Part shown: positions 1-51,285 of the stretch, one piece after another
Layout: each line of letters begins with the position of its first letter
How positions within the stretch are numbered: position 1 is the stretch's first letter
Sequence record: PZ445413.1
Direction: 5' to 3' (one strand)
DNA length: 51,285 bases
From: a phage
Made by a program: the position numbers and the translations under genes
The notes under the pieces: generated by a model
What the model saw: the letters and a program-made list of their open reading frames with translations, nothing else
What the model was told of the DNA's origin: nothing
The model's database searches: none

Positions 1-1569
1 ATGTTGATTTGGGAAGATTTGACAGCGGCGCAGAAACGCGCCATTAAAGAAATGAGCGAGATCTCATTTGAAAAAATGATCCGCATTTGGTTTCAACTCC
101 TCCAGGGGCAAAAGTTTTTGGGTAACTGGCATTTTAGCTATTTGTGCTGGAAGGTTGAGCAAATCATTGCAGGTGAAGCGCAAAACGTGATCTTTAATAT
201 CACGCCTGGTTCCGGCAAGACGGAAATTTTTTCTATTCACATGCCAGTGCATTGTATGCAGCGCCGAAAGAAAGTGCGCAACCTAAACCTTTCATTTAGT
301 GATGGGCTGGTGCAACAAAACTCAATGCGCGTGAAAGAGATTATCGGATCTCCAGAATTCCAAGAGCTTTGGCCTTGCAAGCTGTCAAAGGCAAGCGCAA
401 AGGATATCACGGCGTTAAATCGTGATGGCAAAGTTTGGTTGCAACTAAACTCCCGCGCCATTGGTGGACAGGTAACGGGTTTGCGTGGCGGTTACATGGA
501 CGATGGTTTTACGGGAATGTTAACTCTTGACGACCCCGACAAGCCTGATGATATGTTTTCCGCAGTGCGCAGAGCGTCGATTCACACGCGGCTAAAAAAC
601 ACCGTCCGATCTCGTCGCATGAAAGACACCACGCCTTGTGTTGTTGTTCAGCAGCGGTTGCACGTCAATGATTCTACATGGTTCCTGTTAAATGGCGGGA
701 TGGGTGGTATTGAGTTTGAGGTTGTAAGCATTCCGGCGCTGGTTACTCGCGAATACCGCGAAACGCTTCCTGATTGGTTAAAGCCTGAATTTGATCGCGA
801 TGTACTGACAAGCGAGCCTGTTGTTGTTGATGGCGTTGAATATTTTTCGTTTTGGCCTGCAAAGGAAAGCGCAAAATCATTGCGTGAATTATGGCTTGCT
901 GATCCATACACATTCCTTTCACAGTACCAACAACAGCCAATCGCGCTGGGTGGTAATGTGTTCAAGGTGGAATGGTTCCAGTATTACGGCGGCGGCGAGA
1001 AATGCACACTACCAAAACCAGATCGCTTTGAATATACATTCATCACAGCGGATACGGCGCAGAAAGTAGGAGAGTTAAACGACTACACCGTGTTTTGTTA
1101 TTGGGGAATGTACAAAAACCGTGTTTACTTTATCGACGGCGTGCGCGGCAAATGGGAAGCGCCGGATCTTGAAACAAACTTTGTTGCTTTCGTTAATCAG
1201 TGCTGGAAGCGTAACAAAGAGTGCGGAACGTTGCGCAGAATCCACGTTGAGGATAAGGCGAGCGGTACGGGTTTGATTCAGGGCGCGAAAAAGAAATTGC
1301 CTATTGATATAAACCCCGTTCAGCGTAACACGGACAAAGTAACACGCGCTATGGATGCAGCGCCAGTAATGCGAGCGGGGCGCGTTGCGTTACCGGAGAA
1401 TCACCCGATGTTAGCGGAATTGCTTGCAGAGGTGGCGGCGTTCACATTCGACGATTCACACCCGCACGACGACATAGTTGATAACATCGTTGATGCGGTT
1501 AACGTCGAAATGAACCTTGCAGACGATCCAGTTGCACGCATGAAAAAACTGGCAGGATTGAAGAAATAG
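1..1569 (+). CDS. terL: terminase large subunit
   Basis: 522 aa ORF; Walker A P-loop (PGSGKT) near N-terminus; sits immediately after the terS-like ORF across the window ends and before portal. Confidence 0.85.
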   Translation: MLIWEDLTAAQKRAIKEMSEISFEKMIRIWFQLLQGQKFLGNWHFSYLCWKVEQIIAGEAQNVIFNITPGSGKTEIFSIHMPVHCMQRRKKVRNLNLSFSDGLVQQNSMRVKEIIGSPEFQELWPCKLSKASAKDITALNRDGKVWLQLNSRAIGGQVTGLRGGYMDDGFTGMLTLDDPDKPDDMFSAVRRASIHTRLKNTVRSRRMKDTTPCVVVQQRLHVNDSTWFLLNGGMGGIEFEVVSIPALVTREYRETLPDWLKPEFDRDVLTSEPVVVDGVEYFSFWPAKESAKSLRELWLADPYTFLSQYQQQPIALGGNVFKVEWFQYYGGGEKCTLPKPDRFEYTFITADTAQKVGELNDYTVFCYWGMYKNRVYFIDGVRGKWEAPDLETNFVAFVNQCWKRNKECGTLRRIHVEDKASGTGLIQGAKKKLPIDINPVQRNTDKVTRAMDAAPVMRAGRVALPENHPMLAELLAEVAAFTFDDSHPHDDIVDNIVDAVNVEMNLADDPVARMKKLAGLKK

Positions 1570-1596
1570 CACTAATTGCTAAAAAGCTGATATAAT
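1566..1596 (+). repeat. 20-bp box (variant ATAGCACTAATTGCTAAAAAG) plus TATAAT
   Basis: box carries terL stop TAG; TATAAT at 1591-1596; hairpin terminator follows. Confidence 0.5.
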
Positions 1597-1598
1597 CA

Positions 1599-1624
1599 GG
1601 GCTGGAATTTCCAGCCCTTTTTTA
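1599..1624 (+). terminator. rho-independent terminator after terL
   Basis: gggctggaa / ttccagccc stem followed by T-run. Confidence 0.6.
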
Positions 1625-1640
1625 TTATGGAGATCAGGAC

Positions 1641-2918
1641 ATGACTGATAAAAATAAGATCGTTAAGGCTGATGGCTATAACGAAATTTTCAAAGGTGAA
1701 AAGCGAGTTGAACAACCTTTCTATATGCAAGGTCTTGCTAAAACATCACTTGCATCATTCTATGAGCAAGACGGGTTAGCAAAAAAAATCATCGACGTAA
1801 TTCCAGAGGATATGGTTACGCCAGGGTTTAAGGTTGAGGGTATCGCAGACGAGGCAGCATTCAGATCGCTATGGGATGAAAAGCGACTCAACGCAAAAAT
1901 CATTGATGCGCTTTGCTGGTCGCGCTTGTTTGGCGGTGCTGGGATTGTTGCAATCGTGCAAGATGGGCGCATGTTGAAATCGCCAGTAAGAGAAGGTGCG
2001 GTGTTAGAAGATATCCGCGTTTATGATCGATACCAAATCAGGGTTAGCAAGCGAGAAACCAACGCGCGGAGCGTTCGTTATGGCGAGCCTGTTTTGTACA
2101 CAATTACGCCTGGTAATGACATTCCAGAATATGATGTTCATTACACGCGCATTTGCATCATTGACGGCGAGCGATTACCAAACGAGCAGCGCAAGAATAA
2201 TGATGGCTGGGGCGGCTCAATCCTCAACAAGCGACTAATTGAAGCGATTCGCGATTACAACTATTGCGAGGAGTTAGCAAGCCAGCTTTTAAGGCGCAAG
2301 CAACAAGCAGTGTGGAAAGCGCGAGGCCTGGCGGATTTGTGCGACGACGACGAAGGGGTTGCGGCGGCGCGTTTGCGTTTGGCACAGGTTGACGACGAAA
2401 GCGGAGTGGGTAAGGCAATTGGTATTGATGCGGAAGATGAAGAATACGCGGTGTTGAATTCTGACGTTTCCGGCGTGCCTGAATTCCTGCAAAGCAAGTT
2501 TGATCGCATTGTTGCTCTAACTGGCATTCATGAGATCGTGCTTAAAAACAAGAACACTGGCGGCGTAAGCGCAAGCCAAAACACCGCGCTTGAGACTTAT
2601 CACAAACTGATTGATCGCAAACGTGGCGAGGAATACAAGCCCGTTTTAGAATTCATCCTCCCTTTCCTGGTGAATGAATCAGAATGGTCTATTGTGTTTG
2701 AGCCGCTTTCGGTTCCGAGCGATAAAGATCAGGCGGAAGTTTTAAACAAAAACGTTGATTCAGTCACTAAGCTGGTGCAGGATCAGCTAATCGATACCGA
2801 GGAAGCGCGCGACACATTGCGCTCTATGGGTTCGATTATCAAGATCAAAGACACTGATAACATCAAGCTACCGAAACCGGAAACGGAGCCGGAGCCAGGA
2901 ACGGAGAATAATCAATGA
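1641..2918 (+). CDS. portal protein
   Basis: 425 aa ORF directly downstream of terL; acidic C-terminus; RBS; position and size typical of siphovirus portal. Confidence 0.7.
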   Translation: MTDKNKIVKADGYNEIFKGEKRVEQPFYMQGLAKTSLASFYEQDGLAKKIIDVIPEDMVTPGFKVEGIADEAAFRSLWDEKRLNAKIIDALCWSRLFGGAGIVAIVQDGRMLKSPVREGAVLEDIRVYDRYQIRVSKRETNARSVRYGEPVLYTITPGNDIPEYDVHYTRICIIDGERLPNEQRKNNDGWGGSILNKRLIEAIRDYNYCEELASQLLRRKQQAVWKARGLADLCDDDEGVAAARLRLAQVDDESGVGKAIGIDAEDEEYAVLNSDVSGVPEFLQSKFDRIVALTGIHEIVLKNKNTGGVSASQNTALETYHKLIDRKRGEEYKPVLEFILPFLVNESEWSIVFEPLSVPSDKDQAEVLNKNVDSVTKLVQDQLIDTEEARDTLRSMGSIIKIKDTDNIKLPKPETEPEPGTENNQ

Positions 2919-3664
2919 AGGTAAACGGCATTGTTAAGCAATGGCGATTTCCAGAAGCAAGCGAGCGGGATTTGTCCCGCTCCATTAAACGAGCGGTGCG
3001 TGATCTGGTTGTGTTCATGCGCAGCAAGACGCGAGCTATGAAGTTTGACGCAACAGATCAGGAAATCACCACGGCTGAGGATGAAATCAGAGAGCTTGCA
3101 AAAAATCTGGCGTTGTCGCTGATTGGTTTGCTTCCGTCGCTGGCGGAGGCTGTTTATAAATTCAACTCAAAGCAGTTTGTTAACGTAGCGAAATCAACAG
3201 GCGGCGCGGCTAATCCATCCGTAATATTGTTGATCGCAATCGGAGCCAACCAGGGAGAAAGCTGGTATCAAAAGCTATACGGCGAATGGCACACAATTAG
3301 CGCAGATTCATTCGACAAGCTATTCACAAACATCATTCAGGATTGGGCGGCAAACATCCGGCAAGCAAATTTCACCGGAAAGAATGCCGATCAGGTTGAT
3401 GATATAGCGGAGAAACGTTTTGCTGTTTATTCTTCCTGGGCTGGCAACCGCGCAACCGGAATTATTGGATCGTGGAATAGTCGCCTGATGCGGCAACGTC
3501 TTTATGATGCAGGGGTGAATTCTTATTTCTGGCATGGTATGCTTGACGAGCGCGAGCGACTAAAACACTTACGATGGGAAGGAAAAGAGATCGATTTAAA
3601 CGACATTCACCCGTTTCCAGGTGAGGAGTACGGTTGCCGCTGTTGGGCGATCCCTAAATGGTAA
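2915..3664 (+). CDS. head morphogenesis / minor head protein (putative)
   Basis: 249 aa; ATGA start-stop overlap with portal; positional inference. Confidence 0.45.
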   Translation: MKVNGIVKQWRFPEASERDLSRSIKRAVRDLVVFMRSKTRAMKFDATDQEITTAEDEIRELAKNLALSLIGLLPSLAEAVYKFNSKQFVNVAKSTGGAANPSVILLIAIGANQGESWYQKLYGEWHTISADSFDKLFTNIIQDWAANIRQANFTGKNADQVDDIAEKRFAVYSSWAGNRATGIIGSWNSRLMRQRLYDAGVNSYFWHGMLDERERLKHLRWEGKEIDLNDIHPFPGEEYGCRCWAIPKW

Positions 3665-3677
3665 AGGAGAAATCAAG

Positions 3678-4790
3678 ATGAAAAAAGTGCAACGCTTTGA
3701 TAGCGTACAGGTAAAAGCAAAGATTGATGAACATGGCTTTCTGGTAGACCGTCCGATTGTTGCCCGTATCGGATTACAGATTTACAAAACACCTTTCGGA
3801 GAGCGGCGAGAATTCCGCCCCGCTTCCGAGGTTTTCAAGGCTGATTCACTGGAAACGTTTTCCGGCAAGCCGATCACAATCGGACACGTCACAGTAACGC
3901 CGGAGAATGCAAAGGATGTTGTTGTGGGCGCGTGCGCTGGTGCTGGCGTGCCAAATGGGGTTGGCGTAGAGGTTCCGTTAAGCATTTACGACAAGCGAGC
4001 CATTCAGAGCGCCAAGAAAAAGCAGACCGCCGAATTGTCAGTCGGTTACACTTCCGTTGATATTGACAAACCAGGCTGGGGCAACAACGCAACTGGTGAA
4101 TATTTCTTTGATGAAGATATGCCGGAAGGATGGAAAGCAGACAGCGCGGATTGGGTTAGATTTGATGCGGTGCAAACCAATATCAGCGTAAACCATATCG
4201 CTATGGTGTTTAAAGGTCGCGCGGGTATCGCAAAATTGAATCTTGATAGCGAGCAAGAATTCCCGTATGATAACACCGAAATTTCAAACAAAGAGGATCA
4301 TGTAATGACTGTAAAAATTAAACTGGACGGCGCTGTTGAATTCGATGTGCCAAAAGAAGTTGCAACCTTCATTGAAAACGTGAAAGCAGACGCAGAAGCG
4401 GCAAAAGTAAAAGCCGATGGCCTGGAAGCAGAGCGAGATGCACTGAAAACCAAAGTTGATGGTATTCCGGCTGAGATCGAAAAAGCCGTTGCACAGGCTA
4501 AAGCAGACGCGGAAGCACATGCAGAGCTTGTAAAAGTTGCCGAGGAAGTAGGCGTGAAAACTGATGGCCTGGACGCAAAAGCAATCAAAGTTGCTTACGT
4601 CAAAGAGGTTACAGGCGCTGACATTTCCACTAAAGCAGACGCTTACATTGATGTTGCCTTTGATCTGGCTAAAGATTCTGATAAAATGGCGGCTCAACGT
4701 ATCGCAACCAAAGGCGATGCGGCACAAGAAAAACAGGACGGCGAAACGGTTTTAGATCCGAATGCGCGCCTGGCTAAACTTAACAAGTAA
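3678..4790 (+). CDS. capsid scaffolding protein (possibly protease-scaffold fusion)
   Basis: RBS aaaggag upstream of ATG 3678; C-terminal half is A/E/K-rich coiled-coil typical of scaffolds; position before capsid genes. Confidence 0.5.
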   Translation: MKKVQRFDSVQVKAKIDEHGFLVDRPIVARIGLQIYKTPFGERREFRPASEVFKADSLETFSGKPITIGHVTVTPENAKDVVVGACAGAGVPNGVGVEVPLSIYDKRAIQSAKKKQTAELSVGYTSVDIDKPGWGNNATGEYFFDEDMPEGWKADSADWVRFDAVQTNISVNHIAMVFKGRAGIAKLNLDSEQEFPYDNTEISNKEDHVMTVKIKLDGAVEFDVPKEVATFIENVKADAEAAKVKADGLEAERDALKTKVDGIPAEIEKAVAQAKADAEAHAELVKVAEEVGVKTDGLDAKAIKVAYVKEVTGADISTKADAYIDVAFDLAKDSDKMAAQRIATKGDAAQEKQDGETVLDPNARLAKLNK

Positions 4791-4802
4791 GGAGAAATAA
4801 AG

Positions 4803-5291
4803 ATGGCTATTCCGGCATATTATCAAAAGAACATGGCACGAGCTTTACCTGGTCAAGTTGCTGACACTTCCGCATATAACATCGACGGCGCTTGTGTTCT
4901 GAATACCGAGGGCGGCAAGTCTATTTTTGTTGGCGTTGCTGTTAAGCATGGCGGCGTTGATGCAATGGGTAACAAAATCATCAAGCCTATCACCAGCGCT
5001 GGCGATCACGCTTACGGAGTTGCGATTCGCTCACACTTCCAGACTACGGGCGAAAATGGCCGAATGGTTTACGAGGACGGCGGCGGCATCAACGTAATTA
5101 CCGAGGGGCGCGTTTGGATGATTACAAGCGAGGCTGTTGCTCCAGCTTACGACACACCGATCAAAATTAAGGCCGATACTGGCTTTGTAGATACGGCGGC
5201 GGGAGAGATTGAAACGGATTGGATCGCAACTGGCGACTTTACCAAATTCCAAGATCTCAACCTGGTTGAAGTGAAGTTGTTCGGCGCATAA
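4803..5291 (+). CDS. head structural / decoration-like protein (paralog 1)
   Basis: 162 aa; strong RBS aaggaga; C-terminus (GDFTKFQDLNLVEVKL) paralogous to the next ORF; followed by a strong terminator. Confidence 0.45.
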   Translation: MAIPAYYQKNMARALPGQVADTSAYNIDGACVLNTEGGKSIFVGVAVKHGGVDAMGNKIIKPITSAGDHAYGVAIRSHFQTTGENGRMVYEDGGGINVITEGRVWMITSEAVAPAYDTPIKIKADTGFVDTAAGEIETDWIATGDFTKFQDLNLVEVKLFGA

Positions 5292-5306
5292 TCTCGCGAT
5301 ATAATA

Positions 5307-5332
5307 GGCACTCTTTTTAGAGTGCCTTTTTT
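5307..5332 (+). terminator. rho-independent terminator
   Basis: ggcactct / agagtgcc 8-bp stem, TTTT loop, T-run. Confidence 0.65.
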
Positions 5333-5353
5333 ATTTTCAGAGGAGATAAAATT

Positions 5354-6163
5354 ATGTCTGATTATGGCGTTTTGTGGGGTGCAACTGAGCCAGGGTGCAT
5401 GTTGGATTCAAGTCGCTATATTATTGATGGTACTGGCGTTTGCAAAGATGAAACCATTCTGATTGGTAAAGTTGTGATGGTTGATGAAATCGTTAACGGC
5501 TACCGCATGATCACATCGAAGTACAGCCAGCAAATCCGGCCTTGTGGGATCGCGTTGCGCACTCACTCTTGTTTATATTCTGACGAGTCGAGCGGCTACA
5601 TGGTTTACCGTTCAGGGGATCCAATTAACGTTGCTCGTCGCGGTCGAGTTTGGGCTTTGACAGAGCAAATTGATTCAGCGCCTAACTACGGTCAAGCTGT
5701 TTATGTTGCTGATGATGGTTTTGTTAATGCTGGTAATGGTCAAATTGTTGACGGCTGGACTTTTACAGGCGACTTTATGAAATACGACAAGCAATTTAAC
5801 CTTGTTGGCGTAAATCTTTCCGTTGTTAAGTTGCGACCAATCGGACCGCCACCAGTACCAGTTAAAGCGGCGTTGATTGAGTCTGATATTACAGAGAATG
5901 CCCCGCAACCTAACAATAAACCAATTCAATTACGTGTAACCGTTAAGCCGGATAATGCAACGGATAGAACTGGCACATGGTCATGCTGGGAAGATGAAGC
6001 AAGAACATCCGAGGTTCACAATATTGCTGATGTGGATCAGAATGGACTTGTAACCCCAACAGGAACAGCAGAGGGAACCGTGTTTATAAATTGGGATGCT
6101 AACGATGGTTCTGGCGTTTCAGATACATACGTTCTTGATTTTGTAAATCCGGCTCTACCATAA
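5354..6163 (+). CDS. head structural protein with C-terminal Ig-like domain (paralog 2)
   Basis: 269 aa; shares GRVW...TGDF...NLVGVNL segment with 4803-5291; C-terminal ~90 aa resembles a bacterial Ig-like fold (sequence impression only). Confidence 0.4.
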   Translation: MSDYGVLWGATEPGCMLDSSRYIIDGTGVCKDETILIGKVVMVDEIVNGYRMITSKYSQQIRPCGIALRTHSCLYSDESSGYMVYRSGDPINVARRGRVWALTEQIDSAPNYGQAVYVADDGFVNAGNGQIVDGWTFTGDFMKYDKQFNLVGVNLSVVKLRPIGPPPVPVKAALIESDITENAPQPNNKPIQLRVTVKPDNATDRTGTWSCWEDEARTSEVHNIADVDQNGLVTPTGTAEGTVFINWDANDGSGVSDTYVLDFVNPALP

Positions 6164-6177
6164 AAATCTGTTGCACG

Positions 6178-6195
6178 TTTAACAAAAAATGCTAT
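6178..6195 (-). repeat. 20-bp box, inverted orientation within late operon
   Basis: plus strand reads tttaacaaaaaatgctat. Confidence 0.45.
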
Positions 6196-6199
6196 CATT

Positions 6200-6225
6200 G
6201 GGCTGTCAATTAAAACAGCCCTTTT
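6200..6225 (+). terminator. rho-independent terminator upstream of capsid gene
   Basis: gggctgt / acagccc stem plus TTTT. Confidence 0.55.
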
Positions 6226-6239
6226 AAGGAGAATTAGCA

Positions 6240-7211
6240 ATGACTGGCAAAACTAAGAAATATGATGAATTCGACGCTTCCGTTGTTTCCGCGCATCTTC
6301 AAGCGCGAGGCGTAAAATCAGATGCGTCCGATATGGGTATTTGGACGGCGCAAGAGCTACACAAGATCCGCTCTACCGCTTACGATAAAGAGTATCCAGT
6401 AGGCTCCGCGCTTCGCGTGTTCCCTGTTACCAATGAACTGAGCGACACCGACAAAACGTTTGAGTATCAGACTTTTGATAAAGTTGGTTACGCGAAAATC
6501 ATCGCTGATTATACCGACGACCTGCCAACTGTTGACGCGCTTATGTCTACTGAGTTTGGTAAAGTGTTCCGCCTGGGTAACGCGTTCCTGATTTCCATTG
6601 ACGAGATCAAAGCAGGTCAACGCACTGGTAAGAGCCTGAGCAACCGTAAAGCGAATGCAGCACAGAGCGCACACGATCACCTCGTCAATCACCTGGTGTT
6701 TAAAGGCTCCAAGCCTCATAAGATTATTAGCGTGTTCGAACATCCGAACATCACTAAGATTACGGCGGCTAAACAGTGGTTTGAAAAAGCAACCAAAACC
6801 AAAAATGCCGAGGACGCTTACAACGATCTGACTGATGCACTTGAAGCGCTGGAAACCCAAACTGACGGGCAGCACCGCGCAACGCACATCCTGATCCCGC
6901 CGAGCGTTCGTAAAGTTCTGATGGTTCGTATGCCTGAAACGACCGAAAGCTACCTTGATTACTTCATGAAGCAAAACGGCGGCATTACGATTGAATCAAT
7001 CGCAGAGCTTGAGGATATCGACGGAACTGGTAAAAAGGGTGTTTTGGTCTACGAAAAAGACCCGATGAATATGTCAATTGAAATTCCAGAAGCGTTTAAC
7101 ATGCTTCCGGCGCAGCCTAAAGACCTGCATTTCAAAGTGCCTTGCACCTCCAAGTGTACCGGACTGACAATTTATCGCCCATTAACTCTTGTTTTAATCG
7201 TTGGCGTGTAA
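6240..7211 (+). CDS. major capsid protein (putative)
   Basis: 323 aa; RBS aaggaga; position after scaffold and decoration genes; size typical of HK97-fold capsid. Confidence 0.55.
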   Translation: MTGKTKKYDEFDASVVSAHLQARGVKSDASDMGIWTAQELHKIRSTAYDKEYPVGSALRVFPVTNELSDTDKTFEYQTFDKVGYAKIIADYTDDLPTVDALMSTEFGKVFRLGNAFLISIDEIKAGQRTGKSLSNRKANAAQSAHDHLVNHLVFKGSKPHKIISVFEHPNITKITAAKQWFEKATKTKNAEDAYNDLTDALEALETQTDGQHRATHILIPPSVRKVLMVRMPETTESYLDYFMKQNGGITIESIAELEDIDGTGKKGVLVYEKDPMNMSIEIPEAFNMLPAQPKDLHFKVPCTSKCTGLTIYRPLTLVLIVGV

Positions 7212-7262
7212 TAATATTGGGGAATCCTTCGGGGTTCCCCTTTACTTTATGGAGATTTAAAA

Positions 7263-7535
7263 ATGGCTAAAGAGAAAATTGTTATTCTTTCAAATGTTGG
7301 CGTTTGTGCTATTTACTTTAAAGGCAACCGTTATCTGCCAGGTGATGAAATCGAAATCGCAGAAAACGACCTGGCAAATCAGGGTATTGAAATGCTGATT
7401 CATCGCGGCGATCTGGTAATCAAAAATGATGTAGACGCAACTGATGAAGTTATCAAACGCGCGGAAGGTAAGCGCAAGAAAGACCCCAACGAGGGCAAGA
7501 GCCGGAAAGAGTTAGAGGACGGCGGCGAGTTTTAA
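7263..7535 (+). CDS. hypothetical protein
   Basis: 90 aa ORF with RBS ggaga; flanked by terminator hairpins. Confidence 0.4.
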   Translation: MAKEKIVILSNVGVCAIYFKGNRYLPGDEIEIAENDLANQGIEMLIHRGDLVIKNDVDATDEVIKRAEGKRKKDPNEGKSRKELEDGGEF

Positions 7536-7540
7536 AACCT

Positions 7541-7562
7541 GGGGCGCTTAATGCGCCCTTTG
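7541..7562 (+). terminator. hairpin terminator (weak U-tract)
   Basis: gggcgc ttaat gcgccc then ttt. Confidence 0.45.
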
Positions 7563-7583
7563 TCATATCTGGAGGTAATGAAA

Positions 7584-8003
7584 ATGGTCGATGAATTATA
7601 CACCGATATTGAAATTGTGGAGCAGATCCAAAAGATAGCGCCACCAATGAAGCAAATCGATCCAGACTTATTAACGGCATGGGTTGAACTGGCTAAAGAG
7701 TTTGTTTGCGTAAAGCGCTTTAAAGACTCATACCCAAAAGCTGTTGCGCTCTATACGTTGCACCTTATGACGCTTGACGGCGCTATGAAACAGGAAGGTG
7801 AGAGCGTGGATTCATATTCCCGTCGAGTTGCGTCATTTTCCCTGAGTGGTGAATTTTCACAGACGTTTGATCGCGTTTCCGCTGATTCATCCGGCAAAGA
7901 AATCCGACAAACACCGTGGGGCAAAATGTATGAAACATTAAACCGGAAGAAAGGCGGCGGCTTTGGCCTTGTGTCTGGTTTACGTCGCCGGAGGGTTTGT
8001 TAA
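7584..8003 (+). CDS. head-tail connector / adaptor protein (putative)
   Basis: RBS ggagg 8 nt upstream of ATG 7584 (ORF-track start 7551 lies inside a terminator hairpin); positional inference. Confidence 0.4.
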
Positions 8004-8374
8004 TGGATTACTCAAGTATTGCGCGAATGGCTACGGCTGGGATCGCATTTTTCAGTGATAAAGATGGCGTGTTTAAGCTGATTACTCAACAGGGCGGCGT
8101 TGATATCGTTGGCGGCGTTGAGGTGGAAAAGCCGGAAGTTTCAACGGAGATTAAAGGTCTTGTGCGTTCGCCTCGCACGCGAGAGGTTGACGGCGAAACA
8201 ATACGCGTTACTGATAAATTAGGGGTATTCAACAATGCTGTTGAAATAAAAAACGGATACCAGATCGAGATTGACGGCGAGCGCTACGTGATAGTTGAAG
8301 CACGACCAATCAGGCAAACCAGCACGACAGTTGCCTACCGTCCGATCATGCGGAGGATTTCGGTTCATGGCTAA
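8003..8374 (+). CDS. neck / head closure protein (putative)
   Basis: ATG 8003 overlaps previous stop; RBS ggagg; positional inference. Confidence 0.4.
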   Translation: MDYSSIARMATAGIAFFSDKDGVFKLITQQGGVDIVGGVEVEKPEVSTEIKGLVRSPRTREVDGETIRVTDKLGVFNNAVEIKNGYQIEIDGERYVIVEARPIRQTSTTVAYRPIMRRISVHG

Positions 8375-8807
8375 CTATTCGATCCGTCAATTTCATGGAA
8401 ACATAGATAAGTGGATTAATGCGGTTGATAGCGGCCTGACTGATTGCATTGAGATATTCGCCGGAAAGGTACAGGAGGCGCTAGTAAATGGCTCGCCAGT
8501 TGATACAGGACGATTTAAAGGCAACTGGCAAGTAACAGCTAATAAACCGCCATTGTACGCGCTCAACCAGTACGACAAAGACGGGCAACAGACTATTGCA
8601 GAGGGCAAGCGAGCCATTTACGCAATCATGCGCGGCGGCGGAGCGGTTAGGTCAATCCACTTTTCAAACATGCTCATTTACGCTAATGCGCTTGAGTATG
8701 GTCATTCTAAACAGGCTCCCGCTGGTGTTGTTGGTATCGTTGCAGTAAGGTTGCGATCATTCATGGCGGAAGCAATAAAAGAGTCGAGGGCTAAAAATGC
8801 ACTATGA
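8367..8807 (+). CDS. neck / tail completion protein (putative)
   Basis: ATG 8367 preceded by ggagga; overlaps previous stop; positional inference. Confidence 0.4.
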   Translation: MANYSIRQFHGNIDKWINAVDSGLTDCIEIFAGKVQEALVNGSPVDTGRFKGNWQVTANKPPLYALNQYDKDGQQTIAEGKRAIYAIMRGGGAVRSIHFSNMLIYANALEYGHSKQAPAGVVGIVAVRLRSFMAEAIKESRAKNAL

Positions 8808-9198
8808 ATTAATGCTCGCGGCGCGTAAGGCGCTTGCTGAGGAATACGAAAATACATTCAAGATCGCATATGAAAACGTTGAGTTTGTGCCGCCTAATGA
8901 CGGCTCGCCGTGGTTGGCTTTTCACTATAAAGAAGTGAGTAGCGATTATTTATCTCTTGATCGAAAGTGCCGATCCTACATCGGACTTGTTCAAGTAAAC
9001 ATCATCTTTGCCCCTGGCGCTGGAACCGACAAGGCGCGGCGGCTGGCAAAAAATATTGCTGATTTCTTTGAAGATGGTAAAATGCTTGAGCATGGTTATA
9101 TATATGAGGGCGGAGAAGTTCGACCCGTTCAGAAAAGTGAAACAGGCTGGCTTGTTCCGGTTCGTTTCAGTGTTAGAGTTGAAGAAAAGAGGATCTAA
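8797..9198 (+). CDS. tail terminator / neck protein (putative)
   Basis: 133 aa; overlaps previous gene end; immediately upstream of major tail gene. Confidence 0.4.
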   Translation: MHYELMLAARKALAEEYENTFKIAYENVEFVPPNDGSPWLAFHYKEVSSDYLSLDRKCRSYIGLVQVNIIFAPGAGTDKARRLAKNIADFFEDGKMLEHGYIYEGGEVRPVQKSETGWLVPVRFSVRVEEKRI

Positions 9199-9200
9199 AA

Positions 9201-9860
9201 ATGCACCTTCCAAACGGTTCACAGATTTTTATTGAAAGCACCCGCGAGGCGGAAAAGCAAGTAACAGCGATCACCAATGCCGAAAATCCAGTAATGAGCA
9301 TTGCGGATACTTCCGGCATCGCCAAAGGTGATATTTTCATTGTAACTATTTCCTCCTGGGGCAAATTGCTTGATCGCGTTCTGCGAGTTAAAGAGGTTAG
9401 CGAAAATACGAGCATCACCGCTGAGGGAATCGACACCACAGATCAAAACGTGTTTCCCGCTGGCGCTACCGCGTCAATCGCTAAAATCAGCGCGTGGACT
9501 GAGATCCCATGCGTCCAAGATCTAGCGCAGGACGGCGGCGAGCAACAGTATTACACTTACCAGTGCTTGTCCGACGACCAGGAGCAGCAGTTACCGACAT
9601 ACAAGAGCGCTGTTTCTCTAACGTATACTTTCGCGCACGAATACGACAACCCGATCTATCCGCTGTTGCGTAAGGCTGATGAATCCGGCGACGTTAAAGC
9701 ATTGCGCATGTACGTTCCGAAAGCAAAAGAGATCCGCGCATGGGCTGGCGTACTCTCGTTTAACGAGATCCCACAGACCGCAGTCAACGAAATGGAAACT
9801 GTTTCCCTTTCTTGCTCGCTGAAAGGTCGCTTTACTTTCTTGCCATCGGCGCAAGGTTAA
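9201..9860 (+). CDS. major tail (tube) protein
   Basis: 219 aa; RBS aaagagga; followed by strong terminator; upstream of chaperone and tape-measure genes. Confidence 0.6.
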   Translation: MHLPNGSQIFIESTREAEKQVTAITNAENPVMSIADTSGIAKGDIFIVTISSWGKLLDRVLRVKEVSENTSITAEGIDTTDQNVFPAGATASIAKISAWTEIPCVQDLAQDGGEQQYYTYQCLSDDQEQQLPTYKSAVSLTYTFAHEYDNPIYPLLRKADESGDVKALRMYVPKAKEIRAWAGVLSFNEIPQTAVNEMETVSLSCSLKGRFTFLPSAQG

Positions 9861-9866
9861 TCACAA

Positions 9867-9888
9867 GGGGCATTGCGCCCCTTTTTTT
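9867..9888 (+). terminator. rho-independent terminator after major tail gene
   Basis: ggggc...gcccc stem followed by 7 T. Confidence 0.65.
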
Positions 9889-9927
9889 ATTGCTGTAGAA
9901 TCACTCTACCAAAATAATCAAACTGGC

Positions 9928-9945
9928 TTTTAACAAAAAATGCTA
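9928..9945 (-). repeat. 20-bp box, inverted orientation within late operon
   Basis: plus strand reads ttttaacaaaaaatgctat, immediately upstream of chaperone RBS. Confidence 0.45.
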
Positions 9946-9961
9946 TTCAGGAGAAATGACA

Positions 9962-10279
9962 ATGGCTAAAATGAAATTAACTCTTGCCCCACTTCCAGAT
10001 TTCAAACTTCCAGTTAAATTCACCATGCCTGATGGTAATGAAGGTTCGATCCTGTTTACCGTTCGACACCTCAAGGCAAAAGAAGTGCAAGCGATGTATG
10101 AATCTGAAAACATTGTTACCGATTCGGAATTCATCATGAAACTTGCTACCGGATGGGATCTGGAGGAGGAATTCAACGAGGAAAACGCAAAAACCCTTGT
10201 GGAGTTTTACCCAGGCGCAGCATTGGCGCTGACTGGTTCCTATCTTTCCGCGCTGGCAGGGCAACGCGTAAAAAACTAA
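9962..10279 (+). CDS. tail assembly chaperone (G-like)
   Basis: RBS aggag 8 nt upstream of ATG 9962; ends at slippery A_AAA_AAC heptamer; immediately upstream of tape measure. Confidence 0.65.
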   Translation: MAKMKLTLAPLPDFKLPVKFTMPDGNEGSILFTVRHLKAKEVQAMYESENIVTDSEFIMKLATGWDLEEEFNEENAKTLVEFYPGAALALTGSYLSALAGQRVKN

Positions 10280-10593
10280 AAAGGGCGGTTCACCTGTTTT
10301 ACCAGAAGCCGCCCACTGATGCAGAATTGGAGGCCGTAGGATTAACCCGCGCAGATTATGAGGGTGAGGAGCCGATGGAGATCATATTTGATGAAAGCAT
10401 GATGCAATCATGGGATATGTTTTGCGCCATGCAAACTCAATGGCGATCCGCTGGCGCTGGTGCTTACGGCTTTGATTACAATGTTTTGCCTATGTTGTTC
10501 AAAATCTATAAAATAGACGATGAAGAAATGGCATTGAATGACTTGCGAATAATGGAAAGCAAAGCGCTTGAAATGATGCACGCAAGCAAATAA
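10270..10593 (+). CDS. tail assembly chaperone -1 frameshift extension (G-T-like)
   Basis: ORF in -1 frame overlapping 3' end of 9962-10279; heptamer A_AAA_AAC at 10270-10276; no independent RBS or start. Confidence 0.55.
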   Translation, partial: KKLKRAVHLFYQKPPTDAELEAVGLTRADYEGEEPMEIIFDESMMQSWDMFCAMQTQWRSAGAGAYGFDYNVLPMLFKIYKIDDEEMALNDLRIMESKALEMMHASK

Positions 10594-10595
10594 CA

Positions 10596-10617
10596 AAGCG
10601 CCTACGGGCGCTTTTTT
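10596..10617 (+). terminator. rho-independent terminator before tape measure gene
   Basis: aagcgcc tacg ggcgctt followed by TTTTTT. Confidence 0.6.
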
Positions 10618-10635
10618 CATATCGGAGGAATAAAC

Positions 10636-13326
10636 ATGGCGGAACAATACGCGGGGCTATCGTTAGGCGTTGACGTTTCACAGGTAAACAACGCCGTAAA
10701 ATCCTTGCAGCAATTCAAACAGGCCAACAATGAAGCAGCAAAAAGCGTTGAGGACTTTGTTGATCAGGAGCAAGTTGCAAAGCAACGAGCCAAAGAGCTT
10801 GCGCAGGAATTAGCAAAACAGCGCCGAGAGTTTCAGAGCATCCAAAATGCAATTGATCCGACAGCGGCAAAAATGGATAAATTGCGCCAGGCATCAAAGC
10901 AACTTGATACCTTATGGAAAAAAGGCATTGTGCCTGATGAAACGTTTTTTCAGTTGGGTGAAATGCTGGAGGCTCAAACAAACAAGTTGGCGGCAAACCG
11001 CAAAGCGTTAACCGAGGAGGGACGCGCAGCGCTTGAGGAGTCAAAGCAGAAAGCAAAGGCGGCGGCTGAGGCACAGAAATTCATTGCGGCTCTTGAGGCT
11101 CAAGCGGCAGCGGCAGGAAAGACACAGGCCGAGCTAACGGAAATGAAAGCGGCGCAACTTGGCGTAAGCGCGCAAGCAGCGCCATTTATCGCGCAGTTGA
11201 GAGCGCAGGAAAAGGAAGTTGAAAAGCTGGGCGTTTCAATGGGGCAATATCGCCAGGCAATGCGAATGCTTCCGGCGCAGATCACAGACGTTGCAACGTC
11301 GCTTGCTGGCGGTATGCCTATCTGGTTAATCGCCATCCAGCAGGGTGGACAGATCAAGGATTCTTTCGGCGGTCTGGTTCCGATGTTTAAGGCGCTGGCG
11401 ACATTCATCACGCCGTTTAACGTTGGCCTTGCGGCGCTGGTTGGCACGTTGGGTTATCTGACTTACAACGCGTACAGTTCCAAAAAGGCGCTAGACGAAG
11501 TATCAAAAACCGTTCAGGATGCAACGGGGCTTTCCGGTGAATTCGCGGAAAAGATTTCTTTAGGTGTCCAAGCGCTGGCTGACGCTTCCGGCAAGAGCGC
11601 AGAGGAGATCGCGAAAGCATACATTACCACGAAAGACAGCGCGCAACAGGCCATTGAAAAACTTGTTAACGTTGGTTATAGCTATGATGAAGCAAAGGCG
11701 AAAGTTGACGAGTACAAAAACGCATCCAGTTTCGTGAGTCTCAACAATGAGATCGCGGATCACATGAACAAAGTGCTACAGCTTGGCGATTCATGGTTGG
11801 AAGTGCTGAAAAAGAAAAAGCAGTACATTTCACCAACTGGCGGCGGTGGCGGCTCCCTGGCTGATGCGGAATTGGGACACATTAACCGAGGTCTTGAGAT
11901 TGCGAAGCAGACTCACGCCGACATTGCAAAGATCGTAAAAGAAAGCAACATTGATTTTGCAAAGCGTGCTGGAGAGATTGACAAAACAAACCTTTCATTA
12001 AACCGCTTGCGTGCGGCACAGGAAGCGCTAAATAAGGCGATTGAAGATGAAAAATATGTTGCTCAATCTTCCGATAAGGAGCTAAAACGCAAGGCGGCTG
12101 AAAACGTTGCTTTACGCCGAAAAGAGCTTGAGGATCTCAAAAAGCTGGAGGAGAAGAAAGGCAAGGCAAAAACGCAAGGCGGAATTGTGAAAAGCCCTAC
12201 CGAGCAACTAGATAAGGAGGTTTATGTTTTAAAGGCTCAATTAGAAATACTTAAAGAACACCGCACCGTTAATGATGTTATTTCACGGCAGCGACTTTCT
12301 TTAATGAGCACAGAGAAGCAGATCCAGATCTTGCAAGAGGCGCAGAGCAAACGCGGCCTAACAGCAGCGGAGAAAAAGTTACTTGCCGAACAGCAAAGCG
12401 TGTTGGAGTTGTCGAAACAAAAAGCCGAGTTAGGCGATCAAATTTTGATTCAGGAGCGCAAAAACAAACTTGAGCAAAATTCCGTCGAATTCATCCGACA
12501 GACAACCGCAGCGATTGAAGAATTGAATCTCAAGCAAAAAGGCATGACAGACGAGCAGATCAGGCGAGAGCTTGAATTGCAGAAAATTAAGGATGATTAC
12601 AAGGCCAAAGGCGGCGGAGAAGATGATCAGACGTTGCAAGATATGCTGGCAAAACAACAAGCGTTTTACGACAAGCAAGACGAGTTGCAAAATGATTGGG
12701 TTGCAGGTGCTAAAAAGGCGTTTGCCGATTATGGCGCTGAGGCAACAAACGTTTATGCGAACATCAACGAAATTGCAACCGCTGGTCTGAATGGTCTGTC
12801 AAGCATGATGACTGATTTTCTTACTACTGGAAAAGCCAGCTTTAAAGACTTTGCAACTAGCATCATTAAAATGATCGTGCAGATGATCGCTAAGATGGCA
12901 ATTTTTAACGCCATATCCGGCGCTATGGGCGGCGCAACGTTCTCGTTTGCTGGATTAGCCAAAGGATTTGCAGGAGGCGGTTACACTGGCGATGGTGGCA
13001 AATATGATCCGGCTGGCGTGGTTCATAAAGGTGAGTTTGTTTTCACCAAAGAGGCAACGCAACGAATCGGAGCCAAAAACCTTTACCGCTTAATGCGTGG
13101 ATATGCAAACGGCGGCAGTGTTGGCGGTTCGTCATACTCTCGCGGCGCGGCGGCTGGCGGTGTTGGATCTCAATTCAATTTCGGTGATATCATGGTTGAC
13201 GTGAACAACGGCAACGATCCAAAAGGGATGGAAACCGGAATCAAGATGATTTTCACGGAAATGATTCAGCGGTCTTGCTCGCAAGGCGGCGAGGTTTATA
13301 ACTTTGTTAATAGTAAGAGGGGGTAA
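10636..13326 (+). CDS. tail tape measure protein
   Basis: 896 aa; long A/E/K/Q-rich coiled-coil regions; hydrophobic segment; Gly-rich C-terminus; position after frameshifted chaperones. Confidence 0.85.
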
Positions 13327-13328
13327 TA

Positions 13329-13682
13329 ATGGCGGCGCTTGATGAATTTACATGGTGTACGCAAATTCAGAGCAGCGGCGGCGCAATGACCACGACGAAT
13401 AACGACAGGGAGGTTGTTTTCGGCAATGGTTACACGCAAGTTGCATCGTCTGGATTTAACACGGTACGTCGTGAGTTTTCCATTGCCTACGTTGGACTTG
13501 ATTACAAAGATGTTCTCAAGTTTATGAACGATCACAGGCTCAAGCCGTTTTTGTGGATTACGCCGGACGGCTCTCCAGGGTTGTTTAGAGTGAAAAGCGG
13601 CAGCGTTGCAGCAACGCCGATTTCGCCAACCGTTCAGGAAGTGAAAGCAACTTTCACGGAGCAGTTTACGAGCATGAAGTAA
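13329..13682 (+). CDS. minor tail protein (lambda M-like, distal tail)
   Basis: 117 aa directly after tape measure; positional and size inference. Confidence 0.5.
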   Translation: MAALDEFTWCTQIQSSGGAMTTTNNDREVVFGNGYTQVASSGFNTVRREFSIAYVGLDYKDVLKFMNDHRLKPFLWITPDGSPGLFRVKSGSVAATPISPTVQEVKATFTEQFTSMK

Positions 13683-13686
13683 GACA

Positions 13687-13723
13687 AGCCGCCTTTGTGC
13701 GGCTTTTTTATTGGTGCTATAAT
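13687..13723 (+). promoter_or_regulatory. terminator with embedded sigma70-like promoter
   Basis: hairpin agccgc/gcggct plus T-run; -35 TTGTGC in hairpin, 17-nt spacer, extended -10 TGcTATAAT at 13715-13723. Confidence 0.5.
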
Positions 13724-13750
13724 GCGCACACCAAAAGAGGAGAAATTCAA

Positions 13751-14506
13751 ATGGCTACAGACTTAAACAAAGACTTTGCCAACTGCTTACAAAGCCTTTA
13801 CCCTGGCGAGATCATCACGCTTGTTGAGGTTGACGGCACAAAGTTTGGCGCTAACGTTTATCGGTTCCACGCTGAGAATTTGCAGTACACCGCAGAGGAA
13901 TTAATGATCGCGAGAGAAACCGGAGTGCTACCGCCAAAAGACATTGTTTTCCAGGGTGAGGTTTACGGCGCGCGGCCTTTCGGTATTAGCGGGATCAGCT
14001 TCACCAGCAACGGAAAGGCAGATAAACCGCAATTAACGCTTTCGAATCTTGATAGCCAGGTTAGCGCAATGATTCGCGCCTACAATGGCATGATGCAAGC
14101 GAAGGTCACGATCTGGATTACGGCGGCTGACTTTCTGCAAGCAGACGGAAGCGTTGCAGATGGTGCTTACAGGAAACTTGTTTATTACATTGAGCGCCCA
14201 AACTATTGCAATCAGTCTGTTGCACGATTCGATCTCACATCGCCTTATGATATGGACGGGATCATGATACCGCCACGCATTAGCCAAAGCGTTTGTTATT
14301 GGGCGCAACGCGGCTGGTACAGGAGCGGGAAGGGTTGCGGGTATAATGGCGCGGCTATGTTCGACAAAGACAATAACCCCGTAACAGATCCGGCGCAGGA
14401 CTATTGCGCAGGAACCGCAACGGCTTGCAAAATTCGTTTCGGATTTGATCAGCCATTAGATTTTGGCGGTTGCGCCGTCGCTTCACTGTTGAGGAAAAAC
14501 CAATGA
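13751..14506 (+). CDS. minor tail protein (lambda L-like)
   Basis: RBS aaagaggag before ATG 13751; C-terminal cysteine cluster (C..C..C....C) as in Fe-S-binding L proteins. Confidence 0.55.
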   Translation: MATDLNKDFANCLQSLYPGEIITLVEVDGTKFGANVYRFHAENLQYTAEELMIARETGVLPPKDIVFQGEVYGARPFGISGISFTSNGKADKPQLTLSNLDSQVSAMIRAYNGMMQAKVTIWITAADFLQADGSVADGAYRKLVYYIERPNYCNQSVARFDLTSPYDMDGIMIPPRISQSVCYWAQRGWYRSGKGCGYNGAAMFDKDNNPVTDPAQDYCAGTATACKIRFGFDQPLDFGGCAVASLLRKNQ

Positions 14507-15228
14507 TTAACGCAAAAATCAAACTTGAAATCATGCAGCACGCGCAAGACGTTTACCCCAATGAATGTTGCGGGGTGGTAACGCAAAAAAGCAGGGTGCA
14601 AAAATATCATCGGATCGATAACGTTCACGCAGACCCTGAAAATCATTTCGAAATGGATGCGGCAGAATACGCACAGGCGCTTGATAGCGGCGAGTTAATT
14701 GCGGTGGTGCATTCGCATACTGGCGACGGCGCAACAACGCTACCGAGCGCGCACGACACTTGTATGTGTGATGAAATGGGTGTGACGTGGGTTATAGTTT
14801 CATTGCCAGAGGGTGACATGAGAATGATAGAGCCAGAATCAAGGCCGCTGACTGGTCGCCCCTGGGCTTTAGGCTCTTATGATTGCTGGGGGCTGGTGAT
14901 GGCATGGCACAAAGAGCAAGGCGTAATCTTGAATGATTTCCGCAAGCCGTATGAATGGTGGAAGCCGGAAAATGGTGAAAACCTTTATCAAGATAATTAC
15001 TTGAAAGAGGGATTCGAACCAACAGGACAACCGCCACAGCCTGGAGACATGATCATCATGCAATTGCAATCACAGGTATGGAACCACGCAGGGATTTACC
15101 TGGGGAACAATCAGCTATTGCACCACGCTTACGGCAAGTTGTCCCGCGTTGATTTATATTCCGGTTGGTATCAAGAGCATACGAAAATGATTTGCAGACA
15201 TAAGGATCTGATTTATGGAAACAGTTAA
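14503..15228 (+). CDS. tail assembly protein (lambda K-like; MPN/JAB + NlpC/P60-like)
   Basis: ATG 14503 with RBS gagga; ECCG and HSHT motifs of JAB/MPN followed by a Cys/His-containing second domain. Confidence 0.55.
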   Translation: MINAKIKLEIMQHAQDVYPNECCGVVTQKSRVQKYHRIDNVHADPENHFEMDAAEYAQALDSGELIAVVHSHTGDGATTLPSAHDTCMCDEMGVTWVIVSLPEGDMRMIEPESRPLTGRPWALGSYDCWGLVMAWHKEQGVILNDFRKPYEWWKPENGENLYQDNYLKEGFEPTGQPPQPGDMIIMQLQSQVWNHAGIYLGNNQLLHHAYGKLSRVDLYSGWYQEHTKMICRHKDLIYGNS

Positions 15229-15814
15229 AACAATCAAACTTTCCGGCTCCCTGGGGCGGCGTTTTGGTGTCTTTCATCGTTTCGCCGTCGATAGCTTTCC
15301 AGAGGCAATCCGAGCGCTATCAAGCCAGGTTGAAGGATTCAAAGACTATATGCAAAGCGAAATCGGATCGCGCATGAAATACGCAATCTTTGTTGACGGC
15401 GTTAACGTTGGAGAGCATAACGATAAAGCATGGCAATGCGGCAAAGAGATCAGGATTTTGCCTATTCCAACAGGTTCAAAATCTGGCGGTTTGTTTCAGG
15501 TGGTTTTGGGCGCTGTTATTATGGCGACTGCGTTTTTCACTGGTGGCGCATCGCTGGCGGCTATGGGTGCGCTCGCATCCTCCGCTTTCATGATGGGCGG
15601 CGCAATGGTGCTGGGTGGAGTAATGCAGATGATTTCACCGCAGCAAGGCGGCTCTATGATGGAAATGCAGAGCGCAGAAAACAAACCTTCTTATGCGTTC
15701 GGCGGAGCAGTCAACACAACGGCGGCTGGATATCCGATCCCGTTGCCGTATGGAGAAAGAACCGTGGGCGGCGCTATCTGGTCGGCAGGTAGTTACGCAG
15801 AGGACAAAGTTTAA
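15215..15814 (+). CDS. tail assembly protein (lambda I-like)
   Basis: 199 aa; Gly/Ala/Met-rich hydrophobic C-terminal half; position between K-like and J-like genes. Confidence 0.5.
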   Translation: METVKTIKLSGSLGRRFGVFHRFAVDSFPEAIRALSSQVEGFKDYMQSEIGSRMKYAIFVDGVNVGEHNDKAWQCGKEIRILPIPTGSKSGGLFQVVLGAVIMATAFFTGGASLAAMGALASSAFMMGGAMVLGGVMQMISPQQGGSMMEMQSAENKPSYAFGGAVNTTAAGYPIPLPYGERTVGGAIWSAGSYAEDKV

Positions 15815-15820
15815 AGCACA

Positions 15821-15856
15821 CCCCGCCTTGCGCGGGGTTTTTTGCGCCCGTATAAT
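15821..15856 (+). promoter_or_regulatory. terminator with embedded sigma70-like promoter upstream of J-like gene
   Basis: hairpin ccccgc/gcgggg plus T-run; -35 TTGCGC, 17-nt spacer, -10 TATAAT 15851-15856. Confidence 0.5.
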
Positions 15857-15892
15857 GTGTAAACCGATAAACAGCACAAAAGGTTAAAAGCT

Positions 15893-18800
15893 ATGGCTAA
15901 AAATGTGATAAGCGGCAGTAAAGGCGGTTCATCAAAACCGTATGTGCCAAAGGAAATGGAAGATAACTTGATTTCTATAAACAAAATCAAGATCTTGCTT
16001 GCTGTTTCCGATGGCGAGTGCGACGAAACGTTTTCATTGCGTGACCTGTATCTTGATGATGTTCCGGTTATGAATGACGATGGCACTTATAACTATAGCG
16101 GCGTTTCGGCTGAGTTCAGGCCAGGCACTCAAGATCAAGACTACATCCAGGGGTTTACTGACACCTCAAGCGAAATAACTGTATCGCGAAATCTTGAAAC
16201 AGACACGCCATATGTGATTGCAGTAACCAACAAAAACCTATCTGCGATCAGAATAAAAATCCTTATGCCTACTGGTATAAAGCAAGAGGATAACGGCGAT
16301 CTCGTTGGTGTAAGCGTAACATATGCCGTTGATATGGCTGTTGATGGCGGCTCATACAATGAGATTTTGAGCGATACGATAAGCGGTAAAACTCGCAGCG
16401 GTTACGACAGAAGCCGTCGAATTGATTTGCCAGCTTTTAACGAGCAAGTATTGTTGCGCGTTCGCCGTGTTACTCCTGATAGCACATCGTCAAAGGTTAC
16501 AGATCTGATTAAGTTGCAGAGCTACGCGGAAGTTGTAGACGCTAAATTTCGTTATCCGCTGACAGGTCTTGTTTATGTGGAATTTGATTCCGAGTTATTC
16601 CCGAACCAGATCCCACGGATAGCGGTAAAAAAGAAATGGAAGATCATAAACGTTCCGAGCAATTACGATCCTGTTTTGCGTGAATACCACGGCGCGTGGG
16701 ATGGAACCTGGAAAAAAGCATGGTCTAACAATCCGGCTTACATCCTATATGACTTGATAACCAATCAGCGTTACGGACTCGATCAACGTGAGTTGGGAAT
16801 TCCACTTGATAAGTGGAGCATTTACGAGGCGGGGCAATATTGCGATCAGATGGTTCCAGATGGAAAGGGCGGAACAGAGCCGCGCTACCTTTGCGACGTT
16901 GTGATCCAAAGCCAGATTGAAGCGTATCAGCTTGTAAGGGATATTTGTTCAATCTTCCGTGGAATGAGTTTCTGGAACGGTGAGAGCCTTTCAATTGTCG
17001 TTGATAGACCGCGCGAGCCGTCTTACATCTTCACAAATGATAACGTTGTTAATGGTGATTTTAGCTACACGTTCGCCAGCGAAAAGAGCATGTACACACA
17101 GTGCAATGTGACTTTCGACGACGAGCAAAACATGTATCAACAGGACGTTGAAGGGGTTTTTGAAACGGAGGCGGCGTTACGTTTTGGCTACAATCCAACG
17201 AGCATTACAGCGATTGGATGCACACGACGCAGCGAAGCAAACCGCCGTGGGCGCTGGGTTCTGAAAACCAACTTGCGCAGTACAACGGTAAACTTTGCAA
17301 CAGGTCTTGAGGGTATGATCCCGTCAATCGGTGATGTGGTGGCGATTGCGGATAACTTCTGGAGCAGCGCACTAACGCTCAACCTTTCGGGGCGCGTTAT
17401 GGAGGTATCCGGTCTGCAAGTTTTCCTACCGTTTAAAGTCGATGCGCGGCCAGGCGATTTCATCATGGTAAATAAGCCAGATGGGAAGCCAGTAAAACGC
17501 ACTATTGCCAACGTGAGTGCAGACGGAAAAACCATTGAGCTAAACATAGGTTTTGGCTTTGACGTTCAGCCCGATACGGTGTTTGCGATTGACCGCACAG
17601 ACATTGCATTGCAGCAATACGTTGTGACGACAATCACCAGGGGAGATAACGAGGACGAGTTTACTTACTCAATCACAGCCGTTGAATACGATCCGAACAA
17701 ATACGACGAGATTGATTATGGCGTTAACATCGACGACAGGCCAACAAGCATTGTGCAACCTGACGTAATGCAGCCGCCAGAGAATGTTGCCGTTTCCTCT
17801 TACTCTCGCATTGTTCAGGGTGTTAGCGTTGAAACGATGGTTGTTAGCTGGGACAAAGTGCCTTACGCGAGCTTATACGAGGTTCAATGGAGGAAAGACA
17901 ACAGCAACTGGTTAAACGTCCCACAGACGGCAAACAAAGAGATTGAGGTGGAGGGGATTTACGCTGGAGTTTATTACGTTCGCGTGCGATCCGTTTCCGC
18001 TTCCGGTTCTACGTCGCCCTGGTCTGGAATAGTTACAGCATCGCTGACGGGTAAAGTTGGTGAGCCTGGGAAGCCTATAAACCTTACTGCATCAACAAAT
18101 GAGGTTTTCGGTATTCGCGTAAAATGGGGTATGCCAGAGGGAACAGGAGACACGGCCTATATTGAGTTGCATCAATCACCAGATGGAACGGCGGAAAACT
18201 CAAGCCTTTTAACGCTTGTCCCATATCCGCAGTTTGAATACTGGCACAGCACGTTACCAGCGGGGAAAGTTGTGTGGTATCGCGTGCGCAGTGTTGACAG
18301 GATCGGCAACGTTTCCGGCTGGTCTGATTTTGTGCGCGGCATGGCTTCCGATGATGTGACAGATATCATTGGCGACATTTTAGATGATATCTGGAATACG
18401 GAGGGCGGAAAGGAAATCAAGGAAAACGCCATTGATAGCGCAAACAAGATTAAGGATCAGGCACAAAGCATCATTCAAAACGCATTGGCGAATGATACGG
18501 ACGTTAGGATCATGAGGAAGGAAAACGGCAAGCGCAAAGCCGAGTTTAGGCAATCAATCCAATTGATCGCAGATGAAACGGAGGCGCGCGTTACCGCAAT
18601 GACGCAACTCAAGGCTGAATTTGACGAGGAGATCACTAGCGAAGTAACGAGACTTGATCAGGCAATTGCAACAGAATCAGAAACGCGAGCAACAGCTATT
18701 GAGGAATTGAAATCACAGATTGGTGATGATATCCAGGGGCAGTTAACGCGAGTTGAGGAGGCTATTGCAAACGAAACAGAGGCGCGTGTTTCGGCTGATA

Positions 18801-19318
18801 CGGCATTAACAGCAAAGTTTGGCGATGTTGAATCAGCGCTGACTGAAAAACTTGATTCATGGGCTGGAGTTAATGGAGTTGGCGCACAGTACGCAATGAA
18901 ATTGGGATTGACCTACAACGGGCAGAAGTACAGCGCCGGAATGGTCATGCAGTTATCAAACAGCCCTCAAGGGTTGATTTCACAAATCCTGTTTGATGCC
19001 GGAAGATTTGCGATCATGACTAGTTCGACGGGCGGAACGTATACATTGCCTTTTGTGGTGGAGAATAACCAAGTTTTCATTAACAGCCTGTTAGTGAAAG
19101 AAGGATCAATCACAAACGCCATGATCGGTAACTTCATCCAATCAAACAACTACGTTTGGAACCAATCAGGATGGAGGTTGGATAAAAACGGAACGTTTGA
19201 AAACTATGGCTCCACTCCTGGCGAGGGCGCTATGAAAATGACAAACGAAACGATCAGCGTTAGGGATGCAAACGGCGTTTTGCGTGTTCAGATTGGACGT
19301 TTAACCGGATACTGGTAA
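15893..19318 (+). CDS. central tail fibre / host specificity protein (lambda J-like)
   Basis: 1141 aa; fibronectin-III-like segment (VSWDKVPYASLYEVQWRK...VYYVRVRSV); position after I-like gene. Confidence 0.75.
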   Translation: MAKNVISGSKGGSSKPYVPKEMEDNLISINKIKILLAVSDGECDETFSLRDLYLDDVPVMNDDGTYNYSGVSAEFRPGTQDQDYIQGFTDTSSEITVSRNLETDTPYVIAVTNKNLSAIRIKILMPTGIKQEDNGDLVGVSVTYAVDMAVDGGSYNEILSDTISGKTRSGYDRSRRIDLPAFNEQVLLRVRRVTPDSTSSKVTDLIKLQSYAEVVDAKFRYPLTGLVYVEFDSELFPNQIPRIAVKKKWKIINVPSNYDPVLREYHGAWDGTWKKAWSNNPAYILYDLITNQRYGLDQRELGIPLDKWSIYEAGQYCDQMVPDGKGGTEPRYLCDVVIQSQIEAYQLVRDICSIFRGMSFWNGESLSIVVDRPREPSYIFTNDNVVNGDFSYTFASEKSMYTQCNVTFDDEQNMYQQDVEGVFETEAALRFGYNPTSITAIGCTRRSEANRRGRWVLKTNLRSTTVNFATGLEGMIPSIGDVVAIADNFWSSALTLNLSGRVMEVSGLQVFLPFKVDARPGDFIMVNKPDGKPVKRTIANVSADGKTIELNIGFGFDVQPDTVFAIDRTDIALQQYVVTTITRGDNEDEFTYSITAVEYDPNKYDEIDYGVNIDDRPTSIVQPDVMQPPENVAVSSYSRIVQGVSVETMVVSWDKVPYASLYEVQWRKDNSNWLNVPQTANKEIEVEGIYAGVYYVRVRSVSASGSTSPWSGIVTASLTGKVGEPGKPINLTASTNEVFGIRVKWGMPEGTGDTAYIELHQSPDGTAENSSLLTLVPYPQFEYWHSTLPAGKVVWYRVRSVDRIGNVSGWSDFVRGMASDDVTDIIGDILDDIWNTEGGKEIKENAIDSANKIKDQAQSIIQNALANDTDVRIMRKENGKRKAEFRQSIQLIADETEARVTAMTQLKAEFDEEITSEVTRLDQAIATESETRATAIEELKSQIGDDIQGQLTRVEEAIANETEARVSADTALTAKFGDVESALTEKLDSWAGVNGVGAQYAMKLGLTYNGQKYSAGMVMQLSNSPQGLISQILFDAGRFAIMTSSTGGTYTLPFVVENNQVFINSLLVKEGSITNAMIGNFIQSNNYVWNQSGWRLDKNGTFENYGSTPGEGAMKMTNETISVRDANGVLRVQIGRLTGYW

Positions 19319-19324
19319 TATATA

Positions 19325-19348
19325 GGGGGTGGAGACACCCCCACTTTT
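19325..19348 (+). terminator. rho-independent terminator after J-like gene
   Basis: gggggtg gaga caccccc then TTTT. Confidence 0.55.
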
Positions 19349-19363
19349 ACAGGAGATCTTATT

Positions 19364-19669
19364 ATGGCTGAATATGGTATATCGACATGGGACGGCAACG
19401 GTGTTTATAACAACTACGGGATCAAGCCTGTTTCCGTTGTAGCATCAATAAAACTTGAACAGGGACAAAATAGCGGCGTTTATTCATTCGATATTCCGGC
19501 AGGTTTTAAAGTTGGGTTTGTAAACTCAATGGATAGCGGATATGTGAACATAGGCAGGAGAATAACCGCATCAGGAAACACAATAACTATTTCGCCAGCA
19601 TCAGACATTGGCGTTGGTAATTATCCAGCATCTAAATGTGAGCTTGTTGTATTTTTGGAGAGGGCTTGA
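19364..19669 (+). CDS. hypothetical protein (tail-tip associated?)
   Basis: 101 aa ORF after J-like gene; RBS aggag. Confidence 0.4.
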   Translation: MAEYGISTWDGNGVYNNYGIKPVSVVASIKLEQGQNSGVYSFDIPAGFKVGFVNSMDSGYVNIGRRITASGNTITISPASDIGVGNYPASKCELVVFLERA

Positions 19670-19673
19670 TTAT

Positions 19674-20327
19674 ATGGCTAAATATGGCGCAATGATGAAT
19701 TTACCTAACGGAAATCCTTTTATTACACCGGATTCAACGCCTTTTTGCCTTTATTCAAGGCAGGTTGTTACATCTAGTGTTGGTAATGTTTTCCAGGAGG
19801 CAACCGCATCAATTGAAATAGATCCCTCTTATCCTTTGATTGCATTTGGCAAGGCTTCCGGCGTTGATCGTGGCGGCTATCCTATGTTTTGCGGTAGGCT
19901 GGGTAATCGTGCGTCTGTCACTTGTCGAGCCAACTTTAGGAACGTTCATCCATTTACGTTAACTGCTTATTTTTTCGCTATATTTCCTCAACCGTTGCCG
20001 AAGTATGGTATGGCTATATGGGACGCGCAAAGCAAACTTGTTCTAACAAATGAATCAAAGGTTTTATCGGATCTAGTTACTATCGGCACTGTTGGCAACC
20101 AGGGAGGGATTAATATAAATCAAACAATTGGCGGCTCATATGCGGTGTCGCCAACTGTTTTGGGTGCTACGGTTCCAATGGCGATGCGAATAATGACAGC
20201 TTGTGTTTTTGATGGTGCTAACACTCGCTTTTATGGTGCGGCGGCTAGTGAGCAATCACAACCACCAATGGGATTCATTAATCACGGAATATCAATCACC
20301 GCAATTAACACGGCAGCATACGACTAA
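19674..20327 (+). CDS. hypothetical protein (tail-tip associated?)
   Basis: ATG 19674 with RBS ggaga; 218 aa; last gene of late operon before bidirectional terminator. Confidence 0.4.
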   Translation: MAKYGAMMNLPNGNPFITPDSTPFCLYSRQVVTSSVGNVFQEATASIEIDPSYPLIAFGKASGVDRGGYPMFCGRLGNRASVTCRANFRNVHPFTLTAYFFAIFPQPLPKYGMAIWDAQSKLVLTNESKVLSDLVTIGTVGNQGGININQTIGGSYAVSPTVLGATVPMAMRIMTACVFDGANTRFYGAAASEQSQPPMGFINHGISITAINTAAYD

Positions 20328-20330
20328 TAA

Positions 20331-20357
20331 AAAAGGAGCCTTTCGGCTCCTTTGTTT
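20331..20357. terminator. bidirectional terminator between convergent genes
   Basis: ggagcc tttc ggctcc flanked by A-run and T-run. Confidence 0.6.
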
Positions 20358-29267: not shown

Positions 29268-31268
29268 ATGGCAATTCCAAACATTAAAAAGCAATTATCT
29301 ACATTAGGCGATGCAGTGATAAAGGCGATTCAGGATCGTTTTACCGTTGGCGATATTAAGCCCTATCCTTATCAGTGCGTTGCATACGCTGAGATCGCAA
29401 AGCGACTGAGCAAATACAACGATCCGTTTTTCGTAAAGGCTTCCGTTTCCGCTGGTAAAACAATCATCTTTGCTATGGTTGCCGCGCAGTGTAAAAAGAT
29501 GGGGCTAAAAATGATGGTGCTGGCTCGCCAGGCTGAAATTGTGGATCAGGATTCAGAGGAGATCACAAACTTCGGCGTGCCAAACTCTATCTATTGCGCC
29601 GGACTCAACACCAAAAGCGCATACTTTCCAATTGTAGTTGGTTCCGAGGGAACTGTTGCAAATGGTCTGTTTAAGGCTCTTGGCGATTATGTGCCGCACG
29701 TTATCGGTATTGACGAATGTCACCAGGTCGATTGGGAAGATTTAGCGGATTCAATCGAAAACGAGGAAACATTCGAGCAAATGACCACTAAAAAAGGCGT
29801 TCGCGTCCTGGATGGTGATGGCTCGCAAGTTTTCACAAAAGACGGTGAGCCAATGGAGGGAACCGGACGCAGCCAATACACAATAATCATTCGTGAAATG
29901 CAGCGACGTTGCAAAGAGGCTTACGGGCATGAGTTGCGAATTTTTGGAATGACGGGATCGGAATTTCGCGGGGTTGTCCCAATTCTGGTTGAAGATAAAA
30001 AGCAGAAAGGTTTCTGGCGTGAGCAGGTAACGAACATTGATACCAATTATTTGATCGAATTCGGTTCTGTTGTGCCAACGAATTTTGGCAATGTTGATGG
30101 TCTGGGGTATGACCTTTCAGAGTTCACGGCATCAAGCGAGGATGGCGTTGCAGACTTCGATCAGAAAACACTCCGCAAGATGGAGGAGAAGATCCACAAT
30201 GACGCAACAATGACACAAAAAATTATGGCTCGCGTTCATGAGATCTGCAAAGACAGAAACGGCGTGTTAGTAACTTGCGCTGGTGAGCGACATTGCAAAG
30301 AGGCGGCGGCGGCTTTACCGCTTGGCACAACATACCGCATTATCACTGGCAAGACCGGAGAGAAACAGCGTAAGGAATGGTTACGTGAGGCATACGAGGG
30401 AAAAGTGAAATATATTTTCCAGGTTATGGCCTTAACAACTGGCGTTAACGTTCCGTTTTGGGATACATCCGTTATTCTTCGCAAAATCGGATCGCTCACG
30501 TTGCTGATTCAGCTTTTAGGGCGCGGAATGCGACTGCTTAAAAAATGGCATGTTGAGCAGGGATTCAAGAAAAGCGATCACCTTGTTTTAGACTTTGCCG
30601 GATGCATGGATGAATTAGGGCAACTTTATTTTGATCCTATCCTGGAGCAAGCGCAGTTTCAGCGCCGACACGACAACGGAAAAGATCCGAAACATTGCCC
30701 GATTTGCGGCACTGAAAATTCATTCTACGCTCGCCGCTGCATAAAGGTTGATGAAAATGGTAATCGGTGTGAACACTTCTGGAAATTTAGAGAATGCACA
30801 GATCAGATTGACCCGCGCACGAAAAAAGTTATTGTGCATGGTTGCGGAACAAAAAATGATGTTGTAGCGAGAATTTGCCGTCATTGTGATGTGTCACTAA
30901 TAGACCCTAACGAAAAGTTATCCGGCAAGCACTACACCAAAAACGATTGGTGCAATGTGAAATCGTTCCGTGTCGATATGACGAAAAACCAAAAAGGGAT
31001 CGTGTTCTGCTATGAATTGGAGGCACACGGAGAAACATTTAAGGCTTACGAAAAGTTTTTCCCTGAGTCAGATAGCCAGATCTGCAAAACGAAATGGCGA
31101 CAAACGGCGCTTAAACATATTCCAGATCGCAGAATTGCCGGAATGGTTGCCAGCTATCGCAATGCGCGTAAAATCATGAGTTATGCACATCATATTTTAC
31201 CGCCAGTTAAGGTTACGCATCGCAAAAATGCGAAAGGCGAGGATATTATTTATCATCGGGAGTTTTAA
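29268..31268 (+). CDS. SF2 DEAD/DEAH-box helicase with C-terminal zinc ribbons
   Basis: 666 aa; motif I SAGKT, motif II DECH; C-terminal CxxC pairs. Confidence 0.7.
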   Translation: MAIPNIKKQLSTLGDAVIKAIQDRFTVGDIKPYPYQCVAYAEIAKRLSKYNDPFFVKASVSAGKTIIFAMVAAQCKKMGLKMMVLARQAEIVDQDSEEITNFGVPNSIYCAGLNTKSAYFPIVVGSEGTVANGLFKALGDYVPHVIGIDECHQVDWEDLADSIENEETFEQMTTKKGVRVLDGDGSQVFTKDGEPMEGTGRSQYTIIIREMQRRCKEAYGHELRIFGMTGSEFRGVVPILVEDKKQKGFWREQVTNIDTNYLIEFGSVVPTNFGNVDGLGYDLSEFTASSEDGVADFDQKTLRKMEEKIHNDATMTQKIMARVHEICKDRNGVLVTCAGERHCKEAAAALPLGTTYRIITGKTGEKQRKEWLREAYEGKVKYIFQVMALTTGVNVPFWDTSVILRKIGSLTLLIQLLGRGMRLLKKWHVEQGFKKSDHLVLDFAGCMDELGQLYFDPILEQAQFQRRHDNGKDPKHCPICGTENSFYARRCIKVDENGNRCEHFWKFRECTDQIDPRTKKVIVHGCGTKNDVVARICRHCDVSLIDPNEKLSGKHYTKNDWCNVKSFRVDMTKNQKGIVFCYELEAHGETFKAYEKFFPESDSQICKTKWRQTALKHIPDRRIAGMVASYRNARKIMSYAHHILPPVKVTHRKNAKGEDIIYHREF

Positions 31269-31270
31269 TT

Positions 31271-31702
31271 ATGATTACTGATAAGGGAGATTACCTGGAG
31301 TATTACGAACGCGATCCGAGTGATACCAGGAAAGAGGATTCGCACCAGGTTGATTGCGTGGCGTGGTTGCGCCACCATTACCCGCAACTTTTATTTTGGC
31401 ACACGGTAAATGAGGGGCAAAAGACGATTACCAGCGCATTGAGGGATGAACAAGCCGGATTGCGAAAGGGTGTTTCTGATTTCGTTATCTTGATTGGTGA
31501 TCCGTCTTATAGCGATATGCCATACCCGTTTGCAGCTATTGAATTAAAGCGCGTGAACAAATCTGGAAAGGGAAAGGCATCACCTGTCAGCGACGAACAA
31601 AAGGCTTTTTTGCGTGATGTTCGCCAGCGCGGAGGATTTGCGGCTGTGGCTTATGGGTTCGAACAATTCAAACTGGCTATTGCGGATCTTTTCTATAAAT
31701 AG
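31271..31702 (+). CDS. VRR-NUC domain nuclease
   Basis: 143 aa; GVSDF...IELK (D...ExK) signature; overlaps helicase stop. Confidence 0.6.
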   Translation: MITDKGDYLEYYERDPSDTRKEDSHQVDCVAWLRHHYPQLLFWHTVNEGQKTITSALRDEQAGLRKGVSDFVILIGDPSYSDMPYPFAAIELKRVNKSGKGKASPVSDEQKAFLRDVRQRGGFAAVAYGFEQFKLAIADLFYK

Positions 31703-31743
31703 CATTTTTTGTTAAAACAGGCGCAACGGAATGCGCCATAATG
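31699..31743 (+). repeat. box cassette upstream of dam
   Basis: ATAGCATTTTTTGTTAAAAC with VRR-NUC stop TAG; hairpin ggcgca/tgcgcc; CATAAT. Confidence 0.5.
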
Positions 31744-31773
31744 CACACATCAAGACAAGCGAGGACATTTAAA

Positions 31774-32520
31774 ATGGCAAAAGATATTTTAGACAATGCA
31801 ACCATTGACGGCGTGGCGCAGGTTGACGAAATGGATTTTCACGAATTACAACACGGCAGATATTCAGATATTGCGTTGCGTTCTGGTGGTCATTATCAGC
31901 CAGTGAGGGAAAACACTTATTTCAAAGTTAGCGGCAACCGTTACGCCGGAAGTAATACGCCGGACGTTGTGCGCGACTTGTGGGCTACTCCTCGCGAGGT
32001 TGTAGAATATATGCAAGAGCGTTACGGTAAATATGATCTTGACGCGGCGGCAAGTGATGATAATAAAGTTTGCGATAAGTTTTACAGTAAGGAAACTAAC
32101 TGTTTAAAGCGCTGGTGGGGTTCCAAAAAACATGTTTGGCTTAATCCACCATACAGCAATCCAGATCCTTTTGTGTTAAAAGCAATTGAGCAAATGGAGC
32201 ACGATAACCAGATTGATATTTTATTACCAGCTGATAACTCAACAGCATGGTTTAAGGATGCACAGAAAAACGCGGCGGAAATTATCTGGATTACTGGCGA
32301 CACCTGGAAAGGAGAGGATGGGCGCGAATATTCAAGAACTGGACGCCTTGCCTTTATTTCTGGTCTTACTGGCGAACCAGTGCAAGGAAATAACAAAGGA
32401 AGTGTGATTTTTGTTATGCGCCAACTTAAAGAGGGTGAGCAACAGCAAACTCACTACGTTACAATTACTGAAATTTGCCCTTCTGTTAAGAATCGCAGAG
32501 CAAAGGCAAGGAGTTTTTAA
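31774..32520 (+). CDS. dam: DNA N6-adenine methyltransferase (phage Dam family)
   Basis: RBS gagga before ATG 31774; catalytic NPPY motif (WLNPPYSN); DLDAAAS motif. Confidence 0.75.
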   Translation: MAKDILDNATIDGVAQVDEMDFHELQHGRYSDIALRSGGHYQPVRENTYFKVSGNRYAGSNTPDVVRDLWATPREVVEYMQERYGKYDLDAAASDDNKVCDKFYSKETNCLKRWWGSKKHVWLNPPYSNPDPFVLKAIEQMEHDNQIDILLPADNSTAWFKDAQKNAAEIIWITGDTWKGEDGREYSRTGRLAFISGLTGEPVQGNNKGSVIFVMRQLKEGEQQQTHYVTITEICPSVKNRRAKARSF

Positions 32521-32631
32521 TATTAAATTTAATGCAAAAGTTTTATTTGTTACTGTTGCAGTGATGGCGGCTGGCGTGTTTTGTTCGGCTATGTTTGTAA
32601 AATTTGTTTATTCAATCGTTGAGGCGTTATC

Positions 32632-32865
32632 ATGAAAGAAAGAGCCTTGTTGCTTAATGAAACTGGCGAGTGGTTGTTATTCCGCGCAATGGTATGCGAG
32701 GCGCTAGATAAAAACCCGCACGCAAAGGAGATTATTGATTGCGACCCGTGGGAGTATTCAAGCGCGCTCGATATGAGCTTTGAAGAAACAAGGTCGTTAC
32801 CTCTTGAGAGGTGGCAAGAGCAGATCGCAAAAGACCTGCAAGAAATGATCGATATGCACAAATAG
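32632..32865 (+). CDS. hypothetical protein
   Basis: 77 aa ORF; stop TAG lies inside a conserved 20-bp box. Confidence 0.45.
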   Translation: MKERALLLNETGEWLLFRAMVCEALDKNPHAKEIIDCDPWEYSSALDMSFEETRSLPLERWQEQIAKDLQEMIDMHK

Positions 32866-32904
32866 CACGAAATGTTAAAACAGCCCCGCGAAAGTGGGGC
32901 ATAA
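32862..32904 (+). repeat. box cassette
   Basis: ATAGCACGAAATGTTAAAAC; hairpin ccccgcgaaagtgggg; CATAAT; leader aacgagga. Confidence 0.5.
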
Positions 32905-32937
32905 TCATTTCAACGAAACGAAACGAGGATTTGCAAA

Positions 32938-33093
32938 ATGAAAATTGTTAATGTTGAATATTTCAAAGATGCTCAATGGTTAGCAAGGGAATCATTGTTT
33001 ATGCTTGAGCGCAAAACCCCTAAAGTTATTGCGCAAATCCTTTGGAATGATGCAATGGAATTACTTAAAAAGGCTTACGGTTATGAAGATTGA
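32938..33093 (+). CDS. small hypothetical protein (51 aa)
   Basis: Not in ORF track (<60 aa); conserved leader aacgagga-N8-ATG downstream of box/hairpin cassette; stop overlaps next start. Confidence 0.4.
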   Translation: MKIVNVEYFKDAQWLARESLFMLERKTPKVIAQILWNDAMELLKKAYGYED

Positions 33094-33331
33094 AACCGGA
33101 CGCCAGGCAGTTTGGCAACATGCAAAAGAGTGCGGTTTAGATGAAGGGATCGCACTAATTGCTAAATATTTCGATATTAAAGACGTTAGTATTATTGGCA
33201 ACGGAAAGCTGTCATATATTGACGAAAGGCCGCGAAAGGTTCACAGGGTTCCGGCGATTCCTTCCCTGCAATTTTTCCGAGAGGAAAAGGCAAAAGAGGA
33301 CGCGGCAAAGAAAGCACAAAAAAGAAGGTAG
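33083..33331 (+). CDS. hypothetical protein
   Basis: ATG 33083 overlapping previous stop; basic K/R-rich C-terminus. Confidence 0.4.
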   Translation: MKIETGRQAVWQHAKECGLDEGIALIAKYFDIKDVSIIGNGKLSYIDERPRKVHRVPAIPSLQFFREEKAKEDAAKKAQKRR

Positions 33332-33340
33332 GTTGATTGT

Positions 33341-33415
33341 ATGCGTGGTTATTTTGCTGTAGTATTTGCGCCGATTGCTGGATGGCTGGCAATGTATTAT
33401 TTGGTAATGATGTAA
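33341..33415 (+). CDS. small hydrophobic peptide (24 aa, single TM)
   Basis: RBS gaaggtagg before ATG; MRGYFAVVFAPIAGWLAMYYLVMM; not in ORF track. Confidence 0.3.
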   Translation: MRGYFAVVFAPIAGWLAMYYLVMM

Positions 33416-33428
33416 GAGGAATTTTGAA

Positions 33429-34550
33429 ATGGCTGTACGAAAAATCACCGACGAGCAGTTTATTAAAGCACGCAAAGAGGGGAAAACCTACAAGCAGATC
33501 GCAGAGGAGTTCGGCCTTAATGTTCGCAGTGTCGAGCGTCGAGCGTCACGCCTTGCGCGTTCTGGTGAGACTGAAATTAAAGGCGCTCCAGGTTATGCAG
33601 TTGTGCGCGAGTCTGTTTTAACTCGCGCAAATGGTGAGGAAGTCATGAGATGGACTATCACCAATAAAGACAAAGAGCAATTAGAGGCTCTCATGCAAGC
33701 CGCTATGGATGCTTTCGCAGAGGAAGTGCCACGCTTGGAGCCGCAGCCGGAATCACGCGCTGATTATTCTGAAAGCCTGGCTTTATATCCGATCTTTGAT
33801 ATGCACCTGGGGGCAATGGCTCACAAGCATGAGTGCGGCGAGAACTACGACACCGCAACGGCGGAAAGGGTTATGAATAACTTTTTCGATTATGCAGTTA
33901 GTAAAGCGCCAAACAGTGAAAAGGCGGTGCTCCTGATTGGTGGCGATATGCTTCACAGTGACGGCCTGGAGGCTGTAACACCTGCAAGCGGTCACGTTCT
34001 GGATCAAGATAGCCGTTACGCAAAATTAGTTTACGTTGCAATCCGAGCCACGCGCCGCGCAATTAGCCTCATGCTGACAAAGCATAAAGAGGTTGAGGTG
34101 CAAATCATTGAAGGTAATCACGACCAATCAGGAATGATCTGGCTACGTGCTGCAATGGCGGCGGCATACGAAAACGAGCCTCGCGTAAACGTTGATGTGT
34201 CTCCGCGCGTTGTGCATCACACGCAATATGGTAAAACGTTCCTGGCTTACCATCATGGACATACGATCCGCAAGCCTGAAACGCTGTTGATGATGTGCGC
34301 GGCAGATTGGCGGGAGGATTTCGGAAACTCAAAGAGCATGTATGCGCATGTAGGCCATTGGCATCACCAGACCGTAACAGAAACGAGCCTGGGTATTGTG
34401 GAAGTTCATTCCACTATGGCAGCAAAAGACGCTTACGCGGCGCGCGGTGGTTGGCGATCTCGTCGTCGTGCGGCGGTGATTGTTTACGATAAGGAATATG
34501 GCGAGATTGGTCGCTTCATGTTCTACCCTGAAATGATGGAGATCAAATAA
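33429..34550 (+). CDS. HTH domain - calcineurin-like metallophosphoesterase fusion protein
   Basis: 373 aa; N-terminal HTH-like (YKQIAEEFGLNVRSVERRASR); phosphoesterase-like motifs DMHLG, GGDMLHSD, GNHD, HHGH. Confidence 0.5.
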   Translation: MAVRKITDEQFIKARKEGKTYKQIAEEFGLNVRSVERRASRLARSGETEIKGAPGYAVVRESVLTRANGEEVMRWTITNKDKEQLEALMQAAMDAFAEEVPRLEPQPESRADYSESLALYPIFDMHLGAMAHKHECGENYDTATAERVMNNFFDYAVSKAPNSEKAVLLIGGDMLHSDGLEAVTPASGHVLDQDSRYAKLVYVAIRATRRAISLMLTKHKEVEVQIIEGNHDQSGMIWLRAAMAAAYENEPRVNVDVSPRVVHHTQYGKTFLAYHHGHTIRKPETLLMMCAADWREDFGNSKSMYAHVGHWHHQTVTETSLGIVEVHSTMAAKDAYAARGGWRSRRRAAVIVYDKEYGEIGRFMFYPEMMEIK

Positions 34551-34717
34551 TGAAAGTTCGTTGCATCCGTAACACATCAAAATCTTTACCGTTTATCGTT
34601 GGCGCTGTTTATCGTGCCTTGAAACTTTGTGGTGATTTATACGAGATCCGCGACGGTCAAGGAAGCGCAATCCAGGCACCATTAAACGGACATTATCTGA
34701 CTTTTTCGCCACTATAA
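34550..34717 (+). CDS. small protein, member of KxxC...GKxY paralog family
   Basis: 55 aa; taATG overlap with previous gene; MKVRCIRN...VGAVYRAL motif; followed by terminator. Confidence 0.4.
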   Translation: MKVRCIRNTSKSLPFIVGAVYRALKLCGDLYEIRDGQGSAIQAPLNGHYLTFSPL

Positions 34718-34743
34718 AACATAATTAAATCATCAACTTGATA

Positions 34744-34771
34744 GGGGTTGGCATTTGCCAGCCCCTTTTTT
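34744..34771 (+). terminator. rho-independent terminator before lysis cassette
   Basis: ggggttggc attt gccagcccc followed by TTTTTT. Confidence 0.6.
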
Positions 34772-34847
34772 ATTGTTCCGTTTTCGCTCAAGGCTGGTTA
34801 GTATATATTCACATATTTATTGACAATTTAACTTTGAGGATCTAATC

Positions 34848-35063
34848 ATGAAAGAATTTATCAACGCCGCAACAATGGGTACTGGCGGATCATCATTAAC
34901 CAGCGCAGCAACGGGGCAGATCACAATTGCTGTTGCAAGCCTGGTGTTGATGGCGGCTTTTGGTTTATGGGGCGCTTATCTTCGCTGGAAAGATAGCAAG
35001 GCGTTTCAGGAAGCACTAGATCGCGGAGACATTCAAGAGGCAATCAAAATCAGGGGTAAATAA
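34848..35063 (+). CDS. holin (pinholin candidate)
   Basis: 71 aa; single strong TM segment; charged C-terminus; RBS gagga; immediately upstream of SAR endolysin. Confidence 0.55.
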
Positions 35064-35557
35064 TGACGATTAAGACGAGAATCACGGCGGGTGCTTTTGG
35101 CGTGGCGCTCGCCTTAACTTCTCCGCTACTGGAGGAGATAGAGGGAATCAGGTATAAGCCTTACAAGGATATTGCTGGAATCTGGACGGTATGCGCTGGC
35201 ATCACAGGAAAGGATGTGGTTTTAGGCAAGACGTACACGCAGCGCGAATGCGATGCGCTATTAGCAAAGCATATCAAGATCGCAAAGGATGAAGTTGATA
35301 AGCGCGTTAAGGTGGATATTCCAGACACCATGCGAGCGGCTCTATACTCATTCACATACAACGCCGGAATCGGAGCGTTTCGCAAGTCAACCATGCTGAA
35401 ACTGATTAATCAGGGGCGATTGTATGAGGCGTGCGATCAGCTATGGAGTTGGACGTATTACACAAACCCGCGCACCGGAAAAAAAGAGAAGTCGAAAGGC
35501 TTACACAACCGCCGCGCTGTTGAGTTCAAATATTGCGTTAAGGATCTGAAAAAATGA
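35063..35557 (+). CDS. SAR endolysin (GH24 T4-type lysozyme)
   Basis: 164 aa; N-terminal weakly hydrophobic Gly/Ala-rich segment; E-x8-D-x5-T catalytic spacing ([16 protein letters not shown]). Confidence 0.7.
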
Positions 35558-35946
35558 AACGAGTAATCACAGCAATTGCAGTTGCGGTAATGCTTTCCGG
35601 TTGTTCGGCATCAAGCGCGCTGACTGGTTTGATCGGCAGTAAGCCGGAAATCACAGCACAAGCCGGAGCGGAAAACGTAAAACAAACGGTAGGCGTAACG
35701 GCAAAGCAGGACACCAGCAGCAAGCAGGAAAGCACGATTAAGGATTCAGCCGTTGGCAAGGTTGACACCTCAAACAAAAAGAAGGTGAGCGCTTCAAGCA
35801 TTCAGGCTGAAACCATAACGGCGGATAAGATAGAGATCCGTAATTCAGATAGCGGCCTGGATTGGCAAACGAGTGTTTTGTTTTTCGCTGCAATCGCTAT
35901 CATGCTGGTTGCTATCGGTTACGGTAGAAACAAGAAAGGAGCCTAA
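35554..35946 (+). CDS. unimolecular spanin (u-spanin, T1 gp11-like)
   Basis: 130 aa; N-terminal lipoprotein signal with lipobox LSGC plus C-terminal TM helix; overlaps endolysin stop. Confidence 0.7.
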
Positions 35947-35960
35947 CGGCTCCTTTTTTT
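35938..35960. terminator. bidirectional terminator after spanin gene
   Basis: ggagcc taac ggctcc plus T-run; A-rich on the other side. Confidence 0.55.
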
Positions 35961-36186
35961 ATGCGTCTTGCCACTCATGAGATTCATTTGTTGGCTTGTC
36001 GTTTTCGTCGTATGGTTTAATGTAGACTTCGTAAACCTCCCAGCCAAAGCGTTTTGCAATATCGTGCTCAGCTTTCAGCGCGTCGTAATGGCTCCATCCA
36101 TTAGCCTTGTTGTAAACGGTTGGAACCTCGATTGATTGACCGTTTGCAAAGTGGTTTACGCGAACTGCAACAAATTTGGTGCTCAT
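35959..36186 (-). CDS. hypothetical protein
   Basis: 75 aa; preceded on minus strand by box cassette and RBS aaaggaaa; convergent with spanin across shared hairpin. Confidence 0.45.
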   Translation of the reverse strand: MSTKFVAVRVNHFANGQSIEVPTVYNKANGWSHYDALKAEHDIAKRFGWEVYEVYIKPYDENDKPTNESHEWQDA

Positions 36187-36223
36187 GGTGATTTCCTTTT
36201 GTGTGTTTCGTTTCGATGAAACA

Positions 36224-36266
36224 AATATACCAGATACAAGATCGGGTTTTTTAACAAAAAGTGCTA
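36224..36266 (-). repeat. box cassette (minus strand)
   Basis: minus ATAGCACTTTTTGTTAAAAAAC ... TATATT; box carries stop TAG of 36264-36458. Confidence 0.45.
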
Positions 36267-36458
36267 TTCAAGCAATCTGACGTTAACCAATATCACGCCA
36301 TCACCATCACATAAATTATGCTCCTTGTCGCCAAACGCTTTCATGTCGGCTCGCATTATGGTTAACAGCGCATAAATCAGATCATCATGTGAGATTGAAT
36401 TTACGGCGCAATGCTTCAATATCTCGTCGATTAGTTTTTGAGCAGAATAATTCTTCAT
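36264..36458 (-). CDS. hypothetical protein (overlaps next gene)
   Basis: 64 aa; stop TAG inside box; 74-nt out-of-frame overlap with 36385-36777; weak RBS. Confidence 0.3.
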   Translation of the reverse strand: MKNYSAQKLIDEILKHCAVNSISHDDLIYALLTIMRADMKAFGDKEHNLCDGDGVILVNVRLLE

Positions 36459-36777
36459 CGCTTAACTCATTCAGGTGAAATAGATCGTAAATGTATTTAT
36501 TGCTCTCACCTTCCAGACTATACAACTCAAACCGGAAAGGCCGTTTTTTCGAGCCGTAGCACGTCACCACGCCGTTTTTTATATCAAGGTATCCCAATGT
36601 AGCCATTCGCGGGATAAACTCAAGAGAAACGCTTGAGGCGAATTTACGCGTCGTCATGTTTGCGGCTCTCGCGAGCCGCTCGCACTCTTTGTGCTGAAAA
36701 ACAAACTTTGCCAAATGTTGACGGTTAAACCAATCGTAACTTTCACAAAATTTATACAGATCTAAGAGAAACATCAT
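36385..36777 (-). CDS. hypothetical protein
   Basis: 130 aa; start 4 nt after stop of upstream ATPase gene. Confidence 0.4.
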   Translation of the reverse strand: MMFLLDLYKFCESYDWFNRQHLAKFVFQHKECERLARAANMTTRKFASSVSLEFIPRMATLGYLDIKNGVVTCYGSKKRPFRFELYSLEGESNKYIYDLFHLNELSDEELFCSKTNRRDIEALRRKFNLT

Positions 36778-36781
36778 TAAG

Positions 36782-38362
36782 TCACCCCAATAAAGCAGGA
36801 TTCACAAAGACGCGCCCATTGATTACGCAAACATAGTTTCGATCTTCAAGCATTGGCAGTAAATTTTCCTCTATGCGCTTCATAATGCCAGCTTGCCCCA
36901 GGAATGGTTTAACCTTGCGTGCCGATTCGTAAATTGCGCGAACACTTAAGATCCCTTTGTTGGCTTTGCCGTGGCGCGTGATAATGTCGATTAACTTGCT
37001 CATTTCGGCATCATCGCCAGCGTGACCGGAAGCATTCGCCGCACTGATGTATGTTTTGCTCAACTCCTGGAACATGATCAAAGCCTCTTGCATAGTTTCC
37101 AGTTCAATTTCTCTCGACTTCTGAGGCGATCCGCTTTCATTGAACCAGTTGCGGATTACATGCAGAACTGATGCAATGCGAATAACTTGCTTATCCATTT
37201 TACCCAGCGCACCGCGCAACATGGTATGTGAATATTTTCCGCCGTCTGCAAGATCTGGCTCCATTTCCTGGCGAGCGCGGTTTAAGCATTTCATTGCGGA
37301 TTTGCTGATCTTCAATGAAACTTCCGCCTCAGTCATGATGTTATGAATAAGTTGATAATATTGCGCTTTCAGTGTCGGATCTACTGGCTCAAAGGTTGAA
37401 TCACCATCATCATCAATGAACGTGCGGCGACCTAAAAACGATTCTTCACGAACCAACAAGAAACGCTCACTAACACCGATACCGCGTGAACCAGCTTCCA
37501 TAATGCCGCTTATCGTTTCATCCTGAGCAATTACGCTCATGCAACCCAGCGCTTTAAAACTCATGTTGTTTTCTGCATTGGCACGAGCAATAGAAACGTG
37601 TCCCGCATCCCATGCTTTTAACACCAATTCGCTGTTAGTTTTGCGCTCGCTGTTGGCGTAGGTCAATCCCAATAAGCTGTTAATACTGGTTGCTTCATCC
37701 GAGATAACCGCAAAATTTCCCTGGCGGTTGTTGATTTTCGCCAAACCTTCTGGCGTGGTGTCGGAAACAGGAAAAACAACATCACACAGTTTTTGCAATT
37801 TCTCCTCTAATTCTTCCTTTTCCTCATACAGTGCCGCCATATCAGCGCCTGATCTCTCGCTTTTCATTTCTTTAGCAAGGCCAGCGAGTTTAGCCATAAT
37901 CTTTTTGCGCTCTTTCTTGCGTTGTTCGTTGATTCGCTCAACCTCGCAAACCATAGGAGCAATCGCCAGGCTGTTGATCGCAGATTTACCAGTTGACGGC
38001 GGCTGGCTTGTTACAACATACAGCGCCGTTGGCTGATCGGTTCCATGATAATCAACAGTAAAACGACCGAGCATTGCAGCAGACACGCAACCTACAAAGT
38101 GCATGTAGGCAGATGAAGCCGGAAACTGAACTGATTTTGCAATATTGCTTGAAAGTTTTCCTACAACGTCAATATCGTTTCCCAACGAAATTACAGGGTA
38201 GCGGTCATTGCCTGAATTAACATCTTGAACATCGCCCCAAAAGCTGGATGATTGGCGGTAGCCGTTTGCGTTGATTGCAACACGCAGAGGCGAAACGCCC
38301 AGGCTTTCGGCAGTGTCGATAATATCTTTTGGTGATAAGCGTTTTTGTTCAAAATCGTACAT
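36782..38362 (-). CDS. P-loop NTPase (putative replication-associated ATPase)
   Basis: Start at Met with strong RBS aaaggaga; Walker A PPSTGKS and Walker B VISDE. Confidence 0.5.
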   Translation of the reverse strand: MYDFEQKRLSPKDIIDTAESLGVSPLRVAINANGYRQSSSFWGDVQDVNSGNDRYPVISLGNDIDVVGKLSSNIAKSVQFPASSAYMHFVGCVSAAMLGRFTVDYHGTDQPTALYVVTSQPPSTGKSAINSLAIAPMVCEVERINEQRKKERKKIMAKLAGLAKEMKSERSGADMAALYEEKEELEEKLQKLCDVVFPVSDTTPEGLAKINNRQGNFAVISDEATSINSLLGLTYANSERKTNSELVLKAWDAGHVSIARANAENNMSFKALGCMSVIAQDETISGIMEAGSRGIGVSERFLLVREESFLGRRTFIDDDGDSTFEPVDPTLKAQYYQLIHNIMTEAEVSLKISKSAMKCLNRARQEMEPDLADGGKYSHTMLRGALGKMDKQVIRIASVLHVIRNWFNESGSPQKSREIELETMQEALIMFQELSKTYISAANASGHAGDDAEMSKLIDIITRHGKANKGILSVRAIYESARKVKPFLGQAGIMKRIEENLLPMLEDRNYVCVINGRVFVNPALLG

Positions 38363-38378
38363 CTGAAAATCTCCTTTC

Positions 38379-38435
38379 TTGTTGCCGCTAATTATAACGG
38401 CAACAATACTACCCTGTTTTAACAAAAAGTGCTAT
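38379..38435 (-). repeat. box cassette with TATAAT in hairpin loop (minus strand)
   Basis: minus ATAGCACTTTTTGTTAAAAC then ttgttgccg-TTATAATTAG-cggcaacaa then aaaggaga-ATG. Confidence 0.55.
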
Positions 38436-38680
38436 TTGATCCGCTCTATGCGAGCCATTAGTTTTCCGGTCAGTGAGCTAACGCATTCAGCCGTAACGCT
38501 ATCTATTCGCTCAAAAGGTAACGATTGGCGGTAATTGTGTCCGATCTGCCATTTGCCGCCAACAACCTTAATTGGCTTGATAATGTCGCCAACTTTCATG
38601 CAGGAAGTTTCGCCATCTATGACTTTATAGCGCCATTCCTTTTGCACGTCGCCAACGCCCAAATAACGCTTTTCACTCAT
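38432..38680 (-). CDS. small protein, paralog-family member
   Basis: 82 aa; ATGA overlap with upstream gene; stop TAG inside box. Confidence 0.4.
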   Translation of the reverse strand: MSEKRYLGVGDVQKEWRYKVIDGETSCMKVGDIIKPIKVVGGKWQIGHNYRQSLPFERIDSVTAECVSSLTGKLMARIERIK

Positions 38681-39096
38681 GAATATTTCGCCTCAAACAG
38701 ATAAGCACCACCAGCGGCAGAGAATCCGACCTCCTCCCGGTAAAGCGTCAAGCGGTCGCCGTCCTCGTCGAATACATAACCAGCAACGCCACCCAGCACG
38801 CGCCCTTGCTCGATCTGGTAGCGCTTGCCAGCTTTGAAGGTTTTCTTGATCTGCATTGAGTGATTTACCCAAGTGCATTTGATCGTTTTGGTTTTTAACT
38901 CAACGAATCTTGCAGCGATGCAACCTTTTGATACGCAAGCAATCTCGCCGCAAACACCAACGGCCAGGAAAATTTTTTCCTTGCCTTTGCCGATAGAAAT
39001 ATTGCCTTCATCATCAACGCGTGCTGAATACAGGCGATTTTCAATGAAAGATTCGGTGATGGTTGATGTGCATTTGAGTTTGATTGTCTTAGCCAT
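38677..39096 (-). CDS. paralog-family protein with internal tandem duplication
   Basis: 139 aa; two copies of K-x-K-C...G-K-x-Y module; RBS aaaggagc. Confidence 0.45.
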   Translation of the reverse strand: MAKTIKLKCTSTITESFIENRLYSARVDDEGNISIGKGKEKIFLAVGVCGEIACVSKGCIAARFVELKTKTIKCTWVNHSMQIKKTFKAGKRYQIEQGRVLGGVAGYVFDEDGDRLTLYREEVGFSAAGGAYLFEAKYS

Positions 39097-39124
39097 TTTG
39101 ATTTGCTCCTTTCGTTTGGTGTGT

Positions 39125-39172
39125 TTGCATTATGCCAGGCTTTTACACCTGGCTTTTAACAAAAAGTGCTAT
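39125..39172 (-). repeat. box cassette (minus strand)
   Basis: minus ATAGCACTTTTTGTTAAAAGCC; hairpin gccagg/cctggc; CATAAT; RBS aaaggagc. Confidence 0.5.
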
Positions 39173-39864
39173 TTTGAATTAAAGATCATGACGGCGCGCG
39201 CAAAGCCGCGAGGGGTAAGTGAGCGCAATTGCTTTGTCCTGGCAGACTTTCCGCCTAAATACTTCCACGCCCAAAAGAAACCGATATTGATCGGGCCTGG
39301 TACTTTATCAGGCATTACAAAACCGTTACCGCACCAAATGCAAGTTTTCTTTGTGTACCCGTCGAAAGCTGGCATTTTTGGATGATAAGGCTTTTCATCC
39401 TCTCGCATGTATCCGCCGTATTCGAACGGGTGAAAGTAATGGTTTGGTTTGCGCCATTTAGTTGACAGAAGCCCCACGGGATTTTCCACCATCCAGGGGC
39501 AACCATAGCGATTGCCTAACGCCTCAACCAGTTTTGCATTACTGACAGCCAGATCAACAGCGTCCTCGTTGCGCTCATGCTTGCGCCCACTATGCGCTAA
39601 CTCAGTGCATGACGGGAAAGCAAAAATAATGTCAGGCTTGCCGATTACCTTTTGCTGGTTCCCTGATAGGTAAGCCACCGAGCCAGCCGGATCAAACGTT
39701 TCATCAATCCAGGCATTCACATAATGCAGGTTTTCATGCTGCATCTTGATTTCGTATTCGCCGTGATCCGCTGTATCAGCATTGAAACAGAAAACAGTGT
39801 GACCAGCTTTCGCCCAATCCAGGCCCATAATGCCGGAGCCGTCAAACAGTGACCAAATAACCAT
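39169..39864 (-). CDS. DNA (cytosine-5) methyltransferase-like protein (divergent)
   Basis: 231 aa; motif I-like LFDGSGIMG; motif IV-like FPSCTELAHSGRK (PSC in place of PCQ); motif VI-like MVENPVG; RBS gagggtga; stop TAG inside box. Confidence 0.4.
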   Translation of the reverse strand: MVIWSLFDGSGIMGLDWAKAGHTVFCFNADTADHGEYEIKMQHENLHYVNAWIDETFDPAGSVAYLSGNQQKVIGKPDIIFAFPSCTELAHSGRKHERNEDAVDLAVSNAKLVEALGNRYGCPWMVENPVGLLSTKWRKPNHYFHPFEYGGYMREDEKPYHPKMPAFDGYTKKTCIWCGNGFVMPDKVPGPINIGFFWAWKYLGGKSARTKQLRSLTPRGFARAVMIFNSK

Positions 39865-39873
39865 AATTCACCC

Positions 39874-40098
39874 TCAGAATGGAAAACAACGCTTGCATGA
39901 TGGATCGAAATTGCAGCCGCAATCGTTAATGATTGTTGTCGGATCTGCAAGAATAGCGCCACATTCTTGATCCATGTCCATTGCACCCAACGCATCATCA
40001 AGGCTGATTAATTTATACGCAACCTCTAACGCAGCCTCTTTGTTTAGTCCAGCCGCCTCCGCTTCATGCAGTCGCGCAAAGAAACCATCTTGAGCCAT
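39874..40098 (-). CDS. hypothetical protein
   Basis: 74 aa; RBS gaggtga. Confidence 0.4.
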   Translation of the reverse strand: MAQDGFFARLHEAEAAGLNKEAALEVAYKLISLDDALGAMDMDQECGAILADPTTIINDCGCNFDPSCKRCFPF

Positions 40099-40160
40099 TT
40101 AATTTCACCTCGCAATTATTGTTGGGCGGCGCAAAATCCGCCCTTTGAACCAATCAGGAA

Positions 40161-40382
40161 TCAGAACCATTTTTCAATCAAGAAAGACAGATCATCAATC
40201 ATCGCGTAAGCATCGCTTTCCGTCATGCGGCGAATCTTTCCGCCTGGGTGCTCGCCTACCGCGTAGCCTGTTTTGATTTTGGTAATCGTCAACTGATGGA
40301 AACCAGAAGCGCGATCCATTTTGAGCACCGCTTTACCGTTTGCTTTGACCAGCTTCATGATTGATTCAGTTTTGATTTTCAT
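40161..40382 (-). CDS. small hypothetical protein
   Basis: 73 aa; preceded on minus strand by box + hairpin containing TGgTATAAT + RBS. Confidence 0.4.
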   Translation of the reverse strand: MKIKTESIMKLVKANGKAVLKMDRASGFHQLTITKIKTGYAVGEHPGGKIRRMTESDAYAMIDDLSFLIEKWF

Positions 40383-40411
40383 TGCTTTATTTCCTTGTTT
40401 CGTTTGTTGAT

Positions 40412-40460
40412 GCGCCCATTATACCAGGGCGCGTGATTTCGTTTTAACAAAAAGTGCTAT
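40412..40460 (-). repeat. box cassette with extended -10 in hairpin loop (minus strand)
   Basis: minus ATAGCACTTTTTGTTAAAAC then gcgccc-TGGTATAAT-gggcgc. Confidence 0.55.
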
Positions 40461-40461
40461 T

Positions 40462-40659
40462 TCAAAGATATGTGATTTTATCTTCCGTTACCCACTCGCA
40501 GCGCTGACGCTCTACAACCTTTTTGTAATTCCGGTTGATGTGATGCGTGTTGTAGTCCTCAAACGCCTGGATTGCGTTAACCAGGTTGTTAGCGGTTGCA
40601 ATTAGCGTTTTGTCGTTCCTGTCAATCCTGCTTACAAGATACGCAGCATATCTAATCAT
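40462..40659 (-). CDS. hypothetical protein
   Basis: 65 aa; ATGA overlap with upstream gene. Confidence 0.35.
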   Translation of the reverse strand: MIRYAAYLVSRIDRNDKTLIATANNLVNAIQAFEDYNTHHINRNYKKVVERQRCEWVTEDKITYL

Positions 40660-40889
40660 TTAGGGAGCCTTATTTCGTTGTACTCGCAAAACTCGATCAC
40701 GTAAGGGCACTCTTTCGGCTCCTCCTGGCCTTTCATCACCTCGCAACCCTGATTGAATAGGTTGCAGTGTTGGCACAGCCAGCCGCCGCAATGCTCCTCA
40801 ACTATCGACAACCCATTGCACCGACCGCCGCCGAACCTATGCGGGAAATCGTAAGCGGTGCAGGTGCATGTTACCTGGTGGCGTGCCAT
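40656..40889 (-). CDS. cysteine-rich protein (putative zinc-binding)
   Basis: Start at internal Met overlapping upstream stop (taATG); ~13 Cys in 77 aa. Confidence 0.4.
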   Translation of the reverse strand: MARHQVTCTCTAYDFPHRFGGGRCNGLSIVEEHCGGWLCQHCNLFNQGCEVMKGQEEPKECPYVIEFCEYNEIRLPK

Positions 40890-41083
40890 TAACCAATCTC
40901 CAGAGTTGATGGCGTAACGCCGGACTCGATAAGCCTCCACATTTCATTGCATTTATCGCGCCCATGCTCCTTAATAAATTTTGGCATATCAAGACGGCTG
41001 TTTATGCGATCCATTTGGTTACAGCTTCCGCTCATTTGCACAAGTCGGAAAAACTCGCTGAATTGCTCTTTTGTAAATGTCAT
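40889..41083 (-). CDS. hypothetical protein
   Basis: 64 aa; RBS gaggag. Confidence 0.4.
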   Translation of the reverse strand: MTFTKEQFSEFFRLVQMSGSCNQMDRINSRLDMPKFIKEHGRDKCNEMWRLIESGVTPSTLEIG

Positions 41084-41286
41084 TTTGCGATCTCCTCAAA
41101 GTGATAATTGTCAATTCCAGCACCGCGAATTACATGATCGTATCGGAACAACCACAATTCCAACCCGTTATCGTCGATGATATGCGGATCATTTTCCCAG
41201 CGACCGCGCAATCTGTACTCTTTGCCCTCAGTGAATCGCCAAACGTTCAAATTATCGTTTTCGGCTTTGATGCAGCGTAATTTCAT
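41080..41286 (-). CDS. small protein, paralog-family member
   Basis: 68 aa; MKLRCIKAEN...EGKEYRLRG motif; overlaps neighbours. Confidence 0.4.
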   Translation of the reverse strand: MKLRCIKAENDNLNVWRFTEGKEYRLRGRWENDPHIIDDNGLELWLFRYDHVIRGAGIDNYHFEEIAK

Positions 41287-41507
41287 TATTCACCTTCCAC
41301 AGTTTCAAACACGGTATTGAATGCCAGAAGTTTAAATTTCTTCCCTGGCTCAACCACTGCGATATTCCAGGTAATGCCGCCGTGATATGCAACCATATCC
41401 TCAATATCGACGGTGATTTGTGCGCCTTTCTTGAATAACCCTTTCTCGTGGGTAGCGTCACGTTCGGTAACTACTGTTTCGAATTGGGTTTGTTGTTCAA
41501 AGTTCAT
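41286..41507 (-). CDS. hypothetical protein
   Basis: Start at Met with leader caaccaatcaggagaatcaaacg-ATG; 73 aa. Confidence 0.4.
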   Translation of the reverse strand: MNFEQQTQFETVVTERDATHEKGLFKKGAQITVDIEDMVAYHGGITWNIAVVEPGKKFKLLAFNTVFETVEGE

Positions 41508-41532
41508 CGTTTGATTCTCCTGATTGGTTGAT

Positions 41533-41582
41533 GGGGCTATTATGCCAACTAACCCCGATCCAGTTTTAACAAAAAGTGCTAT
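41533..41582 (-). repeat. box cassette (minus strand)
   Basis: minus ATAGCACTTTTTGTTAAAAC; gggg...CATAAT...cccc; leader caaccaatcaggag. Confidence 0.5.
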
Positions 41583-41857
41583 CAAGCCTTTTTCATTTCA
41601 TCGCTGATGAATTTCAGCACCTGGCGCAAGAAAACCTCGTTGCTAATAGTCGCTGGCAATTCCTCTTTAATTTCTTGCGGGAGGTAAACGTTGCCATGCC
41701 AGGTTAAGTTGTCATAGTTGATGCTGTAGGAGCAAAGCCATTCGCAATCGTTATCAGCTTCCCAAATGCACAGTTGCAGACCGTCGCCGAAATCCTCAAC
41801 AGTCAGATCCAGACCGCGTTTCTTGGCAAAGTTGAAAGTAGTTTTGCTGATGTTCAT
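41582..41857 (-). CDS. hypothetical protein (first gene of leftward early operon)
   Basis: 91 aa; leader cccaatcaggagcaagcgagc-ATG; box cassette upstream. Confidence 0.45.
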   Translation of the reverse strand: MNISKTTFNFAKKRGLDLTVEDFGDGLQLCIWEADNDCEWLCSYSINYDNLTWHGNVYLPQEIKEELPATISNEVFLRQVLKFISDEMKKA

Positions 41858-41898
41858 GCTCGCTTGCTCCTGATTGGGTATCTCGTTTCGATGAAGTA

Positions 41899-41942
41899 AC
41901 TATAGCAAATCAGATCAGATCGCTTTTAACAAAAAGTGCTAT
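41899..41942 (-). promoter_or_regulatory. box-type promoter cassette for leftward early operon
   Basis: minus-strand ATAGCACTTTTTGTTAAAAG, 19 nt, TATAGT; no upstream gene, so the box is not merely a stop-codon context. Confidence 0.45.
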
Positions 41943-42257
41943 TGATGGATTGTGTATAAAACAACCGCTTTGCAGCACCATTGCAAAATCTGAAATGATA
42001 GCCGCATATCGTTGCACATCATGCAAGATAGTGATTGTTGCAGTTTAGACAATAATTAGTGTGAATTTTTACTGATTGTGTGGGGAATGGTGAAACCTGG
42101 TTCGCGAGTGTCAAGTTTTCGCTCTCGCCACGGCGCCTTGTCTCCTCTTGTTCAGGGGTGTTCACAGATTTCTCCGCATTGTTTCCGCGCCGTTTTTCGG
42201 TGTTGAGTAAACAAAATAAACACTATAAATCCTCTATAATACATTGAAATTAAAGTA

Positions 42258-42283
42258 TATTTATTTATATATATCTATTTGTT
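42258..42283. repeat. 26-bp AT-rich repeat, copy 2
   Basis: TATTTATTTATATATATCTATTTGTT identical to 20785-20810; in early divergent control region. Confidence 0.6.
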
Positions 42284-42516
42284 GTTTTTATTGTTCACAC
42301 TGTTTATGGTGGATATGGGATAGTGTCTGGATTGATGTATAGTGATATATGGGTATGCGCTCGCCTGGGTGGGGTGGCTTGTGCGCATCTATATATATTT
42401 AATCCTCCGCAACTCGTTAACAGCGTTAACAGAAAAAAAGACAGCCTGTTTTCAATGACTTAGGCGCTGTTTTGTCTTTTTGTGCGGTTGTAGTCGTCTG
42501 TTAAACAAAATAAACA

Positions 42517-42544
42517 TTGACACGTCGCGCGGCCTGATTATAAT
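42517..42544 (+). promoter_or_regulatory. consensus sigma70 promoter for rightward early operon
   Basis: TTGACA - 16 nt - TATAAT about 30 nt upstream of ATG 42576. Confidence 0.6.
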
Positions 42545-42575
42545 GGCTCCCGAACCAATCAGAGGAGGAATCACG

Positions 42576-43034
42576 ATGGAAGAAAAAACCACGAAAGATT
42601 ATTGCAATTGGTTGCGAGCGCTGGGAAAGCGGCTGGCAGACGGTGAGATTGAGGAGTATCGCCTATCGCTTGATATTCTCGCCAGCAACCACAACGGCGA
42701 TGATTACTACAAGATCACGAAAAGCGTTTCGTATTCCAGGACAATTATCAACCGCGTGCCGGAAGTGAAAGCGGCTGGCACAATCAGCATTAAGGTTGAG
42801 GAAACGGACGACGAGCGGTTTTACGTGTTCCGCCTGAATCGCGATGCAAAGCGTAAGGTGCTGACCAGCGAAGATGTGAGCGCAATCGAACAAAAGGCAG
42901 TGGCAAAAGCGATGCGCGGTTTGCTGCATACCATGCCGAACATTGCAGATTTGAGCGGCGAGAAAGCAGAGGGCGCGCTTATTATGGCGCAGCGTTACCA
43001 GGCAATTATTGGAAATATGATCAAAGGAGAATAA
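42576..43034 (+). CDS. hypothetical protein (first gene of rightward early operon)
   Basis: ATG 42576 after leader aaccaatcagaggagg and consensus promoter TTGACA-16-TATAAT. Confidence 0.5.
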   Translation: MEEKTTKDYCNWLRALGKRLADGEIEEYRLSLDILASNHNGDDYYKITKSVSYSRTIINRVPEVKAAGTISIKVEETDDERFYVFRLNRDAKRKVLTSEDVSAIEQKAVAKAMRGLLHTMPNIADLSGEKAEGALIMAQRYQAIIGNMIKGE

Positions 43035-43037
43035 ACC

Positions 43038-43289
43038 ATGAACCACGCAGACATTCGCAAAGTAGCAGAGCAGATCGTTGAAATCCTGGGCGAACACCGC
43101 CCTAACTCTAAATGCTGGGATCTGATTATCAAAGATGTTCATCACCTGCAACAGCCCCGCGTTCGCCTGGTGTCCGGTGATTTGAATATTGAATATATTG
43201 TCGGATCGCCAGCGCTTGAAACGGCAATGAATGCGCTTATGCGTGAGGGTGAGAAATTCACAGTTGAACCAGTGGAGGGCAAGAAATGA
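43038..43289 (+). CDS. hypothetical protein
   Basis: 83 aa; RBS aaaggaga. Confidence 0.45.
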   Translation: MNHADIRKVAEQIVEILGEHRPNSKCWDLIIKDVHHLQQPRVRLVSGDLNIEYIVGSPALETAMNALMREGEKFTVEPVEGKK

Positions 43290-43606
43290 ACAAATTCAAA
43301 GTAGCGTTAGGCGCAATCCTGGTTGTTGCTGGCGTGGTGATGCTGACTGGTTGCGATAGCGACACCCGCACGCCGGAACATGCACGCATTAGAATGCAGG
43401 TTGAAACAGGAGCAGATCACGACCGCGCGAGTGTGCGCAAGTTAACTGAATTTGCTGATGGCCTGGCGTACAACGACAAGCGCGGGATTTACATCATCAC
43501 CGATAAGCAGACGGGCAAAGAGTACATCGGCGTTTCTGGTGTTGGTATCACAGAAACCGGATCGCACGCTTGCGGCAAGGGTTGCACACGCCAGGACGAG
43601 CGATAA
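43286..43606 (+). CDS. lipoprotein (superinfection exclusion candidate)
   Basis: 106 aa; signal peptide with lipobox LTGC. Confidence 0.5.
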   Translation: MNKFKVALGAILVVAGVVMLTGCDSDTRTPEHARIRMQVETGADHDRASVRKLTEFADGLAYNDKRGIYIITDKQTGKEYIGVSGVGITETGSHACGKGCTRQDER

Positions 43607-43689
43607 TGAAAGAGCCTGGACAATTTGCAATAGGAATTTTTATCTGGCTTGCGGTCATATTCTGGATCGCGTGGATTATCGCAAGATAG
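43606..43689 (+). CDS. small hydrophobic peptide (27 aa, single TM)
   Basis: taATG overlap with lipoprotein gene; MKEPGQFAIGIFIWLAVIFWIAWIIAR; stop TAG inside box; not in ORF track. Confidence 0.3.
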   Translation: MKEPGQFAIGIFIWLAVIFWIAWIIAR

Positions 43690-43735
43690 CACTTTTTGTT
43701 AAAACTCGATTCAGGGGTTGCGATATAGTAACCCC
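43686..43735 (+). repeat. box cassette with TATAGT in hairpin loop
   Basis: ATAGCACTTTTTGTTAAAAC; ggggtt-gcgaTATAGTa-acccc; leader aacgagga. Confidence 0.55.
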
Positions 43736-43760
43736 ATCGAAACGAAACGAGGATTTAGCA

Positions 43761-43919
43761 ATGACCACTTTGATTACCTGGGAACACGAGCAAAGCCAGC
43801 CAGTAACCCGCGAGTTTGAAACACTGAGCCAGGCGTATTTGCTGGCGGCAAACGGCGGTTACTACAAGGCGCAAGTGATTGATGAAATGGGGGTTGTTGT
43901 TTATGAGTTTAAAGCGTGA
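43761..43919 (+). CDS. small hypothetical protein (52 aa)
   Basis: Conserved leader aacgagga-N8-ATG after box + hairpin cassette; not in ORF track. Confidence 0.4.
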   Translation: MTTLITWEHEQSQPVTREFETLSQAYLLAANGGYYKAQVIDEMGVVVYEFKA

Positions 43920-44100
43920 TGTTGTGTACGAGTCCCGCTATGGGACTCGACAATATAAATGGGATGGCTTGCACGTATGGACGCGCGGTTTTCCTGGTGA
44001 GATCTGGAGGCTGGCGGCTGGGTGGCCTCAACCGCAAATGAGCAAGCGGGATCTTGAATACTACGTCAACAAGGGCGAATTTGTGGAGGCTGAACAATGA
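43903..44100 (+). CDS. hypothetical protein
   Basis: 65 aa; in-frame Met within ORF-track 43879-44100; overlaps previous gene. Confidence 0.35.
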   Translation: MSLKRDVVYESRYGTRQYKWDGLHVWTRGFPGEIWRLAAGWPQPQMSKRDLEYYVNKGEFVEAEQ

Positions 44101-44246
44101 TTCACGTCCTAATCCTGGTGATTTCCACCATGCAAGGCGAGGCGGTTACAACGCAGGAATTCCACAGCAAAGCGCGTTGCTTGGAGGCTCGCGAGGTGGT
44201 TATGAAACACGCATACAATGCAAGGGCGTTTTGCTTACTGAAATAG
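44097..44246 (+). CDS. small hypothetical protein (49 aa)
   Basis: ATGA overlap with previous stop; stop TAG inside box; not in ORF track. Confidence 0.3.
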   Translation: MIHVLILVISTMQGEAVTTQEFHSKARCLEAREVVMKHAYNARAFCLLK

Positions 44247-44286
44247 CACTTTTTGTTAAAACATCGCCGGAGCAATCCGGCATAAT
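44243..44286 (+). repeat. box cassette
   Basis: ATAGCACTTTTTGTTAAAAC; hairpin gccgg agcaat ccggc; CATAAT; leader aaacgagga. Confidence 0.55.
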
Positions 44287-44317
44287 ACACACATCGACAA
44301 CAAACGAGGAAATAACC

Positions 44318-44497
44318 ATGAAAAAATTAGGTTTAGGTTTGGGCTTTGGATTCGTCGCTTTTTGGATTGCTGCTGTTATCGGCTGGATCATGAATATCGT
44401 TGCAATGTTTGGCGAGATTTCTACTAACGAGCTAATCATTCGCGCGGTCGGCGCTGTTATCGCCCCTGCTGGTGCAATCATGGGCTGGTTCATGTAA
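44318..44497 (+). CDS. small membrane protein (59 aa, two hydrophobic segments)
   Basis: Leader aaacgagga-N8-ATG; Gly/Ala/Ile-rich hydrophobic sequence. Confidence 0.45.
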   Translation: MKKLGLGLGFGFVAFWIAAVIGWIMNIVAMFGEISTNELIIRAVGAVIAPAGAIMGWFM

Positions 44498-44546
44498 TAG
44501 CACGAAATGTTAAGCGGTCATGTGTGCTGATTGGTATCATGACCGC
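44497..44546 (+). repeat. box cassette (variant)
   Basis: ATAGCACGAAATGTTAAG; long hairpin gcggtcatg...catgaccgc with TATCAT in loop. Confidence 0.45.
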
Positions 44547-44569
44547 ATCAACCAACGAGAGGAAAAACA

Positions 44570-44836
44570 ATGCACGTTAAATGCCGCAATGTTAATGATC
44601 GTTATTATCTGACTGACGGAAAGATTTACAAGGTTATCGCAAAGCAAGGTGATGCTTCAAAGTTTGATGGCGTAGTGGGTTATGGGTCATTTGAAATAAT
44701 CTGCGACGATGGCGATCCGATTTACTGCCTGTTTAATCATTGCGCCCATGCAGATTGGCAGATTGTTAGCGAAAAGCGCAACCCGTTCGCATTCTGGAAT
44801 AAACTGAAATCAGGAGCTTTGCACAATGCAATTTGA
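44570..44836 (+). CDS. small protein, paralog-family member
   Basis: 88 aa; MHVKCRNVNDRYYLTDGKIYKV motif; leader aacgagagg. Confidence 0.45.
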   Translation: MHVKCRNVNDRYYLTDGKIYKVIAKQGDASKFDGVVGYGSFEIICDDGDPIYCLFNHCAHADWQIVSEKRNPFAFWNKLKSGALHNAI

Positions 44837-45365
44837 GATTTGGGATCAAACCTACATTATGCCGTCACGCCACAAAGGGATCGTGATTGTTGATTACGAT
44901 GGCACGTTGAGCGATGGGAAACACCGCTTGCACCTGCTACCGACAAAGGATTTGCACCTAACTGAATCATGGAGCGAATTTAACCGCGCAGCCGTTAACG
45001 ATTTACCAATCAGTAGCACAATCGCCATCATTAACGGTCTTTGGGTGTCAGGCTTTGCCGTAATAATCCTAACAGGACGCAGTGACGAGGTAATGAAAGA
45101 ATCAGTCGATTGGCTCACTGACAACGGCGTGCATTACGATCACATTATCATGCGCCGGAGCTTTGACAACCGCAAAGACACGATCATCAAAGAGGAGGTT
45201 TTGCGCGCTATCGGCCTGGAAAACATTGTGTGCGCCTTTGACGACTCGCCAACTGTTATTAAGCATATGCGCGGCCTGGGGATCACAACTTACGCGGTCA
45301 CTGACTACGGCGAGAATATACACAATCACCTGAAATCTCACGGCGTGGAGGAGTTGCAGAAATGA
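44826..45365 (+). CDS. HAD-superfamily hydrolase (nucleotide/polynucleotide phosphatase-like)
   Basis: 179 aa; HAD motif I DYDGT (IVIVDYDGTLSDGK). Confidence 0.5.
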   Translation: MQFEIWDQTYIMPSRHKGIVIVDYDGTLSDGKHRLHLLPTKDLHLTESWSEFNRAAVNDLPISSTIAIINGLWVSGFAVIILTGRSDEVMKESVDWLTDNGVHYDHIIMRRSFDNRKDTIIKEEVLRAIGLENIVCAFDDSPTVIKHMRGLGITTYAVTDYGENIHNHLKSHGVEELQK

Positions 45366-45541
45366 TGCAATCAACAGTGATTAAATTCCTGGGTAGTGAA
45401 TGCAAGGAAGTCAACGAGTGTTTCACCGCTGGCAAGCGTTATCATGCCAATGTGTCAAGCGCTGGCAATTACTTTGTGTACGACGACCACGGCGACACCT
45501 GGGCCATTGATCCAGATGATGATGATTTTGCGGTTGAATAG
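45362..45541 (+). CDS. small protein, paralog-family member (59 aa)
   Basis: ATGA overlap; ECKEVNECFTAGKRYHANV motif; acidic C-terminus; stop TAG inside box. Confidence 0.35.
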   Translation: MMQSTVIKFLGSECKEVNECFTAGKRYHANVSSAGNYFVYDDHGDTWAIDPDDDDFAVE

Positions 45542-45587
45542 CACGAATTGCTAAAACAGATTAACGGGGTTGCGTTATAGTAGCCCC
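45538..45587 (+). repeat. box cassette (variant)
   Basis: ATAGCACGAATTGCTAAAAC; gggg...TATAGT...cccc. Confidence 0.5.
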
Positions 45588-45613
45588 ACACCAAACGAGA
45601 GAAGGAAAACAAA

Positions 45614-45892
45614 ATGAAATTAGCACGCAACGCGGTTTATGCGATCGCCACCGAATTCGATGGAGCAACAAATTTTGTACACATCAATAAGAACGGAAAA
45701 ATTAACCCGTTCTTTCTTGAGAAACACGGCTTTGATGTTCACGGTGAATTGCGAAATCATCCAGAAGGATTGCATGAACACTGGAGGGGTGCGTTTAAAG
45801 CATATAAGTGCATAATGGTTCAAAGCCATGTAACAAAAGCAAGTGACGTTGATTTCAAGCGCTGCCGAAAGTTTGCACGCAACTATAAGTAA
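45614..45892 (+). CDS. hypothetical protein
   Basis: 92 aa; leader aaacgagagaagga. Confidence 0.45.
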   Translation: MKLARNAVYAIATEFDGATNFVHINKNGKINPFFLEKHGFDVHGELRNHPEGLHEHWRGAFKAYKCIMVQSHVTKASDVDFKRCRKFARNYK

Positions 45893-45955
45893 GACTTTCC
45901 GCAAGGCCGTTTGCGAGCGGCCTTATTGAAAGCAACCAACAAAGGAGAAATCAAG

Positions 45956-46534
45956 ATGGCTAAAATCATCATTCTGAATGCACCGCCAGGCGCTGGAAAA
46001 GACACAATCGGATCGCTGGTTAAGGATGAATCACCAGTGCCGTTGCGACTATTGAGCTTCAAACAACCGATGTTTGAGATCGCACTTGCCATGCTTGGCC
46101 CTGGTAAGTATCGCGAATTCTTGACGGCGTACAATGACCGCGAGCAGAAAGAAAAGCCGCATGACTTCCTGAATGGTATGAGTTGCCGCCAGTTCATGAT
46201 CTGGATTAGCGAGGAAGTAATCAAGCCGCGTTTCGGCAATGGGTATTTCGGCAAGCGGTTTGCAGAGGAAGCGGAACGCAGCGACATTCCGGTTATTTGC
46301 ACTGATGGCGGCTTTACCGATGAAGTGATCGAACTAATCAGAGGTGGTCATGAGGTGAAAGTTTGCCGCCTCCATCGCGAGGGGTTCACCTTCCAGGGTG
46401 ATAGCCGCGATTACATCCGAATCAGTAGCGCGCGCGACAACGTAAGTGGTTATTGCGAATACGACTATTACCTAATGGATAAAAACCCAATGGTGACAGT
46501 TGAGGAAATCATTCGCGATCACCTGGCAAAATAG
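45956..46534 (+). CDS. P-loop nucleotide kinase (dNMP kinase-like)
   Basis: RBS aaaggaga before ATG 45956; Walker A NAPPGAGKDT near N-terminus; ~190 aa. Confidence 0.45.
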   Translation: MAKIIILNAPPGAGKDTIGSLVKDESPVPLRLLSFKQPMFEIALAMLGPGKYREFLTAYNDREQKEKPHDFLNGMSCRQFMIWISEEVIKPRFGNGYFGKRFAEEAERSDIPVICTDGGFTDEVIELIRGGHEVKVCRLHREGFTFQGDSRDYIRISSARDNVSGYCEYDYYLMDKNPMVTVEEIIRDHLAK

Positions 46535-46574
46535 CACGAAATGTTAAAAGCGGGGCAGTTAGTCCCGCTATAAT
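46531..46574 (+). repeat. box cassette
   Basis: ATAGCACGAAATGTTAAAAG; hairpin gcggg...cccgc; TATAAT 46569-46574. Confidence 0.55.
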
Positions 46575-46607
46575 GCACCCATACCAACCAAACAAGGAAA
46601 CGACAAA

Positions 46608-47006
46608 ATGAATAGCTCAAAACGCCTCGACACTCACGACGCTGGTTATGTGATGAAGTGCATTTCTTCCAACTCTCACAATTTCATTGTCGGAAAGCAT
46701 TACCCTACTGAGCGTTGCACGATCACCGATTATAACCAGGGATGCCCAGATATTAACGGCGGCTTTGCACTAAACTACCAGCGCGGCAAGTATTACGGCG
46801 TAGAGGGTGCAACCATGATCGCAAGATTCATTATGGTAAAAGACAACAAAGGCCGTTACACTAAGCGCGACACATGCCGCAAACTGAAAGAAAAGCAGGA
46901 TTTCCGCCGTATGCGTCGATATATCCGCCAGATGTTGAAAACCAGCGAGCGCGGGAGCTATGAGTTTAAGATCCTGAATAGCCTAGCTCGCCGCTTAGGG
47001 AAATAA
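46608..47006 (+). CDS. paralog-family protein with basic C-terminal extension
   Basis: 132 aa; VMKCISSNSHNFIVGKHY motif; K/R-rich C-terminus. Confidence 0.45.
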   Translation: MNSSKRLDTHDAGYVMKCISSNSHNFIVGKHYPTERCTITDYNQGCPDINGGFALNYQRGKYYGVEGATMIARFIMVKDNKGRYTKRDTCRKLKEKQDFRRMRRYIRQMLKTSERGSYEFKILNSLARRLGK

Positions 47007-47096
47007 CATGCACGCACAACCACCATTTGATTTTCACAAGGCCATGATTATTGGCCTTACTATCCTAACTGTAATGTATGGCATAAGGGGTGTTTT

Positions 47097-47348
47097 ATGG
47101 TTCGCAATGCACTAAAACGACTGTTTAAACCGGAGTACCGCGTAATCATCGAAATGAGCGAAAACGGCGCGGTGTACATCCAACGCAAAAACATTTTCGG
47201 GCGTAAGTGGCACTATGTTAGCGACGTATTAGGCGCTATTGAGTTTGAATCGGTAATGAGCGCGTTTATGTTCATTGATGTTATGCACGAATACCGCGAG
47301 TATGAAGTAAGCATGTTTATCCGGTTTGATGGTGAGGAATTCGAATAA
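47097..47348 (+). CDS. hypothetical protein
   Basis: 83 aa; RBS aaggggtg. Confidence 0.45.
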   Translation: MVRNALKRLFKPEYRVIIEMSENGAVYIQRKNIFGRKWHYVSDVLGAIEFESVMSAFMFIDVMHEYREYEVSMFIRFDGEEFE

Positions 47349-47536
47349 TGTGGAATTGGAAAAAGCTGTTGTTAACGTTGGCTATCGCGTTGATTGGTAT
47401 CGTGATCATGGAGTCAGGTTTTACAAACCACTTAGGCGCGGCGGTGCTTGCCCTGGCCTACTCCATACCCGCTTACTATGACGGCAAAAAGGCCGGAGGG
47501 CGTGAAGTGTTCGAATTAATGAAGCGCCGAAAATAG
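47348..47536 (+). CDS. small membrane protein (62 aa)
   Basis: taATG overlap; two hydrophobic helices; stop TAG inside box. Confidence 0.45.
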   Translation: MWNWKKLLLTLAIALIGIVIMESGFTNHLGAAVLALAYSIPAYYDGKKAGGREVFELMKRRK

Positions 47537-47582
47537 CACGAATTGCTAAAACTAAATCAGGAGCATTTGTTATAGTGCTCCT
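47533..47582 (+). repeat. box cassette
   Basis: ATAGCACGAATTGCTAAAAC; hairpin aggagca-tttgtTATAG-tgctcct. Confidence 0.5.
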
Positions 47583-47618
47583 CGTTGAGTTAAGCAACCA
47601 ATCAGAGGAGAAATTAAA

Positions 47619-47897
47619 ATGGCAACCATTCGTAAGCACCTGGTAAACGCATTCGAAAACGTAGGCAAAGCGTATGGCTGGGATGATGGATTGAAAACGC
47701 CATACACGGCACGCCGCCAGGGGTTCAACTCTTTGAGAGAATGGGCGCGTTGCATGGCTGCAAACTATATGCCTGAAAATCATATTCTCATGCCGGATTC
47801 ACTGCTAGAAATGATCGAAGATGCACAGCGCGCAGGTATCCCGCTGACACAACACGATTTCGACGCATACGCAGAGGAGGAAGTAAACGCATGGTAA
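47619..47897 (+). CDS. hypothetical protein
   Basis: 92 aa; leader aaccaatcagaggag-N8-ATG. Confidence 0.45.
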   Translation: MATIRKHLVNAFENVGKAYGWDDGLKTPYTARRQGFNSLREWARCMAANYMPENHILMPDSLLEMIEDAQRAGIPLTQHDFDAYAEEEVNAW

Positions 47898-48103
47898 GCG
47901 ACAAGCCGGAAGCGGTTAAAATCCGCACTGATTATGACGGTTCGCCGTGGATTCAGGCCGGAAAGGTTTACGACGCAACGCTTGAGAAGTCGGGCAAGTT
48001 TGCAGGGTGTTACAAAGCTGTTGGGGAATTAGGTTCCCCATTTTACACAAGACTGAAAAGTTCAGTTCACTTAATTGGTAAAGATTGGGAGATTGTAGAA
48101 TGA
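47891..48103 (+). CDS. small protein, paralog-family member
   Basis: 70 aa; AVKIRTDYDGSPWIQAGKVYDAT motif. Confidence 0.4.
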   Translation: MVSDKPEAVKIRTDYDGSPWIQAGKVYDATLEKSGKFAGCYKAVGELGSPFYTRLKSSVHLIGKDWEIVE

Positions 48104-48714
48104 AATATGTAAAACCAACAACGGGCGGTTTCGGTTACACTGCTGGCAAACTATATCCGATCCTAATGACCTATGAGGGCGGTCAGATGGTGATAAGAAA
48201 TGACAAAGGTGTTACGCAAATTATTCGCGGCGACGGCAAGCCATCACTACGATTAGAGCGAGGCGGAAAGTTTGAGGTTGTGGATATTCCAGAACCTGGA
48301 GAGGCTCAAGAGTACGCAGTTGAAACAGCAAAAAAGACAAGCGAGGCTCTACGCGAGCACGTAAAAGTGATTGTGAAAGATTCTATTGTTAGCGCGGCGT
48401 TACCTGGCGGCGTGCTTCATAAGGCAGTAAACGAAAGCGATCACTTGCGCGCGGCGCGACAAATCGCCGTAAACGCAACAGAGCTTGCAAGCGAGGTTGC
48501 ATTAGGCCGATATGATGCAAGTCTCTATATGCGACTTGAAAAGGCAGAGCGTGAGGCGGCGCAGCACAAAGCGGATTGCATCAAAGCGGAGGCGATTGTT
48601 GATCAGCTTTATGACATATTCCCGCAGGTGCGCAATCCAGAGCAATTGGTTGCAGCGGTGCGCAGTTCGAAAATCTTTGCTGATGCGTTTTTGGAACTGC
48701 AAAAGGTTAAATAG
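48100..48714 (+). CDS. paralog-family N-terminal module fused to helical C-terminal domain
   Basis: ATG 48100 overlapping previous stop; MKYVKPTTGGFGYTAGKLYPIL; stop TAG inside box. Confidence 0.45.
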   Translation: MKYVKPTTGGFGYTAGKLYPILMTYEGGQMVIRNDKGVTQIIRGDGKPSLRLERGGKFEVVDIPEPGEAQEYAVETAKKTSEALREHVKVIVKDSIVSAALPGGVLHKAVNESDHLRAARQIAVNATELASEVALGRYDASLYMRLEKAEREAAQHKADCIKAEAIVDQLYDIFPQVRNPEQLVAAVRSSKIFADAFLELQKVK

Positions 48715-48760
48715 CACTTTTTGTTAAAACTTCCGCGAGGACATTTGTTAAAGTGTCCTC
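48711..48760 (+). repeat. box cassette
   Basis: ATAGCACTTTTTGTTAAAAC; hairpin gaggaca-tttgttaaag-tgtcctc. Confidence 0.5.
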
Positions 48761-48786
48761 ATTGAAGCGAAACAGAGGAAAACGCA

Positions 48787-48999
48787 ATGAAAATCAAAAT
48801 CACCAAAATCGACACTATCAACGGCGACGGCTCAATCACTCTTGAGCAATGCGGGTTGGTTATCGGGGATGTTCTGGAGGTTGACGGGCATTTCAGCGAC
48901 GGATCTTATTGTGTGATTGCGCCGCGTAACAGCGAGTTTATCAAAGCTGGCGACAATATCAGTGTTAACCATGATGAATGCGAGGTTGTAGAAAAATGA
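48787..48999 (+). CDS. small protein, paralog-family member
   Basis: 70 aa; MKIKITKIDTINGDGS motif. Confidence 0.4.
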   Translation: MKIKITKIDTINGDGSITLEQCGLVIGDVLEVDGHFSDGSYCVIAPRNSEFIKAGDNISVNHDECEVVEK

Positions 49000-49328
49000 T
49001 TCAGATTAACCTATCAGAAGAACAAGCGAAATCATTGTTGCGCGGCCTGGGCTGGCGAATGGGTAGCGGTAGCGAGGCGGTTGTAAACATCAAAGAGGAA
49101 GTAGCAAAAGAGCTTTTTGCACAGCTTGAGCATAAACTGATGCCAACCTCAACAAGCGCGGCGGAGTTGGCAGTGTGGCGGCATGAAAACGGCCTTAATG
49201 AAATGGATGTTGAGAAGTGGAAGCGTAAAAACTGTAAAGAGGTTGTAAGCGTTCCAATGGATGTTGTTAGAAAAAACCAACTTCCTTACTATCCGGCTTT
49301 TGAAGTTATCATGAATATAGGTGGTTAA
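48996..49328 (+). CDS. hypothetical protein
   Basis: ATGA overlap with previous stop; 110 aa. Confidence 0.4.
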   Translation: MIQINLSEEQAKSLLRGLGWRMGSGSEAVVNIKEEVAKELFAQLEHKLMPTSTSAAELAVWRHENGLNEMDVEKWKRKNCKEVVSVPMDVVRKNQLPYYPAFEVIMNIGG

Positions 49329-49329
49329 A

Positions 49330-49668
49330 ATGATTTACGTTCACACTTACGGGATCGGGAAGTTTGCCAGCAAGCAGATCCGAAACATTCACGACACGCA
49401 TGATGAAGCGGAAGCGCAACGGCGCGTTTTGGGTGGAGTGGTTCAGGCGTTTGAATCAGTGGAAAACTTAGAAAGCGAATGGATGGAGCGCGAGCACATA
49501 AAGGATCTGATTGTTGATGAGGTGTCATGCTTGATTGATGATCTCACAACTGATGCGCCAGGGTCGCCGAGAAACTATGAGCCAGGCTCAACGCAATGGG
49601 ATTGTTGGAAGGTCAAAACGCTAAGCAACATCCGTGATATTCTGGACGGAAAATTTAACGAAATTTGA
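49330..49668 (+). CDS. hypothetical protein
   Basis: RBS aggtgg 6 nt before ATG 49330; 112 aa. Confidence 0.4.
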   Translation: MIYVHTYGIGKFASKQIRNIHDTHDEAEAQRRVLGGVVQAFESVENLESEWMEREHIKDLIVDEVSCLIDDLTTDAPGSPRNYEPGSTQWDCWKVKTLSNIRDILDGKFNEI

Positions 49669-49727
49669 TAGTGTTTAAAGCGCTTCAAACGCATTCTAAG
49701 AGTCGCAAATTTTAAGAGGGCAATTAC

Positions 49728-49958
49728 ATGTTTGGATTATCAGAAGGGCACTGGAACGTAGTTAAACGCGCCGCTCGCGGTCTTAATGACGCAATCAGTG
49801 AACTACCTAAAGGCGACCGCAAGAATGAAAAGATTGTGATCGATATAATCACCAAACATCATGCGCCAATTGCGCCACTGATTGACCGTTACAAATTCGT
49901 TTGGACGGCTGGATATTTGGCGGGGCGTGTTGGTTCAAAAGTAGCCGATTACGAGTAA
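49728..49958 (+). CDS. hypothetical protein
   Basis: 76 aa ORF. Confidence 0.4.
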   Translation: MFGLSEGHWNVVKRAARGLNDAISELPKGDRKNEKIVIDIITKHHAPIAPLIDRYKFVWTAGYLAGRVGSKVADYE

Positions 49959-50128
49959 CAGCATTGACGCACCGCCGCTGATTGGTTAACATTGACGGCG
50001 TAAACAAAAGAGGCTCTATAGAGCAACGCGCAGCGCGATAGCTGCAAAACCCAAATCGGGCAGGGAGAGCGCAACGCGCCCCGATGCCAGCGGGAACCGT
50101 AACCCGCAACCATTCAGGAGAATCAACG

Positions 50129-50296
50129 ATGAATCGACACCAAACAGAAGAAATCAAAGTAACAATCACGGTTGAGCGTAACGGCGTAAAGACTCGCTAC
50201 AAAAAACGATTCAACAAAGGCGAGGCGATGTTAGGCCGGATCGGTGATTTCATGGTGAAGTTGCAAGAGGATAAGCCGGATGGTGTACAAGGTTAA
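50129..50296 (+). CDS. small hypothetical protein (55 aa)
   Basis: Leader aaccattcaggagaatcaacg-ATG. Confidence 0.4.
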   Translation: MNRHQTEEIKVTITVERNGVKTRYKKRFNKGEAMLGRIGDFMVKLQEDKPDGVQG

Positions 50297-50462
50297 ACTT
50301 ACTATCAGGCGCATGGGGCGAAATTGCAGATCATGCAAACAGGAATTTGAATGCGAGGTTGCAGCATTTGACGAACATCACGCCGTCAACCTTGCAAAGC
50401 GCTTATCAGGTGCAGATCCAGAAACGCACCAATTTTCAATCAACTATGTAAGAGGTATTTAA
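50280..50462 (+). CDS. small Cys-containing protein (CxxC...C.C)
   Basis: 60 aa; overlaps previous gene. Confidence 0.35.
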   Translation: MVYKVKLTIRRMGRNCRSCKQEFECEVAAFDEHHAVNLAKRLSGADPETHQFSINYVRGI

Positions 50463-50464
50463 TC

Positions 50465-50695
50465 ATGTTAATGTTTTCAATTGGTTTTCTCGTCGCCGTT
50501 ATCCTGATGATGTTTGCTGGCTCACTGGCTACAAAATACGCAGTTAAAAAAGGCTGGTACGCCTCCGCAATGTGGAGCGATAAAGACAAAGTTTGGAAAG
50601 TGCGCGGCTCATACCTGGCGATTTCCGGCAAGATTTTTACAGGCATTCAAACCGAAAAGCTAACAGGCGTTAAATCGGTCAAGTATATGGATTGA
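50465..50695 (+). CDS. small membrane protein
   Basis: 76 aa; N-terminal TM helix; followed by terminator. Confidence 0.45.
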   Translation: MLMFSIGFLVAVILMMFAGSLATKYAVKKGWYASAMWSDKDKVWKVRGSYLAISGKIFTGIQTEKLTGVKSVKYMD

Positions 50696-50700
50696 CAACA

Positions 50701-50739
50701 AACCCCGCATTTGCGGGGTTTTTTATTGCCTGTTATAAT
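50701..50739 (+). promoter_or_regulatory. terminator with embedded sigma70-like promoter upstream of terS
   Basis: hairpin aaccccgca/tgcggggtt plus T-run; -35 TTGCGG, 17-nt spacer, -10 TATAAT 50734-50739. Confidence 0.5.
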
Positions 50740-50767
50740 CGGACTCCAACAAAGGAGGGCAATTATT

Positions 50768-51283
50768 ATGGCTAAAAACATTGAGCCTGTTGTTAAGGCG
50801 CTTAATTTCAAAGAACTATACAACAAAAGATATGGCGACATTGCGAGACTGAATAACGCGCACACCCTAACGCCGGAGCAGATTTTTGATCTGGCGATCC
50901 GCTATTTCGAATGGGCGGAAAAGAATCACATTGAGGCGGCGGAAACTGCATCCTTTCAGGGTGATGTGTTCGAATCCAAGATCCATAAACCGCGAATCTT
51001 TACCCTTAACGGCTTGCGGCTGTTTTGCGGGTTTTCAGAGTCTGTAACTCTCAAGTGGCGCAAAGAGCCTGGATTCAGTGAGGTGATGGATTTCATCGAC
51101 ACCGTAATCAACGAGCAGAAATTCCAGCTTGCCGCAAACAACCTTGTTAACGCTGCATTCATCGCAAAAGATATCGGCGTTGATAAGCCAGCAAGCATTA
51201 ACGTTGAAGCAAACGCCAGCGTTGAAACTGTAACGGCTGATGAAGTAAAAGAGGCGGTGCGCGATATCTTAGAGGAAATCTAA
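50768..51283 (+). CDS. terS: terminase small subunit
   Basis: RBS aaaggaggg before ATG 50768; 171 aa; stop is 2 nt before the window end and terL starts at base 1. Confidence 0.6.
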   Translation: MAKNIEPVVKALNFKELYNKRYGDIARLNNAHTLTPEQIFDLAIRYFEWAEKNHIEAAETASFQGDVFESKIHKPRIFTLNGLRLFCGFSESVTLKWRKEPGFSEVMDFIDTVINEQKFQLAANNLVNAAFIAKDIGVDKPASINVEANASVETVTADEVKEAVRDILEEI

Positions 51284-51285
51284 TC

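Follow-up and report, generated by a model that had tools for sequence, protein, structure and literature searches.

The window analysed here, the whole 51,285-nucleotide stretch of phage DNA in sequence record PZ445413.1, derives from a Drexlerviridae (T1-like) siphophage and carries two tandem paralogous genes, ORF1 and ORF2, whose products are homologs of the capsid cement proteins gp49 and gp48 of phage T1. [quoted passage not shown] The cement pair itself is already known from the cryo-EM structure of phage T1 (PDB 9KZJ), so the finding is correct but ordinary. Its main value lies in the correct annotation of cement genes, since an ordinary capsid protein that is named as a toxin can bar a phage from therapeutic use without good reason.

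The head-gene region is about 96% identical to that of Escherichia phage vB_EcoS_W011D, and the window phage is Changchunvirus-like in the subfamily Tempevirinae, T1 being a member of Tunavirinae. Both cement genes sit between the prohead protease/scaffold gene and the major capsid gene, an order (protease, cement 1, cement 2, capsid) that is common to the family and a placement shared by all relatives sampled via tblastn matches (n = 23, comprising 19 distinct phage records and four IMG/VR contigs). A Shine-Dalgarno sequence (AAGGAG or GAGGAG) lies 8 nt upstream of each ORF, and Rfam and tRNA scans of the whole window gave no matches. The head genes and the parts of ORF2 are:

3621-4790, + strand, prohead protease/scaffold gene (Pfam DUF2213, E 5e-26; PHROG 530 'head maturation protease', E 5e-108)
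4803-5291, + strand, ORF1, cement/decoration protein of the T1 gp49 type, 162 aa, ATG at 4803 and TAA at 5291 (Pfam, PDB homology, NJ clade)
5354-6163, + strand, ORF2, Ig-bearing cement protein of the T1 gp48 type, 269 aa, ATG at 5354 and TAA at 6163
5354-5821, + strand, N-terminal cement domain of ORF2, aa 1-156 (Pfam XM1_gp53 and Phage_cement; PDB 9kzj_H; AF2 model)
5822-5866, + strand, Pro-rich linker of ORF2, about aa 157-171, VVKLRPIGPPPVPVK (pLDDT below 50 at residues 160-163)
5867-6163, + strand, Big_2 Ig-like domain of ORF2, about aa 172-264, plus stop codon (Pfam, Foldseek, alignment with T1 gp48)
6240-7211, + strand, major capsid protein, 323 aa (Pfam Major_capside, E 5e-54; PDB 9kmg_A/9kzj_A, E ~1e-154)

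The preliminary description had taken the two ORFs for tandem paralogs, and a significant pairwise alignment confirms this (BLASTP, 37% identity over 150 aa, E 2e-20); the common motifs it had named, GRVW, TGDF and NLV.V.L, fall within the aligned region. Its proposal that these are duplicated decoration or cement proteins holds as well: both products are homologs of the T1 pair and both pass the cut-off of 27 for the Pfam family Phage_cement (PF22758; ORF1 89.2 bits, E 4e-25; ORF2 76.2 bits, E 4e-21). The gathering cut-off of PF23982 (XM1_gp53) is also passed by both, with 65.2 bits for ORF1 and 87.2 bits (E 1e-24) for ORF2. Residues 3-159 of ORF1 match the cement-protein chain common to PDB entries 9kmg, 9kmh and 9kzj (E 1e-41), and ORF2 matches 9kzj_H, the T1 gp48 chain named 'BIG2 domain-containing protein', in an alignment that runs through the Ig tail (E 2e-30). 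In the AF2 model of ORF2 (overall pLDDT 80) the N-domain is all-beta and is matched by Foldseek to the cement chains 9kmg_b/9kzj_I with a target-normalised TM-score of ~0.78 (E 1e-10), the best matches of the model being FCWL1 decoration proteins. Structure prediction, suggested earlier as a check, has thus yielded a model whose N-domain fits the T1 and FCWL1 cement fold and whose C-domain fits Big_2 domains. For ORF1, we infer the cement fold from its 50% identity to gp49.

The closest known pair is that of T1, gp49 (158 aa) and gp48 (255 aa), in PDB 9KZJ (Chen et al., 2025; PMC11945409). As in the window, the T1 genes run protease, gp49, terminator, gp48, capsid; the two paralogs belong to the same Pfam families, the second bears a Big_2 tail, and the predicted fold of ORF2 matches the T1 cement fold. 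ORF2 shares 36% identity with gp48 and exceeds it by 14 aa; its Ig domain contains an insertion (CWEDEARTSEV) that T1 lacks. Trimer stoichiometry and placement are those seen by cryo-EM in T1. Phage FCWL1 (a 158-aa protein and gp29, 255 aa; PDB 9KMG/9KMH) has a T1-like capsid with the same two paralogs but differs in that its deposited models show the Ig-bearing paralog at the portal vertex only. Among other systems, PF22758 is the family of E217 gp24 and Pam3 gp6 and PF23982 that of the XM1 minor capsid protein gp53, and the ORF2 model matches XM1 7kmx_a and Pam3 8hdt_G by Foldseek; E217, Pam3 and XM1 differ in being myophages with, as far as family names show, a single cement protein. Lambda gpD is likewise a trimeric beta-tulip decoration at threefold and quasi-threefold sites of a T=7 HK97-fold shell, and the T1 cement fold has been called analogous to it by the T1 authors, although the N-terminus of gp49, unlike gpD, threads to the inner surface (PMC11945409). 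Lambda gpD is, however, a single species without an Ig domain, and no sequence similarity was found between it and the window cement proteins. T4 Hoc and T5 pb10 also present an Ig-like domain facing outward on a dispensable decoration subunit, and the tail tubes of T5 (pb6) and DT57C carry Ig domains too. Unlike the subunit of a cement trimer, Hoc and pb10 attach singly, as monomers, at the centres of hexons.

Of the trimers on the T1 capsid, 80 are gp49 homotrimers and 60 are heterotrimers, each with two gp49 subunits and a single gp48, which amounts to 360 gp49 and 60 gp48, a 6:1 ratio (PMC11945409). Its cement proteins have a beta-tulip fold, and the C-terminus of gp48, with its Big_2 Ig-like tail, protrudes outward, a tail that the T1 authors suggest helps adsorption (PMC11945409). 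Each hexon is surrounded by four homotrimers and two heterotrimers (PMC11945409), and among the trimer classes of a T=7 lattice the penton-adjacent one, with 60 members, is the only one to fit this arrangement; from these published numbers we infer that the mixed trimers are the penton-adjacent ones, in which case five Ig domains would ring each vertex. By homology to T1, ORF1 trimers would occupy the threefold and quasi-threefold positions of a T=7 shell in the window phage, ORF2 would take the place of one ORF1 subunit in 60 of the 140 trimers, and its Big_2 domain would be held off the surface on the proline-rich linker.

The Ig-like C-terminus that had been suspected for ORF2 is supported by profile and model alike. 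Big_2 (PF02368) scores 20.7 bits on the whole protein, just below the cut-off of 22.8, and 23.9 bits (E 4e-5), marginally above it, on the C-terminal 110 aa alone; T1 gp48 scores 30.1 bits. Residues 172-264 are modelled as seven strands with pLDDT 80-92, and the predicted domain superposes by Foldseek on the Big_2 fold of 7quz with an rmsd of 2.1-2.3 A over ~100 columns at 28-30% identity. It also matches the T5 pb6/DT57C tail-tube proteins, both by sequence (8hqz_p) and by Foldseek. The idea that the domain was copied from the phage's own tail-tube protein was rejected, as the two show no similarity (E 0.18); in Pfam that tail-tube protein has Phage_tail_3 only and no other domain. The length of the linker varies between ORF2-type homologs.

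Across the 23 sampled relatives, the duplication of the cement gene looks single and old. In an NJ tree built without bootstrap, the first paralogs, with ORF1 among them, form one clade and the second paralogs another, and lineages with a single copy cluster with the first. Among the second paralogs of these relatives, the Ig domain has a patchy distribution. Since many relatives keep a second paralog without it, the core role of that paralog is probably structural rather than adhesive, and the Ig domain would be an optional add-on, probably for weak surface adhesion. The family offers a natural series, of one gene, two genes and two genes plus Ig, for studying the role of the second paralog and of the Ig domain.

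Other accounts of the two proteins have to be weighed against this one. In the records of W011D, XY3, JLBYU07 and Salmonella phage 36, the ORF1 homolog is named "putative zonula occludens toxin" and the ORF2 homolog "scaffolding protein", but we see practically no chance that these names are correct. Neither Pfam nor PHROGs gave a Zot or scaffold family match, the scaffold role in this module is commonly ascribed to the protease/scaffold gene together with the N-terminus of the capsid protein, and both ORFs show strong homology to the cement proteins that are resolved in the mature capsids of T1 and FCWL1. The Zot/scaffolding identity is refuted by the T1 structure, and both cement genes are mislabelled in these close relatives. 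We also consider it improbable that the Ig-bearing paralog sits here at the portal vertex only, where five copies would form a collar-like ring, instead of at each of the twelve vertices. In the PDB, FCWL1 gp29 does appear only in the portal-vertex model 9kmh, with five chains, and the icosahedral capsid entry 9kmg contains no chain of it, so placement may differ between relatives. Its absence from 9kmg may, however, reflect modelling choices, and the icosahedral asymmetric unit of T1, 9kzj, has one gp48 chain, and the T1 authors count 60 heterotrimers (PMC11945409). As to the Ig domain, it is conceivable, if not what we expect, that it has no adhesion role and is a neutral or stabilising passenger on a second paralog that only fits a geometrically distinct, penton-adjacent site. 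Second paralogs without Ig occur in Bas11, pSf-1, BEK26, U136B, Vc1 and PHB17 (138-167 aa), presence and absence are mixed inside single genera, and entire lineages (Rtp, Webervirus, Vilniusvirus, Nouzillyvirus, phiEt88) carry only one cement gene. Yet distant genera, T1 included, share the conserved motifs ATDKTG.W and NW.ANDGSGV of the domain, and this speaks for selection wherever it occurs; the domain is also held outward via a flexible linker. Adhesion roles are reported for Ig-like capsid decorations such as T4 Hoc, which also counts against a passenger.

The expression of the two genes brings in a further set of elements, of which the promoter-like ones are predictions:

4660-4687, + strand, promoter-like element TTGATC-16 nt-TAAAAT with TGn (extended -10) (pattern, conservation)
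5277-5305, + strand, promoter-like element TTGTTC-17 nt-TATAAT, spanning the ORF1 stop and ending at the terminator stem (sequence)
5306-5337, + strand, intrinsic-terminator-like hairpin and T-run (sequence, folding, conserved position, T1 annotation)
6171-6198, + strand, promoter-like element TTGCAC-16 nt-TATCAT with TGn, just 5' of the capsid gene (pattern)
6200-6225, + strand, hairpin GGGCTGT/ACAGCCC (6200-6221) and TTTT, between the promoter-like element and the capsid-gene ribosome-binding site
7219-7240, + strand, terminator-like hairpin 3' of the capsid gene (sequence)

The strong terminator that the preliminary description placed between the ORFs stands as a sequence feature. Its stem (AGGCACTCT/AGAGTGCCT, 5306-5327) starts 14 nt past the ORF1 stop and consists of 9 bp, including 5 G-C pairs, closed by a 4-nt loop, and the T-run TTTTTATTTT follows directly at 5328-5337; the hairpin folds with an energy of -14.5 kcal/mol, and in comparison with shuffles the fold of the intergenic region reaches z = -4.5. 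A hairpin with T-run lies at the same position 3' of the first cement gene in 19 of 20 relatives scanned (counting Vibrio phage Vc1, whose T-tract is weak), with at least seven unrelated stem sequences, and the GenBank record of T1 annotates a rho-independent terminator at the equivalent position. The accompanying claim that the first protein is the more abundant would agree with the T1 count of 360 gp49 against 60 gp48 (PMC11945409), and the terminator may be the cause of that difference.

The promoter-like element at 4660-4687 is contained in the 3'-terminal part of the protease/scaffold gene, with 115 nt between its end and the ORF1 ATG. Its geometry recurs 111-125 nt 5' of the first cement gene in 14 of 19 loci scanned, T1 (TTGATG-16-TATCAT) and Rtp among them, and three further loci have a similar element 156-172 nt 5' of that gene. 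Of the 20 relatives sampled for the capsid-gene element, 17 show its strict pattern, in every case preceded by a TTGnnn hexamer. Here the spacer and TGn form one inverted copy of the genome-wide repeat ATAGCAC...TTGTTAAAA, and the reading of TTTAACAAAAAGTGCTAT 5' of the capsid gene as a simple promoter was rejected, this being one copy of a 20-copy genome-wide repeat that is mostly oriented opposite to transcription. Because only the capsid-gene copy has a conserved TTGnnn on its far side, we keep the promoter reading of 6171-6198 as tentative. A start site ~7 nt past its -10 would fall in the 5' arm of the hairpin at 6200-6221, a hairpin that persists between genera as its stem sequence changes. 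On the + strand of the window, TGnTAnnnT with TTGnnn 16-17 nt upstream occurs at nine sites, compared with 2.2 +/- 1.7 in shuffled sequence. Promoter-like elements of the extended -10 type are conserved 5' of the high-copy genes for cement 1, capsid and tail tube, not 5' of cement 2, and this holds for the window as well as for T1.

The promoter-like elements lie partly within conserved coding sequence or a genome-wide repeat, which counts against reading them as promoters. Under the 4660-4687 element, in the protein motif FDLAKDSDKMA, Ser is encoded by TCT at 20 of the 21 loci and the second Asp by GAT at all 21, and the codons of the first Asp and of Ala vary. In these 21 related sequences the pattern may point to conservation at synonymous sites.

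As an addition to the known pair, these elements suggest three separate expression cassettes, for ORF1, ORF2 and the major capsid protein. The unit for ORF1 would be short and strongly expressed, with the element at 4660-4687 at its start and the terminator at 5306-5337 at its end. ORF2, with a hairpin terminator on either side, would receive only read-through or separate-promoter transcripts, and transcription of the major capsid gene would restart at its own element at 6171-6198. This three-unit layout fits the roughly 6:1:7 copy numbers of T1, and a gene layout matching the 6:1:7 capsid stoichiometry is a testable idea. We would extend it only speculatively to T1-like head modules at large, in which three insulated cassettes might pre-set stoichiometry. 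The first might run from a promoter hidden inside the protease gene through cement 1 to a terminator, and the second might be a low-output cement 2 flanked by two terminators; if the following promoter overlaps each of their hairpins, these could form in read-through transcripts only. The capsid gene might then have a promoter that makes use of an inverted copy of the genome-wide 'direct repeat', the second cement protein might be specialised for the penton-adjacent site and the Ig domain might be a repeatedly lost, optional adhesion module. A literature search found no transcript maps for any Drexlerviridae phage.

The terminator may, on the other hand, have no part in setting the ratio, as the element at 5277-5305 may drive ORF2 independently. 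Transcription would then start inside the 5' arm of the hairpin, the hairpin would merely end the ORF1 message, and assembly would determine the 6:1 ratio, since ORF2 would be accepted at penton-adjacent sites alone; the ratio could indeed be set purely by the sites that accept this subunit. We find this combination rather doubtful, although it has points in its favour. A perfect TATAAT lies directly 5' of the stem with a TTGnnn hexamer 17 nt upstream, and the geometry TTGnnn-17-TAnnnT recurs in 8 of the 15 two-paralog loci listed, from several genera (T1, Shfl1, two Tlsvirus phages, K50, KLB26 and PHB17 among them). TATAAT occurs only 11 times on the + strand of the 51-kb window, and two of these copies abut terminator hairpins; in addition, the title of a 2026 preprint reports widespread promoter-terminator coupling in bacteria. 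Against an ORF2 promoter, seven two-paralog loci with a short intergenic region lack the element but keep the terminator and the second paralog. The A/T-rich stretch could instead be the ordinary A-tract of the terminator, pairing with the T-run in the predicted fold, and the TTG derives from a conserved Leu codon. The element also has no TGn, unlike the three conserved extended -10 elements. A rule that a -10-like hexamer precedes every terminator of the window was rejected as general, clear hexamers being found only at 1598 and 5306 and a weaker one at 7219. On the protein side, the Rtp record terms T1 gp48 and gp49 'abundant capsid-related proteins', and a band in the virion gel of TLS has been tentatively assigned to the gp49-type protein.

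ORF1 and ORF2, two adjacent genes of the head module, very probably encode the two capsid cement proteins of this phage. Both products exceed the gathering scores of the Pfam families PF22758 (structural cement protein, E217 gp24/Pam3 gp6) and PF23982 (XM1 gp53 minor capsid protein). Among PDB chains, ORF1 matches over nearly its full length the 158-aa "cement protein II / decoration protein" of T1 and FCWL1 (E = 1e-41), and ORF2 matches the 255-aa T1 "BIG2 domain-containing protein" (E = 2e-30) and the FCWL1 "decoration protein gp29" (E = 4e-29), with alignments extending through its C-terminal domain. The capsid protein of the window matches those of the same T1 and FCWL1 entries (E = 1e-154). 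The preliminary description, which had proposed duplicated decoration or cement proteins, is borne out in this respect; both reading frames lie exactly where it had placed them, and their paralogy, which it had also claimed, is far above chance, because the products share 37% identity over 150 residues (BLASTP, E = 2e-20). A strong Shine-Dalgarno sequence stands 8 nt upstream of each gene. The neighbourhood is as follows.

1-1569, terminase large subunit
between terminase and protease/scaffold, portal, then Mu F-like head protein
3621-4790, prohead protease/scaffold, directly before the cement pair
4803-5291, + strand, ORF1, 162 aa
5354-6163, + strand, ORF2, 269 aa
6240-7211, major capsid protein, after ORF2
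after the major capsid protein gene, head-tail connector genes

The 3.7-kb head-gene region shares 96.4% identity with Escherichia phage vB_EcoS_W011D (Tempevirinae, Changchunvirus) and about 80% with numerous further coliphages and Klebsiella phages (megablast); these matches place the window among the T1-like siphophages (family Drexlerviridae). The finding is already known, since the gene pair, Ig tail, capsid place and terminator have all been described for T1, and the window proteins are 93% and 99% identical to those of a deposited phage (against W011D, 92.6% for ORF1 and 98.9% for ORF2). With the capsid protein at 94.4%, these uneven identities of three adjacent proteins (4803-5291, 5354-6163, 6240-7211) hint at mosaic exchange in the head module. 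The capsid protein also has a relative in PDB 9N01/9YIX (E = 2e-97), entries that are cited in a 2026 preprint about the sensing of core phage proteins by STAND/NLR-like receptors of bacteria, and this capsid type may be a known defence-system trigger.

In the records of five relatives, ORF1 homologs are named "putative zonula occludens toxin" and ORF2 homologs "scaffolding protein" (MK778457/NC_054893, W011D; MN781674, XY3; OK272485, JLBYU07; NC_029071, Salmonella phage 36; PP556865, KLB26). Both labels are rejected here as contradicting the solved T1 capsid, and the toxin label matters to phage-therapy safety screens.

The C-terminus of ORF2 had been described as Ig-like, and structure prediction upholds this. 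In the AlphaFold2 model (22 homologs, mean pLDDT 80), residues 1-14 are disordered and the N-domain is all-beta; a Pro-rich linker, modelled with low confidence near residue 160, leads to a C-domain of seven strands. In Foldseek searches, the N-domain matches the cement chains of FCWL1 and T1 (E = 1e-10, target-normalised TM-score 0.78), followed by the XM1 and Pam3 cement proteins, and the C-domain superposes on the Big_2 (Ig-like) domains of 7quz with an rmsd of 2.1-2.3 Å at 28-30% identity; it also resembles the T5 pb6 and DT57C tail-tube proteins. Pfam Big_2 is marginal for full-length ORF2 (20.7 bits against a cut-off of 22.8) and passes for the C-domain scanned alone (23.9 bits). Direct comparison rejected the idea that the domain is a copy of the phage's own tail-tube protein. 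Its motifs ATDKTG.W and NW.ANDGSGV are common to several genera. An insertion, CWEDEARTSEV, cysteine included (about 5984-6016, ORF2 residues ~211-221), is found only in the closest homologs of the window; T1 gp48 and more distant Ig-bearing homologs lack it.

The 23 loci in which cement genes were called comprise four IMG/VR contigs and, with W011D represented twice, 19 distinct phage records from across the family. One gene is present in Rtp, Webervirus, Vilniusvirus, Nouzillyvirus and phiEt88; two paralogs, the second of 138-167 aa without an Ig domain, in Bas11, BEK26, pSf-1, U136B, Vc1 and PHB17; and two paralogs, the second of 250-269 aa with an Ig domain, in T1, Shfl1, the window, W011D, KLB26, brachmannus, ElisaCorrea, K50 and Salmonella phage 36. 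A neighbour-joining tree of the cement domains (no bootstrap) groups first paralogs and single-copy proteins in one clade and second paralogs in another with longer branches, which points to a single old duplication. Presence and absence of the Ig domain are interleaved on this tree, a pattern most simply read as several losses or as recombinational exchange. Since some phages keep the second paralog but not the domain, the core role of this protein is probably structural and the Ig domain an optional extra. The cassette-like layout and patchy Ig domain lead to simple, testable hypotheses.

The T1 head is a T=7 shell of 415 capsid proteins, decorated by 80 gp49 homotrimers and 60 heterotrimers, each built from one gp48 and two gp49 subunits (PMC11945409), hence 360 gp49 (the ORF1 counterpart) against 60 gp48 (that of ORF2). 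Both are beta-tulip proteins, the N-terminus of gp49 passes through to the inner face of the shell, and the gp48 C-terminal domain is a weak outward protrusion suggested by the authors as a possible adsorption aid (PMC11945409); that the ORF2 Ig domain helps adsorption is a tentative idea, somewhat short of an even chance. Four homotrimers and two heterotrimers surround each hexon (figure legend, PMC11945409). T=7 trimer sites are icosahedral threefold (20, one per hexon), hexon-only quasi-threefold (60, three per hexon) or penton-adjacent (60, two per hexon); only the last class fits 60 sites at two per hexon, so the heterotrimers should be penton-adjacent and each vertex ringed by five Ig-bearing subunits. 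The FCWL1 portal-vertex model has exactly five chains of the Ig-bearing paralog, consistent with five per vertex; the FCWL1 capsid entry, however, has no such chain, and a minor alternative is that placement differs among relatives. It is rather likely that ORF2 occupies the penton-adjacent trimers here as well.

Expression signals around the pair, including extended -10 promoter-like sites (TGn before the -10 hexamer), are listed below.

4660-4687, extended -10 site TTGATC-16-TAAAAT with TGn, inside the protease/scaffold gene, ending 115 nt upstream of ORF1
5277-5305, promoter-like TTGTTC-17-TATAAT, adjoining the ORF1-ORF2 terminator
5306-5327, intrinsic-terminator-like hairpin, 9-bp GC-rich stem, then TTTTTATTTT
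6171-6198, promoter-like TTGCAC-16-TATCAT with TGn, just upstream of the capsid gene
6200-6221, hairpin and TTTT, beginning one base after the 6171-6198 site
9056-9083, extended -10 site TTGCTG-16-TAAAAT with TGn, inside the preceding gene, 117 nt before the tail-tube ATG

The strong terminator said to separate the two genes is well supported as a sequence feature: the hairpin has an energy of -14.5 kcal/mol, the fold of the 62-nt spacer is 4.5 standard deviations more stable than those of shuffled sequences, and 19 of 20 loci have a hairpin with T-run behind their single cement gene or the first of two (Vc1, among the 19, with a weak T-tract). The stems comprise at least seven unrelated sequences, as is usual where a terminator is conserved. 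In the GenBank record of T1 the corresponding terminator is annotated at 14235-14267, and a review of phage TLS recalls the T1 late region as a series of terminator-flanked modules.

A site like 4660-4687 lies 111-125 nt upstream of the first cement gene in 14 of 19 loci scanned, T1 and Rtp included; the codons supplying its TG and T are identical in 20/21 (Ser) and 21/21 (Asp) loci, and adjacent synonymous sites vary. The capsid-gene type recurs in 17/20 loci (strict pattern), and the tail-tube site, of the same geometry as that of the first cement gene, is also present in T1 (17945-17972). Extended -10 sites are enriched on the + strand (9 versus 2.2 ± 1.7 in shuffles). A conserved promoter-like site thus precedes each of three high-copy virion protein genes; ORF2 lacks one and is flanked by two hairpin terminators. 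We infer, as the preliminary description proposed, that ORF1 is produced in excess; the layout fits, as does the 6:1 ratio of T1. The claim is kept at this strength because the ribosome-binding sites of ORF1, ORF2 and the capsid gene appear similarly strong, and because the 5277-5305 element, of a type that 8 of 15 two-paralog loci carry next to the terminator, might start ORF2 transcripts unable to form the hairpin. That the terminator is the main cause of a lower ORF2 level is an evenly balanced proposition. Elsewhere, in the terminator hairpins at 13684-13722 and 50700-50739 (TGCTATAAT and TGTTATAAT), the 3' arm together with the T-run also supplies the -35 and the spacer of an extended -10 promoter-like site; putative signals for termination and re-initiation overlap there.

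The window also carries a repeat, ATAGCAC(nnn)TTG(n)TAAAA, in 20 near-exact copies (24 matches at ≤2 mismatches versus 2.3 expected), for example at 1566-1583, 6178-6195, 9929-9946, 20641-20658, 29192-29209, 36250-36267, 38418-38435, 40443-40460, 43686-43703 and 48711-48728; it corresponds to the 21-nt "direct repeat" that has been reported in TLS, T1 and Rtp (PMC11447400). Eighteen copies are oriented with local transcription, and most of these have a -10-like hexamer ([TC]ATA[AG]T) about 22 nt past TTGTTA (hand count). Relative to such early and middle promoters the repeat would span about -58 to -38, where an UP element or activator site is located. At many of these putative promoters (40410-40440 on the - strand, 43710-43735, 45560-45590, 46550-46580, 47555-47585, 48735-48760 and others), the hexamer either falls within a GC-rich inverted repeat or follows one immediately, as in gcgccctggTATAATgggcgc and ggggttgcgaTATAGTaacccc, so that the putative -10 would sit in or beside a hairpin. 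Copies 6178-6195 and 9929-9946 are inverted relative to the late genes. The former provides spacer and TGn of the capsid-gene promoter-like site, in an orientation conserved across the family; the latter, followed along its own orientation, shows TAGAGT where a -10 would lie and next a minus-strand hairpin (9881-9867), and could be the source of a very short antisense transcript behind the tail-tube gene.

Follow-up and report, generated by a model that had tools for sequence, protein, structure and literature searches.

A predicted −1 ribosomal frameshift on A_AAA_AAC, ahead of the tape measure gene of a T1-like phage, and the chaperone fusion it would produce

Two overlapping reading frames lie just 5' of the tape measure gene in the phage DNA studied here, and a −1 ribosomal frameshift at the end of the first very probably yields the fused tail assembly chaperone GT beside the shorter chaperone G. 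Such a site is already known and annotated in the T1-like phage family. In this paper, we set out what in the DNA of this phage and its relatives speaks for the slip, which of the competing ways of reading the same letters deserve some credence, and how the site compares with better known cases of −1 frameshifting.

The window, by which we mean the whole stretch of DNA that was analyzed (51,285 bases, roughly the length of a whole T1-like genome), is, judging by the company its sequence keeps, a T1-like phage of the Drexlerviridae. The region around the frameshift shares 97.8% identity with its closest relative, Escherichia phage vB_EcoS_W011D (Drexlerviridae, Tempevirinae, Changchunvirus), and has matches in 734 phage records, nearly all of them T1-like; the first 25 kb of the window matches the same T1-like group. 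A 522-aa ORF fills positions 1-1569, its ATG falling on the window's exact first base, and the window is probably a complete genome, rotated to begin at the large terminase gene. For comparison, we gathered 47 related loci, and for codon-level counts we used 32 distinct sequences from the Tempevirinae and Tunavirinae.

The features with which we are concerned, all on the + strand, are the following.

9201-9860, +: major tail tube protein gene, the 5' neighbor (Pfam Phage_tail_3, E 1.3e-63; phrog_584 major tail protein, E 1.8e-95)
9865-9883, +: terminator-like hairpin, GC-paired and with a T-run after it, 3' of the tail tube gene and 5' of G (scan match)
9949-9953, +: Shine-Dalgarno sequence AGGAG of G, 8 nt before ATG 9962
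9962-10279, +: G, the short tail assembly (tape measure) chaperone, 105 aa by standard decoding (Pfam Phage_TAC_4, E 5.7e-35, full length)
9962-10593, +: GT, the predicted 210-aa fusion, 9962-10276 joined to 10276-10593 (joined CDS of the same geometry in Sazh, Solomon, Sin4 and KLPN1)
10270-10276, +: slippery heptamer A_AAA_AAC, in phase, consisting of the last two sense codons of G and the A that precedes them
10276-10593, +: T segment, the −1 frame extension of 105 codons plus stop and C-terminal half of the predicted GT (Pfam DUF1799, E 1.4e-12; phrog_17368 positions 109-210; third-position variability)
10277-10279, +: stop codon TAA of G, adjoining the heptamer (TGA in two relatives)
10283-10314, +: predicted hairpin and candidate frameshift stimulator, 6 nt after the heptamer, with an 8-bp GC-rich lower stem (GGGCGGUU/AGCCGCCC) and a 3-bp upper stem
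10595-10614, +: terminator-like hairpin and T-run, after the T segment and before the tape measure gene (scan match)
10636-13326, +: tape measure protein gene, the 3' neighbor (Pfam TMP_2, E 9e-37, and Tape_meas_lam_C, E 1e-23; phrog_24, E 5e-196)

Beyond the tape measure gene follow lambda-like minor tail genes M/L/K/I/J. The start of G seems straightforward: a ribosome binding site is annotated at the place of its AGGAG in Sazh, and the other in-frame ATG of the ORF, at 9956, is an unlikely start because it stands just 2 nt from that AGGAG. The end of G is where the interest lies. It reads ...GGG CAA CGC GTA AAA AAC TAA AAA GGG CGG TTC ACC..., and in it A_AAA_AAC keeps the X_XXY_YYZ phase, its first A being the third base of the Val codon. 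Over 10108-10279 reading is open in frames 0 and −1 alike, A_AAA_AAC is the sole in-phase heptamer in that overlap, and the −1 frame stays open from 10108 to a TAA stop at 10591-10593.

Much of this had been anticipated. The original prediction, which was made from this DNA and its reading frames, placed an in-phase A_AAA_AAC at 10270-10276 in ORF 9962-10279, as can be read directly, and had the −1 frame open to 10593, as we confirm. Two of its details need correcting. The ORF was said to end two codons after the heptamer; it is the heptamer itself that holds the last two sense codons, with the stop adjoining it. The junction of the fusion was given as QRVKN-KLKRAVH, which has one K too many: the predicted product would read ...QRVKN-LKRAVH... 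after a tandem slip, or ...QRVKK-LKRAVH... if the Lys-tRNA slipped before Asn was decoded.

How much should one make of a run of A's and a C? By itself, nothing at all, because the window has 17 copies of AAAAAAC where shuffled sequences give 25.7 +/- 4.9 (that is, fewer than expected), and so the occurrence of the heptamer is uninformative. What is above chance, as far as comparison among relatives can tell, is the heptamer's phase, its position and its invariance amid synonymous sites that drift freely. Together with the adjoining TAA or TGA, it is identical in all good-quality relatives from the Tempevirinae, Tunavirinae, Wilsonroadvirus and Vilniusvirus as well as in Solomon, and it is kept down to 41% identity in G; Sin4 is the lone exception in the main set of good-quality relatives, and AHP42 and KLPN1, like Sin4, bear a tetramer. 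Among the 32 distinct sequences, Lys is AAA in 32, Asn is AAC in 32, and the codon before them ends in A (GTA or GCA) in 32, amid Leu, Ala and Gly codons just 5' of the site that each appear as 4-5 synonyms.

Comparison also narrows down where a shared slip could take place. In some relatives the −1 frame opens just 28 nt ahead of the G stop, so any shift site common to them must be confined to that stretch. The other sites that we considered within the overlap are in-phase tetramers only, all of them weak (AAAC at 10108 and 10183, AAAA at 10189 and CCCA at 10210), and we rejected them because every one lies upstream of the 28 nt common to all relatives. One seeming exception also fell away: in locus L038 (IMGVR_UViG_2706796530_000001, 1501-2150) the T segment seemingly occupies another frame, and both frames there are broken by several homopolymer deletions. 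These deletions of single bases, including A5 for A6 at the slippery site, look like a sequencing artefact.

The protein itself seems to change frame at the same place. Upstream of the site, mean column entropy at codon positions 1/2/3 of frame 0 is 0.57/0.45/1.45; immediately downstream, by codon position in frame −1, it is 0.36/0.33/1.07. In other words, the variability that marks third positions leaves frame 0 for frame −1 at the heptamer, and purifying selection on the protein therefore changes frame there. The −1 peptide, LKRAVYLFYQKPP, follows the pattern LKRAV(Y/H)L.YQKPPTD in relatives and is conserved from codon 1. The geometry of the site and its conservation are matters of observation, and so is the protein-coding nature of the −1 segment from the site onward.

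Profiles of known proteins tell a similar story. G matches Phage_TAC_4 (PF08748) with 120.7 bits (Pfam gathering cut-off 21.1), the −1 segment matches DUF1799 (PF08809) with 48.1 bits (cut-off 26), and in a Pfam search at E <= 0.01 neither matches any further family. PHROG 17368, a profile of 213 positions, covers G with its positions 1-107 and then, in the same order, the −1 segment with 109-210, and because the one profile spans both halves, fused proteins of the GT geometry must already be in the databases. A sequence search of the PDB detected no solved structure; Rfam, a tRNA scan and NCBIfam returned nothing relevant, and neither did a literature search on DUF1799.

Could the downstream ORF not simply be a gene of its own, starting at TTG 10327, at ATG 10375 or at ATG 10399/10402, possibly by reinitiation after the stop at 10277? 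Automatic annotation has drawn it so, as a separate short ORF, in W011D (from TTG 10327), Shfl1, Sd1, AHP42 and HazelMika, and in this window a GAGGAG (10366-10371) stands before ATG 10375. However, from the G stop to 10375 there run 33 codons that show conservation of the protein, their third positions drifting in the −1 frame, which is not expected of untranslated sequence and so weighs against a separate gene; the DUF1799 match, too, begins ahead of the candidate starts, at residue 22 of the segment. Because the conserved coding signal lies upstream of the candidate starts, independent initiation cannot explain it. Nor do the starts hold still from phage to phage. The codon at 10375 encodes Pro or Glu in all of the 31 remaining sequences of the 32, W011D included (CCA), and Glu or Thr (the latter in Sin4) in two relatives of the Webervirus group; TTG 10327 varies as TTA or CTT; the ORFs that have been called separately start at differing places between records; and ahead of codon 34 of the −1 segment the relatives have no Met, Val or Leu start that is conserved.

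We consider a separate gene highly improbable. The −1 frame had been predicted to have neither a start nor a ribosome binding site of its own, and this stands in so far as none is conserved among relatives; it gives way at one point, the in-frame ATG 10375 behind GAGGAG in the present window. That ATG, which is specific to this window, might allow minor internal initiation of a free T fragment of 72 aa in this phage.

Returning to the frameshift, we infer the slip itself, its rate, the part played by the hairpin and the functions of the two proteins, as follows. Most ribosomes translating G would stop at TAA 10277 and release G, with its 105 aa. A small share, probably a few percent, would slip back one base on A_AAA_AAC at 10270-10276, the Lys-tRNA re-pairing from AAA 10271-10273 to AAA 10270-10272, with or without the Asn-tRNA moving from AAC to AAA. 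Having slipped, they would bypass the stop and read the −1 frame to 10593, making the 210-aa GT. The hairpin at 10283-10314, 6 nt downstream, would probably raise the rate at which they slip. To judge by lambda, G may coat the tape measure protein together with the G part of GT, the T part (DUF1799) may recruit the tail tube protein, and a fixed, low ratio of GT to G would support tail assembly, with neither protein expected in the virion.

There is precedent for slipping on these letters, since the A6C motif is that of the proven −1 frameshift of IS1 insAB' in Escherichia coli, where the rate is ~1.6-2% (PMC12903888; also PMC4066793). In E. coli, A_AAA_AAC is a weaker heptamer than A_AAA_AAG (PMC4066793; PMC5009743), and for that reason the slip rate in the phage may be very low; a weak motif suits a low GT:G ratio.

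Which tRNAs would do the slipping is a finer question. The same frameshift could arise if the Lys-tRNA alone slipped on the tetramer A_AAA (10270-10273) before Asn was decoded, in which case one would expect the junction ...VKK-LKR... and little influence from the C of the heptamer. Some relatives have just such an arrangement: Rogunavirus AHP42 (L045, 715-760) reads GCA AAG GTC TAA, with the tetramer A_AAG at the same codon, and the Webervirus phages Sin4 (L043) and KLPN1 (L047) read GCA AAA GTT TAA, with the tetramer A_AAA at that codon. These phages have a tetramer only, the next codon (GTC or GTT) being unable to re-pair, and the fusion residue after Lys would be Gly or Ser in these genera instead of Asn or Lys. 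Bacterial ribosomes, moreover, tolerate the re-pairing of AAC to AAA poorly, and the tetramers A_AAG and A_AAA are shift-prone in E. coli (Sharma et al., PMC4066793). However, the 32 distinct sequences all have AAC and not once AAT, which suggests selection on the seventh base or on the Asn codon and speaks for a part played by the Asn-tRNA, and IS1 employs the full A6C motif (PMC12903888). We think it rather unlikely that the Lys-tRNA acts alone in this phage. Across the family as a whole, the A_AAR tetramers of the sister genera imply that the common core is a slip of the Lys-tRNA on A_AAR at the penultimate codon.

One might also blame the polymerase. That is, RNA polymerase, not the ribosome, might stutter on the run of six A's and put one extra A into the mRNA. 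The site is, after all, a homopolymeric A run, and an A7 transcript would encode ...VKK-LKR... in a product of the same length as the ribosomal one. However, E. coli RNA polymerase is known to slip usefully on runs of about 8-9 or more A's, and six is fewer than that. The two-frame arrangement is kept with only A4 in Sin4 and KLPN1 and only A3 in AHP42, and runs of 3-4 A's in sister genera tell against a shared mechanism of transcriptional slippage; an invariant C and a motif kept in phase are, besides, marks of slipping by the ribosome. We give stuttering almost no credence and hold to the ribosomal frameshift.

What, then, of the hairpin? A canonical −1 frameshift signal joins a heptamer to a downstream structure across a spacer of 5-9 nt, and the spacer here is 6 nt. 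Folded in a 54-nt context, it has a minimum free energy of −17.6 kcal/mol, with a z of −2.66 against shuffled sequences. As a further control, we made 500 synonymous recodings of the same peptide with the phage's own codon usage, and the native window sequence is more stable than 500 of 500 (z −3.6); the hairpins of 12 of the 17 relatives tested likewise lie beyond their recodings, with z from −2.8 to −4.5. The search for covariation by RNAalifold and pair counting found 1 compensatory cell in 187 and a covariation term of ~0. The arms of the hairpin encode the conserved R-A-V and K-P-P, and it is for this reason that synonymous recoding is the better control.

The hairpin is absent from the clade of loci L009 and L011 and weak in L006, L023, Solomon and Sin4. 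Since some relatives have lost it or have it only in weak form, it cannot be essential across the family, and we regard it, on the strength of these folding calculations, as a plausible stimulator of the frameshift that is not universal in the family. One may go further and suppose that selection has kept it as a genuine stimulator, one that brings the weak A_AAA_AAC up to the rate that tail assembly needs, and that the genera of the Drexlerviridae have tuned G:GT by swapping motifs at one fixed codon (A_AAA_AAC, A_AAG or A_AAA) and by keeping or losing the hairpin. This we offer tentatively, as a possibility that we would put a little short of an even chance; should it be true, these phages would offer a natural series in which to study the setting of a frameshift rate. 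As for a stimulator on the upstream side, of the Shine-Dalgarno kind found in dnaX, the one candidate was AGGG at 10258-10261, 8 nt before the heptamer, and it was rejected: it falls on a Gly codon that reads GGG, GGT, GGA or GGC in relatives.

Some other elements of the window deserve mention on their own account. The two terminator-like hairpins, at 9865-9883 and 10595-10614, flank the G/GT unit on both sides; terminators are annotated at the place equivalent to the first in Sazh, Sin4 and AHP42 and at that equivalent to the second in Sazh, Solomon, Sin4 and AHP42, and abundant terminators are typical of T1-like phages, according to the literature. If these terminators are partial, transcript levels would step down from tube to chaperone to tape measure. 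There is also a dispersed, asymmetric repeat of ~20-22 nt, ATAGCAC-N5-TGTTAAAA, present in ~19 copies, mostly intergenic, which corresponds to the 22-bp repeat described in Stevie and T1. Behind several of the copies come a GC-rich hairpin and a −10-like CATAAT or TATAGT, and the copy at 9927-9948 stands directly 5' of the ribosome binding site of G.

Repeat copies in one orientation: 9927-9948, 6176, 20639, 36248, 38416, 39153, 40441, 41563, 41923
Repeat copies in the other orientation: 1565, 29191, 31698, 32861, 43685, 44242, 45537, 46530, 47532, 48710

A very AT-rich sequence of 43 nt, AAATAAGAGTTTATTTATTTATATATATCTATTTG..., occurs in two copies that are 88% identical (20774-20816 and 42247-42289), between gene blocks, and one of them sits where the direction of transcription changes.

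It is mainly for annotation that the frameshift matters. The correct product is the 210-aa joined CDS. Current records differ in their treatment of it. The curated GenBank records of Sazh, Solomon, Sin4 and KLPN1 give the frameshift product as a joined CDS, the genome papers of Stevie and U136B mention it, and G is labeled a tape measure chaperone in W011D, Sazh and Solomon. Many records in the family, W011D, Shfl1, Sd1, AHP42 and HazelMika among them, still split the pair into two genes, with an arbitrary start for the T segment. In Klebsiella phage KLB26 (L003, PP556865.1, 1562-2190), the chaperone pair has become a misc_feature with the remark "unable to determine intron boundaries"; this intron label is a mis-annotation of the frameshift. 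Apart from such housekeeping, the family, with its heptamers and tetramers at a single codon and its hairpin present or absent, makes up a modest comparative set on how low-rate frameshifts are tuned in enterobacteria.

The nearest systems are, of course, the T1-like ones. The pairs of the Citrobacter phages Sazh and Stevie, the Klebsiella phages Solomon, Sin4 and KLPN1 and the E. coli phage U136B consist of homologous genes in the same order, with 41-99% identity in G, and Sazh and Solomon have A_AAA_AAC-TAA, the 210-aa fusion geometry and the flanking terminators all as we find them here. What sets this genome apart is a His in place of Tyr at T-segment residue 6, together with the Met codon at 10375; apart from the tetramer A_AAA of Sin4 and KLPN1, there is otherwise no difference of substance. 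The pair is likewise homologous to T1 gp40/gp39 and to TLS tfmA and tfmS/tfmB.

There is lambda, too, whose G/GT frameshift was reportedly described by Levin, Hendrix and Casjens in 1993; chaperone pairs of the G/GT type with a programmed frameshift are said to have been treated by Xu, Hendrix and Duda in 2004, 2013 and 2014. The proteins of the present pair belong to Phage_TAC_4 and DUF1799, Pfam families other than those of lambda gpG and gpT, which we take to be Phage_TAC_2 and Phage_tail_T. Because Pfam matches Phage_TAC_4 and DUF1799 only, the pair would work like lambda G/GT but is no sequence-level member of its families. The likeness lies elsewhere: in overlapping ORFs between the major tail and tape measure genes, the second in −1 and without its own start, and in a low-rate shift near the end of the first ORF that gives a fusion in fixed ratio (PMC5009743), a shift that is here predicted. 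The marks of a G/GT-type pair are found here in the placement of the ORFs, a −1 overlap without a conserved start, an in-phase slippery site and conservation in diverged relatives. The conserved G/G-T arrangement upstream of the tape measure gene, which the original prediction had proposed, is thus supported by gene order, Pfam and PHROG matches, conservation of the site and annotated relatives. The slippery sites differ, G_GGA_AAG in lambda and A_AAA_AAC with an adjoining stop here, and a hairpin is predicted for the phage. In lambda, the ratio of G to GT is roughly 30:1, of the same order as the rate on the A6C motif of IS1 (PMC5009743).

IS1 insA/insB' shares the letters themselves: towards its end, the upstream ORF carries the identical A_AAA_AAC, and the −1 shift there relies on the same host translation machinery, working at ~1.6-2% (PMC12903888). 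Its biology is unrelated, being a matter of transposase dosage, and it has no established stimulator (PMC4066793), in contrast to the hairpin predicted here. The E. coli dnaX gene, with its gamma and tau products, resembles the phage site in its −1 shift, its A-rich heptamer, its use of Lys-tRNA and its downstream hairpin stimulator (a candidate only, in the phage). However, dnaX shifts on A_AAA_AAG, is helped by a Shine-Dalgarno-like stimulator upstream, slips at a high rate and makes a shorter product by doing so, whereas in our phage the corresponding AGGG is not conserved and the predicted frameshift would make the longer protein.

Follow-up and report, generated by a model that had tools for sequence, protein, structure and literature searches.

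Overlapping intrinsic terminators and predicted sigma-70 promoters at late-gene junctions of a T1-like phage

At four junctions between late genes of a T1-like siphophage, an intrinsic terminator and the predicted core promoter of the next co-directional gene share nucleotides: a -35-like TTG lies in the loop or 3' arm of the terminator hairpin, and the T-run falls within the promoter spacer. These elements are probably overlapping intrinsic terminators and sigma-70 promoters that would split late transcription into short units, the level of each being set by its own promoter and by the leak through the preceding terminator. Two signals for the host RNA polymerase would then share one stretch of about 40-55 bp. 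Read as a Rho-independent terminator, the GC hairpin and U-tract would end or attenuate transcripts arriving from the upstream block; read as a sigma-70 promoter, the TTG in the loop or 3' arm would be followed by a spacer made up of the remainder of the arm, the T-run and 7-9 bp, and then by the -10. The predicted late units are terS-terL, chaperone-tape measure-M, L-K-I and J. A preliminary description of this DNA had proposed that such elements re-set transcript levels inside one long late operon; a chain of short terminator-bounded units fits better.

Results

Gene order and sample of relatives

The window, by which we mean the whole 51,285-bp stretch of DNA that was analysed, holds the genome of a T1-like siphophage, complete or nearly so. 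Over 13300-16300 it shares 97.8% identity with Escherichia phage vB_EcoS_W011D (Drexlerviridae, Tempevirinae, Changchunvirus), and 299 phage records match this region. T1-like phages have neither RNA polymerase nor sigma factor genes (PMC11447400), and host sigma-70 promoters are therefore expected. From IMG/VR we drew 64 loci for the neighbourhood of the L-like gene, 30 for that of terS and 80 for that of the capsid gene, and these relatives were compared together with the GenBank genomes of T1, TLS and Rogue1. The genes that border the junctions discussed below are as follows.

9201-9860: tail tube protein gene (Pfam)
9956-10279: tail assembly chaperone gene (Pfam)
13329-13682: lambda M-like minor tail protein gene (Pfam Phage_min_tail), stop codon 13680-13682
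13751-14506: L-like tail gene (Pfam Phage_tail_L)
14470-15228: K-like gene (Pfam JAB and NlpC/P60)
15215-15814: I-like gene (Pfam Lambda_tail_I)
15893-19318: J-like gene (Pfam GpJ)
50768-51283: terS, small terminase gene (Pfam GP3_package)

Four terminators that contain part of the next predicted promoter

Each of the four elements consists of a hairpin, a T-run and a predicted promoter that begins inside the hairpin.

9865-9901, + strand: terminator-to-promoter element at the tail-tube/chaperone junction; hairpin AAGGGGC/ATTGC/GCCCCTT at 9865-9883 (-12.2 kcal/mol), T7, TTGCGC 9873-78, 17 nt, TAGAAT 9896-9901
13686-13709, + strand: intrinsic terminator after the M-like gene; hairpin AAGCCGC/CTTTGT/GCGGCTT at 13686-13705 (-11 kcal/mol), T6 at 13704-13709; kept in relatives
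13695-13723, + strand: predicted sigma-70-like promoter P(L); TTGTGC 13695-13700 in the loop and 3' arm, 17-nt spacer holding the T-run, TGcTATAAT 13715-13723
15820-15843, + strand: intrinsic terminator after the I-like gene; hairpin ACCCCGC/CTTGC/GCGGGGT at 15820-15838 (-13.4 kcal/mol), T6
15828-15856, + strand: predicted sigma-70-like promoter P(J); TTGCGC 15828-33, 17 nt, TATAAT 15851-56
50700-50724, + strand: intrinsic terminator after the DUF7299 gene; hairpin AAACCCCGC/ATTT/GCGGGGTTT at 50700-50721 (-15.7 kcal/mol), T-run
50711-50739, + strand: predicted sigma-70-like promoter P(terS); TTGCGG 50711-16, 17 nt, TGtTATAAT 50731-39

The hairpins lie 3-7 nt past the same-strand stop codons of the M-like, I-like, DUF7299 and tail-tube genes. 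At all four sites the stem is GC-rich and at least 5 bp long, the loop measures 3-8 nt and an uninterrupted T6-T7 directly follows the stem, as is usual for intrinsic terminators; none of 200 shuffles per site folded as well as the native hairpin. The promoter half is equally regular. A spacer of exactly 17 nt separates the TTG from the -10 in all four cases, and the -10 itself is TATAAT at three sites and TAGAAT at the tail-tube/chaperone junction, with a TGn extension at P(L) and P(terS) and none at the other two. The -35-like hexamers (TTGTGC, TTGCGC, TTGCGG and TTGCGC) agree with TTGACA in the TTG only, a match of 3/6, because the stem dictates the remaining positions. From these signals we infer termination, initiation and their efficiency. 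Transcripts are predicted to start near 9908, near A13730, near A15863 and at about 50746. A Shine-Dalgarno sequence (SD) and the start codon of a Pfam-confirmed late gene lie 20-50 nt past each promoter: at P(L) the SD GAGGAG is followed by the L-like ATG at 13751, and the other start codons are the ATGs of the chaperone gene (9956), which lies downstream of the tail-tube gene, of the J-like gene (15893) and of terS (50768).

The preliminary description had listed three such sites, 13687-13723, 15821-15856 and 50701-50739. Their hairpins, with the TTG in the loop or 3' arm, are as it described, once the left ends are moved to 13686, 15820 and 50700, and the 17-nt spacer with its internal T-run and the TATAAT that follows are exact at all three. 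Pfam bears out its naming of the downstream genes as L-like, J-like and terS. The TG extension that it reported at 13715 is present; a second one, before the TATAAT of P(terS), had been overlooked. Its count of three was too low, since the element at 9865-9901 makes four, and four further fusions of reverse order occur in the head module.

A perfect TTGACA stands at 50692-50697, just ahead of the terS terminator hairpin. As the true -35 of terS it was rejected, being 36 nt from the -10 and overlapping the stop codon. Bidirectional termination was likewise rejected, the - strand tails past the hairpins not being T-rich. A search of the whole window against Rfam at gathering thresholds returned zero RNA families. 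Four + strand terminators have a T(6-7)ATTG tail in common (9884-9888, 13710-13713, 34767-34776 and 50725-50728), and three of these four belong to the class with an embedded promoter. The elements bearing this tail may be paralogous or under a shared extra constraint, and the four copies in the window might be paralogues rather than independent events.

The association of terminator and promoter is not random

We scanned the + strand with a stringent terminator definition (stems of 5 bp or more in which 4 or more pairs are GC, and a T-run of 5 or longer) and obtained 10 terminators. In four of the 10, a -10 that matches in five or more of its six positions lies 7-9 nt past the T-run and has a TTG exactly 17 nt upstream of it. 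Promoter-like sites of this kind occupy 19 of the 51,249 + strand positions genome-wide, which gives the association a binomial P of about 1e-7, or about 1e-3 if their frequency were ten times higher in intergenic DNA. All four promoter-bearing terminators have TTG in the loop; among the other + strand terminators this is seen only at 34743. One terminator served as a control.

10595-10620, + strand: control terminator at the chaperone/tape-measure junction; a promoter on neither side, SD directly after

At this control site the relatives offered only weak NAnAAT matches, none of them beginning with T and none accompanied by a -35. Chance was rejected as an explanation on these in-window statistics together with the conservation among relatives described next.

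Conservation keeps the 17-nt register

The elements and their 17-bp spacing recur across Drexlerviridae. At the I-J junction the hairpin, T-run and -10 are kept in 50 of 52 distinct sequences, and in 44 of the 52 a TTG stands exactly 17 nt ahead of TATAAT or TACAAT. The parts of this spacer vary in length (T-run of 5-8 nt, gap of 5-10 nt, variable 3' arm) in 13 combinations that give the same total, so in the relatives compared the predicted 17-nt spacing is held through compensating length changes. In a MAFFT alignment of the junction, identity was 100% for the TTG, 98% for the -10 and 96% for the T-run, against 66% for the gap between T-run and -10, 59% for the 12 nt past the -10 and 49% for the stretch from stop codon to hairpin. 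The pattern at I-J is that of a putative promoter-shaped footprint overlying a terminator-shaped one. In one relative (L048, at about 7090-7140) the I-J hairpin is disrupted and the T-run and TATAAT are retained.

Stem covariation was weak: the core pairs are invariant and one basal pair varies on both sides (AU/CG/GC, 10 cells), in a count weakened by MAFFT register shifts that inflate the number of unpaired cells, and we relied on the parsed stems instead. Distant relatives have wholly different hairpins at the same place.

The other two tail junctions behave similarly. At M-L, 45 of 56 distinct sequences could be parsed and 39 carry a TTG at 16-18 nt (35 of them at 17), with a -10 of TA(T/C/G)AAT or GATAAT that is TG-extended in 19 of the 39. 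At the tail-tube/chaperone junction, 38 of 54 distinct relatives were parsed and 30 of the 38 have a TTG at 16-18 nt (25 at 17), most relatives reading TTGCGC-17-TA(G/A/C)AAT. In the T1 clade the chaperone-gene promoter is retained as TTGC(G/A)C-17-TAAAAT and the T-tract has degenerated. Rogue1 (Rogunavirinae) has a different hairpin at this junction, whose loop holds TTCACA 16 nt before TGtTATAAT, a promoter annotated as such in GenBank; on its sequence, Rogue1 is an independent route to the putative -35-in-loop design.

The overlap is not obligatory

By sequence comparison, the predicted overlap is conserved at three junctions (I-J, M-L and tail-tube/chaperone) and not at terS beyond the lineage of the window. 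The embedded geometry before terS was confined to the window and the two relatives closest to it (L065 and L066). In T1, TLS and other clades, TGnTA(T/A/C)AAT lies 15-17 nt past the T-run, so that the -35 position is the T-tract; TLS keeps the TTG loop at this site, out of the 17-nt register. At M-L, three IMG/VR loci (L053, L054 and L056) and Rogue1 have a terminator followed directly by an SD, with no promoter. The terminator and the predicted promoter can thus be separated, being modules that overlap often and not always. The proposal of the preliminary description that termination is fused with re-initiation is upheld as far as the in silico signals go, in the canonical hairpins and T-runs and in the footprint of TTG, 17 nt and -10; the embedding itself is not obligatory.

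Two observations bear on the same kinds of site. At the M-L junction of Rogue1 (L178, 19327-19660) there is an insertion with a copy of the direct repeat, a small additional ORF and a terminator that has no promoter. On the - strand of the window, the terminator ACCCCGC TACG GCGGGGT with T7 at 27701-27718 is followed 16 nt on by TGcTATTAT and then by an SD and ATG (to about 27670), a layout of the spaced terminator-promoter type seen before terS in T1 and TLS.

These data bear on whether only the terminators are functional. If so, the TATAAT and the loop TTG would be inactive or negligible, as AT-rich intergenic sequence retained through common ancestry, and the downstream genes would be expressed by read-through from promoters far upstream. 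The curated annotations of T1 and TLS agree with this, as they give terminators alone at these junctions. The 2024 re-annotation of TLS lists the homologous terminators as T28, T42, T46 and T49 and recognises, by its criteria, just three sigma-70 promoters in the genome, all of them away from these junctions (PMC11447400). T46 is the homologue of the M-L terminator and T49 that of the I-J terminator, and the current GenBank record of T1 also has terminators only at these junctions, its M-L and I-J homologues included. It is also in keeping with the relatives that have no -10 at M-L, where L-K-I could be expressed by read-through alone, and with a -35 that matches at just three of six positions. 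We nevertheless judge this reading unlikely. It does not account for a -10 and a TTG that are almost or fully invariant between intergenic columns of 49-66% identity, nor for a 17-nt spacing that survives compensating indels, nor for the separate -35-in-loop solution of Rogue1, and it would leave the in-window association to an expectation of about 1e-7.

Predicted reverse-order fusions in the head module

The head module appears, from its sequence, to use the mirror arrangement, in which the -10 lies directly ahead of the hairpin. We found four such fusions.

1591-1624, + strand: fusion at the terL/portal junction; TATAAT 1591-96, 1 nt before hairpin 1598-1618, T6
5277-5333, + strand: reverse-order fusion; TTGTTC-17-TATAAT 5277-5305 adjoining hairpin 5306-5327, T6
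6171-6225, + strand: predicted promoter of the major capsid gene with terminator; TTGCAC-16-TGcTATCAT 6171-6198 adjoining hairpin 6200-6221, T4
7189-7248, + strand: fusion after the capsid gene; TTGTTT-17-TAATAT 7189-7217 adjoining hairpin 7219-7240; -35 and spacer in coding sequence

With the usual distance of 7 nt between -10 and start, the first transcribed nucleotide at these fusions would fall within the 5' arm; at terL/portal the predicted start is at about 1603-1604. Transcripts initiated there would not contain the full 5' arm, and they would therefore form no hairpin and would run past a terminator at which transcription from upstream ends.

Conservation supports three of these four candidate fusions. 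At terL/portal, the TATAAT is present in all 19 relatives that have the terminator, ending 1 nt before the stem in 18 and overlapping the start of the stem in one. The arrangement of -10 before hairpin at the capsid promoter occurs in 24/24 relatives with the terminator, and after the capsid gene a TAnnAT-like hexamer lies 0-5 nt before the stem in 43/43. The fusion at 5277-5333 is partially conserved (16/28 relatives). The capsid promoter is the counterpart of the annotated T1 promoter at 15062-15089, with its terminator at 15095-15121, and is kept down to about 55% capsid-protein identity as TTGAC(G/C) or TTGCAC, 16-17 nt and TGnTATnnT; the relatives at that distance read TTGAC(G/C), 16 nt, TGaTATTCT. 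The spacer and extended -10 of the capsid promoter at 6171-6198 are formed by a reversed copy of a 21-nt direct repeat.

A direct repeat marks a second class of candidate promoters

This repeat, AATAGCAC-N5-GnTAAAA, occurs in 22 copies in the window against 0.73 expected. It has already been described for TLS, T1 and Rtp, with no function assigned (PMC11447400).

1565-1584, 15870-15889, 29191-29210, 40442-40461 (- strand) and 46530-46549: example copies of the 21-nt direct repeat
15870-15889, + strand: copy AACAGCACAAAAGGTTAAAA, between P(J) and the J start codon; 92% column identity
9928-9947, - strand: reverse-oriented copy, between the predicted tail chaperone promoter and the SD

As a component of the fused promoters the repeat was rejected: it is absent at M-L and terS and lies downstream of the -10 at tail-tube/chaperone and I-J. 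Because it follows both of the latter promoters, those before the tail chaperone gene and J may be regulated rather than constitutive.

Eighteen copies lie 18-20 nt upstream of a -10-like hexamer that is often TGn-extended and points in the direction of the gene, with no canonical -35 at 17 nt. From their sequences, these sites look like a distinct and possibly factor-dependent class of early or middle promoters. At about 13 of the 18 there is a GC-rich inverted repeat of 5-9 bp, whose arms differ from promoter to promoter and which either adjoins the -10 on its 5' side or flanks it so as to leave the -10 in the loop; no U-tract follows. The longest inverted repeat averages 5.67 bp at the repeat-associated promoters and 3.92 bp in shuffles. 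Examples are listed here.

31718-31740, 32881-32905, 38390-38416 (- strand), 40415-40441 (- strand), 43705-43735, 44516-44545, 47552-47580 and 48730-48760: inverted repeats at repeat-associated promoters

Such inverted repeats lend some weight to a further reading of the late elements, in which the promoters are real and the hairpins act mainly as leaky attenuators, as stabilisers of 3' ends or as part of a habitual pairing of promoter and inverted repeat, the overlap then being compaction without coupling. The T1 clade, which retains the chaperone-gene promoter behind a decayed T-tract, fits this, and so do the terminators that adjoin an SD (10595, and M-L in some relatives), which must leak if essential tail genes are to be expressed. 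The four late hairpins, however, carry the canonical signature of an uninterrupted T6-T7 after a GC-rich stem, and at I-J the T-run is as strongly conserved as given above (96%). We therefore regard this reading as quite unlikely.

Discussion

We favour the interpretation that the late elements combine a terminator and a sigma-70 promoter, each acting on the host polymerase. A TATAAT that acts on the elongating polymerase, as a sigma-70-dependent pause or as a downstream element that modulates termination efficiency, has in its favour only that sigma-dependent pausing can be provoked by -10-like sequences on the non-template strand. This reading is highly improbable, as it gives no account of a TTG at exactly 17 nt, of the TGn extensions or of the fixed distance to SD and start codon, and terminated complexes would not reach a pause site that lies past the point of release.

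Some features count against the fused reading. Judged from the sequences compared, the putative fusion is dispensable in some relatives, and covariation in the stem is weak. Constitutive sigma-70 promoters before 'late' genes also do not explain the timing of late expression.

The zero-distance overlap could be more than compaction and serve as an obligatory hand-over, in which a polymerase, once its RNA has been released at the T-run, stays on the -35 and spacer and re-initiates without leaving the DNA. We hold this to be doubtful. If it were true, the tail and head junctions would form a chain of coupled units whose relative outputs are hard-wired by terminator leak and promoter strength, and they could be gated by a factor that recognises the 21-nt repeat, copies of which stand shortly past two of the promoters and within the capsid promoter.

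T1-like phages are classical and very common coliphages that depend on the host polymerase, and apparently no transcription map has ever been made of them; current annotations give them almost no late promoters. Our literature search found no mapping of transcript 5' or 3' ends, reporter assay, in vitro transcription, Term-seq or northern analysis for Drexlerviridae phages, the nearest candidate paper being an RNA-seq study of a T5-like phage only. Should the elements work as predicted, they would provide a testable map of late units, with eight junctions within about 20 kb, and a compact natural case of terminator-promoter coupling, which is topical in bacterial transcription with regard to recycling and operon concatenation. 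Working elements, at about 50 bp each, would also supply synthetic constructs with off-the-shelf parts for gene insulation. Should they be inactive, the strong conservation of TTG-17-TATAAT would need another explanation.

Comparison with known systems

The elements described here are, on sequence grounds, a new and well-conserved example of an overlap arrangement that is already known, and they introduce no new mechanism. Within the family, the closest precedent is the account of T1 "transcriptons" published in 2004, as summarised in PMC11447400. According to that summary, it concerns the same family and the same junctions and shares the idea of terminator-bounded late units on host sigma-70 promoters; the later annotations of T1 and TLS, in contrast, keep the terminators and drop the promoters there. 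In the literature on this family, in which the 2004 account is represented by its summary in PMC11447400, we found neither the -35-in-loop geometry nor the conserved 17-nt register described.

In bacteria, overlaps between the terminator of one operon and the promoter of the next co-directional one are established for Salmonella and its relatives (2019, PMC6735719). There too the terminator overlaps the next -35 and -10, the arrangement is conserved in related genomes and it has been proposed to link neighbouring units. The Salmonella cases differ in that they belong to operons of a cell, with experimental proof of the effect for one pair, whereas the phage elements, which are predicted from sequence, comprise at least four, and possibly eight, junctions in about 20 kb of a lytic phage and come in two mirror geometries. 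The accessible part of a recent preprint describes the promoters and terminators of adjacent units as extensively coupled in bacteria, and it differs from the present case in dealing with bacterial genomes (bioRxiv 10.64898/2026.08.19.745784).

Recycling of RNA polymerase after termination, with reinitiation at nearby promoters, has been reported in vitro and modelled over distances of up to about 1 kb (PMC11347151; bioRxiv 10.1101/2023.02.10.528045). By analogy, a promoter sited in a hairpin could be fed by polymerase fresh from RNA release; the difference is that in the phage elements the distance is essentially zero. Class II terminators of T7 act as strong promoters for E. coli RNA polymerase in some contexts (bioRxiv 10.64898/2026.02.12.705533) and resemble the present elements in that one short sequence has terminator and promoter activity, with extended -10 motifs. 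The T7 sequences act on T7 RNA polymerase and have no hairpin, whereas the elements of this T1-like phage would pair a class I hairpin terminator with a promoter, both for the same host polymerase.

Follow-up and report, generated by a model that had tools for sequence, protein, structure and literature searches.

Comparison with related genomes shows that most of the short hydrophobic open reading frames (ORFs) found in this phage genome are real genes, conserved among relatives and encoding very small membrane-type proteins. Several have been missed by annotation, and three of the seven (at 44318, 47348 and 50465) are already annotated in the related phages W011D, TLS or T1. What is new is c1, a conserved yet essentially unannotated gene of 23–24 aa with no existing family; the comparisons below indicate that it is a real gene, conserved across the T1-like phages sampled. 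We favor the reading that these ORFs are genuine, maintained small membrane-protein genes with c1 acting as a transmembrane ligand, and give it a probability of about 0.55. Throughout, the window denotes the whole 51,285-nt stretch of DNA that was analyzed (record PZ445413.1).

Seven short hydrophobic ORFs in a T1-like genome

The window is the genome of a lytic, T1-like siphophage of the family Drexlerviridae. It is close to Escherichia phage vB_EcoS_W011D, a member of the same family (Tempevirinae, Changchunvirus; W011D below), with 99.4% identity over 32–36 kb and 97% identity across 75% of the length of 42–51.3 kb. T1-like phages are among the commonest coliphages and serve as models and as candidates for therapy; over half of their genes lack an assigned function. 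Gene order in the window is that of T1 and TLS, with many small genes 5' of terS followed by the structural genes, a replication/recombination module that includes helicase, dam and an SbcD-like phosphoesterase, and then holin, endolysin and spanin. Around 20 records titled “Campylobacter phage” (mostly unannotated, around 50 kb) and the record of “Streptococcus phage MBBL140” match the early-region and replication/lysis-module DNA of the window, and look like mislabelled or contaminant T1-like genomes. The seven ORFs are as follows.

32522–32635, + strand: c7, homologue of a 35–37 aa single-span gene between dam and the next gene; start codon ATT
33341–33415, + strand: c1, 24-aa single-span hydrophobic microprotein gene (MRGYFAVVFAPIAGWLAMYYLVMM), directly 5' of the SbcD-like nuclease gene
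43606–43689, + strand: c2, 27-aa single-span microprotein (MKEPGQFAIGIFIWLAVIFWIAWIIAR); start overlaps the upstream stop (TAATG)
44318–44497, + strand: c3, 59-aa protein with two hydrophobic segments, first gene 3' of the promoter-like unit at 44246
47008–47115, + strand: c6, 35-aa single-span microprotein, filling the gap between a 132-aa and an 83-aa gene
47348–47536, + strand: c4, encoding a 62-aa membrane protein whose C-terminal tail is basic; ATG overlapping the stop of the gene before it (TAATG)
50465–50695, + strand: c5, 76-aa protein with an N-terminal transmembrane (TM) helix and a conserved basic C-terminal domain, last gene before terS

All seven short ORFs proposed by the initial annotation are present in the window. 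The coordinates and lengths it gave for c2, c3, c4 and c5 are exact, and c1 is, as described, an ORF of 75 nt including the stop, encoding 24 aa behind a strong Shine-Dalgarno (SD) sequence. The ORF placed at 47008–47112 (34 aa) is real and in fact ends at 47115, giving 35 aa. At 32564–32635 (~23 aa) an ORF does exist, with the start wrongly assigned: it is the 3' part of a 37-codon frame that begins at 32522. The proposal that the ORFs have plausible ribosome-binding sites holds for c1 (SD/anti-SD duplex −8.6 kcal/mol) and fails for the ATG at 32564, which has no SD (+1.5 kcal/mol). A single TM-like helix is found in five of the seven, the exceptions being the 59-aa protein with its two hydrophobic segments and the 62-aa protein with one strong and one weaker segment. 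Their assignment to early regions is borne out for the five ORFs at 43.6–50.7 kb, upstream of terS, and not for those at 33341 and 32522, which sit in the replication/recombination module beside the lysis cassette.

We next considered how far hydrophobicity alone identifies such genes. The window holds 36 ATG-initiated ORFs of 20–80 aa with a 17-residue window of mean hydropathy at least 1.8, compared with 16 +/- 4 in block shuffles; of the 36, the non-coding strand carries 20. Small hydrophobic ORFs are therefore common here, so that hydrophobicity and an ATG are not evidence by themselves and the case is carried by conservation and position. The seven ORFs are set apart by their gap-filling position, by lying on the coding strand, by an SD or a stop/start overlap, and by conservation. 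Their uncharged hydrophobic spans measure 15–23 residues; in the single-span class (at most 50 aa), the uncharged runs are 22 residues in c1, 20 in c2, 20 in c7 read from 32522 and 15 in c6 (17-residue window hydropathy 1.84), so that all four contain the bilayer-spanning hydrophobic stretch of a small single-span protein. Six of the seven are conserved as ORFs in relatives, the check that the initial annotation had itself named for its proposal of genuine small membrane-type peptide genes; c1, c2, c3, c4, c5 and c6 show codon-position bias and open frames in diverged relatives. A literature search found nothing on these peptides or on T1-like transcriptomes.

A conserved 24-residue gene upstream of the SbcD-like nuclease

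We surveyed c1 in 80 IMG/VR loci anchored on the downstream phosphoesterase, with T1 and TLS in addition. The immediate surroundings of c1 in the window comprise the following features.

32866–32915, + strand: degenerate copy of a promoter-like unit, with GTTAAAAC, a hairpin and CATAAT; judged against the 14 copies described in the next section
33325–33333, + strand: c1 SD region (GAAGGTAGG), in which AGGT ends 7 nt before the ATG
33429–34550, + strand: SbcD/Mre11-like phosphoesterase (T1 gp16 homologue), the constant 3' neighbor of c1
34743–34766, + strand: terminator-like hairpin with a T run (10-bp stem, 7 GC pairs, then TTTTTTATTGT)
34848–35063: holin, in the lysis cassette with endolysin and spanin

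An intact c1 homologue is found in 41 of the 80 nuclease-anchored loci as well as in T1 and TLS, and the genera that carry one are Changchunvirus, Hanrivervirus, Warwickvirus, Tlsvirus and Tunavirus, along with Klebsiella phages. The homologues are 21–27 aa long (up to 31 aa when read from an upstream in-frame ATG) and nearly all hydrophobic; in Hanrivervirus and Warwickvirus the upstream in-frame ATG gives a c1 ORF of 29 codons. In the 41 loci, c1 ends 1–24 nt before the nuclease ATG, including in lineages whose nuclease is only 61–65% identical, and a motif scan found one instance per locus at a constant position. The 37 loci without c1 form a separate group, with a nuclease 63–66% identical and contigs mostly of 47–57 kb. 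Only two of the 43 c1-bearing loci are disrupted: L037 (about 2413–2487) has a nonsense codon at position 3 (TAC to TAA), and L039 (about 2396–2470) a frameshift from a 1-nt deletion before the MY motif. Either c1 is dispensable in some genomes or these two are sequencing errors.

Substitution patterns point to selection on the peptide. All 29 distinct 69-nt c1 cores are open, with mean pairwise differences per site of 0.42 at first, 0.25 at second and 0.54 at third codon positions. The pN/pS of close pairs, 0.40 in frame as against 0.77 and 1.15 off frame, represents moderate constraint only, and the sequences compared are related by descent. The 15 diverged versions are likewise all open, with a mean GRAVY of 1.84 in the coding frame and of 0.61 and 0.16 in the other two; hydrophobicity is retained in all 15 of these lineages, and T occupies 60% of second codon positions. 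The consensus, M-(W/R/K)-R/x-hydrophobic-...-P-...-(A/S/G/T)-...-M-Y-x-x-(V/I)-M, has an invariant Tyr19, a nearly invariant Met23, a proline near residue 10–11 and small residues at ~13–16. Conservation of this kind, at particular positions of a helix of 23 residues, gives weak support to the idea of a specific partner.

Searches found no Pfam, PHROG or NCBIfam family for c1. A c1 profile compared with PDB sequences gave nothing significant (best PsbY, E 0.9), and additional variants of c1, c2, c6 and c7 gave no PHROG match below E 0.04. Eight of ten records inspected leave c1 unannotated (W011D, Sazh, KLB26, T1, TLS, LeonhardEuler, ISF002 and herni), and the T1 record lacks it even following recent re-annotation. 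In PHB17, no annotated feature lies under the c1 match. It appears as “hypothetical protein” in two PHANOTATE-style records from Hanrivervirus and Warwickvirus, ESh4 URY10757.1 and Tuinin WWD12285.1.

The c1 initiation signal ranks in the top 3.3% of all window ATGs by SD/anti-SD duplex energy. In relatives, c1 is preceded by GGAG or GAGG at −8 to −12 or begins in a stop/start overlap, as in T1, where c1 lies at 40740–40811 and its ATG overlaps the orf17 stop (ATGA). The promoter-like unit at 32866–32915 heads a transcription unit of 32938–34717 in which c1 is the third ORF, and the hairpin at 34743–34766 closes this unit just before the holin promoter region. The gene 5' of c1 is non-homologous between the window and T1, which makes the nuclease the constant neighbor; annotations in W011D and T1 call it phosphoesterase, DNA repair exonuclease or SbcD-like. 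Its own SD (AAGAGGA, −6.0 kcal/mol) overlaps the c1 stop codon. The 55-aa gene 3' of the nuclease (34550–34717) was considered as a second membrane partner and rejected, as it is not hydrophobic in the window genome.

Everywhere c1 lies just 5' of the nuclease gene or of an inserted HNH gene. TLS has an HNH endonuclease gene between an intact c1 and the nuclease. The site of this HNH homing-endonuclease insertion is seen at 1944–2500 in two TLS-type survey loci (L027/L028) and at 39965–40636 in the TLS record. As annotated, the TLS HNH gene (endY) begins far enough upstream to cross c1 in another frame, a start that is probably over-extended.

We also evaluated whether the DNA at c1 might be conserved as RNA. 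RNAalifold returned 0 pairs across 14 lineages, and single-sequence folding gave z = 0.02; on this basis, an RNA element and a leader peptide or attenuator at this position were rejected. The lack of conserved RNA secondary structure indicates that conservation acts at the level of the protein.

Other small genes and a promoter-like repeat

The remaining ORFs differ in distribution and in how far they have already been described. Three belong to annotated genes. The 59-aa c3 is a member of phrog_6006 (E 6.9e-15, profile positions 9–58 of 58) and matches W011D_29, which is annotated 12 nt shorter; its Sazh homologue is 66% identical, with 14/7/23 differences by codon position. The 62-aa c4 matches W011D_21 and has a PHB17 homologue 74% identical (16/5/29 differences by codon position), with a weak match to phrog_5815 (E 0.0067). 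The 76-aa c5 belongs to Pfam DUF7299 (score 99 bits, gathering cut-off 27; positions 5–77 of the 77 in the profile) and also matches phrog_5976. It corresponds to W011D_10, TLS gp28 (“putative membrane protein, 1 TMD”) and T1 orf55/CPTT1_023, and has homologues in 23 loci; a search of a large protein database returned five close relatives, all DUF7299 and unnamed. An AF2 model of c5 from six sequences had a pLDDT of 58.6 overall, too low to support a fold search, with the N-terminal helix (2–28) at pLDDT 74–78. By profile search, c1, c2, c6 and c7 fall in none of DUF7299 and PHROGs 6006, 5976 and 5815.

The only c2 homologues found are those in W011D and Klebsiella phage HazelMika, the latter of a different genus; c2 is unannotated in both. 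Compared with HazelMika, c2 has 17 nt differences, distributed 3/1/13 by codon position (binomial P = 3.4e-4), and support for c2 as a coding gene comes from this single independent comparison. The gene upstream of c2 in HazelMika is unrelated and again forms a stop/start overlap, and the c2 stop codon (TAG) lies inside the next promoter-like unit. From this arrangement, c2 looks like a small mobile gene travelling with the promoter-like element that holds its stop codon. A degenerate DNA pattern for c2 recovered only unrelated chance matches in IMG/VR. Directly 5' of c2, at 43286–43606, is a small lipoprotein-like gene with a lipobox signal peptide (…VVMLTGC…).

In the case of c6, which overlaps the 83-aa gene by 19 nt, matches occur in 161 phage records (tblastn). 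Its motif is PPFDFxK, a TM helix and LWFxxH; differences from PHB17 are 5/1/9 by codon position; and in two relatives inspected the order is dmk, a ~130-aa gene, c6 and the next gene. BananaBelafonte (CDS0013) and JLBYU09 (_20) list c6 as a CDS, and the W011D annotation lacks it. The homologue JLBYU09_20 (survey locus L113, 668–799) is labelled “putative FeoB-associated Cys-rich membrane protein”. A Cys-rich C-terminal motif defines the FeoB-associated family. We rejected the label, since c6 sequences have no cysteine and no Pfam/NCBIfam match, and the homologue has no PHROG match.

The c7 family is restricted to a subset of relatives (L006–L009, L012, L021, L038 and KLB26), shares the motif GFCSYA...K..E, and has its start codon at the dam stop or immediately past it, preceded by a GGAG SD; the KLB26 member, MVRO040, is annotated with a TM domain. 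In the window, the start at 32522 is ATT, compared with ATG in W011D, and this is the sole base difference between the two copies of c7. The GGAG SD before 32522 is kept (−8.0 kcal/mol). The ATG at 32564 lies inside c7, and starting there leaves only 12 uncharged residues, too few for a membrane span. The window copy would thus be either poorly translated from AUU or inactive, and the ATT itself would reflect a natural knock-down, a pseudogene or a sequencing difference.

Separately, we observed a 17-mer, GCACTTTTTGTTAAAAC, with 14 copies in the window at no more than 3 mismatches, compared with 0.5 expected, and 11 copies in T1.

6176, 9927 and 20639, − strand: 17-mer copies
29195, 31702, 36248, 38416, 39153, 40441, 41563, 41923, 43689, 44246 and 48714: 17-mer copies

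Each copy is preceded by (A/G)ATA, and ~18 nt after the 17-mer most copies have CATAAT, TATAAT or TATAGT, followed by a leader resembling CATCGAAACGAAAC and then by an SD and ATG. The minus-strand copy at 20639 precedes the minus-strand cor-like gene, while those at 6176 and 9927 lie inside the plus-strand structural block. The repeat is a family-wide promoter-like unit marking the starts of transcription units, with a spacing unlike that of a standard −35/−10 promoter; a literature search found no description of it.

A further ORF at 20769–20924 (+ strand) encodes 51 extremely hydrophobic residues (MKNKSLFIYIYLFVSFCYLCFMGFWLVVVISLCVMVILFMCIYSYISGANR) in a T-rich gap between the cor-like and recE-like exonuclease genes. 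It has matches in 109 phage records (tblastn), mostly unannotated, and no obvious SD, and is either a gene or conserved T-rich DNA. The newly added small T1 gene CPTT1_049 was considered as a relative of this ORF and found to be unrelated.

Possible roles and known counterparts

In the reading we favor, the ORFs are maintained T1-like phage genes whose predicted products are inner-membrane proteins of 24–76 aa, each with one hydrophobic helix or two. That they are translated and inserted in the membrane, and in what topology, is here inferred from the sequences. The c1 gene would share a transcript with the SbcD-like nuclease gene and be translated from its own SD, or through stop/start coupling in T1. 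The peptide would insert as a single helix whose basic N-terminus is cytoplasmic (N-in), an orientation suggested by the N-terminal basic residue. Because of the conserved proline, the small-residue face, Tyr19 and Met23, c1 may act by helix packing, as a transmembrane “ligand” on a larger host or phage inner-membrane protein whose activity it would alter; its binding partner and its effect on the host are speculative. The other small proteins would be early-region membrane proteins with accessory or host-interaction roles, and their distribution is patchier. A more specific version, which we regard as tentative, makes c1 a core T1-like host-interaction factor, a minimal helix that would bind and inhibit or re-program one inner-membrane protein conserved in Enterobacteriaceae, or a phage component such as the pinholin.

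Small membrane proteins that work in this manner are established in bacteria, where AcrZ, MgrB, MgtS and CydX act by binding larger membrane proteins, and YoaJ, YpdK and YohP of E. coli (21–30 aa) are small single-span inner-membrane proteins. The phage ORFs resemble this group (20–50 aa, with one helix making up nearly the whole protein), and both have been missed by gene callers and recognized through conservation and SD sequences. Unlike the bacterial proteins, the window genes are phage-encoded with predicted expression in lytic infection, and no sequence relationship was found in Pfam, NCBIfam or, for c1, the PDB comparison above.

The peptides might instead be toxin-like or holin-like, with helices that oligomerise and depolarise or permeabilise the inner membrane non-specifically, leading to host shut-off, exclusion of superinfecting phage or altered lysis timing. 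Type I toxins that act in this way include Ibs, TisB and Hok. The initial annotation had suggested host-takeover, exclusion or toxin-like roles, and c1 does resemble IbsC (19 aa; MMRLVIILIVLLLISFSAY) in being very short (23–24 aa) and nearly all hydrophobic, with a basic residue near the N-terminus and a tyrosine at position 19, near the C-terminus. The likeness proved to be compositional only: against the c1 profile IbsC reaches 1.0 bit, a score equalled or exceeded by 54% of 2000 shuffled IbsC sequences, indicating no homology. Unlike Ibs, c1 continues for four residues after the tyrosine and has a conserved proline. A crude consensus-based promoter scan of 31000–36200 showed no minus-strand promoter-like site 3' of c1 from which a Sib-like antisense RNA antitoxin could be transcribed across the gene. 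The conserved proline, tyrosine, methionine and small-residue positions exceed the needs of generic hydrophobicity. As to lysis, the pinholin/SAR-endolysin/spanin cassette is in the transcription unit following that of c1, which fits such a role, but the terminator-like hairpin separates c1 from the lysis genes; with its place in the preceding unit and no charged tail, c1 does not fit the pattern of a holin or antiholin. We consider a toxin-like or holin-like action unlikely.

T4 Imm and Sp, T1/N15 Cor, and holins and antiholins are likewise small membrane proteins of lytic phages, some of them early, and are larger (60–100 aa) or lipoproteins. These are exclusion or lysis-control proteins; no similarity to them was detected, and the window phage has its holin and the following cor-like gene as separate genes elsewhere.

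20357–20617, − strand: cor-like lipoprotein gene in the position of T1 cor, with a lipobox signal peptide (…AVALTGC…)

Improbable, in our view, is that c1 is a translated upstream ORF that only delivers ribosomes to the nuclease gene, its peptide having no function and its hydrophobicity coming from T-rich sequence. The geometry is compatible with this: in all lineages the c1 stop falls within the 1–24 nt before the nuclease ATG and overlaps the nuclease SD (TAAGAGGA, TAAGGAG), the nuclease is the constant neighbor while the upstream gene varies, and a fixed position just 5' of the nuclease or of the inserted HNH gene fits equally well a role in translating that gene. Against it stand the amino-acid constraint (in-frame pN/pS, invariant Tyr19 and hydrophobicity kept across the diverged lineages), the persistence of an intact c1 in TLS despite the intervening HNH gene, the good SD that the nuclease itself possesses, and the finding of no conserved SD-sequestering structure. 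That some or all of the ORFs are chance, untranslated ORFs in intergenic DNA is very improbable: such ORFs are indeed abundant in the window on both strands, c2 has a weak SD (−4.0 kcal/mol) and one independent homologue, and the 32564 version of c7 has neither an SD nor a full TM span, but the c1–c6 ORFs survive heavy nucleotide divergence with codon-position bias, and all the ORFs fill coding-strand gaps with an SD or a stop/start overlap.

Genuine small membrane-protein genes, the reading preferred here, would extend a known kind, as small membrane proteins are familiar from phage early regions; the TLS and T1 records label several early genes “putative membrane protein, 1-2 TMD”. Within the window, c5 joins T1 orf55 and TLS gp28 in DUF7299/phrog_5976, and c3 joins phrog_6006. 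Annotation corrections follow regardless of function, as c1, c2 and c6 are missing in W011D and the start of c7 is defective in the window genome. If c1 targets a specific host membrane protein, it could offer a compact tool or an antibacterial lead. For the T1-like phages themselves, c1 adds a concrete gene to the conserved set and shows length cut-offs hiding conserved microproteins; were it a core host-interaction factor, it would be among the smallest family-wide conserved functional phage genes, skipped by standard gene callers.

Follow-up and report, generated by a model that had tools for sequence, protein, structure and literature searches.

A T1-like lysis cassette with genes for a holin, a SAR-type endolysin and a single-chain spanin in a siphophage genome

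The window, that is, the whole stretch of 51,285 nucleotides that was analysed (sequence record PZ445413.1), contains three consecutive open reading frames on its plus strand that occupy 1.1 kb (34848-35946) and encode proteins of 71, 164 and 130 residues; the coordinates, lengths and translations are exactly those of the initial annotation. The first two genes overlap by a single nucleotide, the last base of the holin stop codon TAA (35061-35063) being the first base of the endolysin ATG (35063-35065), and the last two share the four nucleotides ATGA, in which the spanin start (35554-35556) runs into the endolysin stop TGA (35555-35557). Each of the three starts is preceded by a Shine-Dalgarno-like motif that can be read off the sequence (Table 1). 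The three genes are translationally coupled and bracketed by two hairpins. They almost certainly constitute the lysis module of a T1-like (Drexlerviridae) siphophage, comprising a holin, a SAR endolysin and a single-chain spanin that would act in three steps. Judged from sequence, the family matches of the three proteins lie far beyond chance level. No evidence was found against the cassette assignment itself, and such counter-evidence as there is touches the pinholin sub-claim only.

Table 1. Features of the lysis cassette and its flanks (positions are those of the window)
Feature	Position	Strand	Basis or detail
DUF7244 standalone SH3-like protein, T1 gp14 homologue, 55 aa	34550-34717	+	PF23896
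Intrinsic-terminator-like hairpin and U-run	34743-34772	+	10-bp stem, 7 G-C pairs, then TTTTTT
Shine-Dalgarno-like GAGGA, holin	34836-34840	+	7 nt 5' of holin ATG
Holin, T1 gp13 family, 71 aa	34848-35063	+	phrog_2877, T1 gp13 homology
Strong TMD of holin	34920-34982	+	residues 25-45
Shine-Dalgarno-like AGGGG, endolysin	35052-35056	+	read off sequence
SAR-type GH24 endolysin, T1 gp12 / phage 21 R family, 164 aa	35063-35557	+	PF00959, R21 homology
SAR segment of endolysin	35081-35131	+	I7-L23
Endolysin triad, E27	35141-35143	+	E-x8-D-x5-T
Endolysin triad, D36	35168-35170	+	E-x8-D-x5-T
Endolysin triad, T42	35186-35188	+	E-x8-D-x5-T
Shine-Dalgarno-like AAGGA, spanin	35540-35544	+	read off sequence
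Unimolecular spanin, T1 gp11 family, 130 aa	35554-35946	+	phrog_1804, T1 gp11 homology
Lipobox of spanin	35593-35604	+	L14-S15-G16-C17; Cys17 codon 35602-35604
C-terminal TMD of spanin	35869-35925	+	residues 106-124
Bidirectional terminator-like hairpin	35935-35956	both	cassette 3' end

The upstream hairpin is strong (dG -19.8 kcal/mol, z -4.7), none of 200 shuffled sequences folding equally well, and a hairpin followed by a T-run occupies the equivalent place 5' of the holin gene in all nine phages examined. It closes the upstream exonuclease/DUF7244 unit and sets the 5' boundary of the cassette. The downstream hairpin is predicted on both strands (dG -17.1 on the plus and -15.3 on the minus strand; z -4.8 and -4.2), holds the spanin stop codon TAA (35944-35946) in its loop, and ends the convergent minus-strand unit as well. 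A scan for sigma-70 promoters between the upstream hairpin and the holin gene returned nothing convincing. The candidate TTGACA-18-AATCAT at 34820-34849 was rejected because transcription would start inside the holin reading frame; three sites were scored in the scan against a chance expectation of 2.9, and no promoter is claimed.

The product of the second gene matches Pfam PF00959 (E 2e-37) and the PHROG endolysin family (E 1.3e-54) and is 63% identical to T1 gp12. Its best relatives in the PDB are R21 (3HDE, 3HDF) and RrrD (4ZPU), with E between 1e-43 and 4e-44, and the match to 3HDE, which is full-length R21, aligns query residues 5-159 with chain residues 11-161 (E 4.1e-44) and includes the N-terminal segment. 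The triad residues E27, D36 and T42, which fit the GH24 pattern E-x8-D/C-x5-T, are kept in all 11 aligned sequences, RrrD included. Ahead of them lies the putative SAR segment I7-L23, preceded by K4 and R6 as a basic n-region, with a Kyte-Doolittle (KD) mean of 1.72, an insertion-energy sum of +2.6 and a Gly/Ala/Ser/Thr content of 53%; the RrrD segment has values of 2.11 and 63% for hydropathy and composition, respectively. The GH24 lysozyme with a SAR-like N-terminus that had been proposed for this gene is thus borne out. The only cysteines of the protein (44, 63, 124 and 158) align with Cys 52, 71, 132 and 160 of RrrD, and none lies in the N-terminal SAR segment. SAR endolysins reportedly fall into two classes in a scheme attributed to Kuty and colleagues (2010), one under steric control like R21 and the other caged by a disulfide like P1 Lyz. 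Since the SAR segment is devoid of cysteine, the enzyme encoded here would be controlled sterically and by refolding, as in R21, and not by disulfide caging as in P1 Lyz. Its classification as a SAR-type GH24 enzyme is supported, and homology to R21 suggests export, retention at the membrane and release upon depolarisation.

The third protein matches the PHROG Rz-like spanin family 1804 over its full length (E 6e-48), a family represented in 1,175 records of the phage collection. Its 44% identity to T1 gp11 over 126 of 130 residues (E 2e-31) places it within the gp11 family, the threshold for which is at least 40% identity over at least 40% of length (PMC6139136). An NCBIfam search returned no useful names. 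The signal peptide consists of an n-region (residue 2 and R3) and an h-region with a KD of 2.37 leading to the lipobox, and the Pfam model LPAM_1 matches this N-terminus below threshold. Behind the putative periplasmic domain (residues 18-105) follows the C-terminal TMD, with a KD of 2.14 and an insertion-energy sum of -0.3, and a basic tail, RNKKGA. Both the LSGC lipobox and the C-terminal membrane helix that were previously noted are therefore present, and the combination of a lipobox [LV][ST]GC, Ser or Ala at +2, a C-terminal TMD and a basic tail is kept in 11 of the 11 spanin family members examined. Under the Lol-avoidance rule an Asp at +2 after the lipid-modified cysteine bars sorting to the outer membrane. 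Here Cys17 is followed by Ser-Ala with no Asp at +2, and because the +2 residue is Ser the spanin is predicted to be sorted to the outer membrane.

Cys17 is the sole cysteine of the spanin. The other ten family members carry extra cysteines only in the signal peptide or in the C-terminal hydrophobic segment, and thus none of the ten has a periplasmic cysteine, in line with what has been described for the gp11 family and for u-spanins, none of which has one (PMC6139136). A single-sequence AlphaFold model (overall pLDDT 55.6) contains helices at 2-17 and 104-128, the latter with a pLDDT of 73-85, and a short one at 20-27; no structure is seen from 28 to 103, where the pLDDT lies below 50, and the model is too weak to judge the beta-rich periplasmic domain reported for the gp11 family, in which a short helix is followed by beta strands. 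An embedded or overlapped o-spanin was sought and rejected: the sole plus-strand reading frame inside the third gene (35873-35980, 35 aa, starting with GTG) lacks a lipobox and a ribosome-binding site and crosses the terminator. Complementation of the lambda RzRz1 defect by T1 gene 11 is documented, and T1 gp11 carries the lipobox LSGC (PMC6139136). Disruption of the outer membrane would be the function of the spanin encoded here by extension from T1 gp11, the one protein for which complementation is known.

The first protein matches the PHROG holin family 2877 from residue 1 to 71 of 71 in a profile search (E 1.3e-33), and can be aligned without gaps to T1 gp13 at 58% identity. Its sole strongly hydrophobic segment is the TMD at residues 25-45 (KD mean 1.99), and the charged, basic C-terminal tail is cytoplasmic in our reading of the topology. 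Residues 4-23 form a conserved stretch of 20 residues without a single charge, 75% of which are Gly, Ala, Ser or Thr. This segment scores under the usual threshold for transmembrane helices, with a KD of 0.49 and an insertion-energy sum of 8.5, values that resemble those of TMD1 in EssD, an S21-type protein (0.55 and 8.3). The earlier description as a single-TM protein holds in so far as one segment exceeds the hydropathy threshold, but it may understate the membrane association of a protein whose N-terminal segment equals an S21-type TMD1 in hydrophobicity. The two segments are separated by Gly-Gln only and hence lack a loop, where S21-type proteins have one of seven residues. The single-sequence AlphaFold model is a weak one (pLDDT 74.0) and consists of one long helix from 17 to 58 with the hairpin absent. 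None of the Pfam holin families matched at E up to 1, and BLASTP produced no alignment with EssD at E up to 100; for these reasons the protein is not filed under the S21 68 pinholin family, and the claim is limited to a probably similar way of working. A hit to Pfam DUF3262 (E 0.001, 19.7 bits against a cut-off of 27) was discarded as sub-threshold. A dual-start antiholin was likewise discarded, Met10 not being conserved and replaced by Ser, Tyr, Asn or Ala in most relatives. The longer N-termini annotated in Sfin-4, BIFF and OzMSK (extensions of 16 and 18 residues) are excluded here because of an in-frame TGA at 34821-34823.

That the 130-residue protein is an unrelated lipoprotein, for instance a Cor-like or entry-exclusion protein, is extremely improbable: there is a weak match to the PHROG of Cor superinfection exclusion (6e-05, residues 1-53), and several NCBIfam lipoprotein models reach E 0.008-0.09, but these matches cover mainly the signal peptide, whereas the full-length spanin match is stronger by about 43 orders of magnitude. 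The C-terminal TMD, which Cor lacks, the position as last gene of the lysis cassette and the identity to a T1 protein that can replace Rz/Rz1 (PMC6139136) all speak for the spanin. It is very unlikely, too, that the N-terminal segment of the endolysin is a cleavable Sec signal peptide which would yield a soluble periplasmic enzyme instead of a tethered one. The basic n-region and a hydrophobic stretch containing A15-L16-A17 would suit such a signal, but the AxA lies inside the 17-residue stretch with only about eight hydrophobic residues ahead of it, the catalytic Glu27 comes just four residues past the segment, and a Gly/Ala/Ser/Thr content of this order is typical of SAR domains. Moreover, in the alignment with R21 the segment falls on the SAR domain of that enzyme, whose structure is known in membrane-tethered and released form (3HDE, 3HDF), and T1 gp12 and TLS gp68 are predicted SAR endolysins (PMC11447400). 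A larger module is somewhat easier to entertain, though still unlikely. Between the exonuclease and holin genes lies a gene for a clear DUF7244 member (96.1 bits against a cut-off of 27, E 1.2e-27; 61% identity to T1 gp14), and this SH3 gene, which is present in 188 of 522 Drexlerviridae genomes and then always adjoins the lysis module, has been put forward as an auxiliary component of it (PMC13164509). The functional unit would then comprise four genes, with the SH3 protein assisting the endolysin by binding murein, a role suggested for it in phage KanT1. Against this, the DUF7244 protein has neither signal peptide nor TMD and so would presumably fail to get to the murein ahead of lysis with a holin that makes pinholes only; its gene start overlaps the stop of the phosphoesterase gene, to which it is translationally coupled; a strong hairpin with a U-run parts it from the holin gene here as well as in T1 and three further phages that carry an SH3 gene; and most Drexlerviridae do without it (PMC13164509). 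The gene possibly belongs to the upstream exonuclease unit and not to the lysis module, and the terminator in front of the holin gene provides a small but concrete argument on the 2026 proposal of lysis-module membership.

The type of hole made by the holin is less clear-cut. T1-family cassettes are classed as pinholin, SAR endolysin and u-spanin in the literature, which reads the N-terminal segment of the T1-type holin as a second TMD; these papers class the T1-type holin by prediction and report no functional test of it (PMC6139136, PMC4559738, PMC11447400, PMC13164509). Among them is the verdict on T1gp11-family cassettes of the very group that defined these classes (PMC6139136). Operationally, a pinholin is recognised by nanometre-scale holes and by lysis with SAR but not soluble endolysins (PMC9025707, PMC12642591). 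The protein might instead be a canonical large-hole holin with one TMD in an N-out/C-in topology, whose depolarisation of the membrane releases the SAR endolysin. In favour of this reading, only one segment exceeds the usual hydropathy threshold, there is no similarity to S21-type pinholins, the GenBank note on the T1 holin states that it 'contains single transmembrane domain', the AlphaFold model is one long helix, and canonical holins also serve the SAR endolysins Lyz, R21 and N4 gp61 (PMC9025707, PMC12642591). We nevertheless regard it as rather unlikely, given that SAR endolysin genes usually adjoin pinholin genes (PMC9025707), that T1gp11-family cassettes have been classed as just such pairs (PMC6139136), and that the conserved N-terminal segment carries no charge and matches TMD1 of S21 in its weak hydrophobicity. 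The pairing with a SAR endolysin in one cassette recurs in the nine other T1-type cassettes aligned. S21 68 lacking TMD1 is said still to form holes, a result ascribed to Park and colleagues (2006). The holin most probably acts via small, pinholin-type holes; the claim of the initial annotation that the cassette implies pinholin-type lysis agrees with how the literature classes T1-family cassettes, and is kept at this strength for a protein without sequence similarity to the S21 type. One might speculate further, and quite tentatively, that the T1-type holin (PHROG 2877) represents an independently evolved kind of pinholin whose loop-less N-terminal segment either never inserts into the membrane or dynamically exits it. 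If true, the topology of active S21 68 (N-out, one TMD, C-in) would have been attained by another route and without a dual-start antiholin.

From the reading frames, homologies, motifs and conservation in 11 phages, all of which are directly seen, we infer every step of cellular behaviour in the following model. [quoted passage not shown] The endolysin would be exported by Sec and kept inactive by its uncleaved SAR segment, which tethers it to the inner membrane on the periplasmic side, until depolarisation releases the segment, whereupon the enzyme may refold and cleave the peptidoglycan, as suggested by its homology to the experimentally characterised R21. The spanin is predicted to receive its lipid on Cys17 and to be sorted to the outer membrane, and its C-terminal TMD would remain in the inner membrane; with an anchor in each membrane, a single chain would thus cross the periplasm by way of the meshes of the murein. 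Degradation of the murein would free the spanin to disrupt the outer membrane, presumably through fusion of the two membranes, in keeping with its homology to T1 gp11, for which complementation of lambda Rz/Rz1 is on record.

The assignment of the cassette is correct but ordinary, and the same annotation is already known from a near-identical phage. It confirms that the window derives from a T1-like (Drexlerviridae) virulent siphophage with a complete and compact lysis module, and is otherwise mainly of value for annotation. The T1-type holin, a protein unrelated to S21 68 and without an inter-helix loop, is very widespread and occurs in many sequenced Drexlerviridae; its label 'pinholin' is routine but given only by analogy.

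The closest system is that of Escherichia phage vB_EcoS_W011D (MK778457 / NC_054893; Drexlerviridae, Tempevirinae, Changchunvirus), the genes 55, 54 and 53 of which are annotated as holin, lysozyme and unimolecular spanin and whose products are identical to those of the window at 71 of 71, 164 of 164 and 129 of 130 positions; the one difference is a Ser at signal-peptide position 11 of the spanin in place of A11. The DNA is 99.0% identical over 34700-36000 and the flanking genes are shared. Over the structural half of the window, the six matches of best coverage (81-84% identical) do not include W011D. In T1 itself (NC_005833, 42878-43982) the genes for gp13, gp12 and gp11 follow in the same order, overlapping or abutting, and encode proteins of 71, 162 and 133 residues that are 58%, 63% and 44% identical to those of the window. 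Both genomes have the synteny exonuclease, (SH3), holin, endolysin, spanin and convergent helicase block, with gp14 (DUF7244) upstream, a hairpin 5' of the holin gene, the lipobox LSGC and a hairpin enclosing the spanin stop (43970-43991 in T1); this accord in homology and gene order, together with the identical annotation of W011D, upholds the T1-like assignment made at the outset and the identification of the third protein as a T1 gp11-type unimolecular spanin. T1 differs in an HNH endonuclease gene between its exonuclease gene and gp14, in a more hydrophobic N-terminal segment of its holin (KD 0.84 versus 0.49) and in the extra cysteines in the signal peptide and TMD of gp11.

The systems of phage 21 and DLP12 (S21 68 / EssD, R21 / RrrD, Rz/Rz1) resemble this cassette only in part. 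The endolysin is a true homologue of R21 and RrrD, including the SAR region, the E-x8-D-x5-T triad and the four aligned cysteines, although the GPSGND linker that separates the SAR segment from the catalytic Glu is missing from it. The holins are alike in their 71 residues, in the place of their gene directly 5' of and overlapping the endolysin gene, and in their layout, which runs from an uncharged N-terminal segment of weak hydrophobicity through a strong TMD to a basic C-tail, but they share no sequence similarity, and the holin of the window has neither the inter-segment loop nor a conserved dual-start motif. Phage 21 possesses an embedded two-component spanin (rzpD/rzoD) where the window encodes a single chain. 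Lambda Rz/Rz1 has the same role, linking inner and outer membrane and disrupting the latter, and T1 gp11 can make good the Rz/Rz1 defect (PMC6139136). The spanin gene of the window holds no lipobox-bearing reading frame in another frame and its product neither periplasmic cysteines nor predicted coiled coils; unlike the two proteins of lambda, it is one polypeptide that carries both anchors.

The lysis cassette is of a well-known kind, and a near-identical public genome, that of Escherichia phage vB_EcoS_W011D (Drexlerviridae, Tempevirinae, Changchunvirus), already carries its annotation: the record names the three genes holin, lysozyme and unimolecular spanin. DNA identity to window positions 34700-36000 is 99.0%, and the W011D proteins agree with those of the window at 71/71 holin, 164/164 lysozyme and 129/130 spanin residues. 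Profile searches assign all three window proteins unambiguously. The holin matches PHROG 2877 'holin' over its full length (E 1.3e-33); the endolysin matches a PHROG endolysin family (E 1.3e-54) and, at E 2e-37, Pfam PF00959 phage lysozyme (GH24); and the spanin matches PHROG 1804 ('Rz-like spanin') at E 6e-48. The initial annotation had described three consecutive and overlapping genes, and the ORF calls and the sequence itself place them exactly where it did; its finding is correct and its interpretation is supported. Read directly, the final base of the holin stop codon TAA is the first base of the endolysin start codon ATG, the stop of the endolysin gene and the spanin start overlap by 4 nt in ATGA, and a Shine-Dalgarno-like motif precedes each of the three starts.

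Features of the lysis cassette and its upstream neighbours in PZ445413.1
Feature	Position	Strand	Length	Remarks
'DNA repair exonuclease/phosphoesterase' ORF	33429-34550	+	373 aa	phrog_704, E 5e-149
DUF7244 'standalone SH3' ORF	34550-34717	+	55 aa	E 1.2e-27; 61% identical to T1 gp14
Upstream hairpin with U-run	34743-34772			strong; dG -19.8, z -4.7 (34743-34766); between DUF7244 gene and holin
Holin ORF	34848-35063	+	71 aa	
Endolysin ORF	35063-35557	+	164 aa	
Spanin ORF	35554-35946	+	130 aa	
Downstream hairpin	35935-35956			closes the cassette; spanin stop codon in loop

The assignment of the second gene as a GH24 lysozyme with an N-terminal signal-anchor-release (SAR)-like segment is borne out by the Pfam match, the catalytic residues, hydropathy and homology to R21. 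The nearest solved structures are those of R21 of phage 21 (3HDE, the full-length form, E 4e-44; 3HDF, E 1e-42) together with DLP12 RrrD (4ZPU), and the alignment begins at residue 5, within the N-terminal hydrophobic segment. The triad E27-x8-D36-x5-T42 is conserved in all 11 aligned sequences, RrrD included. The segment I7-L23 is preceded by K4 and R6, has a mean Kyte-Doolittle value (KD) of 1.72 and a Gly/Ala/Ser/Thr content of 53%, and is directly followed by two Glu residues, with the catalytic Glu four residues past its end. It lacks cysteine, and each of the four cysteines elsewhere in the protein has an aligned counterpart in RrrD, so the enzyme is predicted to be a SAR endolysin of the R21 type and not of the disulfide-caged P1 Lyz type. 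The distinction between these two types is attributed to Kuty et al. (2010).

The third gene product was expected to combine a lipobox with a C-terminal transmembrane domain (TMD) in the manner of T1 gp11, and motifs, hydropathy and 44% identity all agree with this. Its 17-residue signal peptide bears the lipobox LSGC, identical to that of T1 gp11 (PMC6139136); Cys17 is the sole cysteine, with Ser at +2, and a strong TMD at residues 106-124 (KD 2.14) is followed by RNKKGA. Eleven family members share all of these features, one of them from a Drulisvirus podophage. Where the other ten have extra cysteines, these sit in the signal peptide or in the hydrophobic segment at the C-terminus, and none of the ten has a periplasmic one. 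Precisely this architecture defines the u-spanins of Kongari et al., none of which has a periplasmic cysteine; T1 gene 11 complements the lambda RzRz1 defect, and the gp11 periplasmic domain is predicted to be beta-rich (PMC6139136). In a single-sequence AlphaFold model of the window spanin, the only resolved parts are the signal helix, the C-terminal TMD and a short helix at residues 20-27. The family is widespread, with tblastn hits in 1,175 phage records. A gp11-family u-spanin, ~43% identical, is also found in KP34-like podophages, as in Klebsiella phage Kp_Pokalde_001 (Autographiviridae, Drulisvirus; locus positions 1501-2732), where both the gene order (u-spanin, holin, endolysin) and the annotated lengths of holin (83 aa) and endolysin (191 aa) are different. 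Evidently this spanin gene has passed between phage families that are not related.

The literature examined reports no functional test of the T1-type holin. The window protein had been read as a single-TM holin, and hydropathy (one strong TMD, residues 25-45, KD 1.99, with a net positive C-tail) and the T1 GenBank note agree; by contrast, T1-type holins are read as class II, two-TMD pinholins in the annotations of the Center for Phage Technology and in the TLS paper (PMC4559738, PMC11447400). The holin was compared with EssD, the DLP12 equivalent of S21, to which no sequence similarity was found. Residues 4-23 form an uncharged stretch of 20 residues, 75% Gly/Ala/Ser/Thr, whose KD of 0.49 and insertion-energy sum of 8.5 nearly equal those of the releasable TMD1 of EssD (0.55 and 8.3), and the alignment shows this segment conserved across the T1-type family. 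Unlike EssD, the window holin lacks a loop ahead of its TMD as well as a conserved second start codon, and a moderate-confidence single-sequence model gives one long helix and no hairpin. The cassette had further been taken to imply pinholin-type lysis, and gp11-family cassettes are described as encoding a pinholin and a SAR endolysin (PMC6139136). Canonical holins also serve SAR endolysins, however (PMC9025707, PMC12642591), so a SAR endolysin makes a pinholin its likely, though not its necessary, partner. The window holin is probably a pinholin, though we do not place it in the S21 family.

A longer holin is excluded in the window by an in-frame TGA at 34821-34823. In several public records (L009 and L010, 744-1007; L008, 770-1039) the annotated T1-type holin begins at a TTG or ATG further upstream, which lengthens its N-terminus by 16 or 18 residues to a total of 87-89 aa; the T1 and W011D holins start at a conserved MKEF/MREF (71 aa), and the non-conserved extensions are probably start-site miscalls.

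Upstream lies a gene for a 'standalone SH3' protein (DUF7244), proposed in 2026 as an auxiliary lysis component and found mainly in Tunavirinae, Braunvirinae and Rogunavirinae (PMC13164509); the window phage carries it although its closest relative, W011D, is a member of the Tempevirinae. Its ATG shares 1 nt with the phosphoesterase stop, and its product has no signal peptide, TMD or export signal. Between this gene and the holin stands a strong terminator-like hairpin, an argument for counting the gene with the upstream unit instead of the lysis unit; a hairpin with T-run lies 60-90 nt upstream of the holin in 9/9 phages examined, with or without the SH3 gene. The phosphoesterase gene persistently adjoins the cassette in Drexlerviridae, and residues 17-41 of its product resemble the helix-turn-helix of sigma-70 region 4 (PF08281, E 1.3e-5, just under cut-off). 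No convincing promoter turned up in a scan of the stretch from the upstream hairpin to the holin. In the window (region 34796-34825), aaroes, YSP2, CS01 and OzMSK (same positions in loci L004, L005, L006 and L008), the holin ATG is preceded at a distance of 26-30 nt by TTGAC(A/T), which is absent in T1 and cmc356; the window, aaroes and CS01 also have GGTTAG(T/G)AT another 23-24 nt upstream. As a -35 box, TTGACA would set the start of transcription within the holin ORF, and a search for a consistent -10 box found none; the two motifs could be a regulatory site or merely reflect shared ancestry. The terminator-like hairpin that closes the cassette is probably bidirectional, and the 5' arm of its stem encodes the last spanin residues. 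In T1 (43970-43991) the spanin stop codon likewise lies in a hairpin loop, with different stem sequences.

The standard three-step pathway is the best-supported account of lysis, and all its sequence-level prerequisites are present in the window. By homology to T1 gp11 and R21, the holin would trigger and depolarise the inner membrane; the SAR endolysin would then leave the membrane, refold and degrade the murein. The u-spanin, anchored by lipid in the outer and by its TMD in the inner membrane, would be freed once the murein mesh is gone and disrupt the outer membrane, presumably via membrane fusion (model in PMC6139136).

Overall the window is a T1-like siphophage genome of mosaic appearance. 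W011D is 97.9% identical over 89% of the right, replication/lysis half (26286-51285); the best-covering matches to the left, structural half (1-25000) reach only 81-84% identity, with 75-84% given for the six that cover it best, among them BananaBelafonte, KLB26, PHB17, PMBT35 and slyngel, and two records reach 95-99% at lower coverage. The phage probably represents a species of its own whose structural module has been exchanged. The searches also returned 15 to 21 records named 'Campylobacter phage' (e.g. MG065638 A15a, host Campylobacter jejuni) that match the window at ~75% identity; these look like T1-like contaminants or mislabelled public entries. The T1-like assignment of the cassette itself is supported by protein identity to T1 (NC_005833) gp13 (58%), gp12 (63%) and gp11 (44%) and by a matching gene order in the two phages: phosphoesterase/'DNA repair exonuclease', small ORF, holin, endolysin and spanin, followed by a convergent block that ends in a helicase.

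Follow-up and report, generated by a model that had tools for sequence, protein, structure and literature searches.

A paralogous family of predicted SH3-like domains encoded by a T1-like coliphage

Do the many small genes of T1-like phages that open alike descend from one domain, and if so, what is that domain? T1-like phages serve as model coliphages and are also a nuisance, and the small genes of their non-structural operons are mostly unannotated. The 51,285-nucleotide record PZ445413.1, analysed over its whole length (the window), is the complete genome of such a phage (Drexlerviridae; 97.6% identical to vB_EcoS_W011D). An initial annotation proposed that at least ten of its small open reading frames (ORFs) share an N-terminal module. 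All of the listed ORFs exist, at the positions first assigned to them.

Profiles of 43 small-gene families were compared all-against-all with hhalign (903 pairs). Pairs of listed ORFs occupied all 12 top ranks, and the best pair among the non-listed families reached a probability of 14.8%. At the domain level, core family pairs scored 54–99%, with alignments of 40–58 columns, probabilities up to 98.8% and E-values down to 6e-17. A superfamily profile retrieved the five firm members at 98–99% and the non-listed families at 3.2% at best, and the superfamily HMM gave no match among the ~455 other six-frame ORFs of the window (465 in all). The mean pairwise Smith–Waterman score of the 11 claimed modules was 27.9, against 21.9 ± 0.58 for shuffled sequences (z = 10.4; 0 of 300 shuffles as high), and when sets of 11 were drawn 300 times at random from the genome's non-listed small proteins, the highest score was 22.7. 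Both the profile–profile comparison and the shuffled-control alignment thus came out in favour of the proposed module for most of the listed ORFs, the exceptions being 38432 and 48787. Judged from these comparisons, most of the listed ORFs form a real paralogous family, with five firm, three probable and one possible copy across six to eight genes. The family genes lie in non-structural operons, downstream of repeated phage promoter-like elements.

By profile comparison, firm copies are found in 34550, 38677 (C-terminal half), 41080, 45362 and 48100 (N-terminal end). The hub of the family is g45362 (45362–45541, + strand; 59 aa), a standalone, acidic domain (charge about −8). An iterative HMM seeded with it recruited residues 69–128 of g38677 (E = 5e-30), and hhalign aligned it at 98.8% with the C-terminal domain of that protein (residues 68–139; 38680–38895, − strand). 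This is the most conserved copy, with a mean pairwise identity of 82% across 60 homologs, which makes it far too conserved for an arms-race factor; its gene (product pI 9.1) sits between methyltransferase and helicase genes, as it does in T1 and Bas11. The standalone domain g34550 (34550–34717, + strand; 55 aa) aligned at 84.7% with 45362 and at 82.8% with g41080 (41080–41286, − strand; 68 aa), a mildly acidic standalone domain that itself scored 73.8% against 45362, 63.6% against the 48100 N-terminal domain and 98.3% against the superfamily profile. The N-terminal domain of g48100 (residues 1–62; 48100–48285, + strand; gene 48100–48714, 204 aa) reached 94.7% against 45362 and 98.1% against the superfamily profile. 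The C-terminal part after it is helical or coiled-coil and in relatives is also found on proteins with N-terminal domains of other subfamilies.

Three other copies are probable. g47891 (47891–48103, + strand; 70 aa; Smith–Waterman z = 4.5) scored 80.5% (E = 1.3e-5) by hhalign against a superfamily profile lacking 47891, a value that is independent of the profile. The N-terminal half of g38677 (residues 1–67; 38896–39096, − strand) and the N-terminal domain of g46608 (residues 14–80; 46647–46847, + strand; gene 46608–47006, 132 aa) were recruited at iterations 4–5 of the profile build, so that their superfamily-profile scores are partly circular. The former, probably a second, diverged copy, matched the superfamily HMM over residues 3–43 (E = 7e-4 and 1.5e-4 at iterations 4–5) and the superfamily profile at 95% (hhalign, partly circular), with independent pairwise values of 14–27%; of the two tandem copies read into 38677–39096, the C-terminal one is firm and the N-terminal one probable only. 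The latter matched the superfamily HMM at iteration 5 (E = 4e-4), with hhalign values of 74–78% to the superfamily profile (partly circular) and 14–24% pairwise. Its domain precedes a basic C-terminal tail (charge of the protein about +16), and its orthologs show the pattern LRCIKI..F.VGKVYEA...V.D..G. The N-terminal domain of g44570 (residues 1–66; 44570–44767, + strand; gene 44570–44836, 88 aa), followed by a conserved tail (NPFAFWNKLKSGAL), is a possible member: hhalign gave 62.7% to 47891 over 59 columns, 28.9% to 34550 and only 6% to the superfamily profile, the Smith–Waterman z was 5.6, and phrog_4927 was matched by both 44570 (1.3e-5) and 45362 (3.4e-3). Two listed ORFs are unsupported as members. 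g38432 (38432–38680, − strand; 82 aa) scored at most 3.3% against everything (z = 1.3) and belongs to a separate family, phrog_12725; g48787 (48787–48999, + strand; 70 aa) scored at most 7.5% (z = 2.3) and falls in phrog_5684, another separate family, with a weak match to Pfam DUF5666 (E = 0.013).

The shared unit is larger than the N-terminal module of ~25 aa first described. The homologous region covers 45–58 aligned columns, a whole domain with a predicted length of about 50–60 aa. Within the proposed K-x-x-C ... G-K-x-Y signature, the G and Y of G-K-x-Y are near-invariant, as are the G of DD-x-G and a C-terminal F, giving four conserved core residues with loops of varying length around them. 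The Cys is missing from 45362, 48100 and 47891, and K-x-x-C is therefore not defining. Similarly, the idea of one fold re-used with unrelated C-termini is borne out by varied extensions and fails for the short members 34550, 41080 and 45362, in which the 'diverging C-termini' are the remainder of the same domain.

The AlphaFold2 model of 45362 (pLDDT 92.7) is a five-stranded SH3-like barrel (strands 3–9, 26–31, 37–40, 46–49 and 56–58) that superposes on solved SH3 domains; it is the one confident fold model in the family, and the small beta fold proposed for the module is confirmed for this member alone. Its top Foldseek matches were all SH3, Tudor or BPL-SH3, none of them significant, and the nearest solved structure is Gp54 of phage Bas11. 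The model of full-length g38677 is all-beta, at low confidence (pLDDT 50.7), and homology suggests an SH3-like fold in the other paralogs. Consistent with this, g34550 matched Pfam DUF7244 (PF23896; E = 1.2e-27; 96.1 bits, gathering threshold 27 bits), a family that InterPro assigns to the SH3 clan (PMC13164509). It was alone among the listed ORFs in passing this threshold: in the Pfam search g45362 reached 14.1 bits, below threshold, and the remaining listed ORFs gave no match. DUF7244 was matched at E <= 0.1 by 7 of 33 subfamily representatives. The family domain is a distant relative of DUF7244, the paralogs other than g34550 being relatives rather than members.

Beyond the window, 113 related loci comprise at least 17 subfamilies, which fall in about 20 PHROGs, nearly all without known function; phage T1 has four family genes and Bas11 at least four. 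The extensions of the domain vary across this genome and related ones: a coiled coil, a basic tail, a zinc ribbon and the PNK phosphatase all occur fused to it, and it is also found as a tandem copy and as two tandem copies with a C-terminal TM helix (membrane anchor). The PNK fusion is a single ORF, 69% identical to PNK and 38% to 45362. Net charge across the family ranges from −8 to +16, and gene or domain swaps are seen even against W011D. Five members match one PHROG that carries the annotation 'virion structural protein', a poor fit with an early-effector role. Two of the 33 subfamily representatives matched Pfam DUF6501 (best E = 2.2e-6), and a metagenomic protein of 289 aa (P0167) carries DUF6501 and DUF7244 matches in tandem.

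The most probable explanation, in our judgement, is a Drexlerviridae-specific expansion of one small SH3-like beta-barrel domain into adaptor modules with differing partners. Each barrel would serve as a compact binding module, its loops, charge and C-terminal extension giving every paralog a partner of its own during infection, be it a protein or a nucleic acid, from the host or from the phage. Since SH3-like barrels rank among the commonest small folds, the fold itself argues only weakly for binding. Most paralogs may be accessory factors that the phage can do without, serving host takeover or counter-defence, and the highly conserved, helicase-linked copy in 38677 probably has a core role. 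Host takeover or counter-defence is a guess, supported only indirectly, in that the nearest solved structure, Gp54, is a dispensable small barrel with a host immunity protein as its binding partner (PMC11578894).

Common ancestry might be denied altogether, the likeness being put down to a mere beta-hairpin motif (G-K-x-Y ... DD-x-G). This motif does yield spurious multi-stretch matches to beta-propeller repeat proteins, and 38432 and 48787 are indeed at noise level. However, the long, high-probability core alignments, the recruitment of one family by the HMM of another and the silence of the control ORFs and non-listed families make chance very hard to credit; it is refuted for 34550, 38677C, 41080, 45362 and 48100N and stands for 38432 and 48787. 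A role in lysis has a published basis. [quoted passage not shown] However, its start codon and the exonuclease stop codon share bases (TAATG), indicating translational coupling, and a terminator with a 10-bp stem (34743–34766) cuts it off from the holin, while the distant paralogs lie in other non-structural operons beside helicase, PNK and kinase genes. The window members have no hydrophobic N-terminal segment (signal peptide or TM segment) and no fusion to an endolysin or other muralytic enzyme, and Pfam SH3b families (SH3_3, SH3_5 and similar) were matched neither by the ten ORFs (E <= 1) nor by the 33 representatives (E <= 0.1). Pinholin lesions are not known to let folded proteins through, so that a cytoplasmic protein would not reach peptidoglycan ahead of lysis. 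An SH3b-type module assisting the SAR endolysin is thus improbable.

The barrels could instead be nucleic-acid-binding modules (of the KOW, Tudor, Sm or RecD-SH3 type) that tether replication and repair enzymes (helicase, exonuclease, PNK phosphatase and kinase) to DNA or RNA. The gene neighbours of 34550 and 38677, the proximity of 45362 to PNK, fusion included, the strongly basic tail of g46608 and the pI of g38677 all favour such a role. Against it, the PNK-fused copy 45362 is very acidic and 41080 mildly so, PNK adjacency or fusion is rare (5 of 79 loci), known nucleic-acid-binding Pfam families gave no match, and adjacency is weak evidence in tightly packed phage operons; we regard this reading as unlikely. 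Rather unlikely, too, is the idea of the barrel as a phage 'binder scaffold', whose loops and tails Drexlerviridae vary to build a diversified repertoire against host factors. Each protein would neutralise or hijack a different host factor, antiphage defence proteins among them, and the same proteins might be ligands that CapRel-type host sensors evolve to recognise, with Gp54 as a far-diverged member.

Gp54 of Escherichia phage Bas11 (PDB 9AXB, 9ERV) is a non-essential small barrel that triggers the toxin–antitoxin immunity protein CapRel(SJ46), which it binds with a Kd of 800 nM via beta-sheet augmentation (Zhang et al., Nature 2024, PMC11578894). Its homolog in the window, g41286 (41286–41507, − strand; 73 aa; E = 1.1e-9 to Gp54 and 8e-40 to phrog_7421), lies directly upstream of the family member g41080 and was absent from the initial list. 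The superfamily profile scored 0.8% against the g41286 family by hhalign, showing no sequence-profile relationship, and PDB profile searches with the listed ORFs gave no match to 9AXB; g41286 is a structural neighbour of the family, not a sequence member. CapRel activation is specific, even close Gp54 homologs failing (PMC11578894), and nothing follows from it for the window proteins.

What is new here is the member set; the SH3-like fold was already known, and one copy was published in 2026 as a lysis-cassette SH3 (PMC13164509). Six to eight genes per genome (at least four in T1 and Bas11) appear to be copies of one SH3-like domain, which allows about 20 PHROG families to be annotated at the level of fold. 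Multiple copies qualify the claim that in Drexlerviridae the SH3 gene is confined to the lysis module (PMC13164509), and paralogs away from that module weaken the proposed cell-wall role. The family genes now stand beside Gp54, the one small barrel of Drexlerviridae whose interaction with the host is known, and form a defined candidate set for partner and anti-defence screens.

Compared with canonical SH3, Tudor and KOW small beta-barrels (SCOP fold b.34), the family has no significant sequence similarity in PDB profile searches and carries a short helix in the beta1–beta2 loop; DUF6501 reached E = 0.1 at best against the window proteins. The standalone DUF7244 SH3 is matched by g34550 in size and in exonuclease–holin position, and hhalign detects homology between g34550 and the other firm paralogs (56–85%). 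Unlike it, however, these paralogs lie in other operons, several with extra parts, and the multi-copy expansion seen here is absent from the KanT1 report (PMC13164509). Gp54 differs in that its barrel is described as having six strands and a rare topology, against five strands and a short helix in the 45362 model; it resembles the family in its size (~66 aa), in being non-essential and in occupying the same leftward operon, in a Tempevirinae phage.

The open reading frames that the initial annotation had grouped as one paralogous family of small early proteins (named here by their start coordinates) are all present in the window, and the module that they were said to share is well separated from shuffled controls. 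The mean pairwise Smith–Waterman score is 27.9 for the 11 claimed modules and 21.9 ± 0.58 for the controls (z = 10.4), and none of 300 sets drawn at random, each of 11 other small proteins from the window, reaches a mean of 27.9. For 43 small genes of the window, we drew family alignments from 113 related loci with iterative HMM searches run locally, and compared them all-versus-all with hhalign (903 pairs). The 12 best of the 903 pairs link listed ORFs to each other throughout, whereas the best pair among non-listed families reaches 14.8% probability. An HMM seeded with ORF 45362 only recruits residues 69–128 of ORF 38677 (E = 5e-30), and of the 465 six-frame ORFs in the window, a superfamily HMM matches listed ORFs only. 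The homologous unit spans 45–58 columns and is thus a complete small domain, not the N-terminal module of 25 residues originally described. Its near-invariant positions are the G and Y of G-K-x-Y, the G of DD-x-G and a C-terminal F; the Cys of K-x-x-C is frequent but missing from 45362, 48100 and 47891.

Domain-level hhalign comparisons and HMM iteration sort the listed ORFs into four groups. Membership is firm for 34550, the C-half of 38677, 41080, 45362 and the N-terminal end of 48100 (pairwise 54–99%; superfamily profile 98–99%). It is probable for the 46608 N-domain (profile 74–78%; HMM E = 4e-4; motif clear in orthologs), for 47891 (80.5% to a profile built without 47891; best non-listed family 3.2%) and for the N-half of 38677, for which the profile value of 95% is partly circular and pairwise values are 14–27%. 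This N-half is probably a second copy, which would make 38677 a tandem protein. An AF2 model of the two-domain protein (60 homologs) was unusable (pLDDT 50.7), an outcome probably due to an overly uniform alignment, so the tandem copy is argued from profiles only. The 44570 N-domain is a possible member: it reaches 62.7% to 47891 over 59 columns with a Smith–Waterman z of 5.6, and only 6% to the superfamily profile; phrog_4927 is common to 44570 and 45362. A homolog search with 44570 returned only three close homologs, and its first hhalign result was misleading, as the local family alignment was held together by the C-terminal tail while the N-domains differed; the comparison was repeated with the N-domain alone. 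Inclusion of 38432 and 48787 is not supported (hhalign ≤7.5%; Smith–Waterman z of 1.3 and 2.3). Chance resemblance as the source of the shared module is refuted for the core of the family and stands for these two ORFs.

ORF 34550 matches Pfam DUF7244 (E = 1.2e-27), which InterPro places in the SH3 clan and which was described in 2026 as the 'standalone SH3' of T1-like phages (PMC13164509). The AF2 model of 45362, from an 82-sequence alignment across subfamilies, is confident (pLDDT 92.7) and contains strands at residues 3–9, 26–31, 37–40, 46–49 and 56–58; its first loop includes a short helix. Foldseek matches of this model in the PDB are SH3, Tudor or BPL-SH3 folds throughout, none of them significant; those in BFVD are small uncharacterised proteins from many enterobacterial phages, together with a 236-aa 'kinase-phosphatase' of phage tonnikala. 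Sequence-profile searches of the PDB gave no significant match, and a type II anti-CRISPR hit (9X91; E = 0.2) was at noise level. Many of the 117 matches in a full-library HMM search are large proteins with 4–17 short stretches; these were dismissed as artefacts of beta-propeller repeats, since the profile also matches designed 'Cake' propellers in the PDB. Pfam and cluster look-ups for ten of the full-library matches returned no names. We assign high confidence to homology and fold.

The window is a complete genome of 51,285 bp, that of a T1-like siphophage in the Drexlerviridae (Tempevirinae), and shares its layout with Bas11. The listed ORFs lie in a leftward (35959–42165) and a rightward (42480–50695) non-structural cluster, which diverge from one intergenic region; 34550 lies outside both and adjoins the lysis cassette. 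Eleven near-identical copies of the element ATAGCACTTTTTGTTAAAAC stand upstream of non-structural gene units, with 15-nt cores at 29195, 43689, 44246 and 48714 (+) and at 20641, 36250, 38418, 39155, 40443, 41565 and 41925 (−). A TATAAT-like hexamer follows each copy by ~17 nt, and the element probably represents a conserved sigma-70-type promoter of the phage itself that carries an upstream motif. In spurious ORFs it reads as a recurring 'ALFVK'. The operon of 41080 also holds a 77-aa Cys-rich ORF at 40656–40889 (−) (CTCTAYDF..GGGRCNG..CGGWLCQHCNLFNQGCE), probably a small zinc-binding protein.

Related loci carry at least 17 subfamilies of the domain. Their matches span about 20 PHROGs, almost none of which has an assigned function; phage T1 has four domain-bearing genes and Bas11 at least four. 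One of these PHROGs, phrog_14592, is annotated 'virion structural protein' and is matched by 5 of 33 subfamily representatives (best E = 1.1e-21); should that annotation be correct, a subset of members could be carried in the virion. The proposal that one fold is reused with diverse appended parts is supported by relatives, in which the domain occurs standalone, in tandem (38677 type), in tandem or singly ahead of a transmembrane helix at the C-terminus (212 aa; T1 ST68), before a coiled coil (48100 type), before a basic tail (46608 type), after a zinc ribbon and after a PNK (polynucleotide kinase) phosphatase. At its C-terminal end, the helical part of 48100 (48286–48714, +) carries a conserved motif (..LREILRVPEGENI.THAKVVR.LAD.L..LQK in relatives); in related phages this motif follows at least three different N-terminal SH3-like subfamilies (for example, L109 838–1656 and L060 5924–6481). 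One related locus (L004 10582–10953, +) encodes two CxxCxGxG motifs, a DnaJ-like zinc ribbon, followed by an SH3-like domain. The 44570 tail (44768–44836, +; RNPFAFWNKLKSGALHNAI) is conserved across relatives (for example, L001 11732–12007), whereas the ~65-aa N-terminal domain before it is swapped for unrelated sequence even in Escherichia phage vB_EcoS_W011D. This phage is 97.6% identical to window 38000–49500 over 82% of the length, with several cassettes replaced. Members other than 38677 are patchy, W011D being without 45362; in T1, Bas11 and W011D alike the 38677 gene keeps the helicase as its neighbour, and mean pairwise identity in its family is 82% for the C-domain versus 58% for the N-half.

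In the window, the start of 45362 overlaps the stop codon of the annotated polynucleotide kinase (ATGA). Two related loci (L007 9974–10702; also L008) encode the phosphatase and a 45362-like SH3 domain as one in-frame ORF of 242 aa, with 69% identity to the window PNK and 38% to 45362. A general, conserved PNK–SH3 functional pair was rejected, as just 5 of 79 loci have the two fused or side by side. The annotated kinase (44826–45365, +) is a HAD-type phosphatase only, with a DYDGT motif; a separate gene for a P-loop kinase follows 600 nt downstream (45953–46534, +), and the pair resembles T4 Pnkp split into two genes.

The family comprises multiple copies of one domain, modelled as an SH3-like barrel for 45362 and probably of this fold in the other members. 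The copies share a few core residues and differ in the loops around them, in charge (net −8 in 45362 to +16 in 46608) and in appended parts. Such a barrel may serve as a compact binding module, its paralogs addressing different partners. Most paralogs appear to behave as accessory genes, which would suit a part in host takeover or counter-defence; 38677, linked to the helicase, has the appearance of a core factor. A nucleic-acid-binding role fits in part: it agrees with the enzymes encoded nearby, with the basic members and with structural matches to RecD and KOW, but not with the acidic members. The published proposal of a lysis accessory (PMC13164509) could hold for 34550 alone but is weakened on three counts. 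Paralogs sit well away from lysis genes, and none of the members carries an export signal or matches an SH3b family in Pfam. In addition, 34550 is translationally coupled to the gene of a 373-aa DNA repair exonuclease, whose stop it overlaps (TAATG, 34548–34552), and is set apart from the holin (34848) by a strong terminator (34743–34766; 10-bp stem, T-rich), so that in this genome the 'lysis-cassette SH3' closes the exonuclease unit. We favour, with some reserve, an SH3-like family of binding modules; an adaptor or effector function is a more tentative proposal.

The SH3 fold and the DUF7244 family were already known, with one copy per genome published (PMC13164509); new here are the expansion into paralogs, their occurrence across non-structural operons, the fusions and the structural kinship to Gp54 of Bas11. 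Gp54 is a non-essential 66-aa protein of unknown function that binds and activates the toxin–antitoxin immunity protein CapRel(SJ46); its authors describe an SH3-like six-stranded barrel and suggest that it may inhibit another defence system (PMC11578894). Its homolog in the window, ORF 41286–41507 (−; 73 aa; phrog_7421; phmmer E = 1.1e-9 to the Gp54 structure, PDB 9AXB), was absent from the original list. It lies immediately upstream of 41080, and a promoter-like element (41565–41579) precedes both. Profile similarity between the Gp54 family and the present one is 0.8%, that is, none, so the link is structural only. This structural neighbour, which binds its host protein by beta-sheet augmentation, is the one experimental precedent for a binding role.

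Follow-up and report, generated by a model that had tools for sequence, protein, structure and literature searches.

The window analyzed here is the whole 51,285-nucleotide stretch of phage DNA in record PZ445413.1. An ORF read on the minus strand from 39864 to 39169 starts with ATG, ends with TAG, and has 231 translated codons. The initial annotation had described it as a divergent gene of the C5-methyltransferase type with segments resembling motifs I, IV, and VI, and both the 231-aa ORF at 39169-39864 and the listed motifs are present in the translation. The same annotation had named an NPPY-type Dam gene at 31774-32520, which was confirmed by a Pfam match and by the NPPY in its translation. 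The features at the two loci are listed below.

39169..39864, minus strand: predicted gene for a Dcm-like minimal DNA cytosine-C5 methyltransferase, 231 aa (ORF and translation)
39868..39875, minus strand: Shine-Dalgarno-like GAGGGTGA, with GAGGG 6 nt 5′ of the ATG (direct reading)
40418..40447, minus strand: promoter-like TTAAAA-18-TATAAT with TG (consensus scan), 5′ of the small ORFs preceding the methyltransferase gene
31774..32520, plus strand: Dam-type N6-adenine DNA methyltransferase gene (PF05869, E 1.3e-62; NPPY; labelled "Dam" in phage vB_EcoS_W011D)

The minus-strand block contains, in order, a DUF3987 helicase gene, two small ORFs, the methyltransferase gene, and further small ORFs. 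The Shine-Dalgarno-like site of the methyltransferase gene shares nucleotides with the stop codon that ends the 74-aa ORF upstream of it (39874-40098), so the two genes are tightly packed. Promoter-like sites around 40418..40447 were fewer in this region than in shuffled sequence, and it is possible that the site listed above is the start of the transcription unit. The Dam ORF has an alternative in-frame ATG at 31741. With a C5-methyltransferase-like gene and a Dam gene in one genome, the suggestion that this phage carries two DNA modification functions was borne out. A Dam and Dcm-like pair is also labelled in the genomes of phages KarlJaspers and KarlBarth.

The ORF belongs to a large family of phage Dcm-like proteins

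Across 3 kb surrounding the gene, the sequence shares 99.0% identity with Escherichia phage vB_EcoS_W011D (MK778457; Drexlerviridae, Tempevirinae, Changchunvirus). The ORF itself is 99.1% identical to gp46 of that phage, which is labelled "putative cytosine DNA methylase" (in RefSeq, "DNA methyltransferase"). Residues 1-229 matched the PHROG 757 "DNA methyltransferase" profile with an E value of 5.9e-81. In a tblastn search, the ORF protein matched sequences in 1504 phage records, among them Drexlerviridae, Dhillonvirus, Phapecoctavirus and other large myoviruses, phiKO2, and Klebsiella weberviruses, as well as Vibrio, Shewanella, and Arthrobacter phages. A search of 5.8 billion proteins returned 2259 homologues, several of them named "DNA cytosine methyltransferase" by NCBI; none of the 2259 had a precomputed Pfam domain. 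When 1.84 billion cluster representatives were searched with a profile, 1870 clusters matched at E<=1e-3, and for 773 the match held at E<=1e-10. Among the matches listed in that search, family proteins were mostly 200-260 aa long. The 231 aa of the ORF product is therefore a normal length for the family and does not reflect truncation.

One relative is bas06_0055 of the BASEL phage KarlJaspers (MZ501090, Tempevirinae), a 711-bp gene labelled "Dcm-like C5 cytosine methyltransferase." By BLASTP, its product is 47% identical to the ORF protein over the full length (E 6e-72), and it matches PHROG 757 with an E value of 6e-86. The two genes occupy the same position relative to the DUF3987 helicase gene.

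The genes on either side of the Dcm-like gene differ between five phage lineages, including phiKO2, a Phapecoctavirus, a Vibrio phage, and a Dhillonvirus. No gene for a partner nuclease was seen beside the Dcm-like gene in phiKO2, nieznany, Vibrio phage K437b, or KarlBarth. The varying neighbors and the missing nuclease partner indicate that the Dcm-like enzyme works alone, as an orphan single-gene module. The variation of the neighboring genes across lineages was also the ground for rejecting a two-subunit enzyme in which specificity would lie in a second protein.

Methyltransferase motifs I, IV, VI, and IX are conserved and the region of the target-recognition domain is short

Two alignments of the family were used: A1, with 25 homologues at 59-87% identity, and A2, with 85 sequences at 27-59% identity. 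Residue numbers are those of the full-length protein; positions in both alignments and in the structural model, which cover 39169-39861 and so lack Met1, run one lower (C85, E126, K171). The following motifs were assigned.

39832..39846, minus strand: motif I, F7-D8-G9-S10-G11, FxGxG-type AdoMet-binding loop after strand beta1 (beta1, then a helix, in the model)
39604..39618, minus strand: motif IV, F83-P84-S85-C86-T87, with C86 as the predicted catalytic nucleophile
39472..39486, minus strand: motif VI, E127-N128-P129-V130-G131, ENV-type, with E127 as the predicted cytosine N3 protonator
39343..39357, minus strand: Y170-T171-K172-K173-T174, a Y-x-K-x-T segment with Y, K, and T identical in all A2 sequences
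39190..39225, minus strand: R214-SLTPRGFARA-V225, a fused motif IX/X-like segment, nearly invariant, forming a C-terminal helix in the model

Motif I reads LFDGSGIMG in the translation, and its DGSG is invariant in A1. Motif IV lies within FPSCTELAHSGRK, with S85 standing where the canonical Pro-Cys pair has its Pro. Motif VI reads MVENPVG, and the ENP falls at the end of a beta-strand in the model. FDGSG, FP-x-CT, ENPVG, and RSLTPRGFARAV were invariant or nearly so among the 25 homologues of A1. Across the more diverse A2, C86, E127, P146, Y170, K172, T174, W177, and P185 were invariant, and F83, P84, G93, N128, P129, R214, S215, P218, G220, and A224 were at least 90% conserved. As assigned from the sequences, motifs I, IV, VI, and IX are in canonical order.

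The motif equivalences were supported by alignment of the family profile to single targets that had been specified beforehand. Against E. coli Dcm alone, FP-x-C-T..SG of the family aligned on GFPCQ..AG (Cys177) and ENP on ENV, with p about 0.002. Against the N-terminal part of M.HhaI alone, FP-x-C aligned on GFPCQ (Cys81), with p about 0.005. An hhalign comparison of A1 with E. coli Dcm paired only RSLTPRGFARAV with RRLTPRECARLM (motif IX), weakly and at 1.8% probability.

A QxRxR motif VIII could not be recognized, and A2 has no conserved Arg from E127 to R214; a separate GN-type motif X could not be recognized in the ORF protein either. The motif VIII-IX interval comprises only about 60 residues, modelled as loops and short helices. 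The early observation on the small size of the 231-aa protein held; at the place of a target-recognition domain, a short segment is left (residues about 145-205). Within it, the Y170-T174 segment probably substitutes for motif VIII and would make substrate contacts.

The predicted fold is that of a C5-methyltransferase

The ORF protein matched no Pfam family, with PF00145 absent even at E<=10, and no NCBIfam family. A phmmer search of PDB sequences returned nothing relevant. Profiles of A1 and A2 likewise found no significant match among PDB sequences; the sole match was DNMT2 at E 0.75, with motif I aligned on LYSGIGG and motif IV also correctly placed. When the 85 members of the family were searched singly, 5 reached PF00145 at E<=1 (best E, 0.0067), and PF00145 was the only Pfam family matched by more than one of them.

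The AlphaFold2 model of the ORF protein had a pLDDT of 89.2 and a pTM of 0.89. The pLDDT dipped only once, to 64, in the loop after the Cys; in position, this loop resembles the mobile catalytic loop of classical C5-methyltransferases. A Foldseek search with the model (E<=0.001) gave 47 matches, of which 45 were DNMT3A/B, M.HaeIII, DNMT1, or plant MET1. The predicted structure thus shows the ORF product to have a C5-methyltransferase fold. The failure of the Pfam, NCBIfam, and PDB sequence searches reflects the far divergence of the family rather than absence of the fold. So far as a missing C5-methyltransferase profile match had been taken to speak against this identity, the match is indeed missing for PF00145, NCBIfam, and PDB sequences, but the fold and the motif alignment support a C5-methyltransferase.

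The top Foldseek matches come from those enzymes whose target-recognition domains are smallest.

Residue 85 varies next to an invariant, predicted catalytic Cys

In classical C5-methyltransferases, a Pro nearly always precedes the catalytic Cys, and the Ser in the PSC of this ORF had been read, together with the small size of the protein, as a sign of a noncanonical enzyme or of a binding protein or decoy. Position 85 was compared across relatives. Among 119 close homologues, it was D in 63, S in 39, P in 13, and Q in 4, while P84, C86, and E127 were each found in 119 of 119. The S and P forms were as much as 87% identical to each other (homologues P0048 and P0078), and the D and S forms up to 83%. 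At greater distance, the motif IV pattern was found in 127 representatives (50% identity), and 87 of these had PPCT, with PECT, PVCT, PDCT, and PSCT as minorities. Individual phage genomes reflect this range: KarlJaspers, KarlBarth, and nieznany have FPPCT, phiKO2 has FPDCT, and a Vibrio phage has FPECT. HaeIII and the DNMTs have PPC at this point, and the P84 that is invariant in the close homologues corresponds to the earlier of these two prolines.

The simplest reading of these sequences is that residue 85 is unconstrained in the family and that PPC is ancestral, and on the same reading Ser85 would be no evidence of lost or altered chemistry. The proposal of a noncanonical enzyme was not supported, since residue 85 varies freely and the size is the family norm. 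No usable report on mutants of the Pro in Pro-Cys came out of a literature search. Pro-185 mutants of the EcoRII methyltransferase reportedly retain activity at a reduced level.

A family member makes 5mC and triggers retron Ec86

Experimental data on the family come from K42, a phage with 95% identity to KarlJaspers and likewise with a dcm gene of 711 bp (10.1101/2023.08.16.553469). In that work, four of four phages that escaped retron Ec86 had lesions within or just upstream of the 711-bp dcm gene, and Dcm expression was toxic to cells with the retron but not to cells without it (10.1101/2023.08.16.553469). Measured by LC-MS against a standard, 5mC in the msDNA was high in Dcm-expressing cells and low with the C82A/E128A/K175A/K176A mutant and with the empty vector (10.1101/2023.08.16.553469). 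Changing the CCTGG of the msDNA stem abolished retron defense, and such a Dcm was encoded by 34 of 35 retron-sensitive phages (10.1101/2023.08.16.553469). The published version of the preprint is referenced as Wang et al., Cell Rep 2024;43:114857. The work on K42 Dcm and retron Ec86 is accepted in later retron papers.

Residues 82, 128, 175, and 176 of the KarlJaspers protein are C, E, K, and K, and they align with C86, E127, K172, and K173 of the ORF protein. Of the positions mutated in K42, three (the Cys, the Glu, and the earlier of the two Lys) do not vary among the 85 diverse members of A2. The two proteins are also alike in size (231 and 236 aa), in genome position within Tempevirinae, in the presence of a Dam gene in the same genome, and in FDGSG, FP-x-CT, ENPVG, Y/F-x-KKT, and RSLTPRGFARAV. 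They differ in the residue before the catalytic Cys, which is Ser here and Pro in K42/KarlJaspers, and in a divergent loop at about residues 180-205; further, activity of the ORF protein is predicted from its sequence, whereas that of the K42 enzyme was measured. The K42 orthologue has the canonical PPC, and the literature search found no experiments on any S85 or D85 variant.

CCWGG and GATC are retained in a genome depleted of other palindromic sites

Site counts were compared with zero-order expectations, with a 50-kb E. coli stretch as the control (observed / expected).

CCSGG: window, 1 / 68; E. coli 50-kb control, 96 / 111
GGWCC: window, 1 / 79; E. coli 50-kb control, 25 / 105
RCCGGY: window, 0 / 37; E. 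coli 50-kb control, 60 / 54
CCWGG: window, 143 / 79; E. coli 50-kb control, 133 / 105
GATC: window, 306 / 197; E. coli 50-kb control, 194 / 195

CCATGG, CCCGGG, and CCGCGG were also absent or nearly so in the window, and 23 of the 64 hexamer palindromes were missing from it altogether, compared with 4 in the control. The spared sites CCWGG and GATC are the targets expected for Dcm-type and Dam-type enzymes, respectively.

Phage T1, the single comparison genome, keeps CCWGG as well (83 / 71); it carries Dam, and tblastn found no Dcm-like gene in it. Host Dcm could therefore explain tolerance of CCWGG, and with host Dcm as a confounder the site statistics are uninformative on the specificity of the phage enzyme. 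In the preprint, CCWGG specificity was assumed by analogy, and the experiments were done in dcm+ MG1655, in which there was little msDNA 5mC without the phage enzyme (10.1101/2023.08.16.553469). For the Dcm-like family, a literature search for a methylome or a mapped site found nothing usable. The ORF enzyme probably targets CCWGG.

Proposed function of the Dcm-like enzyme and alternative explanations

Motifs I, IV, VI, and IX of the ORF protein correspond to those of C5-methyltransferases, and the ORF is a member of the PHROG 757 family. The divergent C5-methyltransferase-like gene that the initial annotation had placed beside Dam is supported alike by the fold search, by the motif alignment, and by the relationship to a phage Dcm that has been tested experimentally. 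We consider it likely that the ORF encodes an active orphan AdoMet-dependent DNA cytosine-C5 methyltransferase of a minimal, phage Dcm-like family, and that its target is most probably CCWGG. From the comparisons above, we infer that the S85 variant would be active, that CCWGG would be its site, and that it would serve against restriction.

In the mechanism we propose, AdoMet would be bound by motif I (FDGSG), and C86, in the loop after strand beta4, would attack C6 of a flipped-out cytosine while E127 of the ENP would bring about protonation at N3. Y170, K172, T174, and W177, together with short loops at about 145-205, would take the place of motif VIII and of a large target-recognition domain. 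Phage DNA would thereby be methylated during replication, most probably at CCWGG, and the Dcm-like enzyme and the phage Dam (GATC) would together maintain full modification of progeny DNA as protection from restriction. In hosts with retron Ec86/Eco1, the enzyme might incidentally set off that defense.

The explanation nearest to this one keeps DNA C5-methylation but assigns the enzyme a site other than the host-type CCWGG, one that is different, shorter, or structure dependent. In its favor, the literature search yielded no mapped site for any member of the family, and the preprint altered only the CC of the msDNA CCTGG. Pure isospecificity with Dcm offers no obvious explanation for why dcm+ MG1655 should have little msDNA 5mC until the phage enzyme is supplied, and residues about 180-205, the most divergent from KarlJaspers Dcm, sit where a recognition domain would be. 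However, mutation of the msDNA CCTGG ended retron defense (10.1101/2023.08.16.553469), and CCWGG, subject to the confounding by host Dcm, is the sole GC-rich 5-bp palindrome-like site spared in an otherwise purged genome. Broad protection of CC-type sites is unlikely, since few or no copies of CCSGG, RCCGGY, CCATGG, CCCGGG, and CCGCGG are left. Overall, a site other than CCWGG seems unlikely to us.

Far less probable is a DNA-binding protein or decoy that derives from a methyltransferase and has lost its activity, the loss of the Pro having disabled catalysis. That view was raised in the initial annotation; in its favor are S85, standing in place of a Pro that is nearly universal in classical C5-methyltransferases, and the lack of a Pfam match for the ORF protein. 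It did not survive comparison with the 119 close homologues, in which the catalytic Cys and Glu, the first Pro, and the FDGSG loop are all invariant, although a mere binder would have no need of them; we reject a decoy or binder on account of this invariance. In addition, the S, D, Q, and P forms interchange between proteins as much as 87% identical with no other decay, and distant relatives, including the active K42 enzyme, are mostly PPC. Least probable of all is that the same fold does another job, either transferring a different group (carboxymethyl, as in PDB 8yf3) or methylating RNA in the manner of DNMT2. DNMT2 is the only PDB sequence that the family profile matched, if weakly, but matches to enzymes with such other jobs score no better than those to ordinary DNA C5-methyltransferases, cofactor-synthesis genes were not found nearby, and the K42 orthologue gave 5mC on DNA by LC-MS (10.1101/2023.08.16.553469). 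An active DNA cytosine-C5 methyltransferase thus remains our preferred reading.

Relation to known methyltransferases

As a C5-methyltransferase, the ORF product resembles the classical enzymes of PF00145 (E. coli Dcm, M.HhaI, M.HaeIII) in its predicted fold, in the order of motifs I, IV, and VI, in an IX-like RxLTPRxxAR, and in the flexible loop after the Cys. Unlike them, it reaches no sequence threshold in Pfam, NCBIfam, or PDB searches, and at 231 aa it is much shorter than M.HhaI and Dcm (327-472 aa). Its target-recognition domain is reduced to short loops, it has no QxRxR, and ENP takes the place of ENV. The residue next to the catalytic Cys is not always the Pro of classical enzymes, whereas the Pro one position earlier is invariant in close homologues. 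There is neither a partner restriction enzyme nor a Vsr. The catalytic domains of DNMT3A and DNMT3B are likewise C5-methyltransferases with a very small target-recognition domain, but their identity to the ORF protein is only 11-14%, and the DNMT3s are eukaryotic and oligomeric and have regulatory domains. The T1-type Dam (PF05869) shares with the Dcm-like enzyme its status as an orphan phage methyltransferase in the same genome and the same presumed anti-restriction logic, but it is of the unrelated N6-adenine class with NPPY and is encoded by a separate gene.

A bolder proposal can be made for the whole family. The PHROG-757 proteins would be the smallest natural DNA C5-methyltransferases, with a vestigial recognition domain, a dispensable Pro, and a target or substrate preference (in site, strand, or DNA structure) that differs from that of host Dcm, and this difference, not dose, would let retron Ec86 distinguish phage methylation from self. 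Alternation among S, D, P, and Q at residue 85 might then serve to adjust activity or to escape sensing by the retron. We regard this proposal as rather unlikely.

Genes of this kind are already known: the ORF is annotated in a 99%-identical genome, the family is named in BASEL phages, and published evidence exists for an orthologue. Since the gene is annotated and its family experimentally characterized, we regard the finding itself as ordinary. Pfam and NCBIfam miss the family, and consequently automated pipelines often label its members "hypothetical protein." Because it carries both Dam and the Dcm-like enzyme, the phage is predicted to resist GATC- and CCWGG-directed restriction; it is also predicted to be sensitive to retron Ec86/Eco1.

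Palindrome and site avoidance

Short palindromes are extremely avoided across the window (1-51285), from which 23 of the 64 hexamer palindromes are missing. GATC and CCWGG were over-represented.

Table. Sites in the window (1-51285), observed and expected (zero-order expectation)
CCSGG: 1 observed, 68 expected
GGWCC: 1 observed, 79 expected
GGNCC: 6 observed, 147 expected
RCCGGY: 0 observed, 37 expected
CTAG: 20 observed, 197 expected
GATC: 306 observed, 197 expected
CCWGG: 143 observed, 79 expected

The CCNGG total was close to expectation (144 observed, 147 expected), with CCWGG accounting for 143 of the 144 sites. This avoidance pattern was not found in a 50-kb E. coli K-12 control. In phage T1, which has Dam but lacks the Dcm-like gene, avoidance was milder and different, with 11 hexamer palindromes absent and 65 CCSGG sites observed (59 expected).

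Surroundings of the two methyltransferase genes

Features near the Dcm-like and Dam genes were as follows.
36782-38425 (-): 547-aa protein, called a helicase in the annotation of Escherichia phage vB_EcoS_W011D (W011D); Pfam DUF3987 (E 1.9e-41)
38432-39096 (-) and 39874-40382 (-): small ORFs on either side of the Dcm-like gene, four in all (82, 139, 74, and 73 aa)
39134-39153 (-): hairpin directly past the stop codon of the Dcm-like gene, with a 6-bp stem (GCCAGG/CCTGGC) and an 8-nt loop
31271-31702 (+): 143-aa ORF immediately 5′ of the Dam gene

In both W011D and KarlJaspers (a phage whose orthologue is 47% identical), the gene for the DUF3987 protein is the conserved marker upstream of the Dcm-like gene. 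In T1, the equivalent post-helicase slot is filled by an HNH endonuclease and holds no methyltransferase. None of the four small flanking ORFs matched Pfam; they are hypothetical in the W011D annotation and are not kept beside the methyltransferase gene in other phage lineages. The hairpin carries a CCWGG site in each arm and lacks a T-run; it may act in weak termination or in stabilizing RNA. The 143-aa ORF, hypothetical in both W011D and KarlJaspers, contains the segments DCVAWLR, VSDFVIL, and AIELKR and, judged by eye, looks like a VRR-NUC-type nuclease.

Homologues and host Dcm

A search of the phage collection placed an ~48%-identical homologue of this enterobacterial-phage Dcm-like methyltransferase in 37 "Campylobacter phage" records, for example, MG065658 (C7, 134.9 kb, host C. 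jejuni). Because an Escherichia myovirus and "Phage 203" give equal score and identity, these records are suggested to be mislabelled or contaminant.

The retron experiments with K42 Dcm, an orthologue that triggers retron Ec86, were performed in dcm+ MG1655, where the msDNA (the retron's DNA) carried little 5mC before expression of the phage enzyme; Ec86 was not triggered by host Dcm (preprint 10.1101/2023.08.16.553469).
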